Source: an uncultured Candidatus Saccharibacteria bacterium (lineage in GTDB: Bacteria; Patescibacteriota; Minisyncoccia; Minisyncoccales; UBA1441). From it: a DNA stretch of 48,255 nucleotides. A program made the position numbers and the translations under genes. The notes under the pieces were generated by a model. That model saw nothing but the letters and a program-made list of their open reading frames with translations. It had not been told where the DNA came from and searched no databases. This document shows, piece by piece, positions 1-48,255 of this stretch; within the stretch, counting starts at the first letter, position 1, and each line of letters starts with the position of its first letter. The DNA lies in contig CAYLQR010000014.1 of NCBI GenBank assembly GCA_964386365.1, forward strand, positions 1 to 48,255, in the 5' to 3' direction.

Positions 1-2648
1 TGGGGAAAAGATATCAACCTATTTATTTAAATCAACCGATTTCTCCAGCTGATTATCAGATAGTTGGGGCTGATTGGGTTTCAATTGAAGAGGGTTCTGG
101 CCTAGTCCATATTGCTCCAGCCTTTGGAGAAGATGACATGGCTTTAGGCAAAAAGCATAAGTTGTCTGTTAAAATTACAGTTGATGAAGAAGGAAAAATT
201 AAAAATGGTTTAGGACTTCCCGGGGAAGGAAAGAAGGTTTGGGAGGCCAACGAAATAATTATTCAGGATTTGGAACAGAAAAAGCTTCTCTGGAAAGAAG
301 AAAAAGTGACTCATAATTATCCTTTCTGCTGGCGTTGCGGCCAACGGTTAATTTACTATCCGCTCAATAATTGGTATATAGCTGTTAAGAAACTGCAGAA
401 AAATCTTCTTGCCAATAACAAAAAAATTTATTGGGTTCCAGCCTATTTGAAGGATGGTCGTTTTGGTCGATGGTTGGAAGAAGTTAGGGACTGGGCTGTT
501 TCCCGTAACCGTTATTGGGGAGCTCCTTTGCCAATCTGGGTTTCATCTTCAGAAACTAAAATTATTGGCTCTCGTCAGGAATTAGGTAAACAGAAGTTCA
601 CTACTAATCGTTACTGGTTGTTGCGGCATCCGGAATCAGAAACTAATCAGGCAGGAATCCTTAGCACTTCTGAGGATAAGTATCCTCTTACTCTCAAAGG
701 AAAAAAGGAATTAGAAAAAGTTTTACCGAAATTAAAGAAACAGAAAATTGATTTGATTTTTGCTTCACCCGTCCGCCGAACTAAAGAAACAGCTGAAATA
801 GTTGGCCAAGCTTTAGGGAAGAAGCCAGTCTACTGTCCGGAATTGAGAGAAAGAGAAATTGGAGTTTTTGAAGAAAAACCAGTTAGTGATTATCGCTCTT
901 TCTTTAAAAATAAATTAGAAAGGGTTACCCATAGTCCTGAAAAAGGAGAAACAGGTTTGGAAACGAAGATGAGAATGTATCGTTTTCTTCAAAAGATTGA
1001 TCGGCAGTATAAAGGGAAAAATATTCTTTTTATTAGTCATCAAGGACCGTTACGTCTTCTTCTAGCGGCTAATCAAGGATTAACTTCTCCGGAAACAGTT
1101 GATGCCTGGCCTTCTTTGACTTTCGGCTTGGCAGAATTAAGAACTCTCGACTTTAAAATTTTCCCTTACAATGAAGAAGGAGAATTGGATTTTCATCGTC
1201 CCTTTATCGATCAAGTTTATTTTCTTTCCCAAAAAGGAGAGAGAATGAAGAGAGTTGAATCAGTTTTTGATTGCTGGTTTGAGTCTGGAGCTATGCCCTA
1301 TGCTCAAAATCATTATCCTTTTGAAAATAAGAAATGGACGGAGAAAAACTTCCCCGCCGATTTTGTTTGCGAATCGATGGATCAAACTCGAGGCTGGTTT
1401 TATACCTTGAATGTTTTAGCCACTGCTTTAACTCAGAAGAATATTGGTTTAGGGAAACATCAACCAGCTTTTAAGAATGTAGTTGTTCCCGGTTTGGTTT
1501 TAAGTTCTTCTGGCCAAAAGCTTTCGAAACATTTGAAAAATTATCCTGATCCTTCTGTTTTAATGGAAAAGTATGGAGCTGATGCCCTTCGTCTTTTCTT
1601 TTTAACTAGCACCTCTTTGGGAAACAATTATTTGGTTTCCGAGGAAAATGTCCAACAGGTTTGGAGGAAGATTATTTCAACTCTTTGGAATTCTTATCAG
1701 TTCTATACTACCTATCAAAGCAAACGATCTTTTTCTTCTCCAGTTTCAAAAAACATTCTTGATCGCTGGATTATTTCCCGGCTTCATCAAGTAAATAGAG
1801 AAGTTGAAGATAAAATGACTAATTATCATTTGGATGAAGCTGCTCAATTATTAGCTGAATTTATAGATGACCTTTCAAATTGGTATATTCGCCATTCTCG
1901 TTCGCGGTTCCAAAGTGATTTTTCTTCAGAAAAGGAACAAGCTTCTTTGACTTTAGCTTTCATCCTTTTCAGGCTAAGTCTCCTCTTGGCTCCTTTCGCT
2001 CCTTTCATCAGCGAGAGGATCTATCAGGGGTTAGCGAAGGAAGAAAATTTTCCTTCTTCAGTTCATTTGAATGATTATCCTTTGGCAGAAAAGAAGGCCA
2101 TTGACTCTTCCTTGATGGAAGAGATGAAAAAAACGAAAGTAATTATTAGTTTGGGCCTTCGTCTTCGGGCAACAGCTGGGATTAAAGTTAGACAGCCTTT
2201 GGCTGAATTAAGAATTGCCGGTCAGTTTGAATTAGATCGACAATTAATAGCTCTGATTAAAGAAGCCTTGAATGTCAAAGAAGTTAATTGGGTCAAGGAA
2301 ATAAAGCCAGAAGATAGTTGGGCTGTTTACCAAGAAGGAGAAATTTCCCTTGGTTTAAAGACGGAAATGACTCCTTCTTTGGAAAAAGAAGGATGGGCAA
2401 GAGAAATTAGCCGAGCTCTTCAGACTATGAGGAAAGATCTTTCCCTCAAACCTAGGCAAATAATTGATATCTATTATCAGGCTGATTCTCCCTTGGAGAG
2501 CTTTATCGAACAAAAAAGAGCTTTCTTTTTAGAAAAAAACCGAGCTGCTAAATTAGAAAAAGGAAATCGACAAAGAAATTATGCTGCTCAGAAAGAGTTA
2601 AAGATTGGTAATTATTCTCTTTGGTTGGCTATTAATTCGAAGAAATAA
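1..2648 (+). CDS. ileS: Isoleucyl-tRNA synthetase, 5'-truncated by the window edge, with an inserted histidine-phosphatase-like domain
   Basis: The frame is open from nt 3 (..GSGLVHIAPAFGEDD..). IleRS blocks seen: RDWAVSRNRYWGAPLPIW, DFHRPFIDQV, FESGAMPYAQ, DQTRGWFYTL, and KLSKH in the KMSKS position (nt 1518-1532). About 196 aa of non-IleRS sequence lie at nt 600-1187. Confidence 0.9.
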   Translation, partial: GKRYQPIYLNQPISPADYQIVGADWVSIEEGSGLVHIAPAFGEDDMALGKKHKLSVKITVDEEGKIKNGLGLPGEGKKVWEANEIIIQDLEQKKLLWKEEKVTHNYPFCWRCGQRLIYYPLNNWYIAVKKLQKNLLANNKKIYWVPAYLKDGRFGRWLEEVRDWAVSRNRYWGAPLPIWVSSSETKIIGSRQELGKQKFTTNRYWLLRHPESETNQAGILSTSEDKYPLTLKGKKELEKVLPKLKKQKIDLIFASPVRRTKETAEIVGQALGKKPVYCPELREREIGVFEEKPVSDYRSFFKNKLERVTHSPEKGETGLETKMRMYRFLQKIDRQYKGKNILFISHQGPLRLLLAANQGLTSPETVDAWPSLTFGLAELRTLDFKIFPYNEEGELDFHRPFIDQVYFLSQKGERMKRVESVFDCWFESGAMPYAQNHYPFENKKWTEKNFPADFVCESMDQTRGWFYTLNVLATALTQKNIGLGKHQPAFKNVVVPGLVLSSSGQKLSKHLKNYPDPSVLMEKYGADALRLFFLTSTSLGNNYLVSEENVQQVWRKIISTLWNSYQFYTTYQSKRSFSSPVSKNILDRWIISRLHQVNREVEDKMTNYHLDEAAQLLAEFIDDLSNWYIRHSRSRFQSDFSSEKEQASLTLAFILFRLSLLLAPFAPFISERIYQGLAKEENFPSSVHLNDYPLAEKKAIDSSLMEEMKKTKVIISLGLRLRATAGIKVRQPLAELRIAGQFELDRQLIALIKEALNVKEVNWVKEIKPEDSWAVYQEGEISLGLKTEMTPSLEKEGWAREISRALQTMRKDLSLKPRQIIDIYYQADSPLESFIEQKRAFFLEKNRAAKLEKGNRQRNYAAQKELKIGNYSLWLAINSKK

Positions 2649-3355
2649 TGTGGGCTAAAGAGTCAGATGAAGCTTTAGTCTTAGAAGGAGAAGAGAGAGG
2701 AGAAGCTGATCGCCTCTTTACTGTTTTAGCGAGAAGGGAAGGAAAGCTTTTGCTTTTGGCAAAAGGAGAAAGAAAAGCCCTTTCTAAATTACGAAGAGGA
2801 ATTGATCTTTTTTATTACACTAGAGTGACTTTTGTGAGAACCTCGATCAGAGAAACTCTAACCGAAGTAGATTTGATTAAGAACTTTTCTTCTTTCCACC
2901 AAGATTGGCGGAAATTTAGAGTAGCTGACTGGATGGGCCAATTGGCAAATCTGACTCTTCCCAAGGGGGTTCCGGAAGAAGAAATTTTTTTTCTTCTTCT
3001 GAATAGTTGGAAAGATTTAGAAAAAGCAGAAAAATATTATCAGCGTTTCTATTATTATTTTCTTTGGCAATTGTTAAAAAAACTTGGTTATCAGCCAGAA
3101 ATCTCTTCTAGTTCTCTTTTTTTCTCGGTTCAAGAAGGAGGATTTCTAACAGAGAAAGAAAAAACAAATGAATCTTTCCTTTTGAATCCCTCGGTCCACT
3201 ATTGGTTAAAAAATATTCTTCAAGAGGAAAAAGATAAGTTTTATCAAGCTTCAATTTCTGCTAAAACAGAAAAAGATTTGAAAAAAATTTCTCAACTTTA
3301 TCTTCAGTCCCTCGGTTGGGAAAAAGATGGTCGGGGGCTTTGTTTTGAGTTATAA
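2648..3355 (+). CDS. recO: DNA repair protein RecO-like
   Basis: The N-terminus matches the RecO OB-fold pattern (ALVLEGEERGEADRLFTVLARREGKLLLLAKGERKALSKLR). Size is typical. The start overlaps the ileS stop (TAATG). Confidence 0.6.
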   Translation: MWAKESDEALVLEGEERGEADRLFTVLARREGKLLLLAKGERKALSKLRRGIDLFYYTRVTFVRTSIRETLTEVDLIKNFSSFHQDWRKFRVADWMGQLANLTLPKGVPEEEIFFLLLNSWKDLEKAEKYYQRFYYYFLWQLLKKLGYQPEISSSSLFFSVQEGGFLTEKEKTNESFLLNPSVHYWLKNILQEEKDKFYQASISAKTEKDLKKISQLYLQSLGWEKDGRGLCFEL

Positions 3356-3383
3356 TAAAAATATTATTTAAGAAGGCCTATTT

Positions 3384-5012
3384 ATGCACAAATTAGATAA
3401 ATTACTTTTGATTATTCTTTTTCTTCTCCTCTTGGGAGGAATAGCTGGCTGGTGGTATTACCAAAGGAACCAAAGTTCTAAAGGGGATTTAATTTTAAAT
3501 CTTCTTGGTCCCAATTCAGCTTCAGCTGGTCAGGAGGTGGAATACACTTTGCGTTGCCGTAATCAAGGTTCAGCAACAATTGTTCAAGCGGAGCTCTTCT
3601 TCAATTTTCCTGAACATTCTCAGCCGATCGAGCCGTCTGAAGCTAGTTTTCGTCAGGAAATTGAAAGTATTTACCCTGGCCAGGAAAAAGTTCTTACTTT
3701 TCGGGCTCGACTCTTTGGTCAAGTGGAAGAGGTAGAAACTGCCCAGGCTAAAGTCAGCTATCGCTTGAAAGGGCTAAAGGCTTATTATAATTCAGAGACT
3801 CAATTAGCAACGGTTATTGATAACATTCCTTTAACTTTTGAATTTGATCTTTCTAATTCTGTTCCTCCTCAGGAAGAATTTGAATTCTTAATTAATTATG
3901 CTTCTTACTTTGATCAACCCATCTCAAATCTAGTTATTAAATTGGAAACTCCTCCCAACTTCCAATTTATTTCCAGCCAGCCAGAAAGCATTGAAGAAGA
4001 AAGATGGGAAATTCCAACTTTATTGAAAAGAGAGGGAGGTCAGATTAAAGTTCGAGGGAAGATGGTGAAAGAAAGCGGTCAATCAGAAATCTTCCGGGCT
4101 TCTTTAGGAGTTTGGACACAAGAGCAATTTGTTAAATTGAAAGAAATTGCCCAAACAGTTGCCACTGCCCAAACGCCAGTTTATCTTTCTCAACAAATTA
4201 ATAATCGTTTAGACTATGTTGCCTCTCCCGGAGATCTTCTCCATTATGAGATTTTCTTCCGTAATGTTAGTGATTATCCTTTAGAAAAACAGCTATTATT
4301 AATTAAATTAGATGGTTCTCAATTTGATTTAGACACTCTCCGGACAACAGACGGACTTTATCAAGAAGGAGATAATTCTTTGCTTTGGGATTGGAAAAGC
4401 AATTCCGCTCTCCGCTTTCTTGATAAACGAGAAGAAGGGTCGGTAGAGTTCTGGGTCAATTTGAAAAAAGATTGGCCAGTTACCAGCCAATCGCCAGAAA
4501 TTTACAATGTAGTAGAAATTGGTCAAATTCAAAGAGTTTTCCCTTTGAAAGTCAATAGTCGTTTGGACTTGGTTCAGAAAGCCTATCATCAAGACGAATT
4601 TTTTAATGATAAAGGACCGTTTCCTTTCCAAGTTGGAAAGACAACTACCTATACTATCTTTTGGCAGGTTTCTAACTTCTGCAATTTGGTAGAAGAGGTA
4701 AAAGTAGAGACTACTCTTCCCGATGGAGCTTGGTTCAATAATCAAGCTTTCCCAGAGGATGAATTAGATAATTTAAGCTACAATAGCGCTAGCGATCTTC
4801 TCGTTTGGGAGGTTGGTCAATTAGAGCCGGAACAGCAAGCAACTCTTGCTTTTCAGCTTTCTTTTACTCCGCAAGGAGAAAGTGACACTGAACAGCCTTT
4901 GATCGAAGAAGCGACTGTTTTTGGAAAAGATCAATGGACTGAGAAAATCATTGAAGCGGTTGCCCCAATGGTTGAAAAAATTAGTCAATTAGAAAAAGAT
5001 TCAGGAGAATAA
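3384..5012 (+). CDS. Membrane-anchored extracytoplasmic protein with repeated Ig-like (DUF11/CARDB-type) modules, function unknown
   Basis: One N-terminal TM helix (LLLIILFLLLLGGIAGWWYY). Repeated segments of the type GQEVEYTLRCRNQGSATI.. and GDLLHYEIFFRNVSDYPL.. follow. Confidence 0.5.
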   Translation: MHKLDKLLLIILFLLLLGGIAGWWYYQRNQSSKGDLILNLLGPNSASAGQEVEYTLRCRNQGSATIVQAELFFNFPEHSQPIEPSEASFRQEIESIYPGQEKVLTFRARLFGQVEEVETAQAKVSYRLKGLKAYYNSETQLATVIDNIPLTFEFDLSNSVPPQEEFEFLINYASYFDQPISNLVIKLETPPNFQFISSQPESIEEERWEIPTLLKREGGQIKVRGKMVKESGQSEIFRASLGVWTQEQFVKLKEIAQTVATAQTPVYLSQQINNRLDYVASPGDLLHYEIFFRNVSDYPLEKQLLLIKLDGSQFDLDTLRTTDGLYQEGDNSLLWDWKSNSALRFLDKREEGSVEFWVNLKKDWPVTSQSPEIYNVVEIGQIQRVFPLKVNSRLDLVQKAYHQDEFFNDKGPFPFQVGKTTTYTIFWQVSNFCNLVEEVKVETTLPDGAWFNNQAFPEDELDNLSYNSASDLLVWEVGQLEPEQQATLAFQLSFTPQGESDTEQPLIEEATVFGKDQWTEKIIEAVAPMVEKISQLEKDSGE

Positions 5013-5014
5013 AA

Positions 5015-6331
5015 ATGGAAGATTTAATGGAAAAAATTGTTTCTTTGGCTAAAAGGAGAGGTTTTGTTTTCCCCAATTCTGAAATTTATGGAGGATTTAA
5101 TGCTGGCTATGATTTTGGTCCTTTGGGAACAGCGGTAGAAAAAAATATTCGGGCTGAATGGAGAAAGGCAATCGTTTCTTCTCAACCATCGGTGGTTGAG
5201 ATAAATACTCCAGTTGTTGTTCACCCTCGAGTCTGGGAAGCCTCTGGCCACCTAGGTCACTTTTCTGATCAATTAGTAGAATGTAAAAAATGTCATCATC
5301 GTTTTAAGGAAGAAGAAATCAAAGAAGGAAAATGTCCGCTTTGTGGAGGAGAATTAACTTCTCCTCGGACTTTTCATCTAATGATGAAAAGCTTCCTTGG
5401 CCCGGTAGAAGATGAACAATCAACGGTCTATTTAAGACCGGAAACTTGCCAAGGAATTTTCTTGAATTTTAAAAACGTTCTGCAATCTCAAAGGATGAAT
5501 CTTCCTTTTGGAATTGCTCAATTGGGAAAAGCTTTCCGAAATGAAATCAATCCGAAGAATTTTATTTTCCGAACTCGAGAATTTGAGCAAATGGAAATGG
5601 AATGGTTTTGCCAAAAAGAAGAAGCCGAAAAATGGTTTGACTATTGGAGAGAGCAAAGGCTGGCTTGGTATAAAAAGCTAGGAATTAAATCAGAGAATAT
5701 AAGAGTTCGAGAAACACCAACTAAAGAGCTGGCTCATTATGCTAAAAAAGCAGCTGATATTGAATATCATTTTCCTTTTGGTTGGCAAGAAATAGAGGGA
5801 ATCCACTATCGGGGAAATTATGATCTTCAAAATCATATGGAAAAGAGCGGAGAGAAATTAATCTATCGTCATCCAGAGACAAAGGAAGAAATTGTTCCTC
5901 AGGTAGTGGAAGTTTCCGCCGGACTAGAAAGAACTTTCTTAGCTTTTTTAGTTGAAGCTTATGAAGAAATAGAAGGGGGTCGAGGGAAAGCCTCTCGTCA
6001 AGAGGAAGAAGTTATTCTTCATCTTTCTCCCCGTTTAGCTCCTTTCAAAGCGGCCGTTTTCCCCCTCTTGGGCCGGAAAAAGGAATTGGAGGAGAAAAGC
6101 CGAGAAGTTTTCCAGTCTCTCCTTAATGATTTTTCAGTTATTTATGATGCTGGAGGTTCAATTGGCCGGCGTTATCGCCGTCAAGATGAAATCGGAACGC
6201 CTTTAGCAATTACGATTGATTTTCAGAGCTTAGAAGATGAAACAGTCACTTGCCGAAATAGGGAATCAATGAAACAGGTTCGGGTTCCGATTACTCAACT
6301 CCCAACAGTTATTAATCAATTGATTGCTTAA
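5015..6331 (+). CDS. glyQS: Glycyl-tRNA synthetase (dimeric class II type)
   Basis: KRRGFVFPNSEIYGG..YDFGPLG, LRPETCQGIF, FRNEI.PKNFIFRTREFEQME, and a C-terminal anticodon-binding region GRRYRRQDEIGTP. Confidence 0.9.
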   Translation: MEDLMEKIVSLAKRRGFVFPNSEIYGGFNAGYDFGPLGTAVEKNIRAEWRKAIVSSQPSVVEINTPVVVHPRVWEASGHLGHFSDQLVECKKCHHRFKEEEIKEGKCPLCGGELTSPRTFHLMMKSFLGPVEDEQSTVYLRPETCQGIFLNFKNVLQSQRMNLPFGIAQLGKAFRNEINPKNFIFRTREFEQMEMEWFCQKEEAEKWFDYWREQRLAWYKKLGIKSENIRVRETPTKELAHYAKKAADIEYHFPFGWQEIEGIHYRGNYDLQNHMEKSGEKLIYRHPETKEEIVPQVVEVSAGLERTFLAFLVEAYEEIEGGRGKASRQEEEVILHLSPRLAPFKAAVFPLLGRKKELEEKSREVFQSLLNDFSVIYDAGGSIGRRYRRQDEIGTPLAITIDFQSLEDETVTCRNRESMKQVRVPITQLPTVINQLIA

Positions 6332-6332
6332 A

Positions 6333-7595
6333 ATGGAAAAAATTATTCTTTCTAATGGATTAAGGTTGCTTTTAGTGCCTCAAAAAGAATCTCCAACCGT
6401 AACGGCTTTGATTTTAGTCGGAGCCGGTTCGAAGTATGAAACAAAAGAAATAAATGGTCTTTCTCATTTCTTAGAACATATGCTTTTTAAGGGAACGGAA
6501 AAGAGACCGACTCCCCTAGAAATTGCTTTGACTCTTGACCAAGTCGGAGGCAGCTATAATGCTTTCACTGGTCAAGAATACACCGGCTATTTTGCTAAAG
6601 TCCAAGCGAAGCATTTTCCTTTAGCTCTTGATTGGGTGAGTGATATTTTCCTTCATCCTCTTTTGCCAGCCGAGGCTCTTGAAAGAGAAAAGGGAGTTAT
6701 CTTAGAAGAGAGAAATATGTATCTTGATACTCCTTCTCAATACATTGGAGAAGTTTGGGAAAAATTACTTTATGGTGACCAGCCAGCTGGTTGGGAAATT
6801 ATTGGCCGAGAAGAAGTTATTCGGGGAGCGAATAGGGAAAAGCTAGCCGCTTACTTTCAGAGTCATTATTCTTCTCAAAATACAGTTTTGGCTTTGGCTG
6901 GCCAATTGGGAGATAAAGAAAAAATTCAGGCTGAAGTAGAAAAGATTTTTAAAGAGATGAACCAAAAGGCTCCAGCTGAAAAACTTCCGGTTAAAGAAGA
7001 ACAAGATAAACCTCAAAGTTTAATTCATTTTAAAAAGACTGACCAAAGTCATCTAGCGATAGGAGTTCGTGGTTATGACAATAAAGACGAAAGACAATGG
7101 ACTCAAGCAGTTTTGTCTACGATTTTAGGAGGAAATATGAGCTCCCGTCTTTTTACCGTTGTTCGGGAGAAAAACGGCCTAGCTTATTATGTTCGAACTT
7201 CTTCTAGAAATTATACTGACAGTGGTTATTTGACAACTCAGGCTGGCATTGCTAATCAAAAAGTAGAGAAAGCCATTCAACTAATCTTGGCGGAATACAA
7301 GAAAGTACTTCAGGGGGATGTTTCTGAAGCAGAGGTGAAAAAAGGAAAAGAATATTTGAAAGGATCTTTGGCCTTATCTTTAGAGACATCTGACGGTTTA
7401 GCTGTTTTTTATGCTCAGCAAGAATTAATAGAGCCAACAGTCTTGAGTCCTGAAGAAATAGTGAAAAAGATTGACGAAGTGACTTTAGAGAAGGTTAATC
7501 AAGTAGCCCAGGATTTATTTAAACCAGAAAAGCTTAATCTAGCTTTGATTGGCCCCTACCATCAAGGAGATTTTAGTGGTATTCTTGAATTATAA
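6333..7595 (+). CDS. M16-family zinc peptidase (insulinase-like)
   Basis: HxxEH zinc motif in GLSHFLEHMLFKGT and an M16-like overall layout. The ATG at 6333 is preferred over the TTG at 6324, which overlaps the glyQS stop. Confidence 0.85.
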   Translation: MEKIILSNGLRLLLVPQKESPTVTALILVGAGSKYETKEINGLSHFLEHMLFKGTEKRPTPLEIALTLDQVGGSYNAFTGQEYTGYFAKVQAKHFPLALDWVSDIFLHPLLPAEALEREKGVILEERNMYLDTPSQYIGEVWEKLLYGDQPAGWEIIGREEVIRGANREKLAAYFQSHYSSQNTVLALAGQLGDKEKIQAEVEKIFKEMNQKAPAEKLPVKEEQDKPQSLIHFKKTDQSHLAIGVRGYDNKDERQWTQAVLSTILGGNMSSRLFTVVREKNGLAYYVRTSSRNYTDSGYLTTQAGIANQKVEKAIQLILAEYKKVLQGDVSEAEVKKGKEYLKGSLALSLETSDGLAVFYAQQELIEPTVLSPEEIVKKIDEVTLEKVNQVAQDLFKPEKLNLALIGPYHQGDFSGILEL

Positions 7596-7597
7596 TT

Positions 7598-8638
7598 ATG
7601 GAAGGAAATTACTTAGATATTTCTTGGAAGGCTATCTTAAAGGTTGCTTTTACAGTTGCCCTTTGTTACCTTCTTTTCTTGGTTCGCCAAATTATTATTT
7701 GGTTTGTTTTTGCTTTAATTATTTCAATTCTTCTTCGATCAGTTATTGATTTTTTCCGACACTGGCGGCTTCCTCATTGGCTAGCCGTCCTCACGACTTA
7801 TCTTTTAATTTTTGGAATTCTTGGGGGAGTTATCTATTTAAGTCTGCCAGTGATTATTAAAGAAGTTCACCAGTTGATTGTTTCCTTGCCAACCTATCTT
7901 CCGGAGTTTAAAGCTTTTCTGGGTAATTTAGGAATCGAGATTCCTTTTTCTTCTTTCCAAGAGATATCAACCCGTCTTCTCCAACAAGCCCCGGGTGATA
8001 TTCTCCAGGCTTTGGGAGTGTTTTTTGGCGGTTTAGTTTCAACTTTCTTTGTTTTAACAATGGCCGTTTTCCTTTCTTTTCAGAAGCAAGGCTTTGGAGA
8101 AATTTTGGCTTTTCTTTCAGCTAAGCGTTATCAAAAAAGAATTTTGAAAGCTTGGAAAAGAAGTCGGAAAGAAGTCAGTTCTTGGTTCTGGATGAGAATT
8201 ATTGGGATTGCTTTTATTGCTGTTACTTATTTCTTAACTTATCAGCTTTTTAATATTGAAGGAGCTTTAATGTTGGGGGTTCTATCTGGTCTCCTTGATT
8301 TTATCCCTTACTTTGGGCCTTTAATTGGGGCCCTTTTGGGAGGAATCTTTGCTGGAGTTCAGGTCTCTTGGGTTTTGGGAGGAGTAATAATTATAATCCT
8401 TTTCGCTTTGCAGAATATTGAAAGCCATATTCTTTCTCCTTTGGTAGGAAAGAAGCTAATTGGACTTCCTCCTTATTTAATTCTTTTGGCGATTACTTTG
8501 GGAGCTCAACTTTTTGGCTTCTTAGGGACCATTTTAGCTATTCCGGTGGTAGCTATAATTTATCGCTTCATTATTGATTTTAAGATGGGGGAATACGAAA
8601 GAGAAAGGACAGAAGAAAGGAGAATCCCCTTGGAATAA
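7598..8638 (+). CDS. AI-2E family transporter (PerM/UPF0118-like permease)
   Basis: Polytopic membrane protein with the typical LDFIPYFGPLIGALLGG segment. Confidence 0.8.
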   Translation: MEGNYLDISWKAILKVAFTVALCYLLFLVRQIIIWFVFALIISILLRSVIDFFRHWRLPHWLAVLTTYLLIFGILGGVIYLSLPVIIKEVHQLIVSLPTYLPEFKAFLGNLGIEIPFSSFQEISTRLLQQAPGDILQALGVFFGGLVSTFFVLTMAVFLSFQKQGFGEILAFLSAKRYQKRILKAWKRSRKEVSSWFWMRIIGIAFIAVTYFLTYQLFNIEGALMLGVLSGLLDFIPYFGPLIGALLGGIFAGVQVSWVLGGVIIIILFALQNIESHILSPLVGKKLIGLPPYLILLAITLGAQLFGFLGTILAIPVVAIIYRFIIDFKMGEYERERTEERRIPLE

Positions 8639-8640
8639 TT

Positions 8641-9324
8641 ATGTCAGAAGGAATCCTCTATCTTATCGCTGGGCCGATTGGAAACCTAGAGGACTTTACT
8701 TTTCGAGCAAAAAGGATTTTAGAAGAAGTTGATTTTGTTTTAGCTGAACATCCTCGACATCTTCAGCGACTGCTTTCCTTTTATCAATTGAAGACGCCCC
8801 TTCTTTCTTATCATCAGCATACTTCTGCTTCTCAAAAGGAGAAAATTGCTGATTTATTAAAGGAAGGAAAGAATTTGGCTTTGATGACTGATGCTGGAAC
8901 TCCCGGCTTGGCTGACCCAGGAAATGAATTGATTAGCGAGTTAAAAGAAAAAATCCCTTCTTTAAAAATTATTCCTTTGCCAGGAGCTAGTGCTTTAACA
9001 ACAGCTATTAGCTGTTGCGGTTTTAAAATGGGGAAGTTTCTTTTTCTGGGCTTTCTTCCAAAAAAGAAAAGAAAAGTTTTTTTGGAGAAAATTGCTTTTT
9101 TCTCCTGGCCGGTTGTTTTTTACGAATCTCCTTACCGTCTTTTGAAAACACTAGAAGAAATATTTCAGCTTAAGCCAGATTTAGAAATTTTTATTGGTCG
9201 AGAATTGACAAAGAAATTTGAAACTCTTTATAGAGGAAAAATTGAAGCAGTTGTCTCTTCTCTTAAAAAAGGTAAGATAAAAGGAGAATTAGTAGTGATT
9301 GTCAATCACGATGGAAAAAAATAG
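8641..9324 (+). CDS. rsmI: 16S rRNA (cytidine1402-2'-O)-methyltransferase
   Basis: N-terminus LYLIAGPIGNLEDFTFRAKRILEEVDFVLAE, then DAGTPGLADPG and FYESPYRL motifs. Confidence 0.85.
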   Translation: MSEGILYLIAGPIGNLEDFTFRAKRILEEVDFVLAEHPRHLQRLLSFYQLKTPLLSYHQHTSASQKEKIADLLKEGKNLALMTDAGTPGLADPGNELISELKEKIPSLKIIPLPGASALTTAISCCGFKMGKFLFLGFLPKKKRKVFLEKIAFFSWPVVFYESPYRLLKTLEEIFQLKPDLEIFIGRELTKKFETLYRGKIEAVVSSLKKGKIKGELVVIVNHDGKK

Positions 9325-10744
9325 ATATTATCTTTCAACAGCTATTGACTATATTAATGCTGCTCCTCATTTGGGGCACGCTTTGGAAAAAATCCAGGCT
9401 GATGTTTGGGCTCGTTATCAGAGAGCTCAAGAGAAAGAAGCTTTTTTGGTGACGGGAACAGATGAGAATGGTTTAAAGGTTGCCCAAGCAGCTGAGAAAG
9501 AGAAAAAGCCATTAGCTAAATTTGCGGCTGCCAAGAGTGACGAATTTAAAAAATTAGCCGAACTTCTTGATTTGTCTTTTGATAAGTTTATCCGGACTTC
9601 TCAAAAAGAAAATGAAAAAGGAGCTCAAAAGTTTTGGAAAAAAATTAAAGCTGACATTTATCAAAAGAAGTATCAAGGGCTTTACTGCGTAGGCTGCGAA
9701 AGTTTCTTGAAAGAAAAAGAATTAGTTGATGGTCTTTGTCCAATTCATAAGACTAAGCCTCAATTGATAGAAGAAAAAAATTACTTTTTCCGACTTTCTA
9801 AATACAAAAAAGAATTGAAGAAATTGATTGAAGAAGAGGAAATGAAAATTATTCCTTCTGTTTACAAAAATCAAGCCCTTGGCTTTTTAGAAGAAGGAAT
9901 AGAGGATATGTGTATTTCTCGATCGTCAGAAAGAGCTCGTAATTGGGGATTAAATGTTCCGGGAGATTCTTCTCAGAAAATCTGGTGCTGGTTTGATGCT
10001 TTAATCAGCTACTTAACTGCTATTGGCTATGGTCAAGATAATAGCCTGTTCCAATATTGGTGGAATCAGGAAAGTCAGAAGATTCATTTTATCGGGAAAG
10101 ATATTCTGAAATTCCACGTTATTTACTGGCCCGCTATGCTCTTAGCGGCCGGCTTGCCTTTGCCGAATATTATTTACGTTCATAGTTATTTGACGATTAA
10201 TAATCAAAAGATGTCGAAGAGCCAGGGAGTGACAATTAAACCGGAAGAACTAGTTAAAAAATATTCTTCTGATGCTCTTCGTTACTTCCTTTTAAGAGAA
10301 GTTTCTTTGAACAAAGACGGTAATTTTTCAGCTACTCGTTTTCAAGAGCGTTATCAGGACGATTTAGCCAATGGTTTAGGAAACTTAACGACTCGTCTTT
10401 TAGCTCTTCCCCAATTAGATAAGGAAGAAACGGCTTTCGTTAATCTAGAGGCAGAGGAAGCAGTCGAGGAAGAAGAAAAGAAGTATCATCAGGCAATGGC
10501 TGGTTTTAATTTTAATCAAGCCTTAGTAGCTATTTGGGAGTTGATTGCTTTTTGTGATCAGTCCCTTGATCAAGAAGAACCTTGGAAAGAGAAAGAAAAT
10601 AGTCAAGAGGTGATTAATGATCTTCGTTTGGTTTTAAAGAAGATAAGTCAGCTTTTGGTTCCTTTCTTGCCAGAAACAGCGGAAAAAATTCAAAAGCAAT
10701 TAAAAGAGAAAAAAGAAAAACTCATTCTTTTCCCTAAAATCTGA
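9311..10744 (+). CDS. metG: Methionyl-tRNA synthetase
   Basis: YINAAPHLGHALE (HIGH region), CxxC..C knuckle, KMSKSQG. An alternative TTG start lies at 9299. Confidence 0.9.
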   Translation: MEKNRYYLSTAIDYINAAPHLGHALEKIQADVWARYQRAQEKEAFLVTGTDENGLKVAQAAEKEKKPLAKFAAAKSDEFKKLAELLDLSFDKFIRTSQKENEKGAQKFWKKIKADIYQKKYQGLYCVGCESFLKEKELVDGLCPIHKTKPQLIEEKNYFFRLSKYKKELKKLIEEEEMKIIPSVYKNQALGFLEEGIEDMCISRSSERARNWGLNVPGDSSQKIWCWFDALISYLTAIGYGQDNSLFQYWWNQESQKIHFIGKDILKFHVIYWPAMLLAAGLPLPNIIYVHSYLTINNQKMSKSQGVTIKPEELVKKYSSDALRYFLLREVSLNKDGNFSATRFQERYQDDLANGLGNLTTRLLALPQLDKEETAFVNLEAEEAVEEEEKKYHQAMAGFNFNQALVAIWELIAFCDQSLDQEEPWKEKENSQEVINDLRLVLKKISQLLVPFLPETAEKIQKQLKEKKEKLILFPKI

Positions 10745-11586
10745 TGAATTTTTCTCTGATTGATACTCATGCTCATTTGAATTTGGCTGCCTTTGAGGAA
10801 GATCGGCAGGAAATTATTGAAGAATGTTTGAAAGAAAAGATTGGCGTGATTAATGTCGGGACAAATTATCAGACTTCTCTTAAAGCGGTAGAATTAGCAG
10901 AGAAGTATTCAACCGGACTCTGGGCCGCTATCGGGCTTCACCCCTTGCATTTAGGGGAATCAGAGGGAGATGATTGGGAAATTAAAGGAACGGAAGGAGA
11001 AATAATGACTGGCGAAGAATTTTTAGCTAGTCAATACATTTCTTTGTTTGAATCCTCTTCTCGAGTAGTGGCTATCGGGGAAATAGGTTTGGATTATAGC
11101 CGCTTGTCGTCATTAACTGAAAAAGCTTCTTTCGTTCAGGAAAAACAAAAAGAAGCTTTAATCAAACAAATGGATTTAGCTAGAGAACTTCAGCTTCCGG
11201 TAATTATTCATTGCCGAGAAGCTTTTCCTGATTTGATTAAGCTTTTTAAATCACTTAAAGATCTTGGCCGAGGGGGAGTTATCCACTGTTTCTCTGGCCA
11301 ATGGGAAGAAGCCCGCTTCTTTTTAGAAAAAGGTTTTTACCTGGGTCTTGACGGAGTTATCTTCAAAACCAATTTAGAAGAGGTAATTACTAAAGCTCCT
11401 TTAGAAAGAATCCTAGTGGAAACAGATTGTCCCTACCTTACTCCTCCTCAAAGAAAGGGAGAAAGAAATACTCCCCTGAACTTAAAATTTATTGTTCAAG
11501 AAGTAGCTTCCCTTCGGGGAAGAAGCTTCCAAGAAATAGCTCAAGCAACAACTGAAAACGCCCAGCGTCTTTTTCTCTTTGATTGA
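10744..11586 (+). CDS. tatD: TatD-family metal-dependent hydrolase/DNase
   Basis: IDTHAHLN, GEIGLDY, IIHCREAF, VETDCPYL motifs. Confidence 0.85.
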   Translation: MNFSLIDTHAHLNLAAFEEDRQEIIEECLKEKIGVINVGTNYQTSLKAVELAEKYSTGLWAAIGLHPLHLGESEGDDWEIKGTEGEIMTGEEFLASQYISLFESSSRVVAIGEIGLDYSRLSSLTEKASFVQEKQKEALIKQMDLARELQLPVIIHCREAFPDLIKLFKSLKDLGRGGVIHCFSGQWEEARFFLEKGFYLGLDGVIFKTNLEEVITKAPLERILVETDCPYLTPPQRKGERNTPLNLKFIVQEVASLRGRSFQEIAQATTENAQRLFLFD

Positions 11587-11598
11587 GAAAGAGGAGCC

Positions 11599-11823
11599 CT
11601 ATTCGGACTCCTCTAGTATACGAACACTCCCGATTTCCTCTAGCTCCCATTTTTCTGGCTTTTGAGAGAAATAAGTTAGCAAAAGCTTCGCTGCTTCTTC
11701 CTCGTTTTTCCCTCTAACTAGAAATTCAGCTAGAGAGGGATCTTCGCCTGACTTTGGATAATGCCAAGCACTTGCCAGAAAAACGTGAGGGAACGGAACC
11801 AATTCCAGCTTTTTCGTTTCCAC
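11599..11823 (-). CDS. Small hypothetical protein (74 aa from a GTG start)
   Basis: A GGAGG Shine-Dalgarno (11836-11832) sits 8 nt upstream of GTG 11823. The TTG at 11844 used by the ORF track lies upstream of the transcription start predicted from the consensus promoter at 11846-11873. Confidence 0.55.
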   Translation of the reverse strand: METKKLELVPFPHVFLASAWHYPKSGEDPSLAEFLVRGKNEEEAAKLLLTYFSQKPEKWELEEIGSVRILEESE

Positions 11824-11845
11824 TTGACTCACCTCCTTTTCCAAT

Positions 11846-11873
11846 ATTATAGAGCAAGGTTTCCCTTTGTCAA
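11846..11873 (-). promoter_or_regulatory. Consensus sigma70-type promoter TTGACA-N16-TATAAT for the 74 aa ORF
   Basis: On the minus strand, -35 TTGACA (11873-11868), a 16 nt spacer, then -10 TATAAT (11851-11846). This is the best match to consensus in the window. Confidence 0.5.
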
Positions 11874-11877
11874 TTCT

Positions 11878-11906
11878 TTGAAAGTTTCTTCTTTTTCGTT
11901 TATCAT
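11878..11906 (+). promoter_or_regulatory. Putative leuS promoter TTGAAA-N17-TATCAT
   Basis: -35 at 11878-11883 and -10 at 11901-11906. Only 9 nt separate the -10 from the ATG at 11916 and there is no SD, so a leaderless or near-leaderless mRNA is predicted. Confidence 0.4.
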
Positions 11907-11915
11907 TGTTCTACT

Positions 11916-14333
11916 ATGGAAAATTACTATCCTCGAGAAATAGAGGAAAAATGGCAGAAGATTTGGGAAGAAAAGAAAATTTATCAGCCAGCTGAAAAAG
12001 AAGCTGGTAAAGAAAATTTTTATCATTTGGTAATGTTCCCCTACACTTCGGGGAATCTTCATCTTGGCCATTGGTATAACTATTCGGGAGCTGATGTTTA
12101 TGCTCGCTATCAATTGCTCCAAGGGAAAAACGTTCTTTCCCCAATTGGCTTTGATAGTTTCGGTTTGCCAGCGGAGAACGCTGCTATTAAAAATAAAATT
12201 AATCCTCGGGATTGGACAGAAAAGAATATTGAAAGGATGGAGAAACAAATTAAAAGCATTGGAGCAATTTATGATTGGTCAAGAAAAGTAGTGACTTCTC
12301 ATCCTGATTATTATCGTTGGACTCAATGGCTTTTTCTCCAGTTTTACAAGCAGGGTTTGGTTTATCGGGCTAAGAAATGGGTTAATTGGTGTCCTTCTTG
12401 CCAGACTATCTTGGCTAATGAACAAGTAGTTGAAGGGAAATGTGAACGTTGTGGAGCTTCAGTGGTCAGAAAGCAAGTTGATCACTGGCTTTTTAGAATT
12501 ACTCGCTACGCCGAAGAATTATTGGAAGGACTAGAACAATTAGATTGGCCGGAAAGAACAAAGATGATGCAACGGAATTGGATTGGGAAGTCAGAAGGAA
12601 CCGAAGTTAATTTTCCTATAGCTGGTCAATCGTCTTCTTTTCTTGTTTTCACTACTCGAGCCGACACTATTTTTGGAGCTACTTATTTAGTTATTTCTCC
12701 GGAGCATCCTTTGTTGGAAAAAATACGGCCAGCAGTTAAAAACTGGCCAGAGGTTAAAGTCTATTTAGAAAAATCTCTTCAGGAAGACGTTACTCGGAAG
12801 GAGAACAAGAAAGAAGAAAAAACTGGGGTCAGACTGGAAGGAATTTCTGCTATTAATCCAGCTAGCGAAGAAGAAATTCCAATTTTTATAGCTGATTATG
12901 TTTTGATGGAGTATGGAACAGGAGCAATTATGGCTGTTCCCGCTCATGATCAAAGAGATTTTGAATTTGCTAAACTTTTTAATCTTCCTTTAAAAGAAGT
13001 GGTTAAATCACCAAGTGATTGGTCGGGAGAAAGGGTTTATACTGGAGAAGGAGAAATGATAAATTCTGGTCGTTTCGATGGGATGAATTCAGAAAAGGCC
13101 CGTTTAGAAATTCAAAAATGGTTAGAGAAAAAAGAAATTGGGAAAAGAGCTATCCATTATAAACTGAAAGATTGGAGTGTTTCTCGCCAACGTTATTGGG
13201 GAACGCCAATCCCCATAATTTATTGTTCTCGTGATGGTTGGCAGCCGGTACCAGAAAAAGACTTGCCAGTCCTTTTACCAGCCGTTGACGACTACCGGCC
13301 ACTTAAAGGAGGCCAATCTCCCTTAGCTCGTTCAGCTAGTTTTCGAGAAGTAACTTGTCCGGCTTGCGGCCGGCCAGCTCAACGGGAAACAGATACTCTT
13401 GATACTTTTGTTGATTCTTCTTGGTATTATCTTCGTTATGTTGATGCCCAAAACGATCGAGTAATCGCTGATCCAAAAAAAGTCAAAGCTTGGTTGCCAG
13501 TAGATATTTACATTGGAGGAGCTGAACATAGTGTCCTTCATCTTCTTTATGCTCGATTTTTTACTAAGGCAATGAGAGATCAAGGATTAATTGATTTCTC
13601 CGAACCGTTTTTAAGTTTGCGCCATCAAGGAACGATTCTTGGCCCAGATGGCTCTAAAATGTCTAAATCTCGAGGAAATGTTGTTGACCCAGACGCTTTA
13701 GTCGAAAAATATGGAGCCGATTCTGTCCGAAGTTACCTTTGTTTTACCGGTCCTTTTAGTCAAGGAGGGACTTGGAAATTATCTGGCTTAAAAGGGATGG
13801 TTCGTTTTTTGGGAAGAATCTGGAAACTTCAGGAAAAGGTAGAGGTTTCTGGGAAACTTTCCGAGATTAGTCAAAAACAATTTCAGCAGACAATTAAGAA
13901 AGTCGGAGAAGATATTGAGCGTTTTCATTTTAATACGGCTTTAAGCTCTCTGATGATTTTGCTGCGGACTTGGGAGAAAGAAGAAAAAATTCCAGTTAAA
14001 GAATATCTCCAATTGCTTCAATTGATTGCTCCTTTTGCTCCTCATTTGGCTGAAGAGCTTTACCAACAATACAAGGAAGAAAATGTTTCCTCAATTTTTA
14101 AAACTATTTGGCCAACTTATCAGCCAGAGATGACAGCCGAAAATTCCTTTACTCTCATTGTCCAGATTAATGGACGAGTAAGAGATCAATTAGAAGTAAC
14201 GACTGGAATTAAAAAAGAAGAAGCCCAGACTCAAGCTCTTCAATGTTTGAAAGTTCAAGCTTTCTTAAAAGGAAAGGAAATTAAAAAAGTTGTTTTTGTC
14301 CCCGACAAATTAATTAACTTTGTTGTAAAATAA
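11916..14333 (+). CDS. leuS: Leucyl-tRNA synthetase
   Basis: PYTSGNLHLGHWYNY (HIGH), CPSCQT..CERCG zinc knuckle, editing domain, KMSKSRGN. Confidence 0.95.
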   Translation: MENYYPREIEEKWQKIWEEKKIYQPAEKEAGKENFYHLVMFPYTSGNLHLGHWYNYSGADVYARYQLLQGKNVLSPIGFDSFGLPAENAAIKNKINPRDWTEKNIERMEKQIKSIGAIYDWSRKVVTSHPDYYRWTQWLFLQFYKQGLVYRAKKWVNWCPSCQTILANEQVVEGKCERCGASVVRKQVDHWLFRITRYAEELLEGLEQLDWPERTKMMQRNWIGKSEGTEVNFPIAGQSSSFLVFTTRADTIFGATYLVISPEHPLLEKIRPAVKNWPEVKVYLEKSLQEDVTRKENKKEEKTGVRLEGISAINPASEEEIPIFIADYVLMEYGTGAIMAVPAHDQRDFEFAKLFNLPLKEVVKSPSDWSGERVYTGEGEMINSGRFDGMNSEKARLEIQKWLEKKEIGKRAIHYKLKDWSVSRQRYWGTPIPIIYCSRDGWQPVPEKDLPVLLPAVDDYRPLKGGQSPLARSASFREVTCPACGRPAQRETDTLDTFVDSSWYYLRYVDAQNDRVIADPKKVKAWLPVDIYIGGAEHSVLHLLYARFFTKAMRDQGLIDFSEPFLSLRHQGTILGPDGSKMSKSRGNVVDPDALVEKYGADSVRSYLCFTGPFSQGGTWKLSGLKGMVRFLGRIWKLQEKVEVSGKLSEISQKQFQQTIKKVGEDIERFHFNTALSSLMILLRTWEKEEKIPVKEYLQLLQLIAPFAPHLAEELYQQYKEENVSSIFKTIWPTYQPEMTAENSFTLIVQINGRVRDQLEVTTGIKKEEAQTQALQCLKVQAFLKGKEIKKVVFVPDKLINFVVK

Positions 14334-14445
14334 AAATAGATTCAAAAGAAGACAACTTTTCTTAAGAAGATTATAGCAGTTTTCCCTAGGGTATGAACTT
14401 TCTATATTGCTCAACTAGGAAATTATTATGTTGTTACGACAGAAT

Positions 14446-14473
14446 TTGATTTTCTTTTGTGATTTGGTATCAT
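14446..14473 (+). promoter_or_regulatory. Putative promoter of TA cassette 1, TTGATT-N16-(TGg)TATCAT
   Basis: -35 at 14446-14451 and an extended -10 TGgTATCAT ending at 14473. The ATG at 14483 is 9 nt downstream with no SD. Confidence 0.4.
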
Positions 14474-14482
14474 AAATTTGAT

Positions 14483-14677
14483 ATGGCTCAAGTAATAAAA
14501 CAAACCAACGGTAAGGTGCTTTTGGATAGGGATTACTTAGAAACCCTGCGAAGAAAAGCCTCATTTTCTGAGGAAATTTTGGCTTTTATCGAAGATAGAT
14601 ATTTTGGCTATTTAATGGAAAAAACAGAGGAAGAAAAAAATATTCCTCTCTCTCAAGCAAAAAAAGCCTTGAAATAA
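14483..14677 (+). CDS. Putative antitoxin of TA cassette 1 (family not recognised)
   Basis: A 64 aa acidic protein immediately upstream of a RelE/ParE toxin. The ATG at 14483 is preferred over the GTG at 14459, which would lie inside the promoter. Confidence 0.5.
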   Translation: MAQVIKQTNGKVLLDRDYLETLRRKASFSEEILAFIEDRYFGYLMEKTEEEKNIPLSQAKKALK

Positions 14678-14693
14678 AAGGCGGAAATCATCA

Positions 14694-14966
14694 ATGGAGA
14701 CTTTCTTCAAAAGAAGGTTTATAAAAGATTTTAAAAAGCTCCCGAAAGACATAAAAAAAGATGTGAGGGAGCTTTGTTTTTTAATTACTCCGAAAGCTGA
14801 AAATCTTAATGATTTAGAAAAAGATTCTCTTAAGAAAATAAAAGGATTTAAGAATTATTACAGAGTCAGAATTGGAGACTACAGAATCGGCTTCAAAAAA
14901 GTGAAAAATCAAATTATTTTTATGAGAGTTTTGCACAGAAAAGATATTTACAAGCTTTTTCCATAA
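14694..14966 (+). CDS. RelE/ParE-family type II toxin
   Basis: F.KDFKKLPKDIKK.., then YRVRIGDYRIGFKK.. and IIFMRVLHRKDIY, the typical RelE/ParE core. Confidence 0.8.
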   Translation: METFFKRRFIKDFKKLPKDIKKDVRELCFLITPKAENLNDLEKDSLKKIKGFKNYYRVRIGDYRIGFKKVKNQIIFMRVLHRKDIYKLFP

Positions 14967-14967
14967 A

Positions 14968-16800
14968 ATGTGCGGTATTATTGGCTATGTTGGGAAAAGG
15001 GAGGCTCTCCCTCTTCTTTTGGATGGCTTAAAACGTTTAGAATATCGGGGTTATGATTCGGCTGGCGTTTGTCTTCTTAATCCTAAGGCTCAAGTGGTTA
15101 AGACAAAGGGAGGGGTTGATGATTTGAGAAGAAAACTTCAGGGCCGCAATCTTCAAGGAAAGACAGCTCTTGGCCATAATCGTTGGGCTGTTTATGGAGA
15201 GCCATCAGAAGTTAATGCTCATCCCCATTGGGATTGCCAGAAGAAAATTTTTGTTGTTCATAACGGTATTATTGAAAACTATAATTTTCTGAAAGAAAAA
15301 TTAATTGAGCGCGGTCATAAATTTATTTCTGAAACTGATACGGAAGTTATTGCTCATCTTATTGAAGAAGTTCTTAAACAAAAAAAAGTTCCTTTAGAAT
15401 TAGCTGTTCAAAAAACTTTAAGGTGGCTTAAAGGAACTTACGGTTTAGCGGTTGTTTCAGAAGATGAACCTCAAAAAATAGTCGTTGCTAGAAATTCTTC
15501 CCCAGTTCTTTTAGGTTTGGGAGAAGGAGAAAACTTTGTTGCTTCAGACGCAGCTGCTCTTGTTGCCCAGACTAAAAAAATTATCTATTTAGAAGATAGA
15601 GAAATGGCTGTCCTTACTCCTGAAGATTATCAAATATTTGATCGGGAGAATAATCTTTTGACTAAAGAAACGAAGTTTATTGATTGGGATTTAGCTGAAG
15701 CTCAAAAAGGAGGCTATCCCCATTTCATGCTGAAAGAGATTTTTGAGCAGCCTCAAGCTTTAATGAATTCTCTCCAAGGAAGATTGGTGATTGAAGAAGG
15801 CTTAGCAAAATTAGGGGGATTAGAAGAGGGTGCTGATCTTCTTGCCCAGATTAAAAAATTAGTGATTGTCGCCTGCGGAACTTCTTATTTCGCTGGCTTG
15901 GTGGGGAAATACATGATTGAAGAGGCGGCTTCTCTTCCAGTGGAAGTGGTTTATGGTTCAGAATTTCGCTATCATCCTCCAGTAATTGACAAAGAAACAG
16001 CTGTTTTAGCTATTTCTCAATCTGGAGAAACAGCTGATACTTTAGCTGGTTTAAGAGAAGCAAAAAGAAAAGGAGGGCTTACTCTAGGGATTATTAATGT
16101 TGTTGGTTCAACTATTGCTCGAGAGGTAGAGGCTGGCCTCTATAATCACATTGGTCCGGAAATTGGGGTAGCTTCAACAAAAGCTTTTACTTCTCAATTA
16201 TTAATTTTAGCTCTCTTAGCTCTTTTCCTTGGACGCCAGCGAGGGCTCAGCTTATTAGAGGGTCAGCGGTTGGCTAAAGGAATCCAGGCTCTCCCTTCTT
16301 TAGCTGAAGAAACTCTTAAAGAAGCAAAAAAAATTCAGGAAATTGCTGAAAAGTATAAAAGAGCAGAAAATGCTCTTTACTTGGGAAGAAAATTTAATTA
16401 CCCAATTGCTTTAGAGGGAGCTTTAAAATTAAAGGAGGTTTCTTATCTCCACGCCGAAGGCTATCCAGCCGGAGAGATGAAACATGGACCAATTGCTTTA
16501 ATCGATAAAAATTTTCCAACAGTTGCCATCTGTTTAAAAGATAGTGTTTATCCGAAGATGCTTTCTAATTTGGAAGAAATTAAAAGTCGGAAGGGGCCGA
16601 TTATTGTTTTAGCAAGCCAAGGAGATGAAGAAATTAAGAAATTGACGGAAGAAGTCATTTTTCTTCCTCCAGTCCAAGAAATACTTTCTCCTATTTTAGC
16701 AGTTATCCCTCTTCAGCTTCTCGCTTATTATCTAGGAGTGGCTCGAGGATACAACGTTGATCGGCCAAGAAACTTAGCCAAATCAGTAGTAGTTGAATAA
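14968..16800 (+). CDS. glmS: Glutamine--fructose-6-phosphate aminotransferase
   Basis: MCGIIGYVG N-terminal nucleophile, two SIS domains, C-terminal ..LAKSVVVE. The start is 1 nt after the toxin stop. Confidence 0.95.
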   Translation: MCGIIGYVGKREALPLLLDGLKRLEYRGYDSAGVCLLNPKAQVVKTKGGVDDLRRKLQGRNLQGKTALGHNRWAVYGEPSEVNAHPHWDCQKKIFVVHNGIIENYNFLKEKLIERGHKFISETDTEVIAHLIEEVLKQKKVPLELAVQKTLRWLKGTYGLAVVSEDEPQKIVVARNSSPVLLGLGEGENFVASDAAALVAQTKKIIYLEDREMAVLTPEDYQIFDRENNLLTKETKFIDWDLAEAQKGGYPHFMLKEIFEQPQALMNSLQGRLVIEEGLAKLGGLEEGADLLAQIKKLVIVACGTSYFAGLVGKYMIEEAASLPVEVVYGSEFRYHPPVIDKETAVLAISQSGETADTLAGLREAKRKGGLTLGIINVVGSTIAREVEAGLYNHIGPEIGVASTKAFTSQLLILALLALFLGRQRGLSLLEGQRLAKGIQALPSLAEETLKEAKKIQEIAEKYKRAENALYLGRKFNYPIALEGALKLKEVSYLHAEGYPAGEMKHGPIALIDKNFPTVAICLKDSVYPKMLSNLEEIKSRKGPIIVLASQGDEEIKKLTEEVIFLPPVQEILSPILAVIPLQLLAYYLGVARGYNVDRPRNLAKSVVVE

Positions 16801-16810
16801 TCCTCCAGTT

Positions 16811-16838
16811 TTGGAGGAAAGAAAAATTCTGCTATACT
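16811..16838 (+). promoter_or_regulatory. Putative promoter TTGGAG-N16-TATACT for the OFOR operon
   Basis: -35 at 16811-16816 and -10 at 16833-16838, followed by a 31 nt leader with a weak SD. Confidence 0.35.
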
Positions 16839-16869
16839 CAATTAATTACTTTGTTTATCTAACAGAAAG

Positions 16870-18510
16870 ATGAGAAAAACAATTTTGGTTGGCGGCCAGG
16901 CCGGTCAAGGAGTAAACAAGACTTCTTCTTTAATCGGCCAGGTTTTTAACAATCTCGGCTATTACGTTTTTATCTATCGAGATTATCCTTCATTGATTCA
17001 AGGAGGCCATAATTTTAACGTCCTTACAATTTCTGATAAGCCAGTTTTTTCTCACCGCCGTTCTCTAGAAGTAATTATTGCTTTGGATGATTTAACAATT
17101 GAAAAACATGCTTCTGATCTTCAGCCGGAAGGATTTATTTTGGGAAGCGCTAAACGGAAAAAGCATCCACATTTAATTTCTATCGACATGGATTCTGTTT
17201 CTCTTCCCTCAACGACGATTGGAAGAGAAAACAATGTTTTAGTCGGAGGGTTAATGAAATTATGGGGGCTTCCTTTAGAGGCTGGTTTTCAGGCGGCTAA
17301 AGAAGAATTTTCAAAAACAGAAAAAATTGAAGAAGCCCTAGACGAGGGATGGCAAATGGTAGCCCAAAGAGAAAAAATTCCTTCTATTCGTCAAGCTAAA
17401 GAAACTTATTTCTTTACTGGGACAGAAGGCGTCAGCCAGGGAGCGATCGCCGCTGGCTTGGATGTTTATTTTGCTTATCCAATGACTCCAGCGACAGGAG
17501 TTCTTCATCAATTAGCGGCTCAGCAAAGAGAATATGATTTCTTGGTAGCTCAACTAGAGAATGAAATTGCTGTTGTTAACGCCGCTTTGGGAGCAAGTTT
17601 TACTGGAGCTCGGAGCATGGTAGGAACTTCTGGTGGAGGCTTTGCTTTGATGAGCGAAGGTTTAAGTTTGGCCGGAATGACTGAATTGCCTTTAGTAGTT
17701 TATCTTGCTCAGAGAACGGCCCCGGCTACTGGTGTCCCGACTTATACCAGTCAGGGAGATTTGAAATTCGCTCTTAATGTTGGTCATGGCGAATTTCCTC
17801 GGATAGTAGTTGCTCCAGGAGAAGCGGAAGAGGCTTTCCAAAGAACAATTGAAGCTTTTTATCTTTCTCAAAAATATCGGCTTCTTTCTATCATTTTAGG
17901 CGATAAGCATTTAGCCGAAAGCTACTTTAGCTTTGATCGGATTAATCCTCCCCGAGTAAAAATGGAAAGGTTTTTAACGGAAGAAGATCAGTCAGGAGAT
18001 AAGAGTTATCAAATTACTCCTCAAGGGATTTCCCCTCGTCTTATTCCCGGAGAGGGAGCTTTCGTTAGAGCGAGTGGCTATGAGCATGACGAAGAAGGTT
18101 TTACTATTGAAGATGGAGAAGGAACTCGAAAAATGAATGATAAGCGTTGGGCAAAACTCCCAGCTCTTCGAAAGGAAATTGACCGGCTCCAACCGGTTAA
18201 AACCTATGGCCGGGGAAAGAATCTTATCATTGGTTGGGGTTCGACAAAGGGAGCGATTCTGGATAGTTTGGTCGATCTTCCTGACTATCGATTTTTACAA
18301 ATAAGTTATCTTTCTCCTTTCCCGATTTCTCAAGTAGCGGCTGAAATGGAAAAGGCGAAGAAAATAATTTTAGTGGAAAATAATGTTACTGGTCTTCTAG
18401 GCCAGGTGATTAGAGAGCAAACGGGGTTTGTTATTGAAAAACAAATTTTGAAGTATGATGGCCGTCCCTTTACTCCAGAGGAGATTATTCAAAGAGTTAA
18501 GGAATTATGA
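16870..18510 (+). CDS. 2-oxoacid:ferredoxin oxidoreductase, fused gamma-alpha subunit
   Basis: N-terminal gamma-type domain (ILVGGQAGQGVNKTSSLIG) followed by an alpha domain (GAIAAGLDVYFAYPMTPAT, GTSGGGFALM). Confidence 0.85.
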   Translation: MRKTILVGGQAGQGVNKTSSLIGQVFNNLGYYVFIYRDYPSLIQGGHNFNVLTISDKPVFSHRRSLEVIIALDDLTIEKHASDLQPEGFILGSAKRKKHPHLISIDMDSVSLPSTTIGRENNVLVGGLMKLWGLPLEAGFQAAKEEFSKTEKIEEALDEGWQMVAQREKIPSIRQAKETYFFTGTEGVSQGAIAAGLDVYFAYPMTPATGVLHQLAAQQREYDFLVAQLENEIAVVNAALGASFTGARSMVGTSGGGFALMSEGLSLAGMTELPLVVYLAQRTAPATGVPTYTSQGDLKFALNVGHGEFPRIVVAPGEAEEAFQRTIEAFYLSQKYRLLSIILGDKHLAESYFSFDRINPPRVKMERFLTEEDQSGDKSYQITPQGISPRLIPGEGAFVRASGYEHDEEGFTIEDGEGTRKMNDKRWAKLPALRKEIDRLQPVKTYGRGKNLIIGWGSTKGAILDSLVDLPDYRFLQISYLSPFPISQVAAEMEKAKKIILVENNVTGLLGQVIREQTGFVIEKQILKYDGRPFTPEEIIQRVKEL

Positions 18511-19391
18511 AAATTGAAGATTTAAACACTCATCAAATTAATACCTGGTGTCCAGGCTGTGCGAATAACGGGATTCTTTTAGCTGTTAAAAAAGCGATAG
18601 TTGGGCTTCATAATGAAGGGAAGATAAGAACTAAGAATGTAGTAGCAGTTGGAGGAATTGGCTGTGGAGCAAAAATATATGACTATCTCCAAGTCAATGG
18701 ATTTTGTACTCTTCATGGACGAGTTCTCCCAACTAGTTTAGGGATTAAGACAGGCAATCCTCGATTGACAGTCATAGGGTTTGCTGGAGATGGCGGAACT
18801 TATGCTGAAGGAATAGGCCACTTAGTTCAAATTGCTCGCTATAATCCGAACATGACGATGATTGTTGCTAATAATCAGGTTTTTGCCTTGACGACTGGCC
18901 AAGCAACTCCAACAACAGAGAAAGGATTTATTGACCATTCTTTGCCAATGGGAGTCAAAGAATCTCCTCTTAATCCTTTGGCTTTAACTTTAGCGTCTGG
19001 AGGAACTTTTGTTGCTCGGGGCTTTGCTTTAGATCCGAGCCATTTAGAAGATTTAATTCGAGAGGCAGTAAAACATAACGGCTTTTCTTTAGTTGAAGTC
19101 CTTCAGCCTTGTTTAAATTTTCATCAGCAGACGGAATATCTTCGCCAGCATATTTACAAGTTTTATTTAGAGAAAAGAGATGATTTCTCTCAAGCTTGGG
19201 AGAAAGCTTTAGAGTGGGATTATAATTTAGAAGAAAAGGCCAAAATTCCTTTGGGAATTTTTTATCAAAAAAGTCAGCTGACTTGGGAAGAAAAATGGCC
19301 CCAATTAAATTTCCCCTGGTATCAAAAGGAAAGAAAAGTTGACTGGAATCAGGTGATTGAGAATTGGAAATGGAAAAAGAAAGAAAAGTAG
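18507..19391 (+). CDS. 2-oxoacid:ferredoxin oxidoreductase, beta (TPP-binding) subunit
   Basis: WCPGCANNGIL, GIGC, GFAGDGGTYAEG TPP-binding motifs. Overlaps the alpha-subunit stop by 4 nt. Confidence 0.85.
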   Translation: MKIEDLNTHQINTWCPGCANNGILLAVKKAIVGLHNEGKIRTKNVVAVGGIGCGAKIYDYLQVNGFCTLHGRVLPTSLGIKTGNPRLTVIGFAGDGGTYAEGIGHLVQIARYNPNMTMIVANNQVFALTTGQATPTTEKGFIDHSLPMGVKESPLNPLALTLASGGTFVARGFALDPSHLEDLIREAVKHNGFSLVEVLQPCLNFHQQTEYLRQHIYKFYLEKRDDFSQAWEKALEWDYNLEEKAKIPLGIFYQKSQLTWEEKWPQLNFPWYQKERKVDWNQVIENWKWKKKEK

Positions 19392-20329
19392 TCGTCGTTG
19401 GGGGAGGAACGGGAATTTTTTCTGTTCTCTCCGGCTTAAAGAAGTATCCTCTTAAGTTAACGGCTATTGTCACCATGGCTGATGATGGCGGTTCAAGTGG
19501 ACTCCTCCGGGAGGAATTCGGAATTCTTCCTCCGGGAGATATTAGAAGAGCTTTGGTTGCTCTTTCTCAATCAACTCAATCTTTGGCTGATCTTTTCAAT
19601 TATCGTTTTAATCGGGGGAGCTTAAAAGGCCATAGTTTCGGAAATCTTTTTTTAACAGCTTTAGCTGATTTAGAAGGTGATTTTGGCTCAGCTGTTAAAG
19701 AAGCAGAAAAAATATTGGCTGTTAAAGGAGAGGTTATTCCGGTTACCTTAGAACAAACTCGTCTCCAAGCAAAATTGGAAAATGGCCAGATTATTATTGG
19801 CGAGACAAATATTGATATTCCGAAACATGATGGTTGTTTAAAAATTGAAAAAGTTTATCTTCATCCTCAAGTTTCAGCTAATCCTTTGGCTCTAAAAGCT
19901 TTTCAGGCAGCTGATTTAATTGTTATTGGTCCAGGGGATTTATATACTAGCATTATTCCCAATCTTCTAGTCAAAGGAATTCCCGAAGCTATTAAGGAAA
20001 GCCCAGCTCAGAAGGTTTACTTGGCAAACATGATGACTAAGTTTGGGGAAACTAATCATTTTCAGGGGAAAGATTTTATCCAGGAAGTAGAAAAATATTT
20101 AGGGGAAGAAGTTCTAAATAAAGTTATTTTTAATAATCATTGGCCGACGGCTGAAAGAATAAATCAATATGAAGAGGAAAAAGCGGAAATGGTTTATTGT
20201 CGTCAAGAATCTTTAATTGGGAAAAGTTTTCAGATTATTGAAGAGGATCTTCTTCGCCCTCAAGGTTTTATCCGGCATGATCCGGAAAAAACAGCTAAAG
20301 TATTATTTAATCTTTTAAATTCTTCATGA
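19364..20329 (+). CDS. yvcK: YvcK/CofD-family protein (gluconeogenesis factor-like)
   Basis: VVVGGGTG..LSGLK..LTAIVTMADDGGSSGLLR..PPGDIRRAL, GPGDLYTSIIPNLLV. Confidence 0.85.
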   Translation: MEMEKERKVVVVGGGTGIFSVLSGLKKYPLKLTAIVTMADDGGSSGLLREEFGILPPGDIRRALVALSQSTQSLADLFNYRFNRGSLKGHSFGNLFLTALADLEGDFGSAVKEAEKILAVKGEVIPVTLEQTRLQAKLENGQIIIGETNIDIPKHDGCLKIEKVYLHPQVSANPLALKAFQAADLIVIGPGDLYTSIIPNLLVKGIPEAIKESPAQKVYLANMMTKFGETNHFQGKDFIQEVEKYLGEEVLNKVIFNNHWPTAERINQYEEEKAEMVYCRQESLIGKSFQIIEEDLLRPQGFIRHDPEKTAKVLFNLLNSS

Positions 20330-21540
20330 TCCAGGCAGTTGTCTTAATGGCTGGAAAAGGAACGCGGCAAAGGCCTTTGAGTTGGACAAAGACAAAGGCC
20401 CTTTTGCCTTTGGGAGGAAAAACGATTTTAGAACATATTTTAGAAACTCTTCCTGATTCAGTGGGGGAGGTTTTCTTGATTATTGATCCCCAAAAGGAAG
20501 AAGAAGTTTCTCAAAAGATTGGTCAGGTTTTTCGAGGAAAAAAGATTCACTGTATTGCTCAAAGAGAAACTCGAGGAACAGGAGATGCTCTATGGCAAGC
20601 TAAGCCCTATCTCCGAGATCGATTTTTGGTTTTGAATGGAGACGACATTTTCCAGAAAGAAGATTTAGAAAAAATTCTTAAAAAATTTCCTAGTTTGCTA
20701 GTTAGAGAAGTAGAAGATCCTTCTTCTCTAGGAGTAATTTTAGAAGAAGGTGGTTTGGTCAAAGGCTTAATTGAAAAACCGAAAGAGAAAATTAGCCTCC
20801 TAGCCAATGCCGGACTCTACTTCTTAGACCAGCAAATTTTTAAAACGAAACTTCAACTTTCTCCGCGAGGAGAATTAGAATTGACCCAAGCGATTGATGC
20901 TTGGGCGAAAAGAGAGCCTTTCTTTTTTGTCAAAACTGAAGACTTGTTATCCTGTACTTATCCTTGGGATTTATTAAAAGCCAACCAAGTCTTGCTATCA
21001 AAGCAGAAGGGGAAAAAGAAAAACGTCCGATTAGAAAAGGGAGTCCAGATCAAAGGAGAGGTGGTTTTAGAGCCAGGGGTGATTATAAAAAGCGGAACCT
21101 ATTTAGAAGGACCTCTTTGGATTGGAGCTGACAGTGAGATTGGTCCGCAAGCTTATTTGAGACCGGCAACCATGATTGGTCCCCGTTCTCATATTGGGGC
21201 GAACGTAGAAATTAAAAATTCAATTATTGGAGAAGAAACTAAAATTTCTCATTTGAGTTATATTGGCGATTCAGTTATTGGTTCTGGCTGTTCTTTAGGG
21301 GCGGGAACAATTACTGCTAATCTTCGCTTTGATCAAAAACCAATTCGGGTTGAAGTAAAAGGAGAGATTATAGAAACAAGCTGTCGGAAATTAGGGGCAA
21401 TTTTAGGAGATGGAGTAAAGATTGGAATTCACTCTTCTCTAATGCCCGGAGTGATGATTGACCCAGAGGTTGTGATTCCTCCTCACTCTTTAGTGAAGAG
21501 AAATATTAAAAACCCTGCTTTTTATGAAGAAAAAAGTTAA
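20326..21540 (+). CDS. Sugar-1-phosphate nucleotidyltransferase with a C-terminal left-handed beta-helix acyltransferase domain (GlmU-like, archaeal-type architecture)
   Basis: AVVLMAGKGTRQRPLS nucleotidyltransferase signature, plus hexapeptide repeats in the C-terminal half. Confidence 0.75.
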   Translation: MIQAVVLMAGKGTRQRPLSWTKTKALLPLGGKTILEHILETLPDSVGEVFLIIDPQKEEEVSQKIGQVFRGKKIHCIAQRETRGTGDALWQAKPYLRDRFLVLNGDDIFQKEDLEKILKKFPSLLVREVEDPSSLGVILEEGGLVKGLIEKPKEKISLLANAGLYFLDQQIFKTKLQLSPRGELELTQAIDAWAKREPFFFVKTEDLLSCTYPWDLLKANQVLLSKQKGKKKNVRLEKGVQIKGEVVLEPGVIIKSGTYLEGPLWIGADSEIGPQAYLRPATMIGPRSHIGANVEIKNSIIGEETKISHLSYIGDSVIGSGCSLGAGTITANLRFDQKPIRVEVKGEIIETSCRKLGAILGDGVKIGIHSSLMPGVMIDPEVVIPPHSLVKRNIKNPAFYEEKS

Positions 21541-22459
21541 AGCTCTTCTTTTATTCTCTGGAGGATTAGACTCTTTATTAGCAGTTGAAATTTTGAAAAA
21601 ACAAAAGATTGAAGTAACCGCTCTTCATTTTCGGAGTTGTTTTTTTGATAGTCAGCCAGTAGAGAAAATGGCTCAGGAAAGAGGTTTAAAATTAAAGATT
21701 ATTGATATTGCTGAAGAGCATTTAGCTTTAGCTAAATCTCCCCTTCATGGTTATGGTAAAGAAATGAATCCTTGTCTTGACTGTCGGATTTTAATGCTTC
21801 GCCGAGCTCGGGAATTAATGATGGAGAAGGGTTATGATTTTGTAGCTAGCGGAGAAGTCTTGGGAGAAAGACCGATGACTCAGCAAAGGCAAGCAATGAA
21901 GTTAGTAGAAAAAGAAGCTGGGATTCAAGGTTTGCTTCTTCGGCCTCTTTCGGCGCGCTTGCTTCAATTGACCATTCCCGAGAAGAAAAAATGGGTTGAT
22001 CGTCAAAAGCTTTATGATTTTTCTGGACGTTCTCGCCAAAAACAAATAGATTTAGCAAGGAAATTCGGTCTAAAAAATTATCCAGCTCCAGCTGGAGGCT
22101 GTCTTTTGACAGACCCAGAATTCAGTAAGAAATTTCGCCAGCTGCTTAAGATTTTTCCAGCGGCTGGATTAAATGATATTGAATTATTGAAAAACGGTCG
22201 CCAATTTTGGGAAGGAAAGACACGAATTGTCATCGGCCGAGACGAAAAGGAAAACAAAATTTTAGGAAAATTATCCCAAGCCGGGGATTTACTTATCAGT
22301 TTGAAAAAAGTTCCTGGTCCAACTGCTCTTTTGCGGAGCTATACTCCGAAGAAAAATGTTCCCCGGACAGCAGAAGAAAAAGCCGAGCAATTGATTATTC
22401 GCTACGCTCTAAAAGCCAAAAAAATTAAAGAGCCAGTTTTTCAAAGAAAGATAAAATGA
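21524..22459 (+). CDS. PP-loop ATP-pyrophosphatase family protein (tRNA thiolation-like enzyme)
   Basis: SGGLDS PP-loop at the N-terminus (LLLFSGGLDSLLA) and NPCLDCR cysteine pair. The exact subfamily is not resolved. Confidence 0.6.
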   Translation: MKKKVKALLLFSGGLDSLLAVEILKKQKIEVTALHFRSCFFDSQPVEKMAQERGLKLKIIDIAEEHLALAKSPLHGYGKEMNPCLDCRILMLRRARELMMEKGYDFVASGEVLGERPMTQQRQAMKLVEKEAGIQGLLLRPLSARLLQLTIPEKKKWVDRQKLYDFSGRSRQKQIDLARKFGLKNYPAPAGGCLLTDPEFSKKFRQLLKIFPAAGLNDIELLKNGRQFWEGKTRIVIGRDEKENKILGKLSQAGDLLISLKKVPGPTALLRSYTPKKNVPRTAEEKAEQLIIRYALKAKKIKEPVFQRKIK

Positions 22460-23217
22460 AATTTCTTTCTTGGAATGTTAATAGTTTCAAAGCTTGTTGG
22501 CAGAAGGGGTTGCCGAAAGTTATCCAAGCAGAAAAGCCAGATTTTGTTCTGCTTCAGGAAACCAAAACTTCTCCCGAAAAATTAAATGCTCAAGAGAAGA
22601 GTCTTGGTCAGTCTTATCATTCTTTTTGGGCTTCAGCTCAAAGACCTGGCTATAGTGGAGTAGCTAGTTTCAGTCTTCAAGAGCCAAAAACTCCCAGCTT
22701 TAAATTGGGAGACGAGAGATTTGATCAAGAGGGAAGAGTTCTTGTTCTAGAAGAAAAAGACTTCTTTTTAATTAATGCTTACTTTCCTCATAGTCGGAGA
22801 GAATTAAGCCGCTTGCGATTTAAGTTAAATTTTGATGAAAAATTTGCTGATTTTTGTCAGAAATTAGAGAAGAAAAAGCCTCTCATTATTGGAGGAGATT
22901 TTAATGTTGCTCATCAGGCTATTGATATTGCTCGTCCAAAGGATAATCAGCAGAACGCTGGTTTTACAATGGAGGAAAGAGCTTGGTTGACTAGTTTTTT
23001 ATCTCAAGGTTACCTAGATACTTTTCGAGAATTTGTTTCCGATGGCGGCCATTATACTTGGTGGAGTTACCGCTATCAGGCTCGCCAGCGAAACATCGGT
23101 TGGCGAATTGATTATTTCTTAATTAGTCAGGTTTTGAAGAAGAGAATGAAAAAGGCTCAAATTCTTGATCAAATTTCTGGTTCAGACCATTGCCCGATTA
23201 TTCTAGAGTTAGAATAA
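22456..23217 (+). CDS. xth: Exodeoxyribonuclease III
   Basis: MKFLSWNVNS.., LQETK, GDFNVAH, SDHCPI motifs of the EEP/Xth family. Confidence 0.9.
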   Translation: MKFLSWNVNSFKACWQKGLPKVIQAEKPDFVLLQETKTSPEKLNAQEKSLGQSYHSFWASAQRPGYSGVASFSLQEPKTPSFKLGDERFDQEGRVLVLEEKDFFLINAYFPHSRRELSRLRFKLNFDEKFADFCQKLEKKKPLIIGGDFNVAHQAIDIARPKDNQQNAGFTMEERAWLTSFLSQGYLDTFREFVSDGGHYTWWSYRYQARQRNIGWRIDYFLISQVLKKRMKKAQILDQISGSDHCPIILELE

Positions 23218-23224
23218 AGAGGCG

Positions 23225-23263
23225 AGAGGCTTTTCTTCTTTATTAAATTGAAGAAAAGCCTCT
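23225..23263. terminator. Bidirectional hairpin terminator between convergent genes
   Basis: Perfect 14 bp stem AGAGGCTTTTCTTC / GAAGAAAAGCCTCT with an 11 nt AT loop, between the xth stop and the stop of the minus-strand ORF. Confidence 0.6.
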
Positions 23264-23274
23264 TTAGTAGATGC

Positions 23275-23700
23275 CTAGTCCTCATGGTTCCCCCTCTTTA
23301 CTAGATCGGGTAATTGTAGAAAACCGTCTAAGTACATTTGACCGCCTTCTACAGTCAATAGAGAACTTAACCTCTCTGTTTTTCTTTTTCTTTCCCATCT
23401 TCCAGGGACAATTTCTTTAGAGTAATAGGTCTTTTGGATAATGAGAGCCGGAAATTTATTTCCACAGACTCGACATTTCATTAGCCAAAGATTTTTTGGT
23501 TCTAGCTCTGGTTTTCCCCGAACTCCAAGAAAGGCGAAAGAAAAAGATTCTGTTTTAAGGGTCTCTTTTGCTTGATACCACTCCCCCTTAATTTTCTTTT
23601 TTTTCCAAGCAGTAAAAATTGCTTGGAGTAGAGGGTCTGCCGGTGGGGAAGAAGCGGAGAGAATCTTATCTAGATGATCGTGGTTGTTTCCGCTAAGCAT
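23275..23700 (-). CDS. Hypothetical protein (141 aa)
   Basis: A strong SD (AAGGAGGTGA) precedes the ATG at 23700. The longer ORF-track version (to 23823) reads through the tRNA-Leu gene and is rejected. Confidence 0.5.
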   Translation of the reverse strand: MLSGNNHDHLDKILSASSPPADPLLQAIFTAWKKKKIKGEWYQAKETLKTESFSFAFLGVRGKPELEPKNLWLMKCRVCGNKFPALIIQKTYYSKEIVPGRWERKRKTERLSSLLTVEGGQMYLDGFLQLPDLVKRGNHED

Positions 23701-23741
23701 CTTAATCACCTCCTTTGTAAAGAACGTATAATCTTTTTGAT

Positions 23742-23829
23742 TGGTGCCGAAGGAGGGACTTGAACCCTCAAGCTCTTGCGAGCAATGGATTTTGAATCCA
23801 TCGTGTTTACCAAATTTCACCACTTCGGC
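23742..23829 (-). tRNA. tRNA-Leu (anticodon CAA), CCA encoded
   Basis: Hand-folded cloverleaf. Acceptor GCCGAAG/CTTCGGC, anticodon arm ATGGA-TTCAAAA-TCCAT, long variable arm, T arm GAGGG-TTCAAGT-CCCTC, 3' ACCA. Confidence 0.9.
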
Positions 23830-23847
23830 TTTTTAAGATTTTCTTTT

Positions 23848-23875
23848 ATTCTAGCTATCTTTTCCTTCTTTTCAA
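23848..23875 (-). promoter_or_regulatory. Putative promoter TTGAAA-N16-TAGAAT for tRNA-Leu
   Basis: On the minus strand, -35 at 23875-23870 and -10 at 23853-23848, 18 nt upstream of the mature tRNA 5' end. Confidence 0.35.
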
Positions 23876-23929
23876 GACTCCTCAGTAATATTTATCTTCT
23901 TATCAAGTAATACCTAAATGTTTTTTAGT

Positions 23930-23957
23930 TTGTCTGATAAATAATTTATGATAGAAT
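23930..23957 (+). promoter_or_regulatory. Putative promoter TTGTCT-N16-(TGa)TAGAAT
   Basis: Extended -10 TGaTAGAAT ending at 23957. The ATG at 23965 is 7 nt downstream with no SD. Confidence 0.45.
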
Positions 23958-23964
23958 AGCTAAT

Positions 23965-24318
23965 ATGACTGATGAAAAAAGTACCAACGATGAGTTGGGA
24001 AGAATGATAAAAAAAGGCTTTGATGCGGTTGACAAAAGATTTGACTTGATTGACCAAACATTAAGCAAGCAGGCAATGATGTTGGTTAGTCACGGCGAAA
24101 CCTTAGAGAGCCACACGAAAACCTTAGAGAGCCACACGAAAATGTTAGAGAGCCACACGAAAATGTTAGAGAGCCACACAGAGACGCTGAAAGACCACAC
24201 GGAAAGATTGGGCAGAATAGAGAAAAAGTTAAATGACGTCGTCTATCGCAAAGAGTTCGAAGGATTAGAAGAGAGGTTAAGAATAGTTGAGCAAAAATTA
24301 GGAATTAAAAATCGTTAA
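23965..24318 (+). CDS. Small coiled-coil protein with heptad (LESHTK-type) tandem repeats
   Basis: 117 aa. The centre is MLVSHGE-TLESHTK-TLESHTK-MLESHTK-MLESHTE-TLKDHTE, with helical charged flanks. Confidence 0.6.
   Translation: MTDEKSTNDELGRMIKKGFDAVDKRFDLIDQTLSKQAMMLVSHGETLESHTKTLESHTKMLESHTKMLESHTETLKDHTERLGRIEKKLNDVVYRKEFEGLEERLRIVEQKLGIKNR
24079..24204 (+). repeat. Six tandem 21 nt (7-codon) repeats
   Basis: The unit ACCTTAGAGAGCCACACGAAA occurs twice exactly (24100-24141) and ATGTTAGAGAGCCACACGAAA once exactly (24142-24162), followed by a near copy. The two outer units are degenerate. Confidence 0.85.
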
Positions 24319-24331
24319 ATCAGTTAACCCG

Positions 24332-24382
24332 GTTGAGGTTAGACCTCAACTACCCTAAAACTATGGAAGTTCAACTTCCATA
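24332..24382. terminator. Two adjacent hairpins between convergent genes
   Basis: GTTGAGGT-tag-ACCTCAAC (24332-24350) and TATGGAAGT-tca-ACTTCCATA (24362-24382). There are no clear U-tracts. Confidence 0.4.
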
Positions 24383-24402
24383 ATTCCTTAGAGCTTCCAA
24401 TT

Positions 24403-26451
24403 TTATTGGGAGCTTTTCTTTTCAGGGACTTTTTTTCGGTAGGAACATTGAGGATTACTGCATTTTATCCCTCCTCTTTTATCTTGAATAAGGAGGGATC
24501 CGCATTGGGGGCATTTCTCTCCTGTTGGCCGGCCGGAAAGAGTGAATTTACATTGAGGGTAATTAGAGCAAGCGTAGAAAGTTTGTCCTCGTCGATTCTT
24601 TTTTTCAATAATTTCCCCTTTTTGGCATTGGGGACATTTAATCCCTGTTTTTTGTGAAGGAAGGGGGGCGGTGTATTTACATTTTGGGAAATTAGAACAG
24701 GCGTAGAATTCTCCATAACGGCCAGTTCTTTTTATTAAAGGGGCTCCGCAAAGAGGGCATTTTTCATTAGTCGGTTCTGTCAAGTCTAGTTTCTTTACTT
24801 CTTTATATTTCTTTTCTAGATTCTGGATAAAGGGCTGGTAAAAATCTTTGATGACGGAAGAAGCAGTTTCTTTCCCTTGAGCAATTTTATCTAATTTTTC
24901 TTCCATTTGAGCGGTAAATTGAGAGTCAACAATTTTGGGAAAATGCTTGCTTAAAATTTCATCTACTATTTTCCCTATCTTGGTAAGAAAAAATCTTCTT
25001 TCTTTCTTTTGAACATAATTCCGGCTTAGGATGGTAGAAATAATAGGGCTGTAAGTAGAGGGACGGCCGAGGCCTAATTTTTCTAATTCTTTGATAAGGC
25101 TTGGTTCTGAATAACGGGCTGGGGGCCGAGTGAAATGCTCTTCAGTTTGAACTTTTAAGAGCTGAAGTTCTTCCCCTTCTTTTAAAGAAGGGAGAATTTT
25201 TTCTTTTAAGGTTTGAGGATAGATCTTGGAAAACCCTTTTGCTTTAATTGATTGGCCAGTGGCTCGAAGAAGATAGTCTCCAGCTTCGATATCTAAGCTG
25301 ATTTGATCAACAACCATTGGCTTCATTTGGCTGGCTAAGCTTCTCTGCCAGATTAATTGATAGAGGCGATAGTCAGCTGGGGGGAGTTTGTTTTTTAATT
25401 TATCAGGTGTTTCCTCTAGGTGGGTTGGCCGAATAGCTTCGTGAGCTTCTTGCCCTCCTTTTACTTTTTGTCGGAAATTCTTCTTTTCCCAATTTTCTTT
25501 TTCTCCTTGCTGGCTAAGATATTTTTCTGCTTGCTGAAGGAAAGAAGTAGCCAGAAAAGTAGAATCAGTTCGGTGATAGGAAATTAAACCTTTCTCGTAA
25601 AGTTTTTGAGCTAAACTCATTGTCCTTTTGCTGGAGAAGTGAAGTCTATGTCCGGCTTTGGTCTGAAGGGTGCTGGTTCGGAAAGGAGCAGGAGGAGAAA
25701 TTTTCTTTTCTTTTTTAAGTAACTTCTTTGTTTGGAAATTTTCTTCGGCTAATTCTTTTTTGATTATTTGGACTTCTCTTTGATCAAGTAAGCCGGGAGG
25801 AGGAATCTTTTTTCCTTTAATGGCTATTAATTGAGCTTCAAGTTCTTCTTTTGAGTCAGTCTTTTTGAAGGAAGCTTCAATTGTCCAATATTGTTGAGGT
25901 TGAAATTTTTCAATTTCCGCTTCCCTTTTGGCAATTAAATGAAGAGTTGCTGATTGAACCCGGCCAGCTGAAAGCCGACGCATTACTTTTTTCCAAAGAA
26001 AAGGGGATAATTTGTAACCTACCAGACGATCTAAGAGTCGTCTGGCCTGTTGGGCTTCAACTAAAGAGAAACTTATCTTCTTGGGATTTTGAAGAGCTTC
26101 TTTAATTGCTTCTGGAGTAATTTCGTGAAAAGTAATTCGTTGGTAATCTTGAGGATTTAATTGGCTAACAACGGCAACGTGCCAGGCGATAGCTTCTCCT
26201 TCTCTATCTTCGTCAGTGGCTAAGATAATTAAGGAGTGTTTTTTAATTTCTTCCTTCAATTCTTTGACTGTCTTTCTAGCAGAAGAGGGGATTAAATATT
26301 GAGGAGTAAAATCATGCTCAATATCAATTCCTAATTTGCTTTTAGGAAGATCACGAATATGGCCTCGAGTAGCCAGGAGATGATAGGAAGAATCAAGAAA
26401 TTTTTGAATGGTTTTAGCCTTGGTTGGGCTTTCAACGATAACAAGGGGCAT
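24403..26451 (-). CDS. topA: DNA topoisomerase I with C-terminal zinc-ribbon repeats
   Basis: Toprim N-terminus (PLVIVESPTKAKTI, ATDEDREGEAI), active-site region ISYHRTDS, and three C4 zinc ribbons (CPLCG..C..C, CPQC..C..C, CPQCG..C..C). Confidence 0.95.
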   Translation of the reverse strand: MPLVIVESPTKAKTIQKFLDSSYHLLATRGHIRDLPKSKLGIDIEHDFTPQYLIPSSARKTVKELKEEIKKHSLIILATDEDREGEAIAWHVAVVSQLNPQDYQRITFHEITPEAIKEALQNPKKISFSLVEAQQARRLLDRLVGYKLSPFLWKKVMRRLSAGRVQSATLHLIAKREAEIEKFQPQQYWTIEASFKKTDSKEELEAQLIAIKGKKIPPPGLLDQREVQIIKKELAEENFQTKKLLKKEKKISPPAPFRTSTLQTKAGHRLHFSSKRTMSLAQKLYEKGLISYHRTDSTFLATSFLQQAEKYLSQQGEKENWEKKNFRQKVKGGQEAHEAIRPTHLEETPDKLKNKLPPADYRLYQLIWQRSLASQMKPMVVDQISLDIEAGDYLLRATGQSIKAKGFSKIYPQTLKEKILPSLKEGEELQLLKVQTEEHFTRPPARYSEPSLIKELEKLGLGRPSTYSPIISTILSRNYVQKKERRFFLTKIGKIVDEILSKHFPKIVDSQFTAQMEEKLDKIAQGKETASSVIKDFYQPFIQNLEKKYKEVKKLDLTEPTNEKCPLCGAPLIKRTGRYGEFYACSNFPKCKYTAPLPSQKTGIKCPQCQKGEIIEKKNRRGQTFYACSNYPQCKFTLSGRPTGEKCPQCGSLLIQDKRGGIKCSNPQCSYRKKVPEKKSSQ

Positions 26452-26457
26452 TTCCTC

Positions 26458-26487
26458 TTGACAAAATTATTTATCCTGTTATATTAT
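26458..26487 (+). promoter_or_regulatory. Putative plus-strand promoter TTGACA-N17/18-(A)TATTAT
   Basis: Perfect -35 at 26458-26463 and -10 at 26481-26487. It points away from topA into the pth-topA spacer. A minus-strand TATAAT (26488-26483) overlaps it and may serve topA. Confidence 0.4.
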
Positions 26488-26492
26488 AGACA

Positions 26493-26669
26493 TCCTTTTC
26501 GGTTCTTTCTTTTGCCCGTAAGCAGAGAAAAAAGACTTTTTCCTCCTTAAGCCTTGAAGTATCTTCAAATTCTAGAGTTTCTCGGGTAATCTCGTAGGAA
26601 TTCTGGGGGCTTATGGGCAGAAGAAAGAGCAGAAGGACGAGGAGTAGGTTTTCCCTACTCCTCTTTTTT
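26493..26669 (+). ncRNA. Candidate structured small RNA (~178 nt), class unknown, 6S-like long irregular hairpin
   Basis: The arm at 26493-26523 pairs with 26609-26637: 29 bp, one 2 nt bulge and 4 G-U pairs that would be A-C mismatches on the other strand. An intrinsic terminator GAGGAGTAGG-ttttc-CCTACTCCTC + TTTTTT (26639-26669) follows. No plausible ORF. Confidence 0.45.
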
Positions 26670-27188
26670 GTTTAATTCTTTTTCTAATTGAGGAATAGTT
26701 TGGCGAACGGTCTTTCTAGCTATAATTCTTTGGCGAAGGTTCATTTTTTGGAGAACATAATCTTTGCCGGTTGAGGGGCCAATTCCTAGCCGAAGTCGAT
26801 AAAAATCTTGGCTTTGGAGAGCTTCAATAATGGAAGCTACTCCTTTATGGCCAGCCGATCTTTGGTTCCGGATAATTTTAACTTTTCCCCAGGGAAGGTC
26901 AAGATCATCGTGAATTACCCAAATGTCTTTTAAAGGAAAAGACATTTCCTCTTGAATTTTTCGGATGGCTTGACCAGAATTATTCATCCAGGTTTGGGGT
27001 TTAACGAGAAGGAAAGAAAAATTATCTTTATTTCCTTCAGTGGTTTGAGCTTGGAAAGAAGAATCAAACTGAAAAGGGGGAAGTTGCCAGGTTTTTTGTA
27101 GTTGGTCGAGGAAATAGAAGCCAAAATTATGAGGAGTAGAGCGGAAAGTCGCTCCTGGATTTCCTAAGCCAATGATAAGTTTTTTCAT
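26655..27188 (-). CDS. pth: Peptidyl-tRNA hydrolase
   Basis: MKKLIIGLGNPG.., HN.GF, and the DDLDLPWGKVKI motif. Confidence 0.9.
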   Translation of the reverse strand: MKKLIIGLGNPGATFRSTPHNFGFYFLDQLQKTWQLPPFQFDSSFQAQTTEGNKDNFSFLLVKPQTWMNNSGQAIRKIQEEMSFPLKDIWVIHDDLDLPWGKVKIIRNQRSAGHKGVASIIEALQSQDFYRLRLGIGPSTGKDYVLQKMNLRQRIIARKTVRQTIPQLEKELNKKEE

Positions 27189-27213
27189 TGTTTCGGCTTC
27201 ATTTTAGCATTTC

Positions 27214-27242
27214 TTGCCGGAGAAGGAAAATTTAGCTATAAT
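27214..27242 (+). promoter_or_regulatory. Putative lepB promoter TTGCCG-N17-TATAAT
   Basis: The -10 at 27237-27242 ends 6 nt before the ATG at 27249 and there is no SD, so a leaderless transcript is predicted. Confidence 0.5.
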
Positions 27243-27248
27243 AAGACA

Positions 27249-27803
27249 ATGACCGAAGTTAAGAATTTTCTTTCTTTTTTCTGGGATGTCTTTAAAATAG
27301 TCGTTTTGGCGGCGATTATTGTTTTGCCTATCCGCTATTTCCTTTTTCAACCTTTTCTGGTGAATGGTTCTTCAATGGAGCCTAATTTATCAGATGGCGA
27401 CTATTTAATAGTTGATGAAATTTCCTATAATTTCCGCCAGCCCCAGCGAGGAGAAATCATTATTTTTGATTATTCTTCGGAAACTCGCTTTATTAAAAGA
27501 ATTATTGGTTTACCGGGGGAAAAATTGAACTTCCGAGAAAATCAAATTGAAATAGTTGCTACTTCTGGAGAAGAGATAATTTTGGACGAAGCTTCCTATC
27601 TCTCCAGTCCAACTAATAATGCGGATTTCTCCATTACTCTAGGAGACAAACAATATTTTGTCATGGGAGATAATCGTTCTTTTTCTTTTGATTCTCGAAA
27701 TTGGGGTCCAATTTCTGAAGAAAGAATTGTTGGCCGGGCTTGGCTTCGGCTTTGGCCTCTAACAGAAAGGGAAATTTTCTCTATTCCAGCCTATTCATTA
27801 TGA
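27249..27803 (+). CDS. lepB: Signal peptidase I
   Basis: TM helix, GSSMEPNL (catalytic Ser), RIIGLPGE, GDNRSFSFDSR boxes. Confidence 0.9.
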   Translation: MTEVKNFLSFFWDVFKIVVLAAIIVLPIRYFLFQPFLVNGSSMEPNLSDGDYLIVDEISYNFRQPQRGEIIIFDYSSETRFIKRIIGLPGEKLNFRENQIEIVATSGEEIILDEASYLSSPTNNADFSITLGDKQYFVMGDNRSFSFDSRNWGPISEERIVGRAWLRLWPLTEREIFSIPAYSL

Positions 27804-29080
27804 GAGGCAAGAATCTTCTTTTTAAAACACCGAAAGGAATGAAGGATATTCTTCCTTCAGAATTAGCTTATTATCAAAGGGTAGAAAGAGCTTGTCAGCG
27901 AGTAGCTAAGGATTATCATTTTCAAAAGGTTTCCTTTCCAGTTTTAGAGGAAGCTAAGCTTTTCCAAAAAGGAACAGGGCTTTATACGGATATTGTCGAG
28001 AAGCAAATGTTCCTTTTATCAACCAAAGGAGGCCAATCTTTGGCTCTCCGGCCAGAGGGGACGCCTTCAGTTGTCCGTCTTTACTTCCAATCTGGACTGA
28101 AAAGCTGGTTTCAACCAGTTCAACTTTGGTATTTTGAGCCCTTTTTCCGCCATGAATCTCCTCAAGCCGGTCGACTTAGAGAATTTTATCAAGTCGGCTT
28201 TGAAATTATTAACGGGGAGAGTTCAGCTTTAGACGCTTACGTTATTCAGCTCTTTTATAATCTTCTCAAGTCTCTTCACTTGAAGAATATAATGCTGGAA
28301 ATTAACAGTCTTGGACTTCCAGAACAGAGAAAAGAATATCAAAAGGATTTAGTTCGTTATTTAAAAAGTCATTCTCGTCAACTTTGTTCTGTTTGTCGAA
28401 GCCGCTTGACTAAGAATCCTTTGCGCATTTTAGATTGCAAGGAAAAAAGTTGCCAAGAAGTTGTTCGTCAAGCTCCCCAATTGATTGATTATCTTTCCAA
28501 GGAATGTCATAATCATTTTCGAGAGGTTTTGGAATTCCTAGACGACTTGGAAATTCCTTATCGTTTGAATCCTTATCTAGTTAGGGGCTTGGATTATTAC
28601 ACGCGGACAGTCTTTGAGTTTGTTATAGAAAAAGAAGGAAGTTCTTCTAGCCAGGCTCTAATCGGCGGTGGACGTTACGATCGTTTAGCCGAATTGATTG
28701 GGGGCGAAAGAATCCCCGCTCTCGGAGGGGCTGGAGGAATAGAAAGAATTATTGAAGCAATGAAAGAGCAGGGAGTAAGAATTCCTTCTGATAAGAAACC
28801 AGATATCTTTTTAGCTCAGCTTGGCTGGCAGGCAAAAAGAGAAGCTCTCCGTTTCTTTGAGGAGCTAAGGAAGAAAGGCTTCAAGGTAGCGGCTAGCTTA
28901 GAAAGAGATTCCCTTCGAGCTCAACTGAAAAGAGCTAATCAACTAGGAGTAAAATATACTCTTATAATTGGAGCGGAAGAAGTTCGCCGTCAGCGTTTGA
29001 CCTTGAGAGATATGGAGAAAGGAACCCAAAAAACAATGGAGAAAAAAGAAGCTTTAAGTTTTTTGAAAAAGAAGCTATGA
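27800..29080 (+). CDS. hisS: Histidyl-tRNA synthetase
   Basis: PKGMKDILP, LRPEGT, FRHE.PQAGRLREF, GGGRYD motifs. The ATG at 27800 overlaps the lepB stop (ATGA). The ORF-track extension to 27740 is rejected. Confidence 0.9.
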   Translation: MRGKNLLFKTPKGMKDILPSELAYYQRVERACQRVAKDYHFQKVSFPVLEEAKLFQKGTGLYTDIVEKQMFLLSTKGGQSLALRPEGTPSVVRLYFQSGLKSWFQPVQLWYFEPFFRHESPQAGRLREFYQVGFEIINGESSALDAYVIQLFYNLLKSLHLKNIMLEINSLGLPEQRKEYQKDLVRYLKSHSRQLCSVCRSRLTKNPLRILDCKEKSCQEVVRQAPQLIDYLSKECHNHFREVLEFLDDLEIPYRLNPYLVRGLDYYTRTVFEFVIEKEGSSSSQALIGGGRYDRLAELIGGERIPALGGAGGIERIIEAMKEQGVRIPSDKKPDIFLAQLGWQAKREALRFFEELRKKGFKVAASLERDSLRAQLKRANQLGVKYTLIIGAEEVRRQRLTLRDMEKGTQKTMEKKEALSFLKKKL

Positions 29081-29409
29081 AAGATTGTCTCTTCTGTCAA
29101 ATTATTGCCGGAGTGATCCCAAAAGAGTTTGTCTATCAGGACGAAGAAGCAGTTGCCTTTCGGGATTTAAACCCTCAAGGAAAAACCCATCTTTTGATTG
29201 TTCCCCGGAAGCATATTTCCTCTATCAAGGAAATGGAGGAAGAAGACCAATCTTTAATCGGTCATCTTTTCTGGGTAGCCAAAAAATTGGCCGAGAAAGA
29301 AAATTTAGTTGGTTATAATTTAGTTTTTAATGTCGGAGAAGAAGGAGGTCAGCAGATTTTTCATCTTCATCTTCACCTTCTTTCTCCAGAAGTTAAACAT
29401 TTACCTTAA
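29077..29409 (+). CDS. HIT-family (histidine triad) nucleotide-binding protein
   Basis: CLFCQII.., then the HLHLHLL histidine triad near the C-terminus. Confidence 0.85.
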   Translation: MKDCLFCQIIAGVIPKEFVYQDEEAVAFRDLNPQGKTHLLIVPRKHISSIKEMEEEDQSLIGHLFWVAKKLAEKENLVGYNLVFNVGEEGGQQIFHLHLHLLSPEVKHLP

Positions 29410-29416
29410 ATTTATT

Positions 29417-29632
29417 ATGCCTTTGAGTGTTGAAAAAAAGAATGGAGAAAACAGTTTAAGTCTTGTTAACCGTTTTTCTCGAAAAATTAAAAAGAGTGGC
29501 CTCATTTATGAAGCTTTGGGAAGACGTTATCATAAGCGTTCCCAAAGTCAGGTTCTAAAAAAGAGGACTGCTCTTAAAAAACAGGAGGCGAGAGAAAAGT
29601 ATCGACGCCTTCGAAAATTAGGCAAAATTTAA
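29417..29632 (+). CDS. rpsU: 30S ribosomal protein S21
   Basis: A 71 aa basic protein, MPLSVEKK...LVNRFSRKIKKSGLIYE..RRYHKRSQ.., matching the S21 pattern (MP..V...E....RF.R...K.G). The ORF-track start at 29330 overlaps the HIT gene and is rejected. Confidence 0.7.
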   Translation: MPLSVEKKNGENSLSLVNRFSRKIKKSGLIYEALGRRYHKRSQSQVLKKRTALKKQEAREKYRRLRKLGKI

Positions 29633-29637
29633 TTATT

Positions 29638-30804
29638 ATGGCCTCTCCTTCATTTATTACTGGTCTAGACGTTGGGACGAAGAAGATTAAGGTTCTAGTA
29701 GCCCGGCCAGTTTCTAAATCCAATCAATTGGAATTAGTAACTTTAGTTGAAACTTCGGTTAGAGGAATGACTCGGCGAGGAATAAGTGATAGAGAGCAAT
29801 TTCTCCTGAGTCTTCAAACGGCTATTCAACAAGCTGAACAGGAATCTTCCTTAAAAATTAAGGAAGTCTATCTTAATTTAGGAAGTGGCCGATTCCAGGC
29901 TATTCCGACTCATAGTTTAATTTCTGTTTCCCGAGCTGATCGGGAAATTTCGCCGGAAGACGTTGACCGAGTTCTCCAAGCGGCTAAGATTGTTAATCTT
30001 TCCCCAAATTATGAGATCTGGGGAGTAGTTCCAAAAGAGTTTATCGTTGATGAACAACGAGGGATTCAAAAGCCTTTAGGAATGAAAGGAACCCGACTGG
30101 AAGTGGAGGCCTTATTGCTGACAATTTTTAGCCCTTATCGAGAAAAGCTGGAGGAAGCGGTGACTAAAGCTGGTTTAAATATTCAGGATATGTTTCTCTC
30201 TTCTCTGGCAAGCGCTGAAGCAGTTCTTACTCCTCAAGAGAAAGAAAAGGGAGTGGCGGTAGTCGATATTGGAGCTGGCTTAACAAAAGTTACTGTTTTT
30301 AAAGAAGGAGCTCTTCTTTGGGCGGCTACTTTTTCACTTGGTTCTGATAATATTACTGATGATCTGGCGGTTGGTTTGCGAATTGATGGAGAAGAAGCCG
30401 AAAGAATGAAAAAAGAATTAAAGACTTCTTTAGAAAAGAAATCAGGTAAAAGAAGTCGGCGAACAAGTCAAGAAAAGAAAGTTTTTAAATTTTCTAAGCC
30501 GAGAATAGAAGAAATATTAGAAGAGATTAACAAGCACCTTTTAAAAGCTTGCCGGCGACAGGATTTACCGGCAGGGGTAGTTTTAACTGGCGGTGGGGCT
30601 AAGCTCAAGGATTTAGAAGATTTAGCCAAGAAAGAATTTAAATTACCAGTTAGGGTGGGAGTTTGCTCAATTATTAGCGGCTTAGAAAAAGACCCTTCTC
30701 TCTCAACTGTTGCCGGTTTGGTTTTAATGGCCAATCAAGAAAAAGAAAGCCGAAGGCATTGGCCTTCTTTTTGGAAACGTTTTTTCCGCATTTTTCTTCC
30801 TTAA
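29638..30804 (+). CDS. ftsA: Cell division protein FtsA
   Basis: Actin-fold motifs (GLDVGTKKIKVLVA, VVDIGAGLTKV, VLTGGGAKL) and a C-terminal amphipathic helix WPSFWKRFFRIFLP. Confidence 0.85.
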   Translation: MASPSFITGLDVGTKKIKVLVARPVSKSNQLELVTLVETSVRGMTRRGISDREQFLLSLQTAIQQAEQESSLKIKEVYLNLGSGRFQAIPTHSLISVSRADREISPEDVDRVLQAAKIVNLSPNYEIWGVVPKEFIVDEQRGIQKPLGMKGTRLEVEALLLTIFSPYREKLEEAVTKAGLNIQDMFLSSLASAEAVLTPQEKEKGVAVVDIGAGLTKVTVFKEGALLWAATFSLGSDNITDDLAVGLRIDGEEAERMKKELKTSLEKKSGKRSRRTSQEKKVFKFSKPRIEEILEEINKHLLKACRRQDLPAGVVLTGGGAKLKDLEDLAKKEFKLPVRVGVCSIISGLEKDPSLSTVAGLVLMANQEKESRRHWPSFWKRFFRIFLP

Positions 30805-30807
30805 AGC

Positions 30808-31749
30808 ATGGAAAAAAAACCAAAGATAAAAGTGGTAGGTATTGGTGGAGCCGGGGGGAACATTGTCTCTTTTTTAAAGGATAGCAGCCTTCGAGGAGTG
30901 GAATTAATTTCTATCAATAGCGACCTTCAAGACTTACGTCGGAAGAAGGCTGATCAGAAAATAGCCATTGGTTATAATTTGACTCAAGGTTTGGGGACAG
31001 GAATGAGTCCCAGTCTTGGTCGCCGGTGTGCAGAAAGCTCTCAGGAAGAAATCAAAAAAGCTCTTCAGGATAGCAGTATTGTTTTTCTTCTTTTAGGGGA
31101 AGGAGGAGGAACAGGAACGGGGGCCGCTCCAGTAATTGCTAAAATTCTTGAACCAGAAACTTTAAAAATTGGGATAGTGACCACCCCTTTCCCTTTTGAA
31201 GGTGGGCTTCGGCAGCGAGTAGCTAAAAAGGGTTTAAGCCAATTAGCAAAAACAGTTGATGCTCTTTTGGTTATTTCTAATGGCCAATTATTGAAAGTGG
31301 CTGGAGGACAAGCTTCAGTCGATGAGGCTTTTTCTTTAGGAAACGAGGTAGCTTTAAAAGCTATCCAAGGGATAACTGGTTTGGTTACTTCTTCTGGCTT
31401 TATTAGCTTGGATTTTGCTGCCCTAAGAACTTTCTTAAAGAAAGCCGGCTTAGTTTTCTTTGGAGTTGGTTCGGCTCGTGGGCCCAGCCGACTGAATCAA
31501 GCTATTTATCAAGCTCTTCATTCTCCTCTCTTGGATCATCCAGTGGAGAAAGCCCGCGGAGCTTTACTCAATATTAGTAGTCAGGGAGATTTGAAGATTA
31601 ATGAATTTCAGAAAGCAACCAAACTTATTAAAGAAGAATTAAAGCCGGGGGCAGAATTAGTCTTTGGAACTTCAGTCGATTCATCTCTTAAGGGAGGTTG
31701 GATTAGGGTAACGGTTATCCTTGCTAGCCAAAAAGCCGAGAATTTTTAA
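30808..31749 (+). CDS. ftsZ: Cell division GTPase FtsZ (short, divergent)
   Basis: KVVGIGGAGGNIV (T1), GEGGGTGTGAAPVIAKI (tubulin signature). Only 313 aa with no C-terminal tail. The T7 loop is degenerate (see findings). Confidence 0.85.
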   Translation: MEKKPKIKVVGIGGAGGNIVSFLKDSSLRGVELISINSDLQDLRRKKADQKIAIGYNLTQGLGTGMSPSLGRRCAESSQEEIKKALQDSSIVFLLLGEGGGTGTGAAPVIAKILEPETLKIGIVTTPFPFEGGLRQRVAKKGLSQLAKTVDALLVISNGQLLKVAGGQASVDEAFSLGNEVALKAIQGITGLVTSSGFISLDFAALRTFLKKAGLVFFGVGSARGPSRLNQAIYQALHSPLLDHPVEKARGALLNISSQGDLKINEFQKATKLIKEELKPGAELVFGTSVDSSLKGGWIRVTVILASQKAENF

Positions 31750-31752
31750 ACA

Positions 31753-33240
31753 ATGGCTTTTGTTTTTTCCCGACAGTTGATGATTTTTCTCCTCTCTTTT
31801 CTGGGAGGAGTTTTTCTTCGTTCTTTTTGGAACTTCCCTTTTTTCTTTTGGTTAGAGTTAGGAACTTTAGCTTTCTTTTTCTTCTTCCTTTTCCCTTCGG
31901 GAAATCATGGAAGAATTTTCTTTTTTCTCTTTCTTGGTTTAGCCCTCGGGCTTTTCCGTTTTCAATTGGCGGAAGATAAATTAGAAGCAGCTCCTCTCCG
32001 AGAACATTATTTTGAAATGGAAGGAGTCGAGGGTTGGGTTTGTCAGGAAAGGGAAGTCTTTGATCAGGAACAGAGGCTAGTCCTTTGTCTTTCTAAGTTA
32101 GGAGAAGAGGGAGGGGGAAGGGAAGTTCTTGATCGTCTTCAATTAAAAACTAGTCTTTATCCTTCTTATAATTACGGGGATCGTCTGCAAGCGGTTGGTT
32201 TAATTCAACCGCCGCCGGAGAATCAAGCCTCATCTTTTGCTCTTCAAGGAATAACGGCGGTTATGGAAAATCCTTGGCTGGAAAAGCTTCCGGGAGAAGA
32301 AGGTTTTTGGCTGAAGAAATTTTTCCTTCGCTTAAAGAGTAAAAGCCAATTAACTATTAATCAGAGTTTGAATTATCCTCCGTCGGCTTTATTGAAGGCT
32401 TTGCTTCTGGGCGATCGTTCGGAGATTTCTTTCCTTTTTAAGAATCAATTAGCAGCTGTTGGTCTGATTCATCTTTTGGCTATTTCTGGTCTCCATTTAG
32501 TAATTCTTTCTCAGCTGGTTTTTCTTTTTCTTCGCTCTTGGCGATTGAAAGATCCTTGGCCAGCTCTATTAACTTTGATTTTTCTTTGGTTGTTCGTTTT
32601 TCTGATTGGGAATCGGGCTTCTCTTAATCGGGCGGCTATTATGAGTAGTTTCCTTTTAATTGGAGAGATAGTCCGTCGGCCAGTCGTTGGTCTTCGCTCT
32701 CTTGTCTGGGCGGCTGCTTTTCTTCTTTTTCTAAATCCTTTTTCTTTGCGTTCAGACGTTGGTTTCCAACTTTCTTTTTTAGCTGCCTTGGGTTTGGTTT
32801 GGCTAAAGCCCCTTTTAGTTAGTCGGAAGAGATTGTCTTTTATCGGCGAAGTCTTTTGGACTACCCTAGCGGCTCAATTATTAGTTTTTCCTCGTTTGCT
32901 TAGTCTCTTTGGCCAAGTTTCTTTGGTTAGTCCATTGAGCAATCTTCTGGTGGTTCCTTTTCTTCCTTTAATTTTTGGCTTAGGTTTTATTTTCCTCTTA
33001 TTGGCTTTAATTTCTCCAGTTTTCTTTCCTTTGGGTTCGGTTTTATTGGGGCCACTCTTTTGGTATTTGATAAAAATAGTTGAAGAATTAAGTAGCTGGC
33101 CAGGGATTGTTTGGTCAGGGGAGTTGTTCTTAGGGATAGAAATTCTCTTTTATTTAGGAGTCTTGTTTCTCTTCTTTTTTCTTGATCCTTTGCGTCTTTT
33201 CCATTCGCCCTTCCCTTTTCAAATCTCGAGGAGATGCTAA
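31753..33240 (+). CDS. comEC: ComEC/Rec2-family DNA uptake channel protein, without the C-terminal metallo-beta-lactamase domain
   Basis: Polytopic. An N-terminal OB-like segment between TM helices, then the competence-domain signature LLAISGLHLVIL. The protein ends right after the last TM helices. Confidence 0.8.
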   Translation: MAFVFSRQLMIFLLSFLGGVFLRSFWNFPFFFWLELGTLAFFFFFLFPSGNHGRIFFFLFLGLALGLFRFQLAEDKLEAAPLREHYFEMEGVEGWVCQEREVFDQEQRLVLCLSKLGEEGGGREVLDRLQLKTSLYPSYNYGDRLQAVGLIQPPPENQASSFALQGITAVMENPWLEKLPGEEGFWLKKFFLRLKSKSQLTINQSLNYPPSALLKALLLGDRSEISFLFKNQLAAVGLIHLLAISGLHLVILSQLVFLFLRSWRLKDPWPALLTLIFLWLFVFLIGNRASLNRAAIMSSFLLIGEIVRRPVVGLRSLVWAAAFLLFLNPFSLRSDVGFQLSFLAALGLVWLKPLLVSRKRLSFIGEVFWTTLAAQLLVFPRLLSLFGQVSLVSPLSNLLVVPFLPLIFGLGFIFLLLALISPVFFPLGSVLLGPLFWYLIKIVEELSSWPGIVWSGELFLGIEILFYLGVLFLFFFLDPLRLFHSPFPFQISRRC

Positions 33241-33268
33241 AATTAAAAAGAGCTAAACTCCTTTAAAA

Positions 33269-36001
33269 ATGTTTAATTCCAATCATTTTCGTTTCAATTT
33301 AGGACCGGCGGAAATTGCTTCTCTGATCCTCATTATTCTCCTTTTGGCAACTGGTTCGACTTTAATTATTCGTTATTACCATGCTCATAATCGAGATCTG
33401 GTTCGGGAAGAAAATTTCCAAACTCTTTTTCAATCTTTGAATCGTTATTACATTGATCACGGCTATTATCCAAAGAGAGATAGTGGCGCTCGTTTAGAAG
33501 AAGATTTCGGTTTACAAGCTGAACTCCATAATTATTTAGGAGGAAGCATTCCTCAAGATCCTCTTTATCCGAAGAATTACGAGATGGGGGATATTACAGA
33601 AACTTATTGTTACTTTTATCAGACTAAAGATGGGGGCGGTGATTATCATCTTTTTGCTAAAAGAGAAACTAAGAATAATTTTGTTGAAGTTTATTCCCCT
33701 AATGGACATGATATTGCTTGGACTGGCAGTCAACCTTTAGCAACTGTTATTAATAATGCTGACCAGCCTTTTGTTTCTTCTGATCCTTCAACTATCCAAG
33801 TTCAAACTTCTTCCAAGATTAAAGTTGGTGGTTTGACTTCTAATTTAGCGGCTAATAAAGTTTCCGTTAATTCTCAAGGAGAGAACGACAGTATTTTTGG
33901 CTGGCTAAAGAATCTTGATCTTTCTTCAGCTAATCAGATTAATTTTGATCTTCAGCAGAGTGAAGTGGGAAAAAACGTTTTGGCTTTTTTTGAAGGTTCT
34001 CAATTTTTGTCTTCAGGAGAAGACAAGGTTCGGGACATAATTGAAGATGATCAATATATTTATTTAGCTTTAGAAACTTCTCCAGCTAAAGTATTACGAA
34101 TTTCTAAAGCTGATTTTTCGACAGCTACTAGTAAAACTTTAGCTGAGGGGGAAAGTTTGGCCCAAGTTTTAACTCAAGACGACCATTACCTTTACATCGG
34201 CTTAAATACTCAGCCAGGAAAAGTAGTCCAGTTGTCGAAAGATGATTTTCTGACTAGTCGAACAAAAGTTTTAGGGGCTAATCAGGGAGGAGTTAAAGCT
34301 TTGGCTGAAGACGAAGACTTTATTTACGCTGGTTTGGATACTGATCCTGGCCAGGTAGTAAAAATTAATAAAGAAACCTTTTTAACTAGTATTTTGACTC
34401 TTAAAGAAGGAGAATCTTCAGTTCAGGCTTTAGTTGAAGAGGGAGATTATCTTTACGCTGGTTTAAAAACAGCTCCCGGAAAAGTCGTTCGCATTGGAAA
34501 AGAAGATTTTTCAACCCAAGTTAAGACTTTTGCTTTGGGAGAAGATTATGTTTATGGTTTGACTCAAGACAGTGAGCATCTCTATGCTGCTTTGGCTACT
34601 AATCCGGCTAGAATGGTCCGAGTGGCTAAAGATGATTTTTCGGCGGTTACAAAAGTTCTTGAGCAACGTCAATCCTGGGGGGCAGATATTAGTGGAGATG
34701 AAAATTATCTTTATTTAGCTTTGGCTACTTCTCCAGCTCAGGTCGCCCGAATTTCAAAAGAAGATTTTTCTCTTCGAGTGCTCGGTTTAGGTTCTCAAGA
34801 GAATTCTGCTCAGGCAGTTCTAGCTTCAGGCCCTTATCTTTACATTGGCTTGGATACTATCCCTGGAAAAGTCGTTCGAATTAAGAAAACTGATTTTGAT
34901 CGAACTGGCTATGCTCCAGACGAAGAAGTTAAAACTTTAATTGGCTCGGCTGAAAACTTATCAGCGATGGTTCAGGATCGAGATTATATTTACATTAGTT
35001 TGGCAACTTCTCCGGCGATGATTGTTAAGGTTAATAAAGAGGACTTTTCCCAAATGTTTTCTCGGCTCTTACCTTTGGAGGCAAACGAGATGACTGATTT
35101 GATTCAAGACGAAGATTATCTTTATGCTCCTCTTCATGCTTCTCCGGGCCGAGTAGTTAAAATTAAGAAAGAAGATTTCAGTTTAGATCTCTATCCTTTG
35201 GGTTCTTTCTTGGGTTATCCCCAGACTATTACTCAAGACAGCGACTATCTTTATTTAGGATTGGACGTCTACCCGGGCCGAGTAGTTCGAATGAGCAAGA
35301 CTGATCCGAATGATATTCGGAGCTTAGTTTTGCCGGAAGGCTGCGATCGAGCTCGAGGAATAGTCCAAGATGACCAATATCTTTATCTTGGTTTGACCGG
35401 TGAACCGGCTGGAATGGTTCGGGTTAACAAGGACGATTTCTTAACGATTAAAATTAAATTCCTAGAATCTGGTCAGGAGAATATTACTTGTTTGATTCAA
35501 GACGACCAATATCTTTATCTTGGTTTAGATACAAAGCCAGGTCAGGTAGTCCGTTTAGCGAAGAATGATTTTGAAACAACCATTGCCAAGGTTTTTGAGC
35601 CAGGAGAAGATCGAGTTTTTTCTTTGGCTCAGACCAATGAGTTTGTTTACGCTGGCTTGGGAACTGAACCAGCTAAGATTATTCGTCTTAATAAAAGCAA
35701 CTTGTCTGCTTTGAGTAAGACTTTAGCTGAAGGAGAAGATAATTGTCAGGCAATTCTTTTAGACGCTGATTTTCTTTATCTTGGCTTGAGGACCAGTCCT
35801 TCCCAATTAGTTCGCCTTTTAGACTTAGAAATGATTCCGGAAGTGAAGAAAGCTGATAATTTTCAGCGTTATAGTTTTTCTCTAACTTCCTTGTCAGATC
35901 GTCAAAGGCAGAAAGACCGCTATAATAAAATGGTTTTTCATCCCTATAATCAAGCAAGCGGTTTCACTTTCTATTTGGATAACATTACTTACAGCGAATA
36001 A
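33269..36001 (+). CDS. Giant pilin-like protein: N-terminal hydrophobic helix plus pseudopilin-type head fused to 14 propeller-type repeats
   Basis: N-terminus FNLGPAEIASLILIILLLATGSTLII, followed by NRDLVREENFQTLFQSLNRYYIDHGYYP and IPQDP...YCYFYQ..DYHLFAKRE (pilin/pseudopilin pattern). Then 14 repeats of ~43 aa. Confidence 0.6.
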   Translation: MFNSNHFRFNLGPAEIASLILIILLLATGSTLIIRYYHAHNRDLVREENFQTLFQSLNRYYIDHGYYPKRDSGARLEEDFGLQAELHNYLGGSIPQDPLYPKNYEMGDITETYCYFYQTKDGGGDYHLFAKRETKNNFVEVYSPNGHDIAWTGSQPLATVINNADQPFVSSDPSTIQVQTSSKIKVGGLTSNLAANKVSVNSQGENDSIFGWLKNLDLSSANQINFDLQQSEVGKNVLAFFEGSQFLSSGEDKVRDIIEDDQYIYLALETSPAKVLRISKADFSTATSKTLAEGESLAQVLTQDDHYLYIGLNTQPGKVVQLSKDDFLTSRTKVLGANQGGVKALAEDEDFIYAGLDTDPGQVVKINKETFLTSILTLKEGESSVQALVEEGDYLYAGLKTAPGKVVRIGKEDFSTQVKTFALGEDYVYGLTQDSEHLYAALATNPARMVRVAKDDFSAVTKVLEQRQSWGADISGDENYLYLALATSPAQVARISKEDFSLRVLGLGSQENSAQAVLASGPYLYIGLDTIPGKVVRIKKTDFDRTGYAPDEEVKTLIGSAENLSAMVQDRDYIYISLATSPAMIVKVNKEDFSQMFSRLLPLEANEMTDLIQDEDYLYAPLHASPGRVVKIKKEDFSLDLYPLGSFLGYPQTITQDSDYLYLGLDVYPGRVVRMSKTDPNDIRSLVLPEGCDRARGIVQDDQYLYLGLTGEPAGMVRVNKDDFLTIKIKFLESGQENITCLIQDDQYLYLGLDTKPGQVVRLAKNDFETTIAKVFEPGEDRVFSLAQTNEFVYAGLGTEPAKIIRLNKSNLSALSKTLAEGEDNCQAILLDADFLYLGLRTSPSQLVRLLDLEMIPEVKKADNFQRYSFSLTSLSDRQRQKDRYNKMVFHPYNQASGFTFYLDNITYSE
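34046..35830 (+). repeat. 14 tandem ~128 nt (~43 aa) coding repeats
   Basis: Consensus D(D/E)xYLY(L/A)GLxTxPG(K/Q)VVR(I/L)xK(D/E)DFxxxxxxxLxxGExxxxxLxQ. The copies have diverged at the nucleotide level. Confidence 0.8.
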
Positions 36002-36366
36002 TGGGCAAACGGCTGGTTGCTAGCTTTGGTCACGCTTGGCAGGGCTTAAAGGAAGGCTGGAATCAAGAGCGTAATTTGCGTATTTTTGCTTGGGTGACAA
36101 TAATTGTTATCTTGGCAATGATTGTTTTCCAGACTTCTCTTTTGGAAAACGCTCTCTTGATTCTGACAATGGTTGTCATGTTTGGTTTGGAATTATTGAA
36201 TTCTCAGATTGAAAGATTTCTTAATTTAGCTGCTCCTCAACCAGCAGAAAAAGTAAGAAAAATTAAGGATCTTTCAGCTGGAGCGGTTCTTCTTGGCTCA
36301 ATTGGCGCCATTATTATTGGCTTCTTGATTTTTCTTCCCTATTTCTTAAAATTAATTGTGAAATGA
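36001..36366 (+). CDS. dgkA: Diacylglycerol/undecaprenol kinase family protein
   Basis: A 121 aa, 3-TM protein with FGHAWQGLKEGWNQERNLRI.. and LLNSQIE, typical of DgkA. ATGA overlap with the upstream stop. Confidence 0.75.
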   Translation: MGKRLVASFGHAWQGLKEGWNQERNLRIFAWVTIIVILAMIVFQTSLLENALLILTMVVMFGLELLNSQIERFLNLAAPQPAEKVRKIKDLSAGAVLLGSIGAIIIGFLIFLPYFLKLIVK

Positions 36367-37589
36367 GCGAAAAAAGATTTTTTTCTAGACAATTTTTTCT
36401 TCTTGGCTTACTTCTTTTCCTAATGGGAGGATTAATGGCTGTTGACCGCTTTTCCGGACCAGTTTCTTCTCCGGCAGCGGCGGCTGAGAAAACTAATTCT
36501 CCTGAATTAGAGGAAAGACTTCAGCTAGTTGAAGAGAAGCTTGAAAAGATAGAAAGGCGTCTTTCTTTGGCAGAAGGTTATCAAATTATTTCAGAGGAGG
36601 AAGAGAGAATCATGGTGGTCGAAAAGACTCTTCCTTCGGTGGTGAGCGTCGTTGCTTCTAAGAAAGTAGCTCTTTATTCTTCTTGGTTTGATTGGCCCGG
36701 TCTTTACAATCAACCAGAAGAAGAAAGGGAAATTAGCAGTGGGACTGGTTTCTTGGTGACTAAAGAAGGAATGATTTTGACTAATAAACACGTGGTGGAA
36801 GACGAAGAAGCAAATTACACGGTTATTACCAATGAAGGGGAAAAATATTCAGCTGAAGTTTTGGCTAGAGATCCTTTTCAAGATTTAGCTTTGATTAAAA
36901 TAGAGGGAGAAGGATTCCAGCCAGTTACTTTAGGAGATTCTTCTGAATTAAAATTAGGAGAGAGCGTTATTTCTATTGGCAATGCTTTAGGAGAATTCCA
37001 GAATACGGTTTCTACTGGTATTATCTCCGGCTTAAGCCGAAATATTAATGCTTCTGGCGGAGGAAAAGTAGAAGCCTTAAATAATGTTATTCAGACTGAT
37101 GCAGCTATTAATGTTGGTAATTCTGGCGGTCCATTGCTTAATTTAAGAGGAGAAGTAATCGGGATTAATGTGGCTATGGCTCAATCAGCTGAGAATATTG
37201 CTTTTTCTATCCCCATTAATCAGGCGAAAAAGGCCATTCAGCAAGTAGAAGCTGAAGGGAAGATTATTTATCCTTATTTAGGAATCCGCTATCTGGCGGT
37301 TAACCAAGCAATTCAAGAGAAATATGAATTGGAAATGGATTCTGGGGCTCTCTTAGTTAGGGGGGATTCGGTTCTTGAACCGGCCGTTGATCCGAATTCA
37401 GCTGCCGATCAAATGGGATTGAAAGAAGGAGATATCATTTTAGAGATTGATGGTCAAAGAATTGATAATGATCATCTTTTAGGAGATTTAATTTCTGATT
37501 ATCAGCCCGGAGATAAAGTGGTCCTTAAGGTTTGGAGAGATGGGCAGATTAAAACCTTCTCTGGATCTCTAGGAAGTAAAGAAAGTTAG
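36363..37589 (+). CDS. htrA: HtrA/DegP-family serine protease with PDZ domain
   Basis: TNKHVV (His), D..LIKI (Asp), GNSGGPLLN (Ser), and a C-terminal PDZ (GLKEGDIILEIDG). Confidence 0.9.
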   Translation: MSEKRFFSRQFFLLGLLLFLMGGLMAVDRFSGPVSSPAAAAEKTNSPELEERLQLVEEKLEKIERRLSLAEGYQIISEEEERIMVVEKTLPSVVSVVASKKVALYSSWFDWPGLYNQPEEEREISSGTGFLVTKEGMILTNKHVVEDEEANYTVITNEGEKYSAEVLARDPFQDLALIKIEGEGFQPVTLGDSSELKLGESVISIGNALGEFQNTVSTGIISGLSRNINASGGGKVEALNNVIQTDAAINVGNSGGPLLNLRGEVIGINVAMAQSAENIAFSIPINQAKKAIQQVEAEGKIIYPYLGIRYLAVNQAIQEKYELEMDSGALLVRGDSVLEPAVDPNSAADQMGLKEGDIILEIDGQRIDNDHLLGDLISDYQPGDKVVLKVWRDGQIKTFSGSLGSKES

Positions 37590-37590
37590 T

Positions 37591-37618
37591 TTGACATTAA
37601 ACCTTTTTGTGTTAGAGT
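37591..37618 (+). promoter_or_regulatory. Putative clpB promoter TTGACA-N16-(TGt)TAGAGT
   Basis: Perfect -35 at 37591-37596 and an extended -10 ending at 37618. The ATG at 37627 is 8 nt downstream with no SD. Confidence 0.5.
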
Positions 37619-37626
37619 AAAAAGAT

Positions 37627-40290
37627 ATGCCTTACGGTAATTTAAACAATGGAGGAGAATTTACTTATAATTCTCAACAAGCGATTATTCAAGCTCGAAC
37701 GCTGGCTAATGATTTAGGTCAACAGCAAGTAGGAGAACTTCATCTTCTGGCGGCTCTTCTTCAGCAACCAGAAAGTATGGTTGTCCTCTGCTTTCAAAGT
37801 CAGGGCTTAGATGTTAATCAATTGCAAAAAGAAATAGAGAAAAAAATAGAGAAAAAACCGCCTTTGCTGGGAGCAGATTTCCCTTCAGCCGGCCGTTTCT
37901 ACTTAACGGAGGGCTTGGCTCAAATCTTGGCTCAAGCGAAAGAAGAATCCTTGAAAATGGGAGACCAATTTATTTCAACTGAGCATTTATTGTTAGCTCT
38001 TTTGGAAGTAGAGAGTGAAGCCAAAGAATTATTGGTTTCCGCTGGTCTTGAAAGAGAAGCCTTTCTTCAAGCTTTAGCAAAAATTAGGCAGGGTCAAGCA
38101 GTTAATGATCCTCATCCGGAAAGTAAGTATCAGATTATTAAAAAATATACTCGGAATCTAACTAATTTGGCCAAAGAAGGGAAATTAGACCCGGTTATTG
38201 GTCGGGAGGAAGAAATTCGAAGAGTGATGCAGATTTTATCCCGTCGGACTAAAAATAATCCGGCTTTGGTTGGAGAGGCAGGGGTTGGAAAAACAGCCAT
38301 TGCTGAAGGTTTGGCCCAAAAAATTGTTAAGGGCGAAGTTCCCCAATCTTTGAAAGAGAAAGAAGTTATCTCTTTAGATTTAGGAGCTTTAATTGCTGGG
38401 ACTAAATATCGGGGAGAGTTTGAGCATCGAATAAAAGGGCTTTTGGAAGAGATGAAGGGCTCGAATGGCCATTATCTCCTTTTTATTGATGAACTTCATA
38501 CTTTAGTAGGAGCAGGAGCGGCTGAAGGAGCAGTTGATGCCTCTAATCTTCTCAAGCCAGCTTTGGCTCGAGGAGAATTAAGAGCAATTGGGGCAACAAC
38601 TTCTGAAGAATATCGGAAATATATTGAAAAAGATCGGGCTTTGGAAAGAAGATTCCAAGTGGTCCGAGTTGTTGAACCAACGGTTGAAGATACGGTGACT
38701 ATTCTTCGAGGAATTAAAGAACGTTATGAGCTTCATCATGGAGTTCAGATTAGAGACGCTGCTCTTCAAAGCGCGGCTCATCTTAGCCATCGTTATATTT
38801 CTGACCGTTTTTTGCCTGATAAAGCAATTGATTTAATTGATGAAGCAGCTTCGGCTCTTCGTCTAGAAGTAGAGTCTGAACCAGAAGAATTAGACCATTA
38901 TCGTCAGGAGATAGCAAAATTAGAAGTAGAGAAGGAGGCCTTGAAAGACGAGAAGGATAAAAAATCTCAGCAGAGATCGAAGGCGGTTGATCGTCAATTA
39001 GCTGACCTTCGAGAAAAAGCCAATCAAATTGAAGGCCGTTGGCAAATGGAAAAAGAAATGATTGATCAAATTAAGTCTCTTCGAAATGAAATTGATCAAC
39101 TTTCTCACGAAACTGAATTGAATCGGACTGATTTGCGGAAAGTGGCAGAAATTAAATACGGGAAAATTCCGGAATTGAAAAAGAAATTAGCAGTAGCTGA
39201 AAAGAAATTAGTTCGCTTTCAAGAGAGAAGTTCTCTTCTGAAAGAAGAAGTTACTCCGGAGAAAATAGAAGAGGTTGTCTCTCGCTGGACGGGAATTCCA
39301 GTTACAAAATTAATGACTCCAGAGGCTAAAAAATTGAGTCAGATGGAGAAGATTCTTTCTCAAAAGATTGTTAGTCAGGAGAAAGCCGTTTCGGCTGTTT
39401 CTCGGGCAATCCGCCGAAGTCGGGCCGGAATTGCCGACCAGGATCGGCCTTTAGGGGTTTTCCTTTTCCTTGGACCAACTGGAGTTGGAAAGACAGAATT
39501 GGCTCGAGCCTTGGCTAATTTCCTTTTCAATGACGAAAAGGCAATGATTCGTTTAGATATGTCGGAATACATGGAAAAGCATAGTTTGGCGAAAGCCATT
39601 GGTTCTCCGCCGGGCTATGTTGGTTATGAAGAAGGAGGCCAATTGACTTCCCGAGTCAGAAATAATCCCTACAGTCTAGTTCTCTTAGATGAGATTGAAA
39701 AGGCTCACTCGGATTTCTTCAATCTTCTTCTCCAAATTTTTGATGAAGGAAGATTGACTGACTCTCAAGGAAGATTAGTTTCTTTCCGGAATACAATTAT
39801 TATTATGACTTCTAACCTTGGCTCGGATTTGATTTATGCGGAGAAGGGTCCTTTGGGTTTTCAGGAAAAGGAAGATGAGGAAAAAGGAATTGAAGAAAAG
39901 ATTAACGATCTTTTGAAAGAACATTTTCGACCGGAATTTCTTAACCGGCTTGATGAAATTGTCATTTTCCAGCATCTCCGAGAGGAAGAAGTTGCTAGGG
40001 TAGTTGAATTAGAATTGGAGAAAATTAAAGAAAGATTAGAGAGAAGCAAGGGAATTGTTCTTCAATTTACTCCGAGATTGAAAGACATTCTGGTTAAAGA
40101 AGGTTTTGACCGTGATTTAGGAGCCCGGCCGCTTAAGAGAAAAATTCAGCAATTAGTAATTGATCCTCTTTCTCTGGAAATTATTGCTGGGAAAGTAGGA
40201 GAGGGGAAAAAGGTGACGATTGATTATGTTCAAGGGGAAACTGTTTTCCAAGTTCGAGGGAAGAAAAGAAAAGTTTTGGCTCAGGTTTAA
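37627..40290 (+). CDS. clpB: Chaperone ATPase ClpB
   Basis: Clp N-domain, two AAA+ modules ([10 protein letters not shown]; [11 protein letters not shown]), and a long coiled-coil middle domain. Confidence 0.95.
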
Positions 40291-40312
40291 CTATTTTTAG
40301 GAAAAGATAGGA

Positions 40313-40344
40313 AAAGGGCTTCTTCGGAAGCCCTTTGTCTTTTT
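40313..40344. terminator. Intrinsic terminator between convergent clpB and mscS
   Basis: AAAGGGCTTC-ttcg-GAAGCCCTTT followed by TGTCTTTTT. Confidence 0.7.
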
Positions 40345-40361
40345 ATTCTTAGGGATAATCA

Positions 40362-41447
40362 TTATTTTTGCTGAAGGTGGATTGTTTGAGTTGGATAGGC
40401 AAACTCAATTTTTTCTTTTTCTAATCGGCTTTTCAACTCAAGATTTATTTTCTGGCGAACATCCATAAATTGATTGTAATCGGCGGTTAAAACATAGTAA
40501 ACAACTTCAAAAATTAAGCTGGAATTTCCTAATTCTTTGAAGTGGGCCCGGCTTAAACGAGCGTCATTAAGATTCTCGAAGATATCTTCAATAATCGAGA
40601 GGATTTTCTTTAATTGAGAGGCAGTTGTTTTGTATTCTACCCCGAAATGGAAAGCAACTCTTCTCTCTTTCATCCTTTTGTAATTGTGGATTTTCTTAGA
40701 GGTCAATTCCTGATTAGAAATGATTAATTCTTCTCCGGTTAAAGCGGAAAGGCGAGTAGAGCGGAGGCCAATCCTTTGGATACTTCCGGCCTCTTCTCCG
40801 ATGGTTATAAAATCTCCTACCTGGAAGGGTTTGTCTAGATGAATGGAGAAATAGGCGAGAAAATCTCCAAGGACAGCTTGGAGGGCAAAGGCAATGGCGA
40901 CACCCCCAATTCCTAAGCTGGTGATTAAGGCGGTTACTTCAAAGCCGAGATTCTGGAGAAGGAGAAGGAGAGCAACCGTCCAAAGGAGAAAACGGAGAAC
41001 TTTATTAATTAAATTAATGAAAGAAAGATTGGTTTCTTCTCCCTTTTCTTTCCTTTCTTCTACTAATTTTTGAGTTCCGTAGTCAATAAATTTCTCACTA
41101 ATCTTAACGAGAGAGAAAACGATTATTATTAAGATGAAATAATTGAAGTAGCGGAAGAAAGTAGGCGGAAGAGTCAAAAAACGGCAAGCTATCCAAAGAG
41201 ATATTACTAAATAGAATAACCAATGAATGGAATGAAGACAGTTGAAAAGAAAATTATCAATTCGATTTTTTGTTTTCTGGCTTATTTTCTCTAATTTCTG
41301 CAAGGAAAAATGGCGGAGAAGGCGAAGGAATAAAAAAACTGCTCCTAAGGCTAAAAGGAAAAGAAAATAATTCTTTAAACTATTTCCCCAGAAGCGGTAA
41401 TGGAGAATTTGATTAAAGGTCGTTAAAAAAGTAGTCAAAAGAAGCAT
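40362..41447 (-). CDS. mscS: Mechanosensitive ion channel (MscS family)
   Basis: N-terminal TM helices, pore-lining helix ITSLGIGGVAIAFALQ, and beta-domain PFQVGDFI..G.I..IGLRST. Confidence 0.85.
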   Translation of the reverse strand: MLLLTTFLTTFNQILHYRFWGNSLKNYFLFLLALGAVFLFLRLLRHFSLQKLEKISQKTKNRIDNFLFNCLHSIHWLFYLVISLWIACRFLTLPPTFFRYFNYFILIIIVFSLVKISEKFIDYGTQKLVEERKEKGEETNLSFINLINKVLRFLLWTVALLLLLQNLGFEVTALITSLGIGGVAIAFALQAVLGDFLAYFSIHLDKPFQVGDFITIGEEAGSIQRIGLRSTRLSALTGEELIISNQELTSKKIHNYKRMKERRVAFHFGVEYKTTASQLKKILSIIEDIFENLNDARLSRAHFKELGNSSLIFEVVYYVLTADYNQFMDVRQKINLELKSRLEKEKIEFAYPTQTIHLQQK

Positions 41448-41500
41448 AAGTTTTTAAATTTCTTAAAATTACTATTTAATTTAAGTTATAACAAGAAAGA

Positions 41501-41524
41501 GTTTTTCTCGCAAGCTGGAAAAAC
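41501..41524 (-). terminator. Possible recG terminator hairpin
   Basis: On the minus strand, GTTTTTC-N10-GAAAAAC followed by a T-rich tract. It is weak. Confidence 0.35.
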
Positions 41525-41527
41525 GTT

Positions 41528-43591
41528 TTATTCTAAGTGGGTGGTTTTTCCTAGATTCTTTAATTTTTGGCGAAGAAGGGGCAAGCCTTTTAACTGAGGA
41601 TTTTCAGCTAATAGATTCATAGCTGCCCGGCGGGTTTTTTCAATTAGAGGAAGATTATTAAGATTGGCCATGGCTAAATCGGGAATTCCCCATTGGGAGA
41701 GGCCGTAAATATCTCCCGGTCCTCTTAATTTCAAGTCTTTTTCAGCTAAGGCAAAGCCATCGTGGCATTTGACTAAAGCTTGGAGTCGGCGACGGGCAGT
41801 AGCAGTAGCTGATTCAGTAAAAAGCAGGCAAAAAGAGGGGGCTGAAGAACGGCCGACTCTTCCTCTTAATTGATGGAGTTGGGCTAGACCAAATCTTTCT
41901 GCTCCTTCAATCATCATAATCGTTGCTTGGGGGATATCTAAGCCAACTTCAACGACTGAAGTTGAAACGAGAATTTGAAGGCGACCAGTTTGAAAATCGC
42001 GGAGAATTTTCCCTTTTTCTTTTGGTTTTAGGCGGCCGTGGAGAAGGCCAACTTTTAATTCTGGGAAAATATCTTGGGAGAGTTTTTTGTATTCTTCTTT
42101 AGCAGTTTTGACTTCTTCATCGCTTGATTCAATTCTTGGACAGACAATAAATGCCTGGTGGCCTTTCTTTATTTCTTGGCGTATAAATTGATAAGCAGCT
42201 GATCTCTCGCTTGGAGGAATAATTTTTGTTTCGACTGGTAAACGATTAGCTGGGATTTCTGTTAATCGAGAGAGGTCTAAATCTCCATAAAGAGTGAGAG
42301 CCAGAGTTCGGGGAATGGGGGTGGCGCTTAGGGAAAGAAAATGGGGGATCTTTTGCTGAAAGGAGTTTTCTTTTAATTGAGCCCGTTGGCGGACTCCAAA
42401 ACGATGTTGTTCGTCGATAATGACAAAAGCTAATTGGGGGAACTTCACTCGGTCTTGAATTAAAGAGTGAGTGCCAATTAAGAAATCTATTTTTCCTTGA
42501 GCTAATTTTTCCAATAATTCTTTAACTGGAAGCGAGCGGCTATTTAAATAACTAACTTCATTAGTTAGAAGGCCGATTTTGAGGCGGAATCCTTTAAAAA
42601 GTTGAATGAAAGTTTGGAAATGCTGTTGGGCTAAGACAGAAGTTGGAGCCATTAAAGCCGCTTGATAGCCAGCTTGGATAGTGTTTAAAAGGGCAATAGC
42701 GGCTACAATGGTTTTCCCCGAGCCAACGTCTCCTTCTAGAAGTCGGGACATTGGTTGAGGCTTTGATAAATCTTGAAGAATCTGCCAGGCTGCTTTCTTC
42801 TGGGAATCAGTTAGATTAAAGTTTAATGATTCAATTAGTTTTTTGGTTTTAGAAATATTGAGAGAAATGGGAAAAGCTGCTTGGGCCTTGTTTTCTAATT
42901 TTCTTTTTCCGGCTTGTAATTGAAGGAGGAATAATTCTTCAAAAGCAAAACGGAAGCGGGCTTTTTCGGCTTCCTTCTGACTAGTGGGAAAATGAATGGC
43001 GGCTAAAGCGGTTGGCAAATCTAAAAGCTTGTTTTCTTCTTTGACAGTTGAAGGAAGGGGGTCGTTTATTTTTCCCCGGCTTGGGAGAAGCGAGTGGATA
43101 ATATAACGGAGCCAGCGGGAGGTTAAACCTTTTGTTTCTGGGTAAACGGGGACTAAACGAGCTAAGTGAAGGGGTTTTTCTCCTTTTTTAACTTTTTCTT
43201 GGACGGGACTGCTAAGATGAAGACCATGTTTTCCTCTTTTTAGACGGCCAGCCAGATAAACTTCTTGCTCTAAAAGTTCTTCGGCTAAATAGGGTTGATT
43301 AAACCAAACAACTTTTAGAGTTCCGCTTTTATCTTGAAAGAGGGCTTCAGTAATAATAAAGCGGTGGTGGAAAGTAGGATGATTGCTAATAGAAGTAATT
43401 TTTCCTTTGAGGCAAAGCTTTTCTTTTTCTTTTGCTTTTTTAATTGAAGTAATTTTTGAAAGATCTTCATAACGGTGGGGGAAGTAGAAAAGAAGATCTT
43501 GGGCTGTTTGAAGACCAAGTTTTTTTAGTTTTTGACTGTAAGCTGAACCGATTCGAGGAATTAATTCAATGGGGGTTTCCGGCTTAATCAT
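41528..43591 (-). CDS. recG: ATP-dependent DNA helicase RecG
   Basis: Wedge/OB N-terminus, LTDSQKKA, GDVGSGKT (Walker A), DEQHRFG, and the TATPIPRTLAL motif. Confidence 0.95.
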   Translation of the reverse strand: MIKPETPIELIPRIGSAYSQKLKKLGLQTAQDLLFYFPHRYEDLSKITSIKKAKEKEKLCLKGKITSISNHPTFHHRFIITEALFQDKSGTLKVVWFNQPYLAEELLEQEVYLAGRLKRGKHGLHLSSPVQEKVKKGEKPLHLARLVPVYPETKGLTSRWLRYIIHSLLPSRGKINDPLPSTVKEENKLLDLPTALAAIHFPTSQKEAEKARFRFAFEELFLLQLQAGKRKLENKAQAAFPISLNISKTKKLIESLNFNLTDSQKKAAWQILQDLSKPQPMSRLLEGDVGSGKTIVAAIALLNTIQAGYQAALMAPTSVLAQQHFQTFIQLFKGFRLKIGLLTNEVSYLNSRSLPVKELLEKLAQGKIDFLIGTHSLIQDRVKFPQLAFVIIDEQHRFGVRQRAQLKENSFQQKIPHFLSLSATPIPRTLALTLYGDLDLSRLTEIPANRLPVETKIIPPSERSAAYQFIRQEIKKGHQAFIVCPRIESSDEEVKTAKEEYKKLSQDIFPELKVGLLHGRLKPKEKGKILRDFQTGRLQILVSTSVVEVGLDIPQATIMMIEGAERFGLAQLHQLRGRVGRSSAPSFCLLFTESATATARRRLQALVKCHDGFALAEKDLKLRGPGDIYGLSQWGIPDLAMANLNNLPLIEKTRRAAMNLLAENPQLKGLPLLRQKLKNLGKTTHLE

Positions 43592-43602
43592 CCTTTTCCC
43601 TT

Positions 43603-43863
43603 TTAGTTGTATAGATTGCTATGAGTGTCAATTATAATAAATTCTATCGTATTATCATTTAAATAGTAGTAGAGGGCGCGATAATCTCCTGTTATGTTTA
43701 TGCTCCGGAAATCTTTCCATTCTTCGTGCAGGGCGTGGTTTTCCAACAAAGGATGATAAGGATTTTCGAGCAACAGCTTAAGTCTTTTCTGAAACTGGGT
43801 TTGTACTTTTTTGGAGCATTTTTTATAACTTTTGTCAAAGTTCTTATGAAAGACAACTCTCAT
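43603..43863 (-). CDS. YafQ/RelE-family type II toxin (mRNA interferase)
   Basis: F.KSYKK.., L.NHAL..EWKDFRSINITGDYRALY.., IIDTHSNLY, the typical YafQ-type core. The stop is 11 nt before the recG start. Confidence 0.8.
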   Translation of the reverse strand: MRVVFHKNFDKSYKKCSKKVQTQFQKRLKLLLENPYHPLLENHALHEEWKDFRSINITGDYRALYYYLNDNTIEFIIIDTHSNLYN

Positions 43864-44135
43864 AATCTATCTAAATGCTCCTTTGCCTCGCTGTAGGTAA
43901 GGGGCTTGGCCGACTTTTGCTTTTTTTTGATATCGTTTCTAATTTCTTTTAATAGAGCCTGCAATCCTTTATTGGGCGTTGGCGGAACAGAAAATAACAC
44001 TCTTTTTTCGCGCGCCAGCTCGCGTAGATAAGCATTTATTATAGTGCCCAGTGGCAAGCCAAGTTCTTTGGCTGCTCTTTGTGCATCCTCTTTAACTTTT
44101 TTGTCTGTTTTTATGCTTAGAACTGTTTTTTCCAT
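43860..44135 (-). CDS. RelB/DinJ-family antitoxin
   Basis: The N-terminus resembles DinJ/RelB-family antitoxins (LSIKTDKKVKEDAQRAAKELGLPLGTIINAYLRELA). 4 nt overlap with the toxin. Confidence 0.75.
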   Translation of the reverse strand: MEKTVLSIKTDKKVKEDAQRAAKELGLPLGTIINAYLRELAREKRVLFSVPPTPNKGLQALLKEIRNDIKKKQKSAKPLTYSEAKEHLDRL

Positions 44136-44144
44136 ATTAACCTC

Positions 44145-44185
44145 AGTATATACTCCGGTTATATTTTGTCAAGGAGTATAACCGG
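44145..44185 (-). promoter_or_regulatory. Putative TA cassette 2 promoter TTGACA-N16-TATACT with embedded inverted repeats
   Basis: On the minus strand, -35 at 44172-44167 and -10 at 44150-44145. The ATG at 44135 is 9 nt downstream. Inverted repeats CCGGTTATA (44155-44163) / TATAACCGG (44177-44185) and TATACTCC / GGAGTATA bracket the -35. Confidence 0.45.
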
Positions 44186-44188
44186 CTG

Positions 44189-44260
44189 TGCCCTCGACAG
44201 GAATCGAACCTGTATCCTTGACTCCGCAGGCCAAAGCTCTATCCGTTAAGCTACGAGGGC
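44189..44260 (-). tRNA. tRNA-Arg (anticodon GCG), CCA not encoded
   Basis: Hand-folded. Acceptor GCCCTCG/CGAGGGC, D arm GCTT..GAGC with GG, anticodon arm TTGGC-CTGCGGA-GTCAA, T arm ACAGG-TTCGATT-CCTGT, discriminator A. Confidence 0.85.
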
Positions 44261-44268
44261 TTAACTTA

Positions 44269-44298
44269 ATATTAACACAGAGCTTATAATATAATCAA
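44269..44298 (-). promoter_or_regulatory. Putative tRNA-Arg promoter TTGATT-N18-TAATAT
   Basis: On the minus strand, -35 at 44298-44293 and -10 at 44274-44269, 8 nt before the tRNA 5' end. Confidence 0.35.
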
Positions 44299-44363
44299 GA
44301 AAATTTATAATCACCTAAATTACTTAATCGGGAAATTACCATGTTGCCCCAACATCATAAAAT

Positions 44364-44392
44364 TTGACACCTCTTCAGTCGTCTATTAAAAT
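44364..44392 (+). promoter_or_regulatory. Putative TA cassette 3 promoter TTGACA-N17-TAAAAT
   Basis: Perfect -35 at 44364-44369 and -10 at 44387-44392. The ATG at 44401 is 8 nt downstream with no SD. Confidence 0.45.
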
Positions 44393-44400
44393 AAAAATAT

Positions 44401-44634
44401 ATGAGCAACTCAACTAAAAATTTAAGATTACCTAGGCAGGCCATCAAAGAGGATGGGCTAGTAATTTTGCCATTGAAAGAATATGAAAAAATGCGGAGAA
44501 AAATGGCAAAGTTAATAGAAGGGGAAAAAGCTCTAGTGGAAGAAACCAAGGTTTTAAAAATTGTTGCAGAAGGAGAAAGAGAATACAGAGGGGGTAAATT
44601 GAGACCAATCAGCTCCTTGGCGGAACTGGGTTGA
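44401..44634 (+). CDS. Putative antitoxin (Phd/YefM-like pattern)
   Basis: A 77 aa protein with GLVILPLKEYEKM.. Its stop overlaps the downstream toxin. Confidence 0.55.
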   Translation: MSNSTKNLRLPRQAIKEDGLVILPLKEYEKMRRKMAKLIEGEKALVEETKVLKIVAEGEREYRGGKLRPISSLAELG

Positions 44635-44636
44635 TT

Positions 44637-44900
44637 ATGATTATTTATCCTACTTCTAGGTTTAAAAAATCATATCAAAGATTGCCTATTTCCGTAAAAA
44701 ACAAAGCCAAGGAAAAGGATAGAATTTTCAGGGAGAATCCCTTTAACCCGATTCTTAATACTCATAAGCTCAAGGGAAAGTTTAAAAATTATCGTTCCTA
44801 TTCAGTAGATAAAAGTTATCGAGTTCTTTTTAGGTTTGAGAATAAGAACAAAGCGATTTATTTTGATATCGGTACTCATAAGATTTACAGGGAAAGATAA
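44637..44900 (+). CDS. RelE/YafQ-family type II toxin
   Basis: SRFKKSYQRLP.., NPFNPILNTHKLKGKFKNYRSYSVDKSYRVLFRF.., IYFDIGTHKIY. An alternative TTG start lies at 44631. Confidence 0.8.
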   Translation: MIIYPTSRFKKSYQRLPISVKNKAKEKDRIFRENPFNPILNTHKLKGKFKNYRSYSVDKSYRVLFRFENKNKAIYFDIGTHKIYRER

Positions 44901-44940
44901 TTAACAGAGAAGAGATAGATGTAAATAATTGTGCGAACGG

Positions 44941-44967
44941 CCACTATTTTTAAAATAGTGGTTTTTT
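44941..44967 (+). terminator. Intrinsic terminator
   Basis: CCACTATTT-tta-AAATAGTGG followed by TTTTTT. Confidence 0.65.
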
Positions 44968-45103
44968 GTTTCTTAGTTGAGGGCAACTCTTTATGTTTCT
45001 GCTAAAACTACTCAAAAATCTATTGGTGACAAAACTTGTCAATTTACTTTTTCCTTGTTATCTTTTATAATGATTTTTAATTTCTTTGGTCAAGAGGACA
45101 GTC

Positions 45104-45700
45104 ATGGACAAAAATTATTTCATTGCTTTGACAATTAATCTTTACCAGGCGACGGATGTTTTTCCGGACGAAGAACCTTTGAAATTTCTTCTCCGGAAAA
45201 GAGCTGATCAACTCTTAGAGGAATTGACTCCTCATCATTTTTCGGTTAATCTTACTTTAGAAAGAAGAAAGGCAGACGAGATTGAAAAGAAAATTCAATC
45301 TCTCCAATCTTTATTAAAAGTAGCTGAATCAAGAGAGGAAAGTGATTCCTTGACGATTTTTCTTTTGAGCGAGGAATATGAAAGAATTAAGGAAGAAATA
45401 GAAGGGCCTTGTTTTAGTAAAGGTTCAGAAAAAAAAGAAAGGAAAGTTGAGAATAATCCTCTGATAGAAAAAATAGAAGAAAAAGAAGATTTAAGTTTAA
45501 ATGAACGGCAGGAAAGAATTTTAAATTTGCTTCGTCAGGAATCGCATCTTCAAGCTAGAGAGATTGCCCAAAAGTTTTCGGGCGTTACTAGTCGGACTAT
45601 TCGTCGAGATTTAGAGATTTTAGTTAATCAGGGACGTTTAGAGCGAAGGAAAGAAGGCAGTCGTGTTCTTTATCAACCTTTTCCTGTGGATAAGTATTGA
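45104..45700 (+). CDS. Transcriptional regulator: N-terminal helical domain plus C-terminal DeoR-type winged HTH
   Basis: C-terminus LNERQERILNLLRQESHLQAREIAQKFSGVTSRTIRRDLEILVNQGRLERR, a DeoR-like HTH. The ATG at 45104 with an AAGAGGA SD is preferred over the TTG at 45086. Confidence 0.65.
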   Translation: MDKNYFIALTINLYQATDVFPDEEPLKFLLRKRADQLLEELTPHHFSVNLTLERRKADEIEKKIQSLQSLLKVAESREESDSLTIFLLSEEYERIKEEIEGPCFSKGSEKKERKVENNPLIEKIEEKEDLSLNERQERILNLLRQESHLQAREIAQKFSGVTSRTIRRDLEILVNQGRLERRKEGSRVLYQPFPVDKY

Positions 45701-45707
45701 ATTAAAT

Positions 45708-45864
45708 TGGACATGTCTGGACATAGTGGACAGAAGGTTGGACATTTATCAATAATTGCTGGACATGTCCTTGTCCTATGTTTTGTCAGGTTATAATCTA
45801 TCTTCTGTGAGGGAAAAGTGGACAAAGAAAGCTTAAAAGTAAAAAATTACTTTTTGTCTAGACA
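45708..45864 (+). repeat. Array of TGGACA(T) direct repeats and GACA/TGTC palindromes (candidate operator array)
   Basis: TGGACA at 45708, 45718, 45727, 45739, 45760 and 45819. Palindromes GACATGTC (45710-45717), GGACATGTCC (45761-45770) and TGTCTAGACA (45855-45864). A TATAAT lies at 45792-45797. Confidence 0.6.
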
Positions 45865-45934
45865 TTTATTACTAGGAAAAATTAAAACAGTTTTTAAAAT
45901 TTTCCCCTTTTCTGTATTAATTTCTTAATTTTTA

Positions 45935-46462
45935 ATGGATTCAAGAGCAAAGTTTAGTCGGCTTTATCATCACCAAGTAGAAAAAATTTACCGTTTTGTC
46001 TTTTTTAAGGTGGAAAGCAAGGAGGTGGCTGAAGACCTAACCTCTGAAGTCTTCCGCAAAGCCTGGTTGGTTTATGAAGCCAGTTTTGATCCAACTTCTC
46101 CTCAAGCTAAGCTTGAAAATCCTCGGGCGTTCCTTTATCAGGTAGCCAGAAATACTGTTATCGACTATTATCGTCGTCGACCAAAACAATCTTCCCTTTC
46201 CGAAGATCGTTTAGAAATAGTGGATTTTGCTCAAGATCCGGTTAAAGATCAAGATTTGGCTCTCGATTTAGCTAGAATCAAGAAAGCCTTGGCTGGAGTT
46301 AAAGAGGAATATCAGGAAATTCTTATTCAATATTACTTAAATAATCTTTCTTTAAGAGAGATTGCTAAAGATTCGGGGAAATCTTTAAATGCTGCTAAAA
46401 CTAGTCTTTATCGGGCTAGAAAAGCCCTTAAAGAGTCGCTTGAGAAGCAATCTTCCCTTTGA
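45935..46462 (+). CDS. ECF-type RNA polymerase sigma factor
   Basis: Region 2 (LYHHQVEKIYRFVFFKV.SKEVAEDLTSEVFRKAW, FLYQVARNTVIDYYRR) and region 4 HTH (LSLREIAKDSGKSLNAAKTSLYRARKAL). Confidence 0.85.
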   Translation: MDSRAKFSRLYHHQVEKIYRFVFFKVESKEVAEDLTSEVFRKAWLVYEASFDPTSPQAKLENPRAFLYQVARNTVIDYYRRRPKQSSLSEDRLEIVDFAQDPVKDQDLALDLARIKKALAGVKEEYQEILIQYYLNNLSLREIAKDSGKSLNAAKTSLYRARKALKESLEKQSSL

Positions 46463-46536
46463 AAAGAAGGAAAGAGCCCACTTTTAAAGCAGGCTCATTT
46501 AAAAAAGAGCTGAAACCCCTTTCGGGAAAGAAGATT

Positions 46537-46863
46537 TTAGCGATTGTTGGCAATAAAAAGATTAATCGCCCGTTCTATCTTTGGTTTGGCCAAAAGAAGG
46601 AATTCATCAACTGTTAGCTTGGCTAGCGTCAATCCCCAACGCTCTAAATCTCGGAGGAGATTAACAATGGCTAGATTTCCTTCTTGGATAAGATCCATAA
46701 AAGAAATCTCGTGGGGGATTTTTGTCTTTTCGGCAATTTCTTCGACTTTTTTAAGGCCGAGAGCGAGCAGATAATTCGTTGAAACCTGTCGGTGAAAGGA
46801 AATCTTTGTAAAATCTGATAAATCATTGTTATACAATCTCAATAGTCTCTGATTGAGGCACAT
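46537..46863 (-). CDS. Small sigma70-region-2-like protein (108 aa, no regions 3/4)
   Basis: ISFMDLIQEGNLAIVNLL matches the sigma70 region 2.2 signature (F.DLIQEGN.GL). An AAGGAG SD sits 7 nt upstream of the ATG. Confidence 0.55.
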   Translation of the reverse strand: MCLNQRLLRLYNNDLSDFTKISFHRQVSTNYLLALGLKKVEEIAEKTKIPHEISFMDLIQEGNLAIVNLLRDLERWGLTLAKLTVDEFLLLAKPKIERAINLFIANNR

Positions 46864-47074
46864 TTTTTTCTCCTTTCCAGATTATTTTTAGATTTTCCCC
46901 ATTTTTGGAAATGGGAAAGAGGAGTCGGCCGGCTTCTCCATCTTTGGCAGGGAAAAAGAGTCTTGGCTTCTTTTTCCTCTTCAGAAAACCTTCTTTTAAA
47001 GGGCATTTTTCCTCCTTTGGGGTCTTACTTTTCCCCTATTTGAATTATAAATCCCTAGAAAAAATATTTCAAGC

Positions 47075-47100
47075 TGTAACCTTTTTCCTTCTTCTGCGTC
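47075..47100 (+). promoter_or_regulatory. ECF-type promoter candidate TGTAAC-N16-CGTC
   Basis: TGTAAC at 47075-47080 and CGTC at 47097-47100, followed by AGGAGG (47110-47115) and the ATG at 47127. Confidence 0.4.
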
Positions 47101-47126
47101 TTATTTATTAGGAGGACATCTTAGTT

Positions 47127-47786
47127 ATGAAAGAAACAGAATTAATCAATCAAATTAAATCTTTGCAGGGAGTGAAACCAAGCCAAGCTTGGGTAGAAAA
47201 GACAGAAAGAAATATTTTAGGAGAAGAAAAGTCTTTCTCCTTTTCTTGGACTCCATTAGTCGCGAGTTTAGCGATAATGGGGGTTGTTCTAGCTGGAGTA
47301 GCTGGCTATTATTATTTCCCTCGAGAAACAACTTCGGTTGCTGAAAGTCCAAGTGTCTTCGATAATCAAATGGCTAGTTTAGCTCCTTCCTTAGAAAACC
47401 TGAAAGGACAAATCGATGAAGCTTCTGAAAACTTAAAGGTAATGGCTGAAGGGACTTCTCTTTCTTCAGAAAAGAAAGCGGTGATTCGAAAGACAATTGA
47501 AGAAAGTCAGCAGATTGTAGAAAAGATTCAAGCTTTGGATGAAAAACAAAGCCTGAGTTCTTTAATGAGTGAAGTAGAGACGAGTCGACAAGGTTTAATG
47601 ATTGAATTTACTCGTCGAGAGATTGAAAAATTAAAAGAACAAAAAGAAGAAGGCCTTTTGCCAGAAGAGAAAATGGAAGGGTTAGCGATGATTGAAGATT
47701 TAATGGCTGAAGGTCAGGCAGAGGAAGCTTTTTACCAGCTTCTTCTTTTGGAGAACGGCAGTTCTCCTTTAAATAATGATAATTGA
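47127..47786 (+). CDS. Single-pass membrane protein, possible anti-sigma or ECF-regulon envelope protein
   Basis: A ~40 aa cytoplasmic N-terminus, a TM helix (LVASLAIMGVVLAGVAGYYYF), and a coiled-coil exterior. A strong SD is present. Confidence 0.6.
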   Translation: MKETELINQIKSLQGVKPSQAWVEKTERNILGEEKSFSFSWTPLVASLAIMGVVLAGVAGYYYFPRETTSVAESPSVFDNQMASLAPSLENLKGQIDEASENLKVMAEGTSLSSEKKAVIRKTIEESQQIVEKIQALDEKQSLSSLMSEVETSRQGLMIEFTRREIEKLKEQKEEGLLPEEKMEGLAMIEDLMAEGQAEEAFYQLLLLENGSSPLNNDN

Positions 47787-47890
47787 CGGTCGTTAATTCT
47801 CCTTTTCTTTAGAAGAGAAAAGAGGGGAATTGGTCGGCAACGGTCAAAAGAGTAATTAAACAATTTAAGTTAAACAAGAAATTAATTCTT

Positions 47891-48255
47891 ATGAATTTAT
47901 CCCGAAAGATTTTAGCAGCCTTGACGAGTTTGACTTTGGTAATGATGATGGGTGGTCCTGTTGGCTCAGTTCGAGCTGATGAACCAACCGTCGAGAGCTT
48001 GCAAACAGAAATTGCCAGTTTGCAGGCTACCATTGATGAGCTAACAGCTCTTATCACAACTCTGTCGGGCGCAGGTACTACTCCAACGACTGGTGGGGCG
48101 ATTACCGGAGTTCCATCCGATTTTACTTTTGAGACTGACTTGCAACTAGGAGATTCAGGTGATGATGTCAACTATTTGCAAATTGTCTTGAATTCGGACC
48201 CGGCGACCCAGTTAGCTTCGGAGGGAGTAGGATCTCCTGGAAATGAGACTAGCTA
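47891..48255 (+). CDS. Secreted protein with a peptidoglycan-binding (PG_binding_1-like) domain, 3'-truncated by the window edge
   Basis: My own translation: MNLSRKILAALTSLTLVMMMGGPVGSVRA (signal peptide), a coiled segment, then DLQLGDSGDDVNYLQIVLNSDP..GSPGNETS. It is absent from the ORF track because no stop falls within the window. Confidence 0.65.
   Translation, partial: MNLSRKILAALTSLTLVMMMGGPVGSVRADEPTVESLQTEIASLQATIDELTALITTLSGAGTTPTTGGAITGVPSDFTFETDLQLGDSGDDVNYLQIVLNSDPATQLASEGVGSPGNETS

What the first reader, a model, noticed from the sequence alone, without database searches (positions are those of the whole stretch)
600..1187. Complete histidine-phosphatase (phosphoglycerate-mutase-like) domain intercalated inside isoleucyl-tRNA synthetase
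In the IleRS sequences I can recall (for example the Thermus type), only about 30-40 residues separate the block W-A-[IV]-SR-x-RYWG-x-P-[LI]P-[IV]W from the block D-x-HRP-[YF]-[IV]-D. Here those blocks are RDWAVSRNRYWGAPLPIWV (nt 486-542) and LDFHRPFIDQV (nt 1185-1217). About 196 extra residues sit between them in one continuous frame. They carry, in the canonical order, all four signatures of the histidine phosphatase superfamily. These are LLRHPESETN (RHGxxxxN, with R at nt 624 and the nucleophile H at nt 627), FASPVRRTKETAEIV (SPxxRxxxTA), ELREREIGVFEEKP (E..G..EG) and LFISHQGPLRLLL (second His at nt 1038). Both IleRS halves look intact, including KLSKH in the KMSKS position. It therefore reads as a domain insertion into an essential enzyme, with a potentially active phosphatase core, rather than a decayed gene. 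I am not aware of an aaRS described with this insert. A phosphatase held next to the aminoacylation site could act on a nucleotide by-product or alarmone, or on a phosphorylated tRNA 3' end. That is pure speculation.
Basis: partly seen in the sequence, partly recalled or inferred. Interest (0 to 1): 0.8.

Follow-up and report, generated by a model that had tools for sequence, protein, structure and literature searches.

The report
Active phosphatase domain inside isoleucyl-tRNA synthetase
The isoleucyl-tRNA synthetase of this tiny-genome (Patescibacteria) bacterium carries a complete histidine-phosphatase enzyme spliced into its catalytic core; relatives keep the same phosphatase either inside the synthetase or as a separate gene directly in front of it, which points to an undescribed partnership between the two.

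Summary
The type-2 IleRS gene runs off the left edge of the window (nt 3-2648, the last 881 of 1157 aa). It holds a roughly 200-aa His_Phos_1 domain (Pfam E=7e-32) at nt ~585-1184.

- **Position:** the domain replaces a 6-10-residue loop in the CP3 subdomain.
- **Not an artefact:** at least 117 protein clusters (41-75% identical) and 57 insert-bearing loci in a species-representative genome set carry it. All named ones are Parcubacteria/Paceibacteria.
- **Likely active:** the R-H-R-E/D-H set is kept in 193 of 197 CP3 inserts.
- **Separate-gene form:** in relatives without the insert, including cultured Minisyncoccus archaeiphilus, a 185-198-aa homologue lies between argS and ileS in 9 of 9 loci checked, often overlapping the ileS start. 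In insert-bearing genomes argS abuts ileS.
- **Other arrangements:** two further insertion sites in IleRS, tandem copies, rarer fusions to ArgRS, TsaC and QueC, and one lineage with no copy at this locus.
- **What it is not:** it reaches no characterised subfamily cut-off, and Minisyncoccus has its own gpmA and ppaC.

Nine literature searches found no description.

Best reading: an active PhoE/CobC-like phosphomonoesterase dedicated to IleRS. The substrate is unknown; I lean towards a nucleotide-type small molecule.

The parts
3..2648 (+). 3' part of ileS (type-2 isoleucyl-tRNA synthetase): the last 881 of 1157 codons plus the stop. The 5' end lies outside the window.
   Evidence: Translation. 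Pfam finds tRNA-synt_1 (in two stretches), Anticodon_1 and DUF5915. The full-length P0001 scores 841.5 bits on TIGR00392 ileS against a cut-off of 621.4. The AF2 model matches IleRS2 8c8v at TMt 0.81 and 1ile at TMt 0.90.
486..521 (+). CP2-CP3 linker motif RDWAVSRNRYWG, the last catalytic-core landmark before the insert.
   Evidence: This is the same motif as yeast IleRS 453-ARDWNVSRNRYWG-465, which lines the tRNA-A76/reveromycin pocket (PMC7955072). W440, R444, R446, W448 and G449 are invariant in 117 homologues.
522..584 (+). Proximal half of CP3 (APLPIWVSSSETKIIGSRQEL). It is a zinc knuckle in relatives; the first-knuckle Cys is replaced by Ser here.
   Evidence: At the scored first-knuckle position (P0001 residue 457), 97 of 117 homologues have Cys; the window has Ser. 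It corresponds to Cys461/Cys464 of T. thermophilus IleRS by the alignment.
585..1184 (+). Inserted histidine-phosphatase (His_Phos_1) domain with its two short linkers (P0001 residues ~471-670).
   Evidence: Pfam PF00300 at E=7e-32, or 4.5e-33 when scanned alone. AF2 of the domain alone gives pLDDT 94.2 and pTM 0.90. Foldseek finds TM 0.72-0.74 to Rv2419c, PspA and CobC. The boundaries come from comparison with the insert-less P0100 and with 1ILE.
624..629 (+). Arg484-His485 of the RHG motif (RHP in this protein). His485 is the putative phospho-accepting nucleophile.
   Evidence: R and H are each present in 117 of 117 insert-bearing homologues. The third position is G in 105 and P in 5.
777..779 (+). 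Arg535, the second phosphate-binding arginine (motif SPVRRTKETA).
   Evidence: Present in 116 of 117 homologues.
849..851 (+). Glu559, the putative proton donor (motif ELRExxxG).
   Evidence: E in 83 and D in 34 of 117 homologues. G563 is invariant.
1038..1040 (+). His622, the second catalytic histidine (motif ISHQGP).
   Evidence: Present in 117 of 117 homologues. The full R-H-R-E/D-H pentad is kept in 193 of 197 CP3 inserts.
1185..1268 (+). Distal half of CP3 (LDFHRPFIDQVYFLSQKGERMKRVESVF). The second pair of zinc-knuckle Cys is replaced by S and K.
   Evidence: H674, P676 and D679 are invariant. Positions 685 and 687 are Cys in 97 of 117 homologues but S and K here. They correspond to Cys502/Cys504 of 1ILE.
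1518..1532 (+). KLSKH, the KMSKS-loop signature of the synthetic site.
   Evidence: Read from the sequence. K782 and K785 are invariant in the 77-sequence alignment.
2648..3355 (+). recO. Its start overlaps the ileS stop by one base. It belongs to the conserved smpB<-, argS->, (hisphos), ileS, recO gene order.
   Evidence: Pfam RecO_N and RecO_C. The same gene order is found in loci L001-L072.

Best explanation
A catalytically competent PhoE/CobC-like histidine phosphatase is a dedicated partner of type-2 IleRS in Parcubacteria/Paceibacteria. In the window's lineage it is spliced into the tip of the CP3 subdomain, which is itself an insertion in the Rossmann-fold catalytic domain just after the CP2-3 linker that lines the tRNA-A76 pocket.

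**Shown**
- The insertion is real, old and widespread.
- The IleRS body is intact.
- The phosphatase catalytic pentad is under purifying selection in every genomic form.
- The same protein family is either inside IleRS or encoded immediately upstream of it, a Rosetta-stone pattern.

**Inferred**
- The domain forms a phospho-histidine intermediate on His485 and hydrolyses a phosphomonoester while held on IleRS. Arg484, Arg535 and His622 would bind the phosphate and Glu559 would protonate the leaving group.
- Physical placement on the catalytic domain matters for its job.

**Most likely substrate class (weakly supported)**
A small nucleotide-type phosphate ester linked to adenylate chemistry, such as AMP or another nucleotide by-product or inhibitor, rather than a macromolecule. 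The nearest characterised relatives are small-molecule phosphatases; CobC acts on a 5'-nucleotide analogue. The clade's other fusion partners (ArgRS, TsaC, QueC) share ATP -> AMP + PPi chemistry with IleRS, and two of them do not bind tRNA.
For: **Real and intact**
- Pfam His_Phos_1 at E=7e-32 sits inside a split tRNA-synt_1 match.
- The full protein passes the ileS equivalog cut-off.
- AF2 of the full protein gives pLDDT 91.6 and pTM 0.84, with both linkers above pLDDT 90. Its body matches IleRS2 structures at TMt 0.81-0.90.

**Widespread**
- 117 of the best 120 homologue clusters carry the insert at 41-75% identity.
- 57 insert-bearing loci were found in a one-genome-per-species collection, spanning Colwell-, Nomura-, Taylor-, Yanofsky-, Wolfe-, Zambryski- and Falkowbacteria and others.

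**Catalysis under selection**
- R484 and H485 are present in 117/117, R535 in 116/117, E/D559 in 117/117 and H622 in 117/117.
- The pentad is kept in 193/197 CP3 inserts, 2/2 site-B copies, 5/5 site-C-classed instances and 161/162 free-standing proteins.

**Coupling to IleRS**
- Free-standing homologues of 185-198 aa lie directly upstream of an insert-less ileS in 9 of 9 loci inspected. Five overlap its start by 4-8 nt.
- In insert-bearing genomes argS abuts ileS with no free copy between them.
- The domain was inserted at three or more different sites in IleRS and occurs in tandem copies.
- No simple N-terminal fusion was seen, although the operon form would make that the easiest fusion to produce.
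- All 90 long aaRS-containing hits are IleRS. The window's own MetRS and LeuRS show no His_Phos match.

**Substrate class**
- Closest by sequence are CobC, PspA and PhoE. Closest by fold are Rv2419c, PspA and CobC.
- The same clade is fused to ArgRS, TsaC and QueC.
Against: - No biochemical data exist. No score reaches any characterised subfamily cut-off, so the substrate cannot be read from homology.
- One lineage nested among insert-bearers (P0100/L070) has neither an insert nor an adjacent gene, so the module is dispensable there, unless a copy lies elsewhere in that genome.
- Patescibacterial housekeeping genes fuse promiscuously. TsaC, for example, is fused to MGMT-like, TruB, CPDase, GNAT and NUDIX domains. 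Some associations could therefore be neutral.
- Minisyncoccus already has a family-II pyrophosphatase and an adenylate kinase. A simple need for PPi or AMP removal is therefore not obvious.
- The TsaC fusion is rare (4 clusters). The QueC and ArgRS fusions were each seen once.
- I could not obtain model coordinates, so the distance and orientation of His485 relative to the synthetic site are unknown.
Confidence: 0.5

Rival explanations
1. The phosphatase acts on a macromolecule at the synthetase. One option is that it removes a 3'-(pyro)phosphate or other blocking phosphate from the CCA end of tRNA-Ile so that the tRNA can be charged (end healing, or defence against toxins). The other is that it dephosphorylates IleRS itself or a partner protein, reversing inactivation by a kinase.
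For: - The insert sits in CP3, about 25 residues after the CP2-3 linker that forms the tRNA-A76 pocket in yeast IleRS.
- AF2 predicts it to be rigidly docked.
- All three insertion sites lie in or next to the catalytic domain.
- The substrate-capping region is short.
- From my own knowledge: short caps are typical of superfamily members that take protein substrates (SixA, Sts-1, PGAM5). Toxins are known that pyrophosphorylate tRNA CCA ends or phosphorylate aaRSs (toxSAS, HipA family).
Against: - The same clade is fused to TsaC and QueC, which do not bind tRNA.
- The nearest characterised relatives by sequence and by fold are all small-molecule phosphatases.
- Nothing explains why only tRNA-Ile or IleRS would need this.
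- To my knowledge, no histidine phosphatase is known to work on RNA ends.
Confidence: 0.2
2. The phosphatase is an unrelated housekeeping metabolic enzyme, for example a broad-specificity sugar-phosphate or phosphoserine phosphatase or a phosphoglycerate mutase. On this view it merely shares expression with ileS. The fusions are neutral by-products of genome streamlining with no mechanistic link to aminoacylation.
For: - Patescibacterial genes overlap and fuse readily.
- The best NCBIfam hit is an archaeal dPGM model.
- The module can be lost from this locus.
- Automatic annotation calls the Minisyncoccus gene a dPGM.
Against: - Three or more independent internal insertion sites in an essential enzyme, plus tandem copies, are hard to explain as neutral.
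- No simple terminal fusion to IleRS was seen.
- The association persists across IleRS-body distances of about 0.8-1.0 substitutions per site.
- Minisyncoccus has a separate bona fide gpmA (MNSC_05730, KOfam score 279). The ileS-adjacent gene scores only 23, and the organism lacks complete glycolysis.
- Mutase model scores are far below their cut-offs: 95 against 225, and 19 against 81.7.
Confidence: 0.2
3. The domain is a non-catalytic structural, tRNA-binding or regulatory module that has kept the phosphatase fold.
For: The window protein has RHP instead of RHG. From general knowledge, many accessory domains of aaRSs are non-catalytic.
Against: The full R-H-R-E/D-H set, plus N491, G563, E592 and R600, is conserved across hundreds of divergent copies in all genomic forms. 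That pattern is not expected for a pseudo-enzyme.
Confidence: 0.05
4. The feature is an assembly chimera, a recent mobile-element insertion, or a decaying gene.
For: None was found. The only weak point is that the window is metagenomic and I mapped no reads.
Against: - The same junctions occur in at least 117 clusters and 57 genome loci drawn from JGI, ENA, NCBI and Logan assemblies.
- The reading frame is continuous and the IleRS motifs are intact.
- There is no GC discontinuity and there are no flanking repeats.
Confidence: 0.01

Closest known systems
Histidine phosphatase superfamily branch 1, PhoE/CobC/PspA/Rv2419c-type small phosphatases (COG0406)
   Same: It has the same fold (TM 0.72-0.74) and the same R-H-R-E-H catalytic set. 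Its size is similar at about 190-200 aa, and it has the short cap typical of the phosphatase members rather than the true mutases.
   Different: It falls below every curated subfamily cut-off. It is embedded in, or obligately adjacent to, an aminoacyl-tRNA synthetase. Its substrate is unknown.
Type-2 (eukaryote-like, mupirocin-resistant-type) bacterial IleRS, e.g. T. thermophilus 1ILE and P. megaterium IleRS2 8C8U/8C8V
   Same: It shares the domain order, the HYGH and KMSKS-type motifs, the CP1 editing domain, the C-terminal DUF5915 region and the CP3 knuckle.
   Different: About 200 extra residues lie inside CP3. In the window's clade the four zinc-binding cysteines of CP3 have been lost.
NCBIfam NF040702 'isoleucine--tRNA ligase, N-acetyltransferase domain-containing' (ileS_w_GNAT)
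   Same: It is a curated precedent for an IleRS that carries an extra enzymatic domain. Some patescibacterial IleRS (P0192) carry a GNAT domain next to the His_Phos insert.
   Different: The window protein scores 281 bits against a cut-off of 1999 and has no GNAT domain. In that model the GNAT appears to lie elsewhere, inferred from the profile coordinates.
Rv2228c-type bifunctional RNase H / CobC-like acid phosphatase (NCBIfam NF005567)
   Same: A CobC-like histidine phosphatase is covalently joined to a nucleic-acid enzyme. It is the third-best NCBIfam hit for the insert, at 67-72 bits.
   Different: That case is a terminal fusion, not an internal insertion. The partner is different and the score is far below the cut-off of 326.
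Hint (HIT family) working with LysRS on aminoacyl-adenylates; TFIIIC tau55 histidine-phosphatase domain (both from my own knowledge, not tested here)
   Same: Both are examples of a His-nucleophile hydrolase functionally attached to an aaRS or to the tRNA-gene machinery.
   Different: Hint has a different fold. Neither is inserted in a synthetase, and neither is homologous to this arrangement.

Membership tests
Histidine phosphatase superfamily, branch 1 (Pfam PF00300) | Match to the family HMM above the gathering threshold | tested here: met
   111.1 bits in context and 115 bits alone, against a cut-off of 21.7.
Histidine phosphatase superfamily, branch 1 (Pfam PF00300) | RHG-motif Arg and nucleophile His, a second Arg, an acidic proton donor and a second His, in the canonical order | tested here: met
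   R484, H485, R535, E559 and H622 are all present. Each is conserved in 116-117 of 117 homologues, and the pentad is kept in 193 of 197 CP3 inserts. The window has RHP rather than RHG.
Histidine phosphatase superfamily, branch 1 (Pfam PF00300) | The alpha/beta fold of the superfamily | tested here: met
   The AF2 model has pLDDT 94.2. Foldseek gives TM 0.72-0.74 and E~1e-12 to Rv2419c, PspA and CobC.
Histidine phosphatase superfamily, branch 1 (Pfam PF00300) | Phosphoryl transfer through a phospho-histidine intermediate (enzymatic activity) | not testable with these tools
   Needs purified protein. Only the conservation of the catalytic residues supports it.
Cofactor-dependent phosphoglycerate mutase (NF038349 dPGM_arch; TIGR01258 pgm_1) | Score above the curated equivalog or subfamily cut-off | tested here: not met
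   95-99 bits against 225, and 19 bits against 81.7. Minisyncoccus carries a separate true gpmA.
Alpha-ribazole phosphatase CobC (TIGR03162, NF011580) | Score above the curated equivalog cut-off | tested here: not met
   77-82 bits against 162.9, and 54-59 bits against 250.
Isoleucyl-tRNA synthetase (TIGR00392 ileS) | Score above the curated equivalog cut-off on the full-length protein | tested here: met
   P0001 scores 841.5 bits against 621.4. The window fragment alone scores 503.5 because it is truncated.
Isoleucyl-tRNA synthetase (TIGR00392 ileS) | Class-I signatures (HxGH, KMSKS) and the CP1 editing-domain motifs | tested here: met
   HYGH at P0001 residues 48-51, KLSKH at 782-786 and WTTTPWT at 218-224, all invariant or nearly so.
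Type-2 IleRS | Closest to IleRS2/eukaryote-like structures; C-terminal region of the DUF5915 type rather than the zinc-binding IleRS1 type | tested here: met
   1ile E=3e-205 against IleRS1 1ffy 5e-83. DUF5915 is found. Foldseek gives 8c8v TMt 0.81 against IleRS1 8c9e 0.74.
ileS_w_GNAT (NF040702) | Score above the cut-off and presence of a GNAT domain | tested here: not met
   281 bits against 1999. There is no acetyltransferase hit in the window protein.

The most novel reading that the evidence does not exclude
The IleRS-bound phosphatase is a previously unknown quality-control or repair activity of an aminoacyl-tRNA synthetase. It would act at the synthetic site on a phosphorylated form of a substrate. 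One candidate is a 3'-phosphorylated or pyrophosphorylated tRNA-Ile CCA end. Another is a phosphorylated adenylate-mimicking inhibitor. Dephosphorylation would be coupled to charging and would protect translation in these parasitic bacteria. Repeated insertion at three sites around the catalytic core and the GNAT co-insertion would then be variants of one defence or repair module.
Probability: 0.12. Interest if true: 0.9.

Novelty: new variant of a known kind. Interest (0 to 1): 0.68.

Why it matters
Aminoacyl-tRNA synthetases are among the most intensively studied enzymes. Their accessory domains (editing, tRNA-binding and signalling modules) have repeatedly revealed new biology.

Here a second, apparently active catalytic centre of a different enzyme class is tied to IleRS across a large bacterial radiation, in four genomic forms:
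- a translationally coupled upstream gene;
- an insertion in CP3;
- insertions at two other sites;
- tandem arrays.

That pattern is the classical signature of a functional partnership, yet no phosphatase step is known in isoleucine charging.

The question can be tested directly. The partner pair exists in a cultured organism with a complete genome, Minisyncoccus archaeiphilus (MNSC_03170/MNSC_03180). The fused proteins are ordinary soluble enzymes that can be expressed.

The outcome would matter in either direction. It might uncover a new auxiliary reaction of translation, such as product or inhibitor removal, tRNA-end repair or regulation. Alternatively it would give a clear case of how streamlined genomes build multifunctional proteins by internal domain insertion.

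Tried and rejected
1. **Assembly chimera or mobile element.** Rejected. The junctions recur in many independent assemblies, and there is no GC shift and there are no flanking repeats.

2. **The domain is the cell's glycolytic phosphoglycerate mutase.** Rejected as the main reading.
   - Model scores are far below the cut-offs.
   - Minisyncoccus has a separate gpmA (KOfam 279), while the ileS-adjacent gene scores 23.
   - The organism lacks complete glycolysis.

3. **The domain substitutes for a missing inorganic pyrophosphatase.** Not supported. Minisyncoccus encodes a family-II PPase (MNSC_01950) and an adenylate kinase. That supplementary file was cut when stored, so absences in it are not reliable.

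4. **Apparent split ileS genes at the insert (L048, L050) and a remnant insert (L061).** These are artefacts. L050 and L061 contain masked runs of N. L048 has a single break.

5. **Direction of evolution (upstream gene to insert, or the reverse).**
   - A rough NJ tree of the IleRS body interleaves the two states, and support is weak. The smallest clade holding all upstream-gene forms has 35/100 bootstrap.
   - P0100, which has no insert, is nested among insert-bearers, which suggests loss.
   - I draw no firm conclusion about direction.

6. **Geometry of the phosphatase relative to the synthetic site.** The structure tool returns no coordinates, so I could measure neither distance nor orientation. 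I have only pLDDT and pTM and fold matches.

7. **Literature.** Nine full-text searches, including combinations of IleRS, aaRS, histidine phosphatase, phosphoglycerate mutase, CPR, Parcubacteria, Patescibacteria and GNAT, found no description. Subscription-only papers are not covered.

8. **Census by the genome scan.** The 62 of 599 figure is therefore not a frequency.


Full report
**1. What is in the window**

Frame 3 of the + strand is open from nt 3 to the stop at 2646-2648. It encodes the last 881 residues of a 1157-aa protein, P0001. The window's parent contig is a 77,128-bp JGI metagenome contig, on which ileS starts 2 nt after argS ends.

Pfam finds the following on the window fragment:
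- tRNA-synt_1, split into two stretches;
- His_Phos_1 (PF00300) at 111 bits, E=7e-32, on fragment residues 205-361 (nt 615-1085);
- Anticodon_1;
- DUF5915.

The full protein passes NCBI's ileS equivalog model, 841.5 against 621.4 bits.

The other class-Ia synthetases in the same window, MetRS (9299-10744) and LeuRS (11916-14333), show no His_Phos match.

**2. Where the insert sits**

Against T. thermophilus IleRS (1ILE), residues 3-471 align to 9-477 and residues 671-1003 align to 488-821. About 200 residues therefore replace a loop of about 10.

A close relative without the insert, P0100, reads 'IGSVKELKAPGLQDLHRPMID' at this place.

In yeast IleRS the corresponding region is CP3 (residues 459-526). 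The preceding CP2-3 linker, 453-ARDWNVSRNRYWG-465, lines the tRNA-A76/reveromycin pocket (PMC7955072). The window has RDWAVSRNRYWG at nt 486-521.

In most homologues the insert lies between the two halves of a Cys4 zinc knuckle. By the alignment these are Cys461/464 and Cys502/504 of 1ILE. At the three scored knuckle positions, 97 of 117 homologues keep Cys, but the window's clade has lost it.

**3. Artefact or real?**

- 117 of the best 120 homologue clusters (41-75% identity, about 1140-1226 aa) have the same insert of 206-230+ residues at the same place.
- A scan of one genome per GTDB species gave 62 loci. Of these, 57 are full or partial IleRS with a single CP3 insert. The remaining five are:
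  - the split-gene form (L058);
  - a two-copy protein (L059);
  - two broken genes (L048, L050);
  - one masked locus (L061).
- The named loci are Parcubacteria/Paceibacteria candidate phyla.
- GC content is flat across the junctions, at 0.34-0.41, and no repeats flank the insert.
- AF2 of the whole protein gives pLDDT 91.6 and pTM 0.84, with both linkers above pLDDT 90. Its body superposes on IleRS2 structures at TMt 0.81-0.90.

The insert is old, fixed, and compatible with an intact synthetase.

**4. Is the phosphatase alive?**

The catalytic residues are conserved in the 117 insert-bearing homologues:

| Residue | Conservation |
|---|---|
| R484, H485 | 117/117 each |
| N491 | 96/117 |
| R535 | 116/117 |
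| E/D559 | 117/117 |
| G563, E592, R600, H622 | 117/117 each |

Across 384 domain instances, the R-H-R-E/D-H pentad is kept as follows:
- 193 of 197 CP3 inserts;
- all copies at the other insertion sites;
- 161 of 162 free-standing proteins.

The domain alone folds with pLDDT 94.2. It resembles the phosphatase members of the superfamily at TM about 0.72-0.74: Rv2419c, PspA, CobC, a riboflavin-pathway phosphatase, TIGAR and PhoE. By sequence, CobC, PspA and PhoE are the closest solved proteins.

It reaches no curated subfamily cut-off. Examples are dPGM_arch at 95 against 225 bits and CobC at 77 against 163 bits. It is thus a histidine phosphatase of unassigned specificity.

The domain evolves about 1.5 times faster than the IleRS body but roughly in step with it (Spearman 0.45).

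**5. The key comparative result**

In Minisyncoccus archaeiphilus PMX.108 (cultured, complete genome), a 195-aa homologue is a separate gene. Its stop overlaps the start of an insert-less ileS by 4 nt (L058). In the species description these genes are MNSC_03170 and MNSC_03180.

A search with that protein found 185 relatives. The 120 listed are 184-221 aa and carry His_Phos only.

All seven relatives whose context I fetched, plus the gene upstream of P0106, lie between argS and an insert-less ileS. Counting Minisyncoccus, that is 9 of 9. Five overlap ileS by 4-8 nt.

In insert-bearing genomes, argS is followed directly by ileS with no free copy in between. The order smpB<-, argS->, ileS, recO is otherwise the same.

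One lineage nested among insert-bearers (P0100/L070) has neither form at this locus.

The phosphatase is therefore found in IleRS or immediately before it. This is a Rosetta-stone pattern.

**6. More variants**

Using an HMM built from the inserts, I found His_Phos at three or more sites in patescibacterial IleRS:

| Site | Position | Examples |
|---|---|---|
| A | CP3, single or two in tandem | P0184, P0226, P0244 (tandem) |
| B | Between DCWFESG and DQTRGWF | P0179, P0238 |
| C | After KMSKS, before the anticodon-binding domain | P0139, P0179, P0259, L059 |

Other observations:
- One truncated protein, P0123, has four copies.
- All 90 long hits that contain an aaRS part are IleRS.
- No protein has the domain N-terminal to the HIGH motif, although that would be the simplest fusion to arise from the operon form.
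- Rarer partners of the same clade are ArgRS (C-terminal fusion, P0220), TsaC/Sua5 (four clusters) and QueC (P0255).
- P0192 combines His_Phos with a GNAT domain, and has a RAYT transposase-like segment in the CP1 region.

**7. Mechanism**

*Shown.* An intact IleRS2 carries, or is translationally coupled to, a histidine phosphatase whose catalytic residues are under purifying selection.

*Inferred.* The domain works as a phosphomonoesterase through phospho-His485 while held on the catalytic domain. Position matters: there are three internal sites, no terminal fusion to IleRS, and the linkers are predicted to be rigid.

*Substrate.* It is unknown. I lean towards a small nucleotide-type phosphate ester connected with adenylate chemistry, for two reasons:
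- The nearest characterised relatives are small-molecule phosphatases. CobC takes a 5'-nucleotide analogue.
- The other fusion partners (ArgRS, TsaC, QueC) share ATP -> AMP + PPi chemistry with IleRS, while TsaC and QueC do not bind tRNA.

*Weakened readings.* Two specific versions are less likely. Minisyncoccus has its own gpmA and lacks complete glycolysis, so the domain is not simply the cell's mutase. It also has a family-II pyrophosphatase and an adenylate kinase, so it is not simply a missing PPase.

*Rivals still open.* Macromolecular substrates (a blocked tRNA-Ile 3' end, or phospho-IleRS) and a neutral hitch-hiker enzyme both remain possible. Promiscuous fusions of patescibacterial TsaC show that not every fusion in these genomes need be functional.

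**8. Comparison with what is known, and novelty**

It is a member of the histidine phosphatase superfamily by HMM, residues and fold, all tested and met. The host is a bona fide type-2 IleRS, also tested and met. It is not a member of the dPGM, CobC, PspA or SixA equivalog families, nor of NCBI's ileS_w_GNAT family (tested, not met).

Extra domains on synthetases are a known theme. An enzymatically competent phosphatase inserted in CP3, interchangeable with an operon partner, is not described in any paper I could find in nine searches.

The proteins themselves are in public databases under generic names such as 'class I tRNA ligase family protein'.

I rate it a new variant of a known kind. It is of real interest to synthetase and Patescibacteria specialists, and it can be tested directly because a cultured organism carries the split form.

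Noticed in passing
window 522-584 and 1185-1268: The zinc-knuckle cysteines of CP3 are replaced in the window's IleRS: the scored first-knuckle position is Ser (VSSSE) and the second pair is S and K (LSQKG). At each of the three scored positions, 97 of 117 homologues keep Cys. About 20 homologues share the loss.
   Followed up: partly
window 1-14333: The start of the window holds an unusually dense cluster of aminoacyl-tRNA synthetase genes. The order is ileS, recO, a DUF11 protein, a class-II synthetase (tRNA-synt_2b plus HGTP_anticodon; its counterpart in L070 also has a faint GlyRS_ins_1 hit, so probably GlyRS), an M16 peptidase, an AI-2E transporter, a TP_methylase-family protein, MetRS, TatD and LeuRS. 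argS lies just upstream on the parent contig.
   Followed up: partly
P0192 (homologue, 1066 aa, truncated): This IleRS has three foreign segments. One is a REP-associated tyrosine transposase-like domain (NCBIfam 81.3 bits against a cut-off of 80; Pfam Y1_Tnp) inside the CP1 region. The other two are a His_Phos domain followed by a GNAT acetyltransferase domain.
   Followed up: partly
P0139, P0179, P0238, P0259, P0123; L059:4398-7196: His_Phos domains also occur at two other positions in IleRS: between DCWFESG and DQTRGWF, and after KMSKS. They also occur as tandem arrays of two to four copies. All keep the catalytic residues.
   Followed up: partly
P0220, P0164 (plus P0390-P0392), P0255: The same phosphatase clade is fused to the C-terminus of ArgRS, to TsaC/Sua5 (the threonylcarbamoyl-AMP synthase for t6A; four clusters), and to QueC.
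   Followed up: partly
P0393-P0505 (hits): Patescibacterial TsaC is fused to many different domains. Most often the partner is an MGMT-like DNA_binding_1 domain (PF01035). Other partners are TruB, a 2H/CPDase phosphoesterase, GNAT, NUDIX and a methylpurine glycosylase domain.
   Followed up: no
L058:7663-9935 and L063:2717-4937; L071:6942-10898: In the Minisyncoccus lineage, two hybrid response-regulator/HATPase genes sit between argS and the phosphatase gene. In another lineage, dCache/PAS histidine-kinase and response-regulator genes follow ileS. Whether this is linked to the phosphatase is unknown.
   Followed up: no
L070 (P0100): This IleRS is nested among insert-bearing relatives (distance 0.22) and has cleanly lost the insert, leaving the loop 'KAPGLQD'. 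No phosphatase gene is present at the locus.
   Followed up: partly
L048, L050, L061: Apparent split or remnant ileS genes at the insert are caused by masked runs of N (L050, L061) or by a single break (L048). They are not biological.
   Followed up: yes

Follow-up and report, generated by a model that had tools for sequence, protein, structure and literature searches.

Our analysis of the spacer between pth and topA points to a structured RNA gene on the plus strand, at positions 26493-26669 (~177 nt) of the window, by which we mean the whole 48,255-nt stretch of DNA that was analysed. We put the probability that this is a real structured RNA gene of a new family at roughly 90%. As judged by sequence comparison, the family was uncatalogued before (it is absent from Rfam) and is conserved beside pth in several lineages of Patescibacteria (CPR). 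The mechanism that we favour, tentatively and at somewhat less than even odds, is base pairing of a hairpin loop with Shine-Dalgarno (SD) sequences. The features of the locus are as follows.

24403-26451, minus strand: topA (Pfam)
26458-26463, plus strand: predicted −35 box, TTGACA, perfect in 14/14 family copies tabulated
26480-26487, plus strand: predicted −10 region, TATATT or TATTAT
26493-26523, plus strand: 5ʹ strand of the closing helix P1, pyrimidine-rich, with UCUUUCU invariant in the clade; 22 of 26 P1 pairs change on both sides in the 12-sequence alignment
26524-26526, plus strand: base of the P2 arm, AGA, paired by covariation to UCU at 26562-26564
26527-26531, plus strand: 5ʹ side of the P2 internal loop, GAAAA, opposite the invariant AGUA
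26532-26538, plus strand: 5ʹ strand of P2a, AAGACUU
26539-26548, plus strand: hairpin loop of P2a, UUUCCUCCUU, with invariant columns; 16S-tail-like and anti-SD-like
26549-26555, plus strand: 3ʹ strand of P2a, AAGCCUU
26556-26561, plus strand: 3ʹ side of the P2 internal loop, GAAGUA, with AGUA invariant in every family member
26562-26569, plus strand: UCU closing the P2 arm, then junction UCAAA
26570-26608, plus strand: P3 hairpin of 17 bp, with a 1-nt bulge at 26595 and loop UAAU at 26587-26590; 14 of 17 pairs change on both sides
26609-26637, plus strand: 3ʹ strand of P1, purine-rich, with AGAAAGA invariant in the clade
26639-26669, plus strand: intrinsic terminator read from the sequence, with a 10-bp stem, 5-nt loop and U6
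26655-27188, minus strand: pth (peptidyl-tRNA hydrolase), the convergent neighbour (Pfam)

The original prediction had placed a promoter, a long helix and a terminator at these positions of the plus strand, and all three can be read from the sequence and its minimum free energy (MFE) fold. Two overlapping −10 hexamers are candidates, each giving a promoter that matches the consensus at 11 of 12 positions: TATATT at 26480-26485, with a 16-nt spacer and an upstream TG, and TATTAT at 26482-26487, with an 18-nt spacer. Transcription is predicted to start at about 26492-26494. The same layout, a perfect TTGACA followed after 16–18 nt by TAnnnT, recurs in all 14 copies tabulated. The terminator, GAGGAGTAGG / CCTACTCCTC at 26639-26663 followed by T6 at 26664-26669, overlaps the final five pth codons on the opposite strand, and the pth stop codon (26655-26657) lies inside its 3ʹ arm. 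Of the 14 copies, 10 have a terminator after P1, two (L086 and L101) have lost it by deletion, and two (L005 and L008) have an SD and an ORF in its place. Only the plus strand has the promoter and the U-tract. All sequencing runs found to match the sequence are DNA metagenomes (aquatic, freshwater, sediment and brine), with no RNA-seq run among them. The RNA also marks the pth-(dprA)-topA neighbourhood as the site of an unannotated gene.

We find no sign that the transcript is translated, as had been expected. The single internal plus-strand ORF, of 20 aa (26613-26675), begins with an ATG that reads ATA in most relatives. Its start is thus unconserved, and neither this ORF nor a 29-aa ORF on the minus strand is credible as a coding sequence.

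The plus strand folds with an MFE of −84.5 kcal/mol, against −50.6 ± 3.7 kcal/mol for dinucleotide shuffles (z = −9.1; 0/200 shuffles as stable). In the MFE fold, 26493-26523 pairs with 26609-26637 through 7 + 22 = 29 bp, with a 2-nt bulge at 26500-26501 and no mismatches, exactly the long helix that had been described. Each of its four non-Watson-Crick pairs is a U-G or G-U pair when read on the plus strand, again as described. The fold modelled for the family is a three-way junction comprising P1, the P2 hairpin arm and P3. P1 measures 27–29 bp; it probably confers stability on the RNA and may serve as an RNase III site. The base of the P2 arm reads AGA/UCU, GGU/ACC, UGC/GCA or GGC/GCC across lineages. 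Adding the P2a stem to the covariance model (CM) raised the scores of distant members from 34–39 to 51–52 bits. An inner hairpin, TTGAAG-tat-CTTCAA, had been proposed for this region; it does form in the MFE fold of the copy in this genome, but the stem that covaries in the family is the overlapping pairing of 26532-26538 with 26549-26555. The inner hairpin (P2b, 26554-26568) has an unpaired middle pair in 5/9 sequences and is absent outside the clade, and P2a replaces it in our model.

Homologues in the same spacer are present in every close relative found, and represent nine distinct cores. In an unbiased MAFFT alignment of these cores, 93% of cells pair; 0/500 shuffles reach this level, and shifting the partner strand reduces pairing to 42–61%. 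The helices persist in the homologous spacers by way of compensatory changes: 13 pairs are changed on both sides, which bears out the prediction of a strand-specific, non-coding, structured RNA extending from promoter to terminator. Mean column identity of the RNA within the clade is 84%, whereas the pth proteins are only 49–62% identical. Together with the compensatory changes, this indicates strong purifying selection on the RNA. Covariance-model searches recovered full-length diverged copies in five further CPR lineages (L022, L008, L005, L110 and L108), which carry the labels Doudnabacteria, Saccharibacteria (two) and Moranbacteria, with one unlabelled. Each of these copies lies opposite and downstream of a pth gene confirmed by Pfam or BLAST, and each has a perfect TTGACA. 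The five distant copies alone give 94.6% pairing, and 38 of their 50 pairs have changes in both partners. Alignments A3 and A4 were fitted to the model, and their pair counts are inflated. Across the family, the alignment cells include 90 G-U and 15 A-C combinations, and 94% are paired when read as the plus strand versus 82% for the opposite strand. This asymmetry fixes the strand and indicates that selection acts on the plus-strand fold.

The RNA lies beside pth in every lineage that has it. In L022, L008, L005, L108 and L110 it is not part of a pth-topA operon, with dprA, other genes or a bidirectional terminator in between. The RNA is absent from L002, where pth abuts topA, from L106, where a reverse-transcriptase gene follows pth, and from other CPR topA loci. 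In Uhrbacteria (L103-105), a hairpin with a CAUACCCUCCAAA loop precedes an 84-aa ORF at the equivalent place; it has no CM match. All seven metagenome pattern matches fall at the pth-side locus. A MITE-like repeat had been raised as another possible source of the long inverted repeat, and the distribution of the sequence argues against it. No second copy occurs in the 48-kb window among the repeat families and pairs listed, the CM matches there being the locus itself; copies elsewhere occupy the same syntenic site; and the clade pattern has no match in viral contigs. A looser loop pattern has one match in viral contigs, located inside an ORF and lacking CM support, which we attribute to chance.

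Comparison with known RNA classes gave no assignment. Rfam 15 was scanned at the gathering score on the window and at E ≤ 10 on 26400-26720, and the L022 and L008 versions were scanned as well; only chance-level matches to miRNA, lncRNA and sRNA models were returned. There was no match to SRP, tmRNA, RNase P, T-box, 5S or Y-RNA models at the gathering score or at E ≤ 10, in line with the earlier statement that no diagnostic 6S, SRP, tmRNA or RNase P motifs could be seen. A likeness to 6S RNA that had been suggested at the same time was not upheld: three variants of the RNA have no Rfam 6S match at E ≤ 10, and the three-way junction lacks a two-sided central bubble, because P3 abuts P1 and leaves 0–1 nt on the 3ʹ side. 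We also rejected a type I toxin mRNA leader, since there is no conserved ORF here and the ORFs found in relatives are non-homologous and have no Pfam match. What the RNA shares with anti-SD or C-rich sRNAs is a conserved, predicted-unpaired C/U-rich motif complementary to the SD, its own predicted promoter and Rho-independent terminator, and the lack of an ORF. Our literature search found no characterised regulatory RNA of this type for Patescibacteria (CPR).

The C/U-rich motif is the P2 loop. The 3ʹ tail of 16S rRNA reads AUCACCUCCUUU, and the loop consensus, (A)UC(C)CUCCUU(A/U), is nearly identical to it. CCUCCU is present in the loop of all family members, and within the clade the stretch UCCUCCUUAA (26541-26550) does not vary. 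The match to the 16S tail reaches past CCUCC, to AUCCCUCCUUU in L110 and AUCCCUCCUAU in L005, L008 and L022. The predicted probability that the loop is unpaired is 0.97–0.99 in 7 of 12 members and about 0.5–0.65 in four others, including this genome (0.48 here). Below the loop lies a second invariant element. Sarcin-ricin/loop-E modules have the consensus AGUA facing GAA, and the P2 internal loop appears to resemble such a module: the strand opposite its AGUA is GAAAA, GAAA or GAGA in most members and AAU in L108.

Relatives offer a clue to what the loop may do. In L005, L008, L108 and L110, the RNA continues without a terminator into an SD-led ORF, and in 4/4 cases the SD of that ORF is complementary to the RNA loop. 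The predicted loop-SD duplexes of L005 and L008 have energies of −14.5 and −16.8 kcal/mol, placing them in the best 0.3% and 0% of background windows; the SDs in L108 and L110 are UAAGGAG and AUAAGGAGGUG. Complementarity between loop and SD is partly trivial for any anti-SD-like sequence. The ORFs themselves encode small proteins with 1–2 transmembrane (TM) segments in L005, L008 and L108, and in one case a GGDEF protein; the small ORFs have no detectable homology to each other and no Pfam match. No ORF follows the RNA in this genome or in L022. A scan of the genes in the window for trans targets returned generic SD matches only, the best being an HtrA-like gene at 36435 (−16.5 kcal/mol); such matches do not single out a target.

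What is the function of an RNA with these properties? We propose that a near-consensus sigma-70 promoter drives a stand-alone non-coding RNA that would end at the intrinsic terminator over the pth stop codon. The exposed P2 loop would act as an anti-SD element, pairing with GGAGG-type ribosome-binding sites, and this pairing would block translation initiation. Where a relative transcribes the RNA together with a following ORF, the loop would act on that ORF in cis. Here the RNA runs straight into a predicted terminator and no ORF comes after it, so action would be in trans, directed at some of the mRNAs with a strong SD. Most genes in the window lack a strong SD; hence, an anti-SD loop would act selectively. 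The binding of SDs by unpaired C-rich motifs is an established sRNA mechanism, used by RsaE, other Rsa RNAs and RNAIII (PMC2790875). Some observations count against the anti-SD mechanism. The loop is only ~50% unpaired in the structural ensemble of the copy in this genome, in which P2a also carries an A-C mismatch (26535/26552), and the constant linkage to pth is left unexplained. Furthermore, a P1 of 27–29 bp, the AGUA loop and the conserved P3 exceed what a simple base-pairing sRNA needs, which hints at a protein or ribosome partner.

An alternative, which we consider unlikely, is that the RNA is a scaffold or decoy for a protein or ribosome factor. The 16S-tail mimic would titrate whatever recognises that tail; candidates are a maturation RNase, a factor for initiation or hibernation, and bS21/bS1-type proteins. 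The AGUA internal loop would be a protein-binding module; a 6S-like binder of RNA polymerase also belongs here. The extension of the 16S identity beyond the CCUCC core is consistent with such a function, as is the invariant AGUA facing GAAA in the manner of sarcin-ricin/loop-E modules. The ends of the RNA are closed in a long helix, like those of Y, SRP and 6S RNAs; the family persists in deep CPR lineages, also in those that have no ORF after the RNA; and the co-transcription of some copies with a downstream ORF recalls E. coli ssrS-ygfA. However, the sequence points to no partner, L108 has AAU where the putative loop-E module would call for GAA, and the 6S form of the proposal conflicts with the missing Rfam match and bubble.

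Rather less probable is a cis-acting leader that senses a ligand or factor and controls translation of the ORF in L005, L008, L108 and L110. The same domain preceding unrelated ORFs with no terminator is a riboswitch-like distribution, and a gene directly downstream on the same strand, as expected of a riboswitch, is present in these four lineages; it is absent here, where antisense pth follows the terminator. For this genome, the proposal would involve read-through of the terminator, antisense over pth and into lepB-hisS, which lies on the plus strand; lepB starts 580 nt downstream. Most clade members have, in the 5ʹ arm of their terminator, a GAGGAG or AAGGAG that sits where the ORF-bearing relatives have their SD and is complementary to the loop over 6–7 nt. 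Hence, a pseudoknot between loop and tail could compete with the terminator. Nonetheless, in the window clade the loop pairs no better than background with the stretch that directly follows P1 (fraction 0.05–0.38), which also weighs against the anti-SD mechanism, and in L022 P1 is followed by a very strong terminator and no purine tract. A P1 of 24–29 bp is very stable, unlike a switching helix; synteny tracks pth rather than a regulated gene; and no known riboswitch model in Rfam matches.

It is also conceivable, though we think it quite unlikely, that the RNA is a CPR-wide housekeeping RNA, with a 16S-tail mimic on a loop-E arm that acts as a global competitor for SD sites or as a decoy for factors that bind the anti-SD tail. 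Were this so, the RNA would adjust the initiation of translation or the maturation of 30S subunits in organisms whose regulatory repertoire is minimal, and its fixed place beside pth would stem from a functional connection with ribosome rescue and the quality control of translation.

A role as a cis-antisense regulator of a pth-topA read-through transcript, setting topA levels through duplex formation and RNase III cleavage or through head-on transcriptional interference, seems improbable as the main function. The spacer has no minus-strand consensus promoter, and on that strand the terminator hairpin is not followed by a U-tract. Thus, transcription of pth probably reads through. With no promoter for topA recognisable in the spacer, the topA mRNA would include a complete antisense copy of the RNA. 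Moreover, the −35 box directly adjoins the SD of topA, with 6 nt between the box and the start codon; those 6 nt, TTCCTC, read as the topA SD, GAGGAA, on the minus strand. Set against this are the conservation of the RNA outside the pth-topA operon in five lineages, the covarying helices and invariant single-stranded motifs, which an antisense role would not need, and the G-U bias, which reflects selection on the plus-strand fold. Antisense regulation of topA could be a secondary, clade-specific effect.

Very improbable, in our view, is a functionless relic of a 5ʹ leader whose small membrane-protein ORF, possibly toxin-like, has been lost here. ORF-bearing versions do occur in four or five lineages, and L086 and L101 have lost the terminator and have duplications that disturb the promoter region, but the strong purifying selection evident within the clade (84% identity with compensatory changes, against 49–62% for pth) is not expected of a relic, and the downstream ORFs share no detectable homology.

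Finally, an element acting at the DNA level or on the minus strand, such as a MITE-like palindrome or a structured 5ʹ UTR of topA, can be dismissed almost entirely: the minus strand does fold better than shuffles (MFE −62.1 kcal/mol; z = −4.6) and gives weak CM matches (30–42 bits), but the sequence is single-copy in the window, confined to one syntenic site and absent from viral contigs, G-U exceeds A-C by 90 to 15, the promoter and U-tract exist only on the plus strand, and a perfect SD-like AAGGAGG on the minus strand is followed by no start codon in any variant.

A large part of bacterial diversity belongs to the Patescibacteria (CPR), whose genomes are tiny. The RNA described here is a testable entry point into their post-transcriptional control. 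It is also a candidate for a new Rfam family, which would improve the annotation of many metagenome-assembled genomes.

How does the RNA compare with known systems? Like 6S RNA (ssrS, RF00013), it is about 150–180 nt long, with its ends paired in a long helix, a strong predicted sigma-70 promoter, conserved synteny and, in some cases, co-transcription with a downstream ORF. Unlike 6S RNA, its junction has ~46 nt and a hairpin on the 5ʹ side and 0–1 nt on the 3ʹ side, and forms no bubble resembling an open promoter. With SD-sequestering type I toxin leaders (hok, tisB, aapA1) it shares, in L005, L008 and L108, a structured anti-SD domain ahead of a 1–2-TM ORF with a strong SD. It differs from them in that the copies here and in L022 have no ORF, the ORFs elsewhere are unconserved and include a GGDEF protein, no antitoxin RNA is evident, and the neighbourhood is a conserved housekeeping one rather than mobile or duplicated. 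As in 5S rRNA and Y RNA, the ends form a closing helix, one arm has an internal loop and a 10–14-nt hairpin loop, the second arm is bulged with a small loop, and there is a possible loop-E-like AGUA module; in contrast to those RNAs, it has no Rfam match, its P1 is three times as long as helix I of 5S rRNA, and no Ro/Rsr gene lies nearby. The RNA is unlike RsaE/RoxS, the other Rsa RNAs and RNAIII in resembling no Rfam sRNA by sequence or by CM, and in having one long CCUCCU-type loop instead of several UCCC motifs, a 27–29-bp end-to-end helix with a three-way junction, a home in Patescibacteria, and target pairing that is only predicted here. Nonetheless, it has much in common with them, and with hairpins 7, 13 and 14 of RNAIII in particular. 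Like these RNAs, it has a predicted promoter and intrinsic terminator of its own and a stable structure; some members of the family also carry a small ORF, as RNAIII does; and its most conserved element is an unpaired C/U-rich hairpin-loop motif complementary to the SD, as in the Rsa RNAs and RNAIII (PMC2790875).

A non-coding RNA gene occupies the plus strand of the window's pth-topA spacer; it is conserved, encodes a structured RNA and has a predicted promoter of its own. The promoter, long helix and terminator that the original prediction had placed there are all present, arranged as follows.

Features of the RNA locus (P1, P2 and P3 form a three-way junction)
24403-26451, minus strand: topA, flanking ORF confirmed by Pfam
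26440-26700, plus strand: sequence examined, with promoter, long helix and terminator
26458, plus strand: -35 box TTGACA, from a consensus scan
26493-26523 / 26609-26637, plus strand: P1, closing helix
26524-26526 / 26562-26564, plus strand: base of the P2 arm, a covarying 3-bp helix
26527-26531 opposite 26556-26561, plus strand: P2 internal loop, GAAAA opposite GAAGUA
26532-26538 / 26549-26555, plus strand: P2a stem, AAGACUU/AAGYCUU, enclosing a CU-rich loop
26539-26548, plus strand: P2a loop, with the clade-invariant UCCUCCUUAA at 26541-26550
26565-26569, plus strand: junction
26570-26586 / 26591-26608, plus strand: P3, bulged hairpin
26639-26669, plus strand: terminator, a 10-bp hairpin with six GC pairs (26639-26663), then TTTTTT
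26655-27188, minus strand: pth, flanking ORF confirmed by Pfam

The consensus scan agrees with the proposed TTGACA promoter and offers two -10 boxes, TATATT at a spacing of 16 (with TG upstream) or TATTAT at a spacing of 18, each with 11/12 consensus matches. It also recovered the terminator, whose 3ʹ arm contains the pth stop codon. The -10 region (26476-26488) is nearly palindromic, and its minus strand reads TATAAT (26486 to 26481) ~30 nt upstream of the topA start. Because this TATAAT lacks a -35 box, it may or may not serve as a divergent topA promoter.

Folding of the plus strand (26488-26672, RNAfold) gives -84.5 kcal/mol; 200 dinucleotide shuffles average -50.6 ± 3.7 (z = -9.1). The fold of the minus strand is weaker, at -62.1 kcal/mol (z = -4.6). 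The long helix was predicted correctly: in the minimum free energy fold its 5ʹ strand (26493-26499 plus 26502-26523) and 3ʹ strand (26609-26637) form 29 bp with a 2-nt bulge. The inner hairpin proposed alongside it, TTGAAG/CTTCAA, gives way to an overlapping stem, AAGACUU/AAGYCUU, which is the helix that is conserved.

The window genome belongs to the Patescibacteria (CPR). Its best topA relative (75% identity) lies in L001, a MAG labelled Candidatus Saccharibacteria, and the identity of pth homologues drops fast, to 49–62%. On the contigs that encode these homologues, the gene order ftsA-x-HIT-hisS-lepB <> pth-topA is kept and the spacer measures ~205–215 nt. The element has a homologue in each of these spacers, always on the strand that does not encode pth and topA. 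A search with a degenerate core pattern added seven metagenome contigs, with the match at the same pth-side locus in all of them, and had zero matches in viral contigs. Nine distinct full-length cores, aligned with MAFFT and not fitted to any model (151 columns), have a mean identity of 84%, far above the conservation of the adjacent Pth protein. In this alignment 93.2% of cells in P1 and P3 are paired (RNAalifold, explicit pair counting) and 13 pairs have changes on both sides; 0/500 column shuffles attained these values, and sliding the partners by 1–3 columns reduced pairing to 42–61%. The proposed comparison of orthologous spacers thus upholds the structure.

Some copies have tandem duplications between the -10 box and P1. 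The ~22-nt unit (CTGTT-ATTAT-A-ACAG-CTT), which contains a -10-like sequence, occurs three times in L001 (3918-3975, minus strand) and twice each in the contigs L086 and L101, adding 25–47 nt to the 5ʹ leader. Two other contigs with the same core, L097 and L098, lack the duplication.

The family reaches distant CPR, where taxon labels are the depositors' own and E-values of our purpose-built covariance models are rough. A model of the clade (R1) has full-length matches in two contigs, L022 (Candidatus Doudnabacteria) and L008, each with TTGACA-N16/17-TATAAT upstream and the same architecture: a closing helix of ~25–28 bp, a hairpin with a 13–14-nt loop (AUCCCUCCUAU) and a second, bulged hairpin. 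Each RNA converges on a pth confirmed by Pfam and sits immediately downstream of it, with dprA then topA on the other side. Modelling the P2a stem (R2) raised L008 from 34 to 52 bits and L022 from 39 to 51 bits, and additionally found L005, from a Saccharibacteria MAG with 53% GC. A broader model, R3, added two contigs: L110, scoring 43.8 bits, and L108, scoring 31.3 bits, whose pth NCBI names Candidatus Moranbacteria. In all five contigs the RNA is opposite and downstream of pth. R3 had no match in the other ~75 topA-centred loci, several from CPR; in L002 pth abuts topA and the RNA is absent, and in L106 a reverse-transcriptase gene follows pth. The family, known here from only about seven lineages, thus occurs widely among CPR without being universal. 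In a Staskawiczbacteria relative (L106, 3072-4436; L107, 2531-3895), a convergent RVT_1 gene and bAvd replace the RNA after pth, an arrangement that looks like a diversity-generating retroelement.

Alignments fitted to a covariance model, and hence biased towards structure, pair 94.2% of cells with both-side changes in 42/50 pairs (12 sequences) and 94.6% with changes in 38/50 pairs (the five distant members only). The 3-bp base of the P2 arm covaries as AGA/UCU, GGU/ACC, UGC/GCA and GGC/GCC. Across the 12 sequences the helices contain 90 G-U/U-G cells versus 15 A-C/C-A cells, and pairing falls to 81.5% on the complement. This bias, in line with the strand specificity originally claimed, indicates that the functional molecule is the plus-strand RNA. 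All 14 tabulated copies have a perfect TTGACA, a 16–18 nt spacing and TAnnnT, and 10/14 have an intrinsic terminator within a few nt of P1. The terminator is deleted in L086 and L101, and in L005 and L008 a Shine-Dalgarno (SD) sequence and small ORF follow P1; in L108 and L110, examined apart from the 14, the RNA likewise continues into an SD-led ORF.

Rfam 15 at gathering score finds only two tRNAs in the window, and at E<=10 gives no meaningful match in the spacer. Most relatives have ATA in place of the ATG of the 20-aa ORF within the RNA; this ORF is thus not conserved, consistent with the earlier view that no credible ORF exists. The literature searched contains no paper describing this RNA. 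We conclude that the RNA represents a new family of structured RNAs in Patescibacteria, outside known classes; the original reading, a plus-strand structured non-coding RNA of open class, was essentially right.

Other parts of the window are also unusual. A 117-aa plus-strand ORF (23965-24318) with predicted 7-residue repeats contains a 42-nt reference unit five times, as overlapping copies spaced 21 nt apart (24077-24202; AAACCTTAGAGAGCCACACGA and variants); the copies lie between the topA 3ʹ end and a tRNA gene (23745-23829, minus). A 910-aa ORF (33269-36001, plus) contains at least 12 tandem repeats of 129–132 nt (~43–44 aa; motif like D..YLY.GL.T.PGKVVRI.K.DF) and has no convincing Pfam family. 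A class-I aminoacyl-tRNA synthetase (138-2648, plus; tRNA-synt_1, Anticodon_1 and DUF5915) has a His_Phos_1 (histidine-phosphatase) domain at residues 160-316, an unusual insertion or fusion.

What might the RNA do? Two motifs are kept without change in every family member: CCUCCU in the P2 loop, and AGUA on the 3ʹ side of the P2 internal loop. The latter, opposite GAA(A), fits the consensus of the sarcin-ricin/loop-E module and is a putative module here. The loop and its flanks, (A)UC(C)CUCCUU(A/U), match the 16S rRNA 3ʹ tail (GAUCACCUCCUUUCU) at up to 11/12 positions (L110). In L005 and L008 the loops are complementary to the SDs (UAGGAGGG and GGGAGGGAU) of the ORF directly after P1; the duplexes (-14.5 and -16.8 kcal/mol) beat 99.7–100% of background windows, and an extra loop C (CCCUCC) is mirrored by an extra G in these SDs. 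The ORFs that follow in L108 and L110 also have strong SDs. The ORFs after the RNA encode small proteins with 1–2 TM segments and one GGDEF protein, with no detectable mutual homology and no Pfam family; therefore, the RNA and not the ORF is the conserved unit. Small ORFs (44–110 aa, 1–2 predicted TM segments, strong SDs) lie between the RNA and convergent pth in L005 (707-958, minus), L008 (788-922, minus) and L108 (3352-3684, minus), and between a CCCUCC-loop hairpin and convergent pth in another contig, L105 (3049-3303, minus); L110 has a 197-aa GGDEF protein in this position.

We propose that the exposed P2 loop would pair with SDs, and consider anti-SD base pairing its likeliest mode of action. 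For L022 and the window clade, where a predicted terminator comes after the RNA instead of an ORF, this would mean action in trans. Because only a minority of window genes have strong SDs, such a regulator would be selective; no specific target can be named among the window gene starts. SD use in the window looks patchy, with start codons crudely called: many genes (pth and ftsA included) have no recognisable SD, and a few have long GGAGG-type SDs, e.g. the one starting at 47127 and an HtrA-like one at 36435.

Mimicry of the 16S tail would be a more unusual and less probable role. Alternatively, the RNA could be a decoy or scaffold for a protein or ribosome factor. Its extended 16S-tail identity, putative AGUA module, sealed ends and deep conservation favor this; the 6S-like form that had been suggested failed when tested by covariance model and by architecture. 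If the RNA were a cis-acting leader, it would control read-through into antisense pth and lepB-hisS. Its position upstream of unrelated ORFs and the SD-like 5ʹ arm of the terminator fit this reading; the 27-bp P1, the synteny tied to pth, and L022 do not. Since the spacer shows no minus-strand promoter, cis-antisense regulation of a pth-topA transcript could plausibly be a side effect specific to the clade, but it leaves the family elsewhere unexplained. Purifying selection contradicts a functionless relic; the G-U bias and the single-copy synteny, with no second copy in the 48-kb window, likewise contradict a MITE or minus-strand element.

Anti-SD pairing, the reading we favor, has a precedent: binding of SDs by unpaired C-rich motifs is an established mechanism for RsaE, other Rsa RNAs and RNAIII (PMC2790875).
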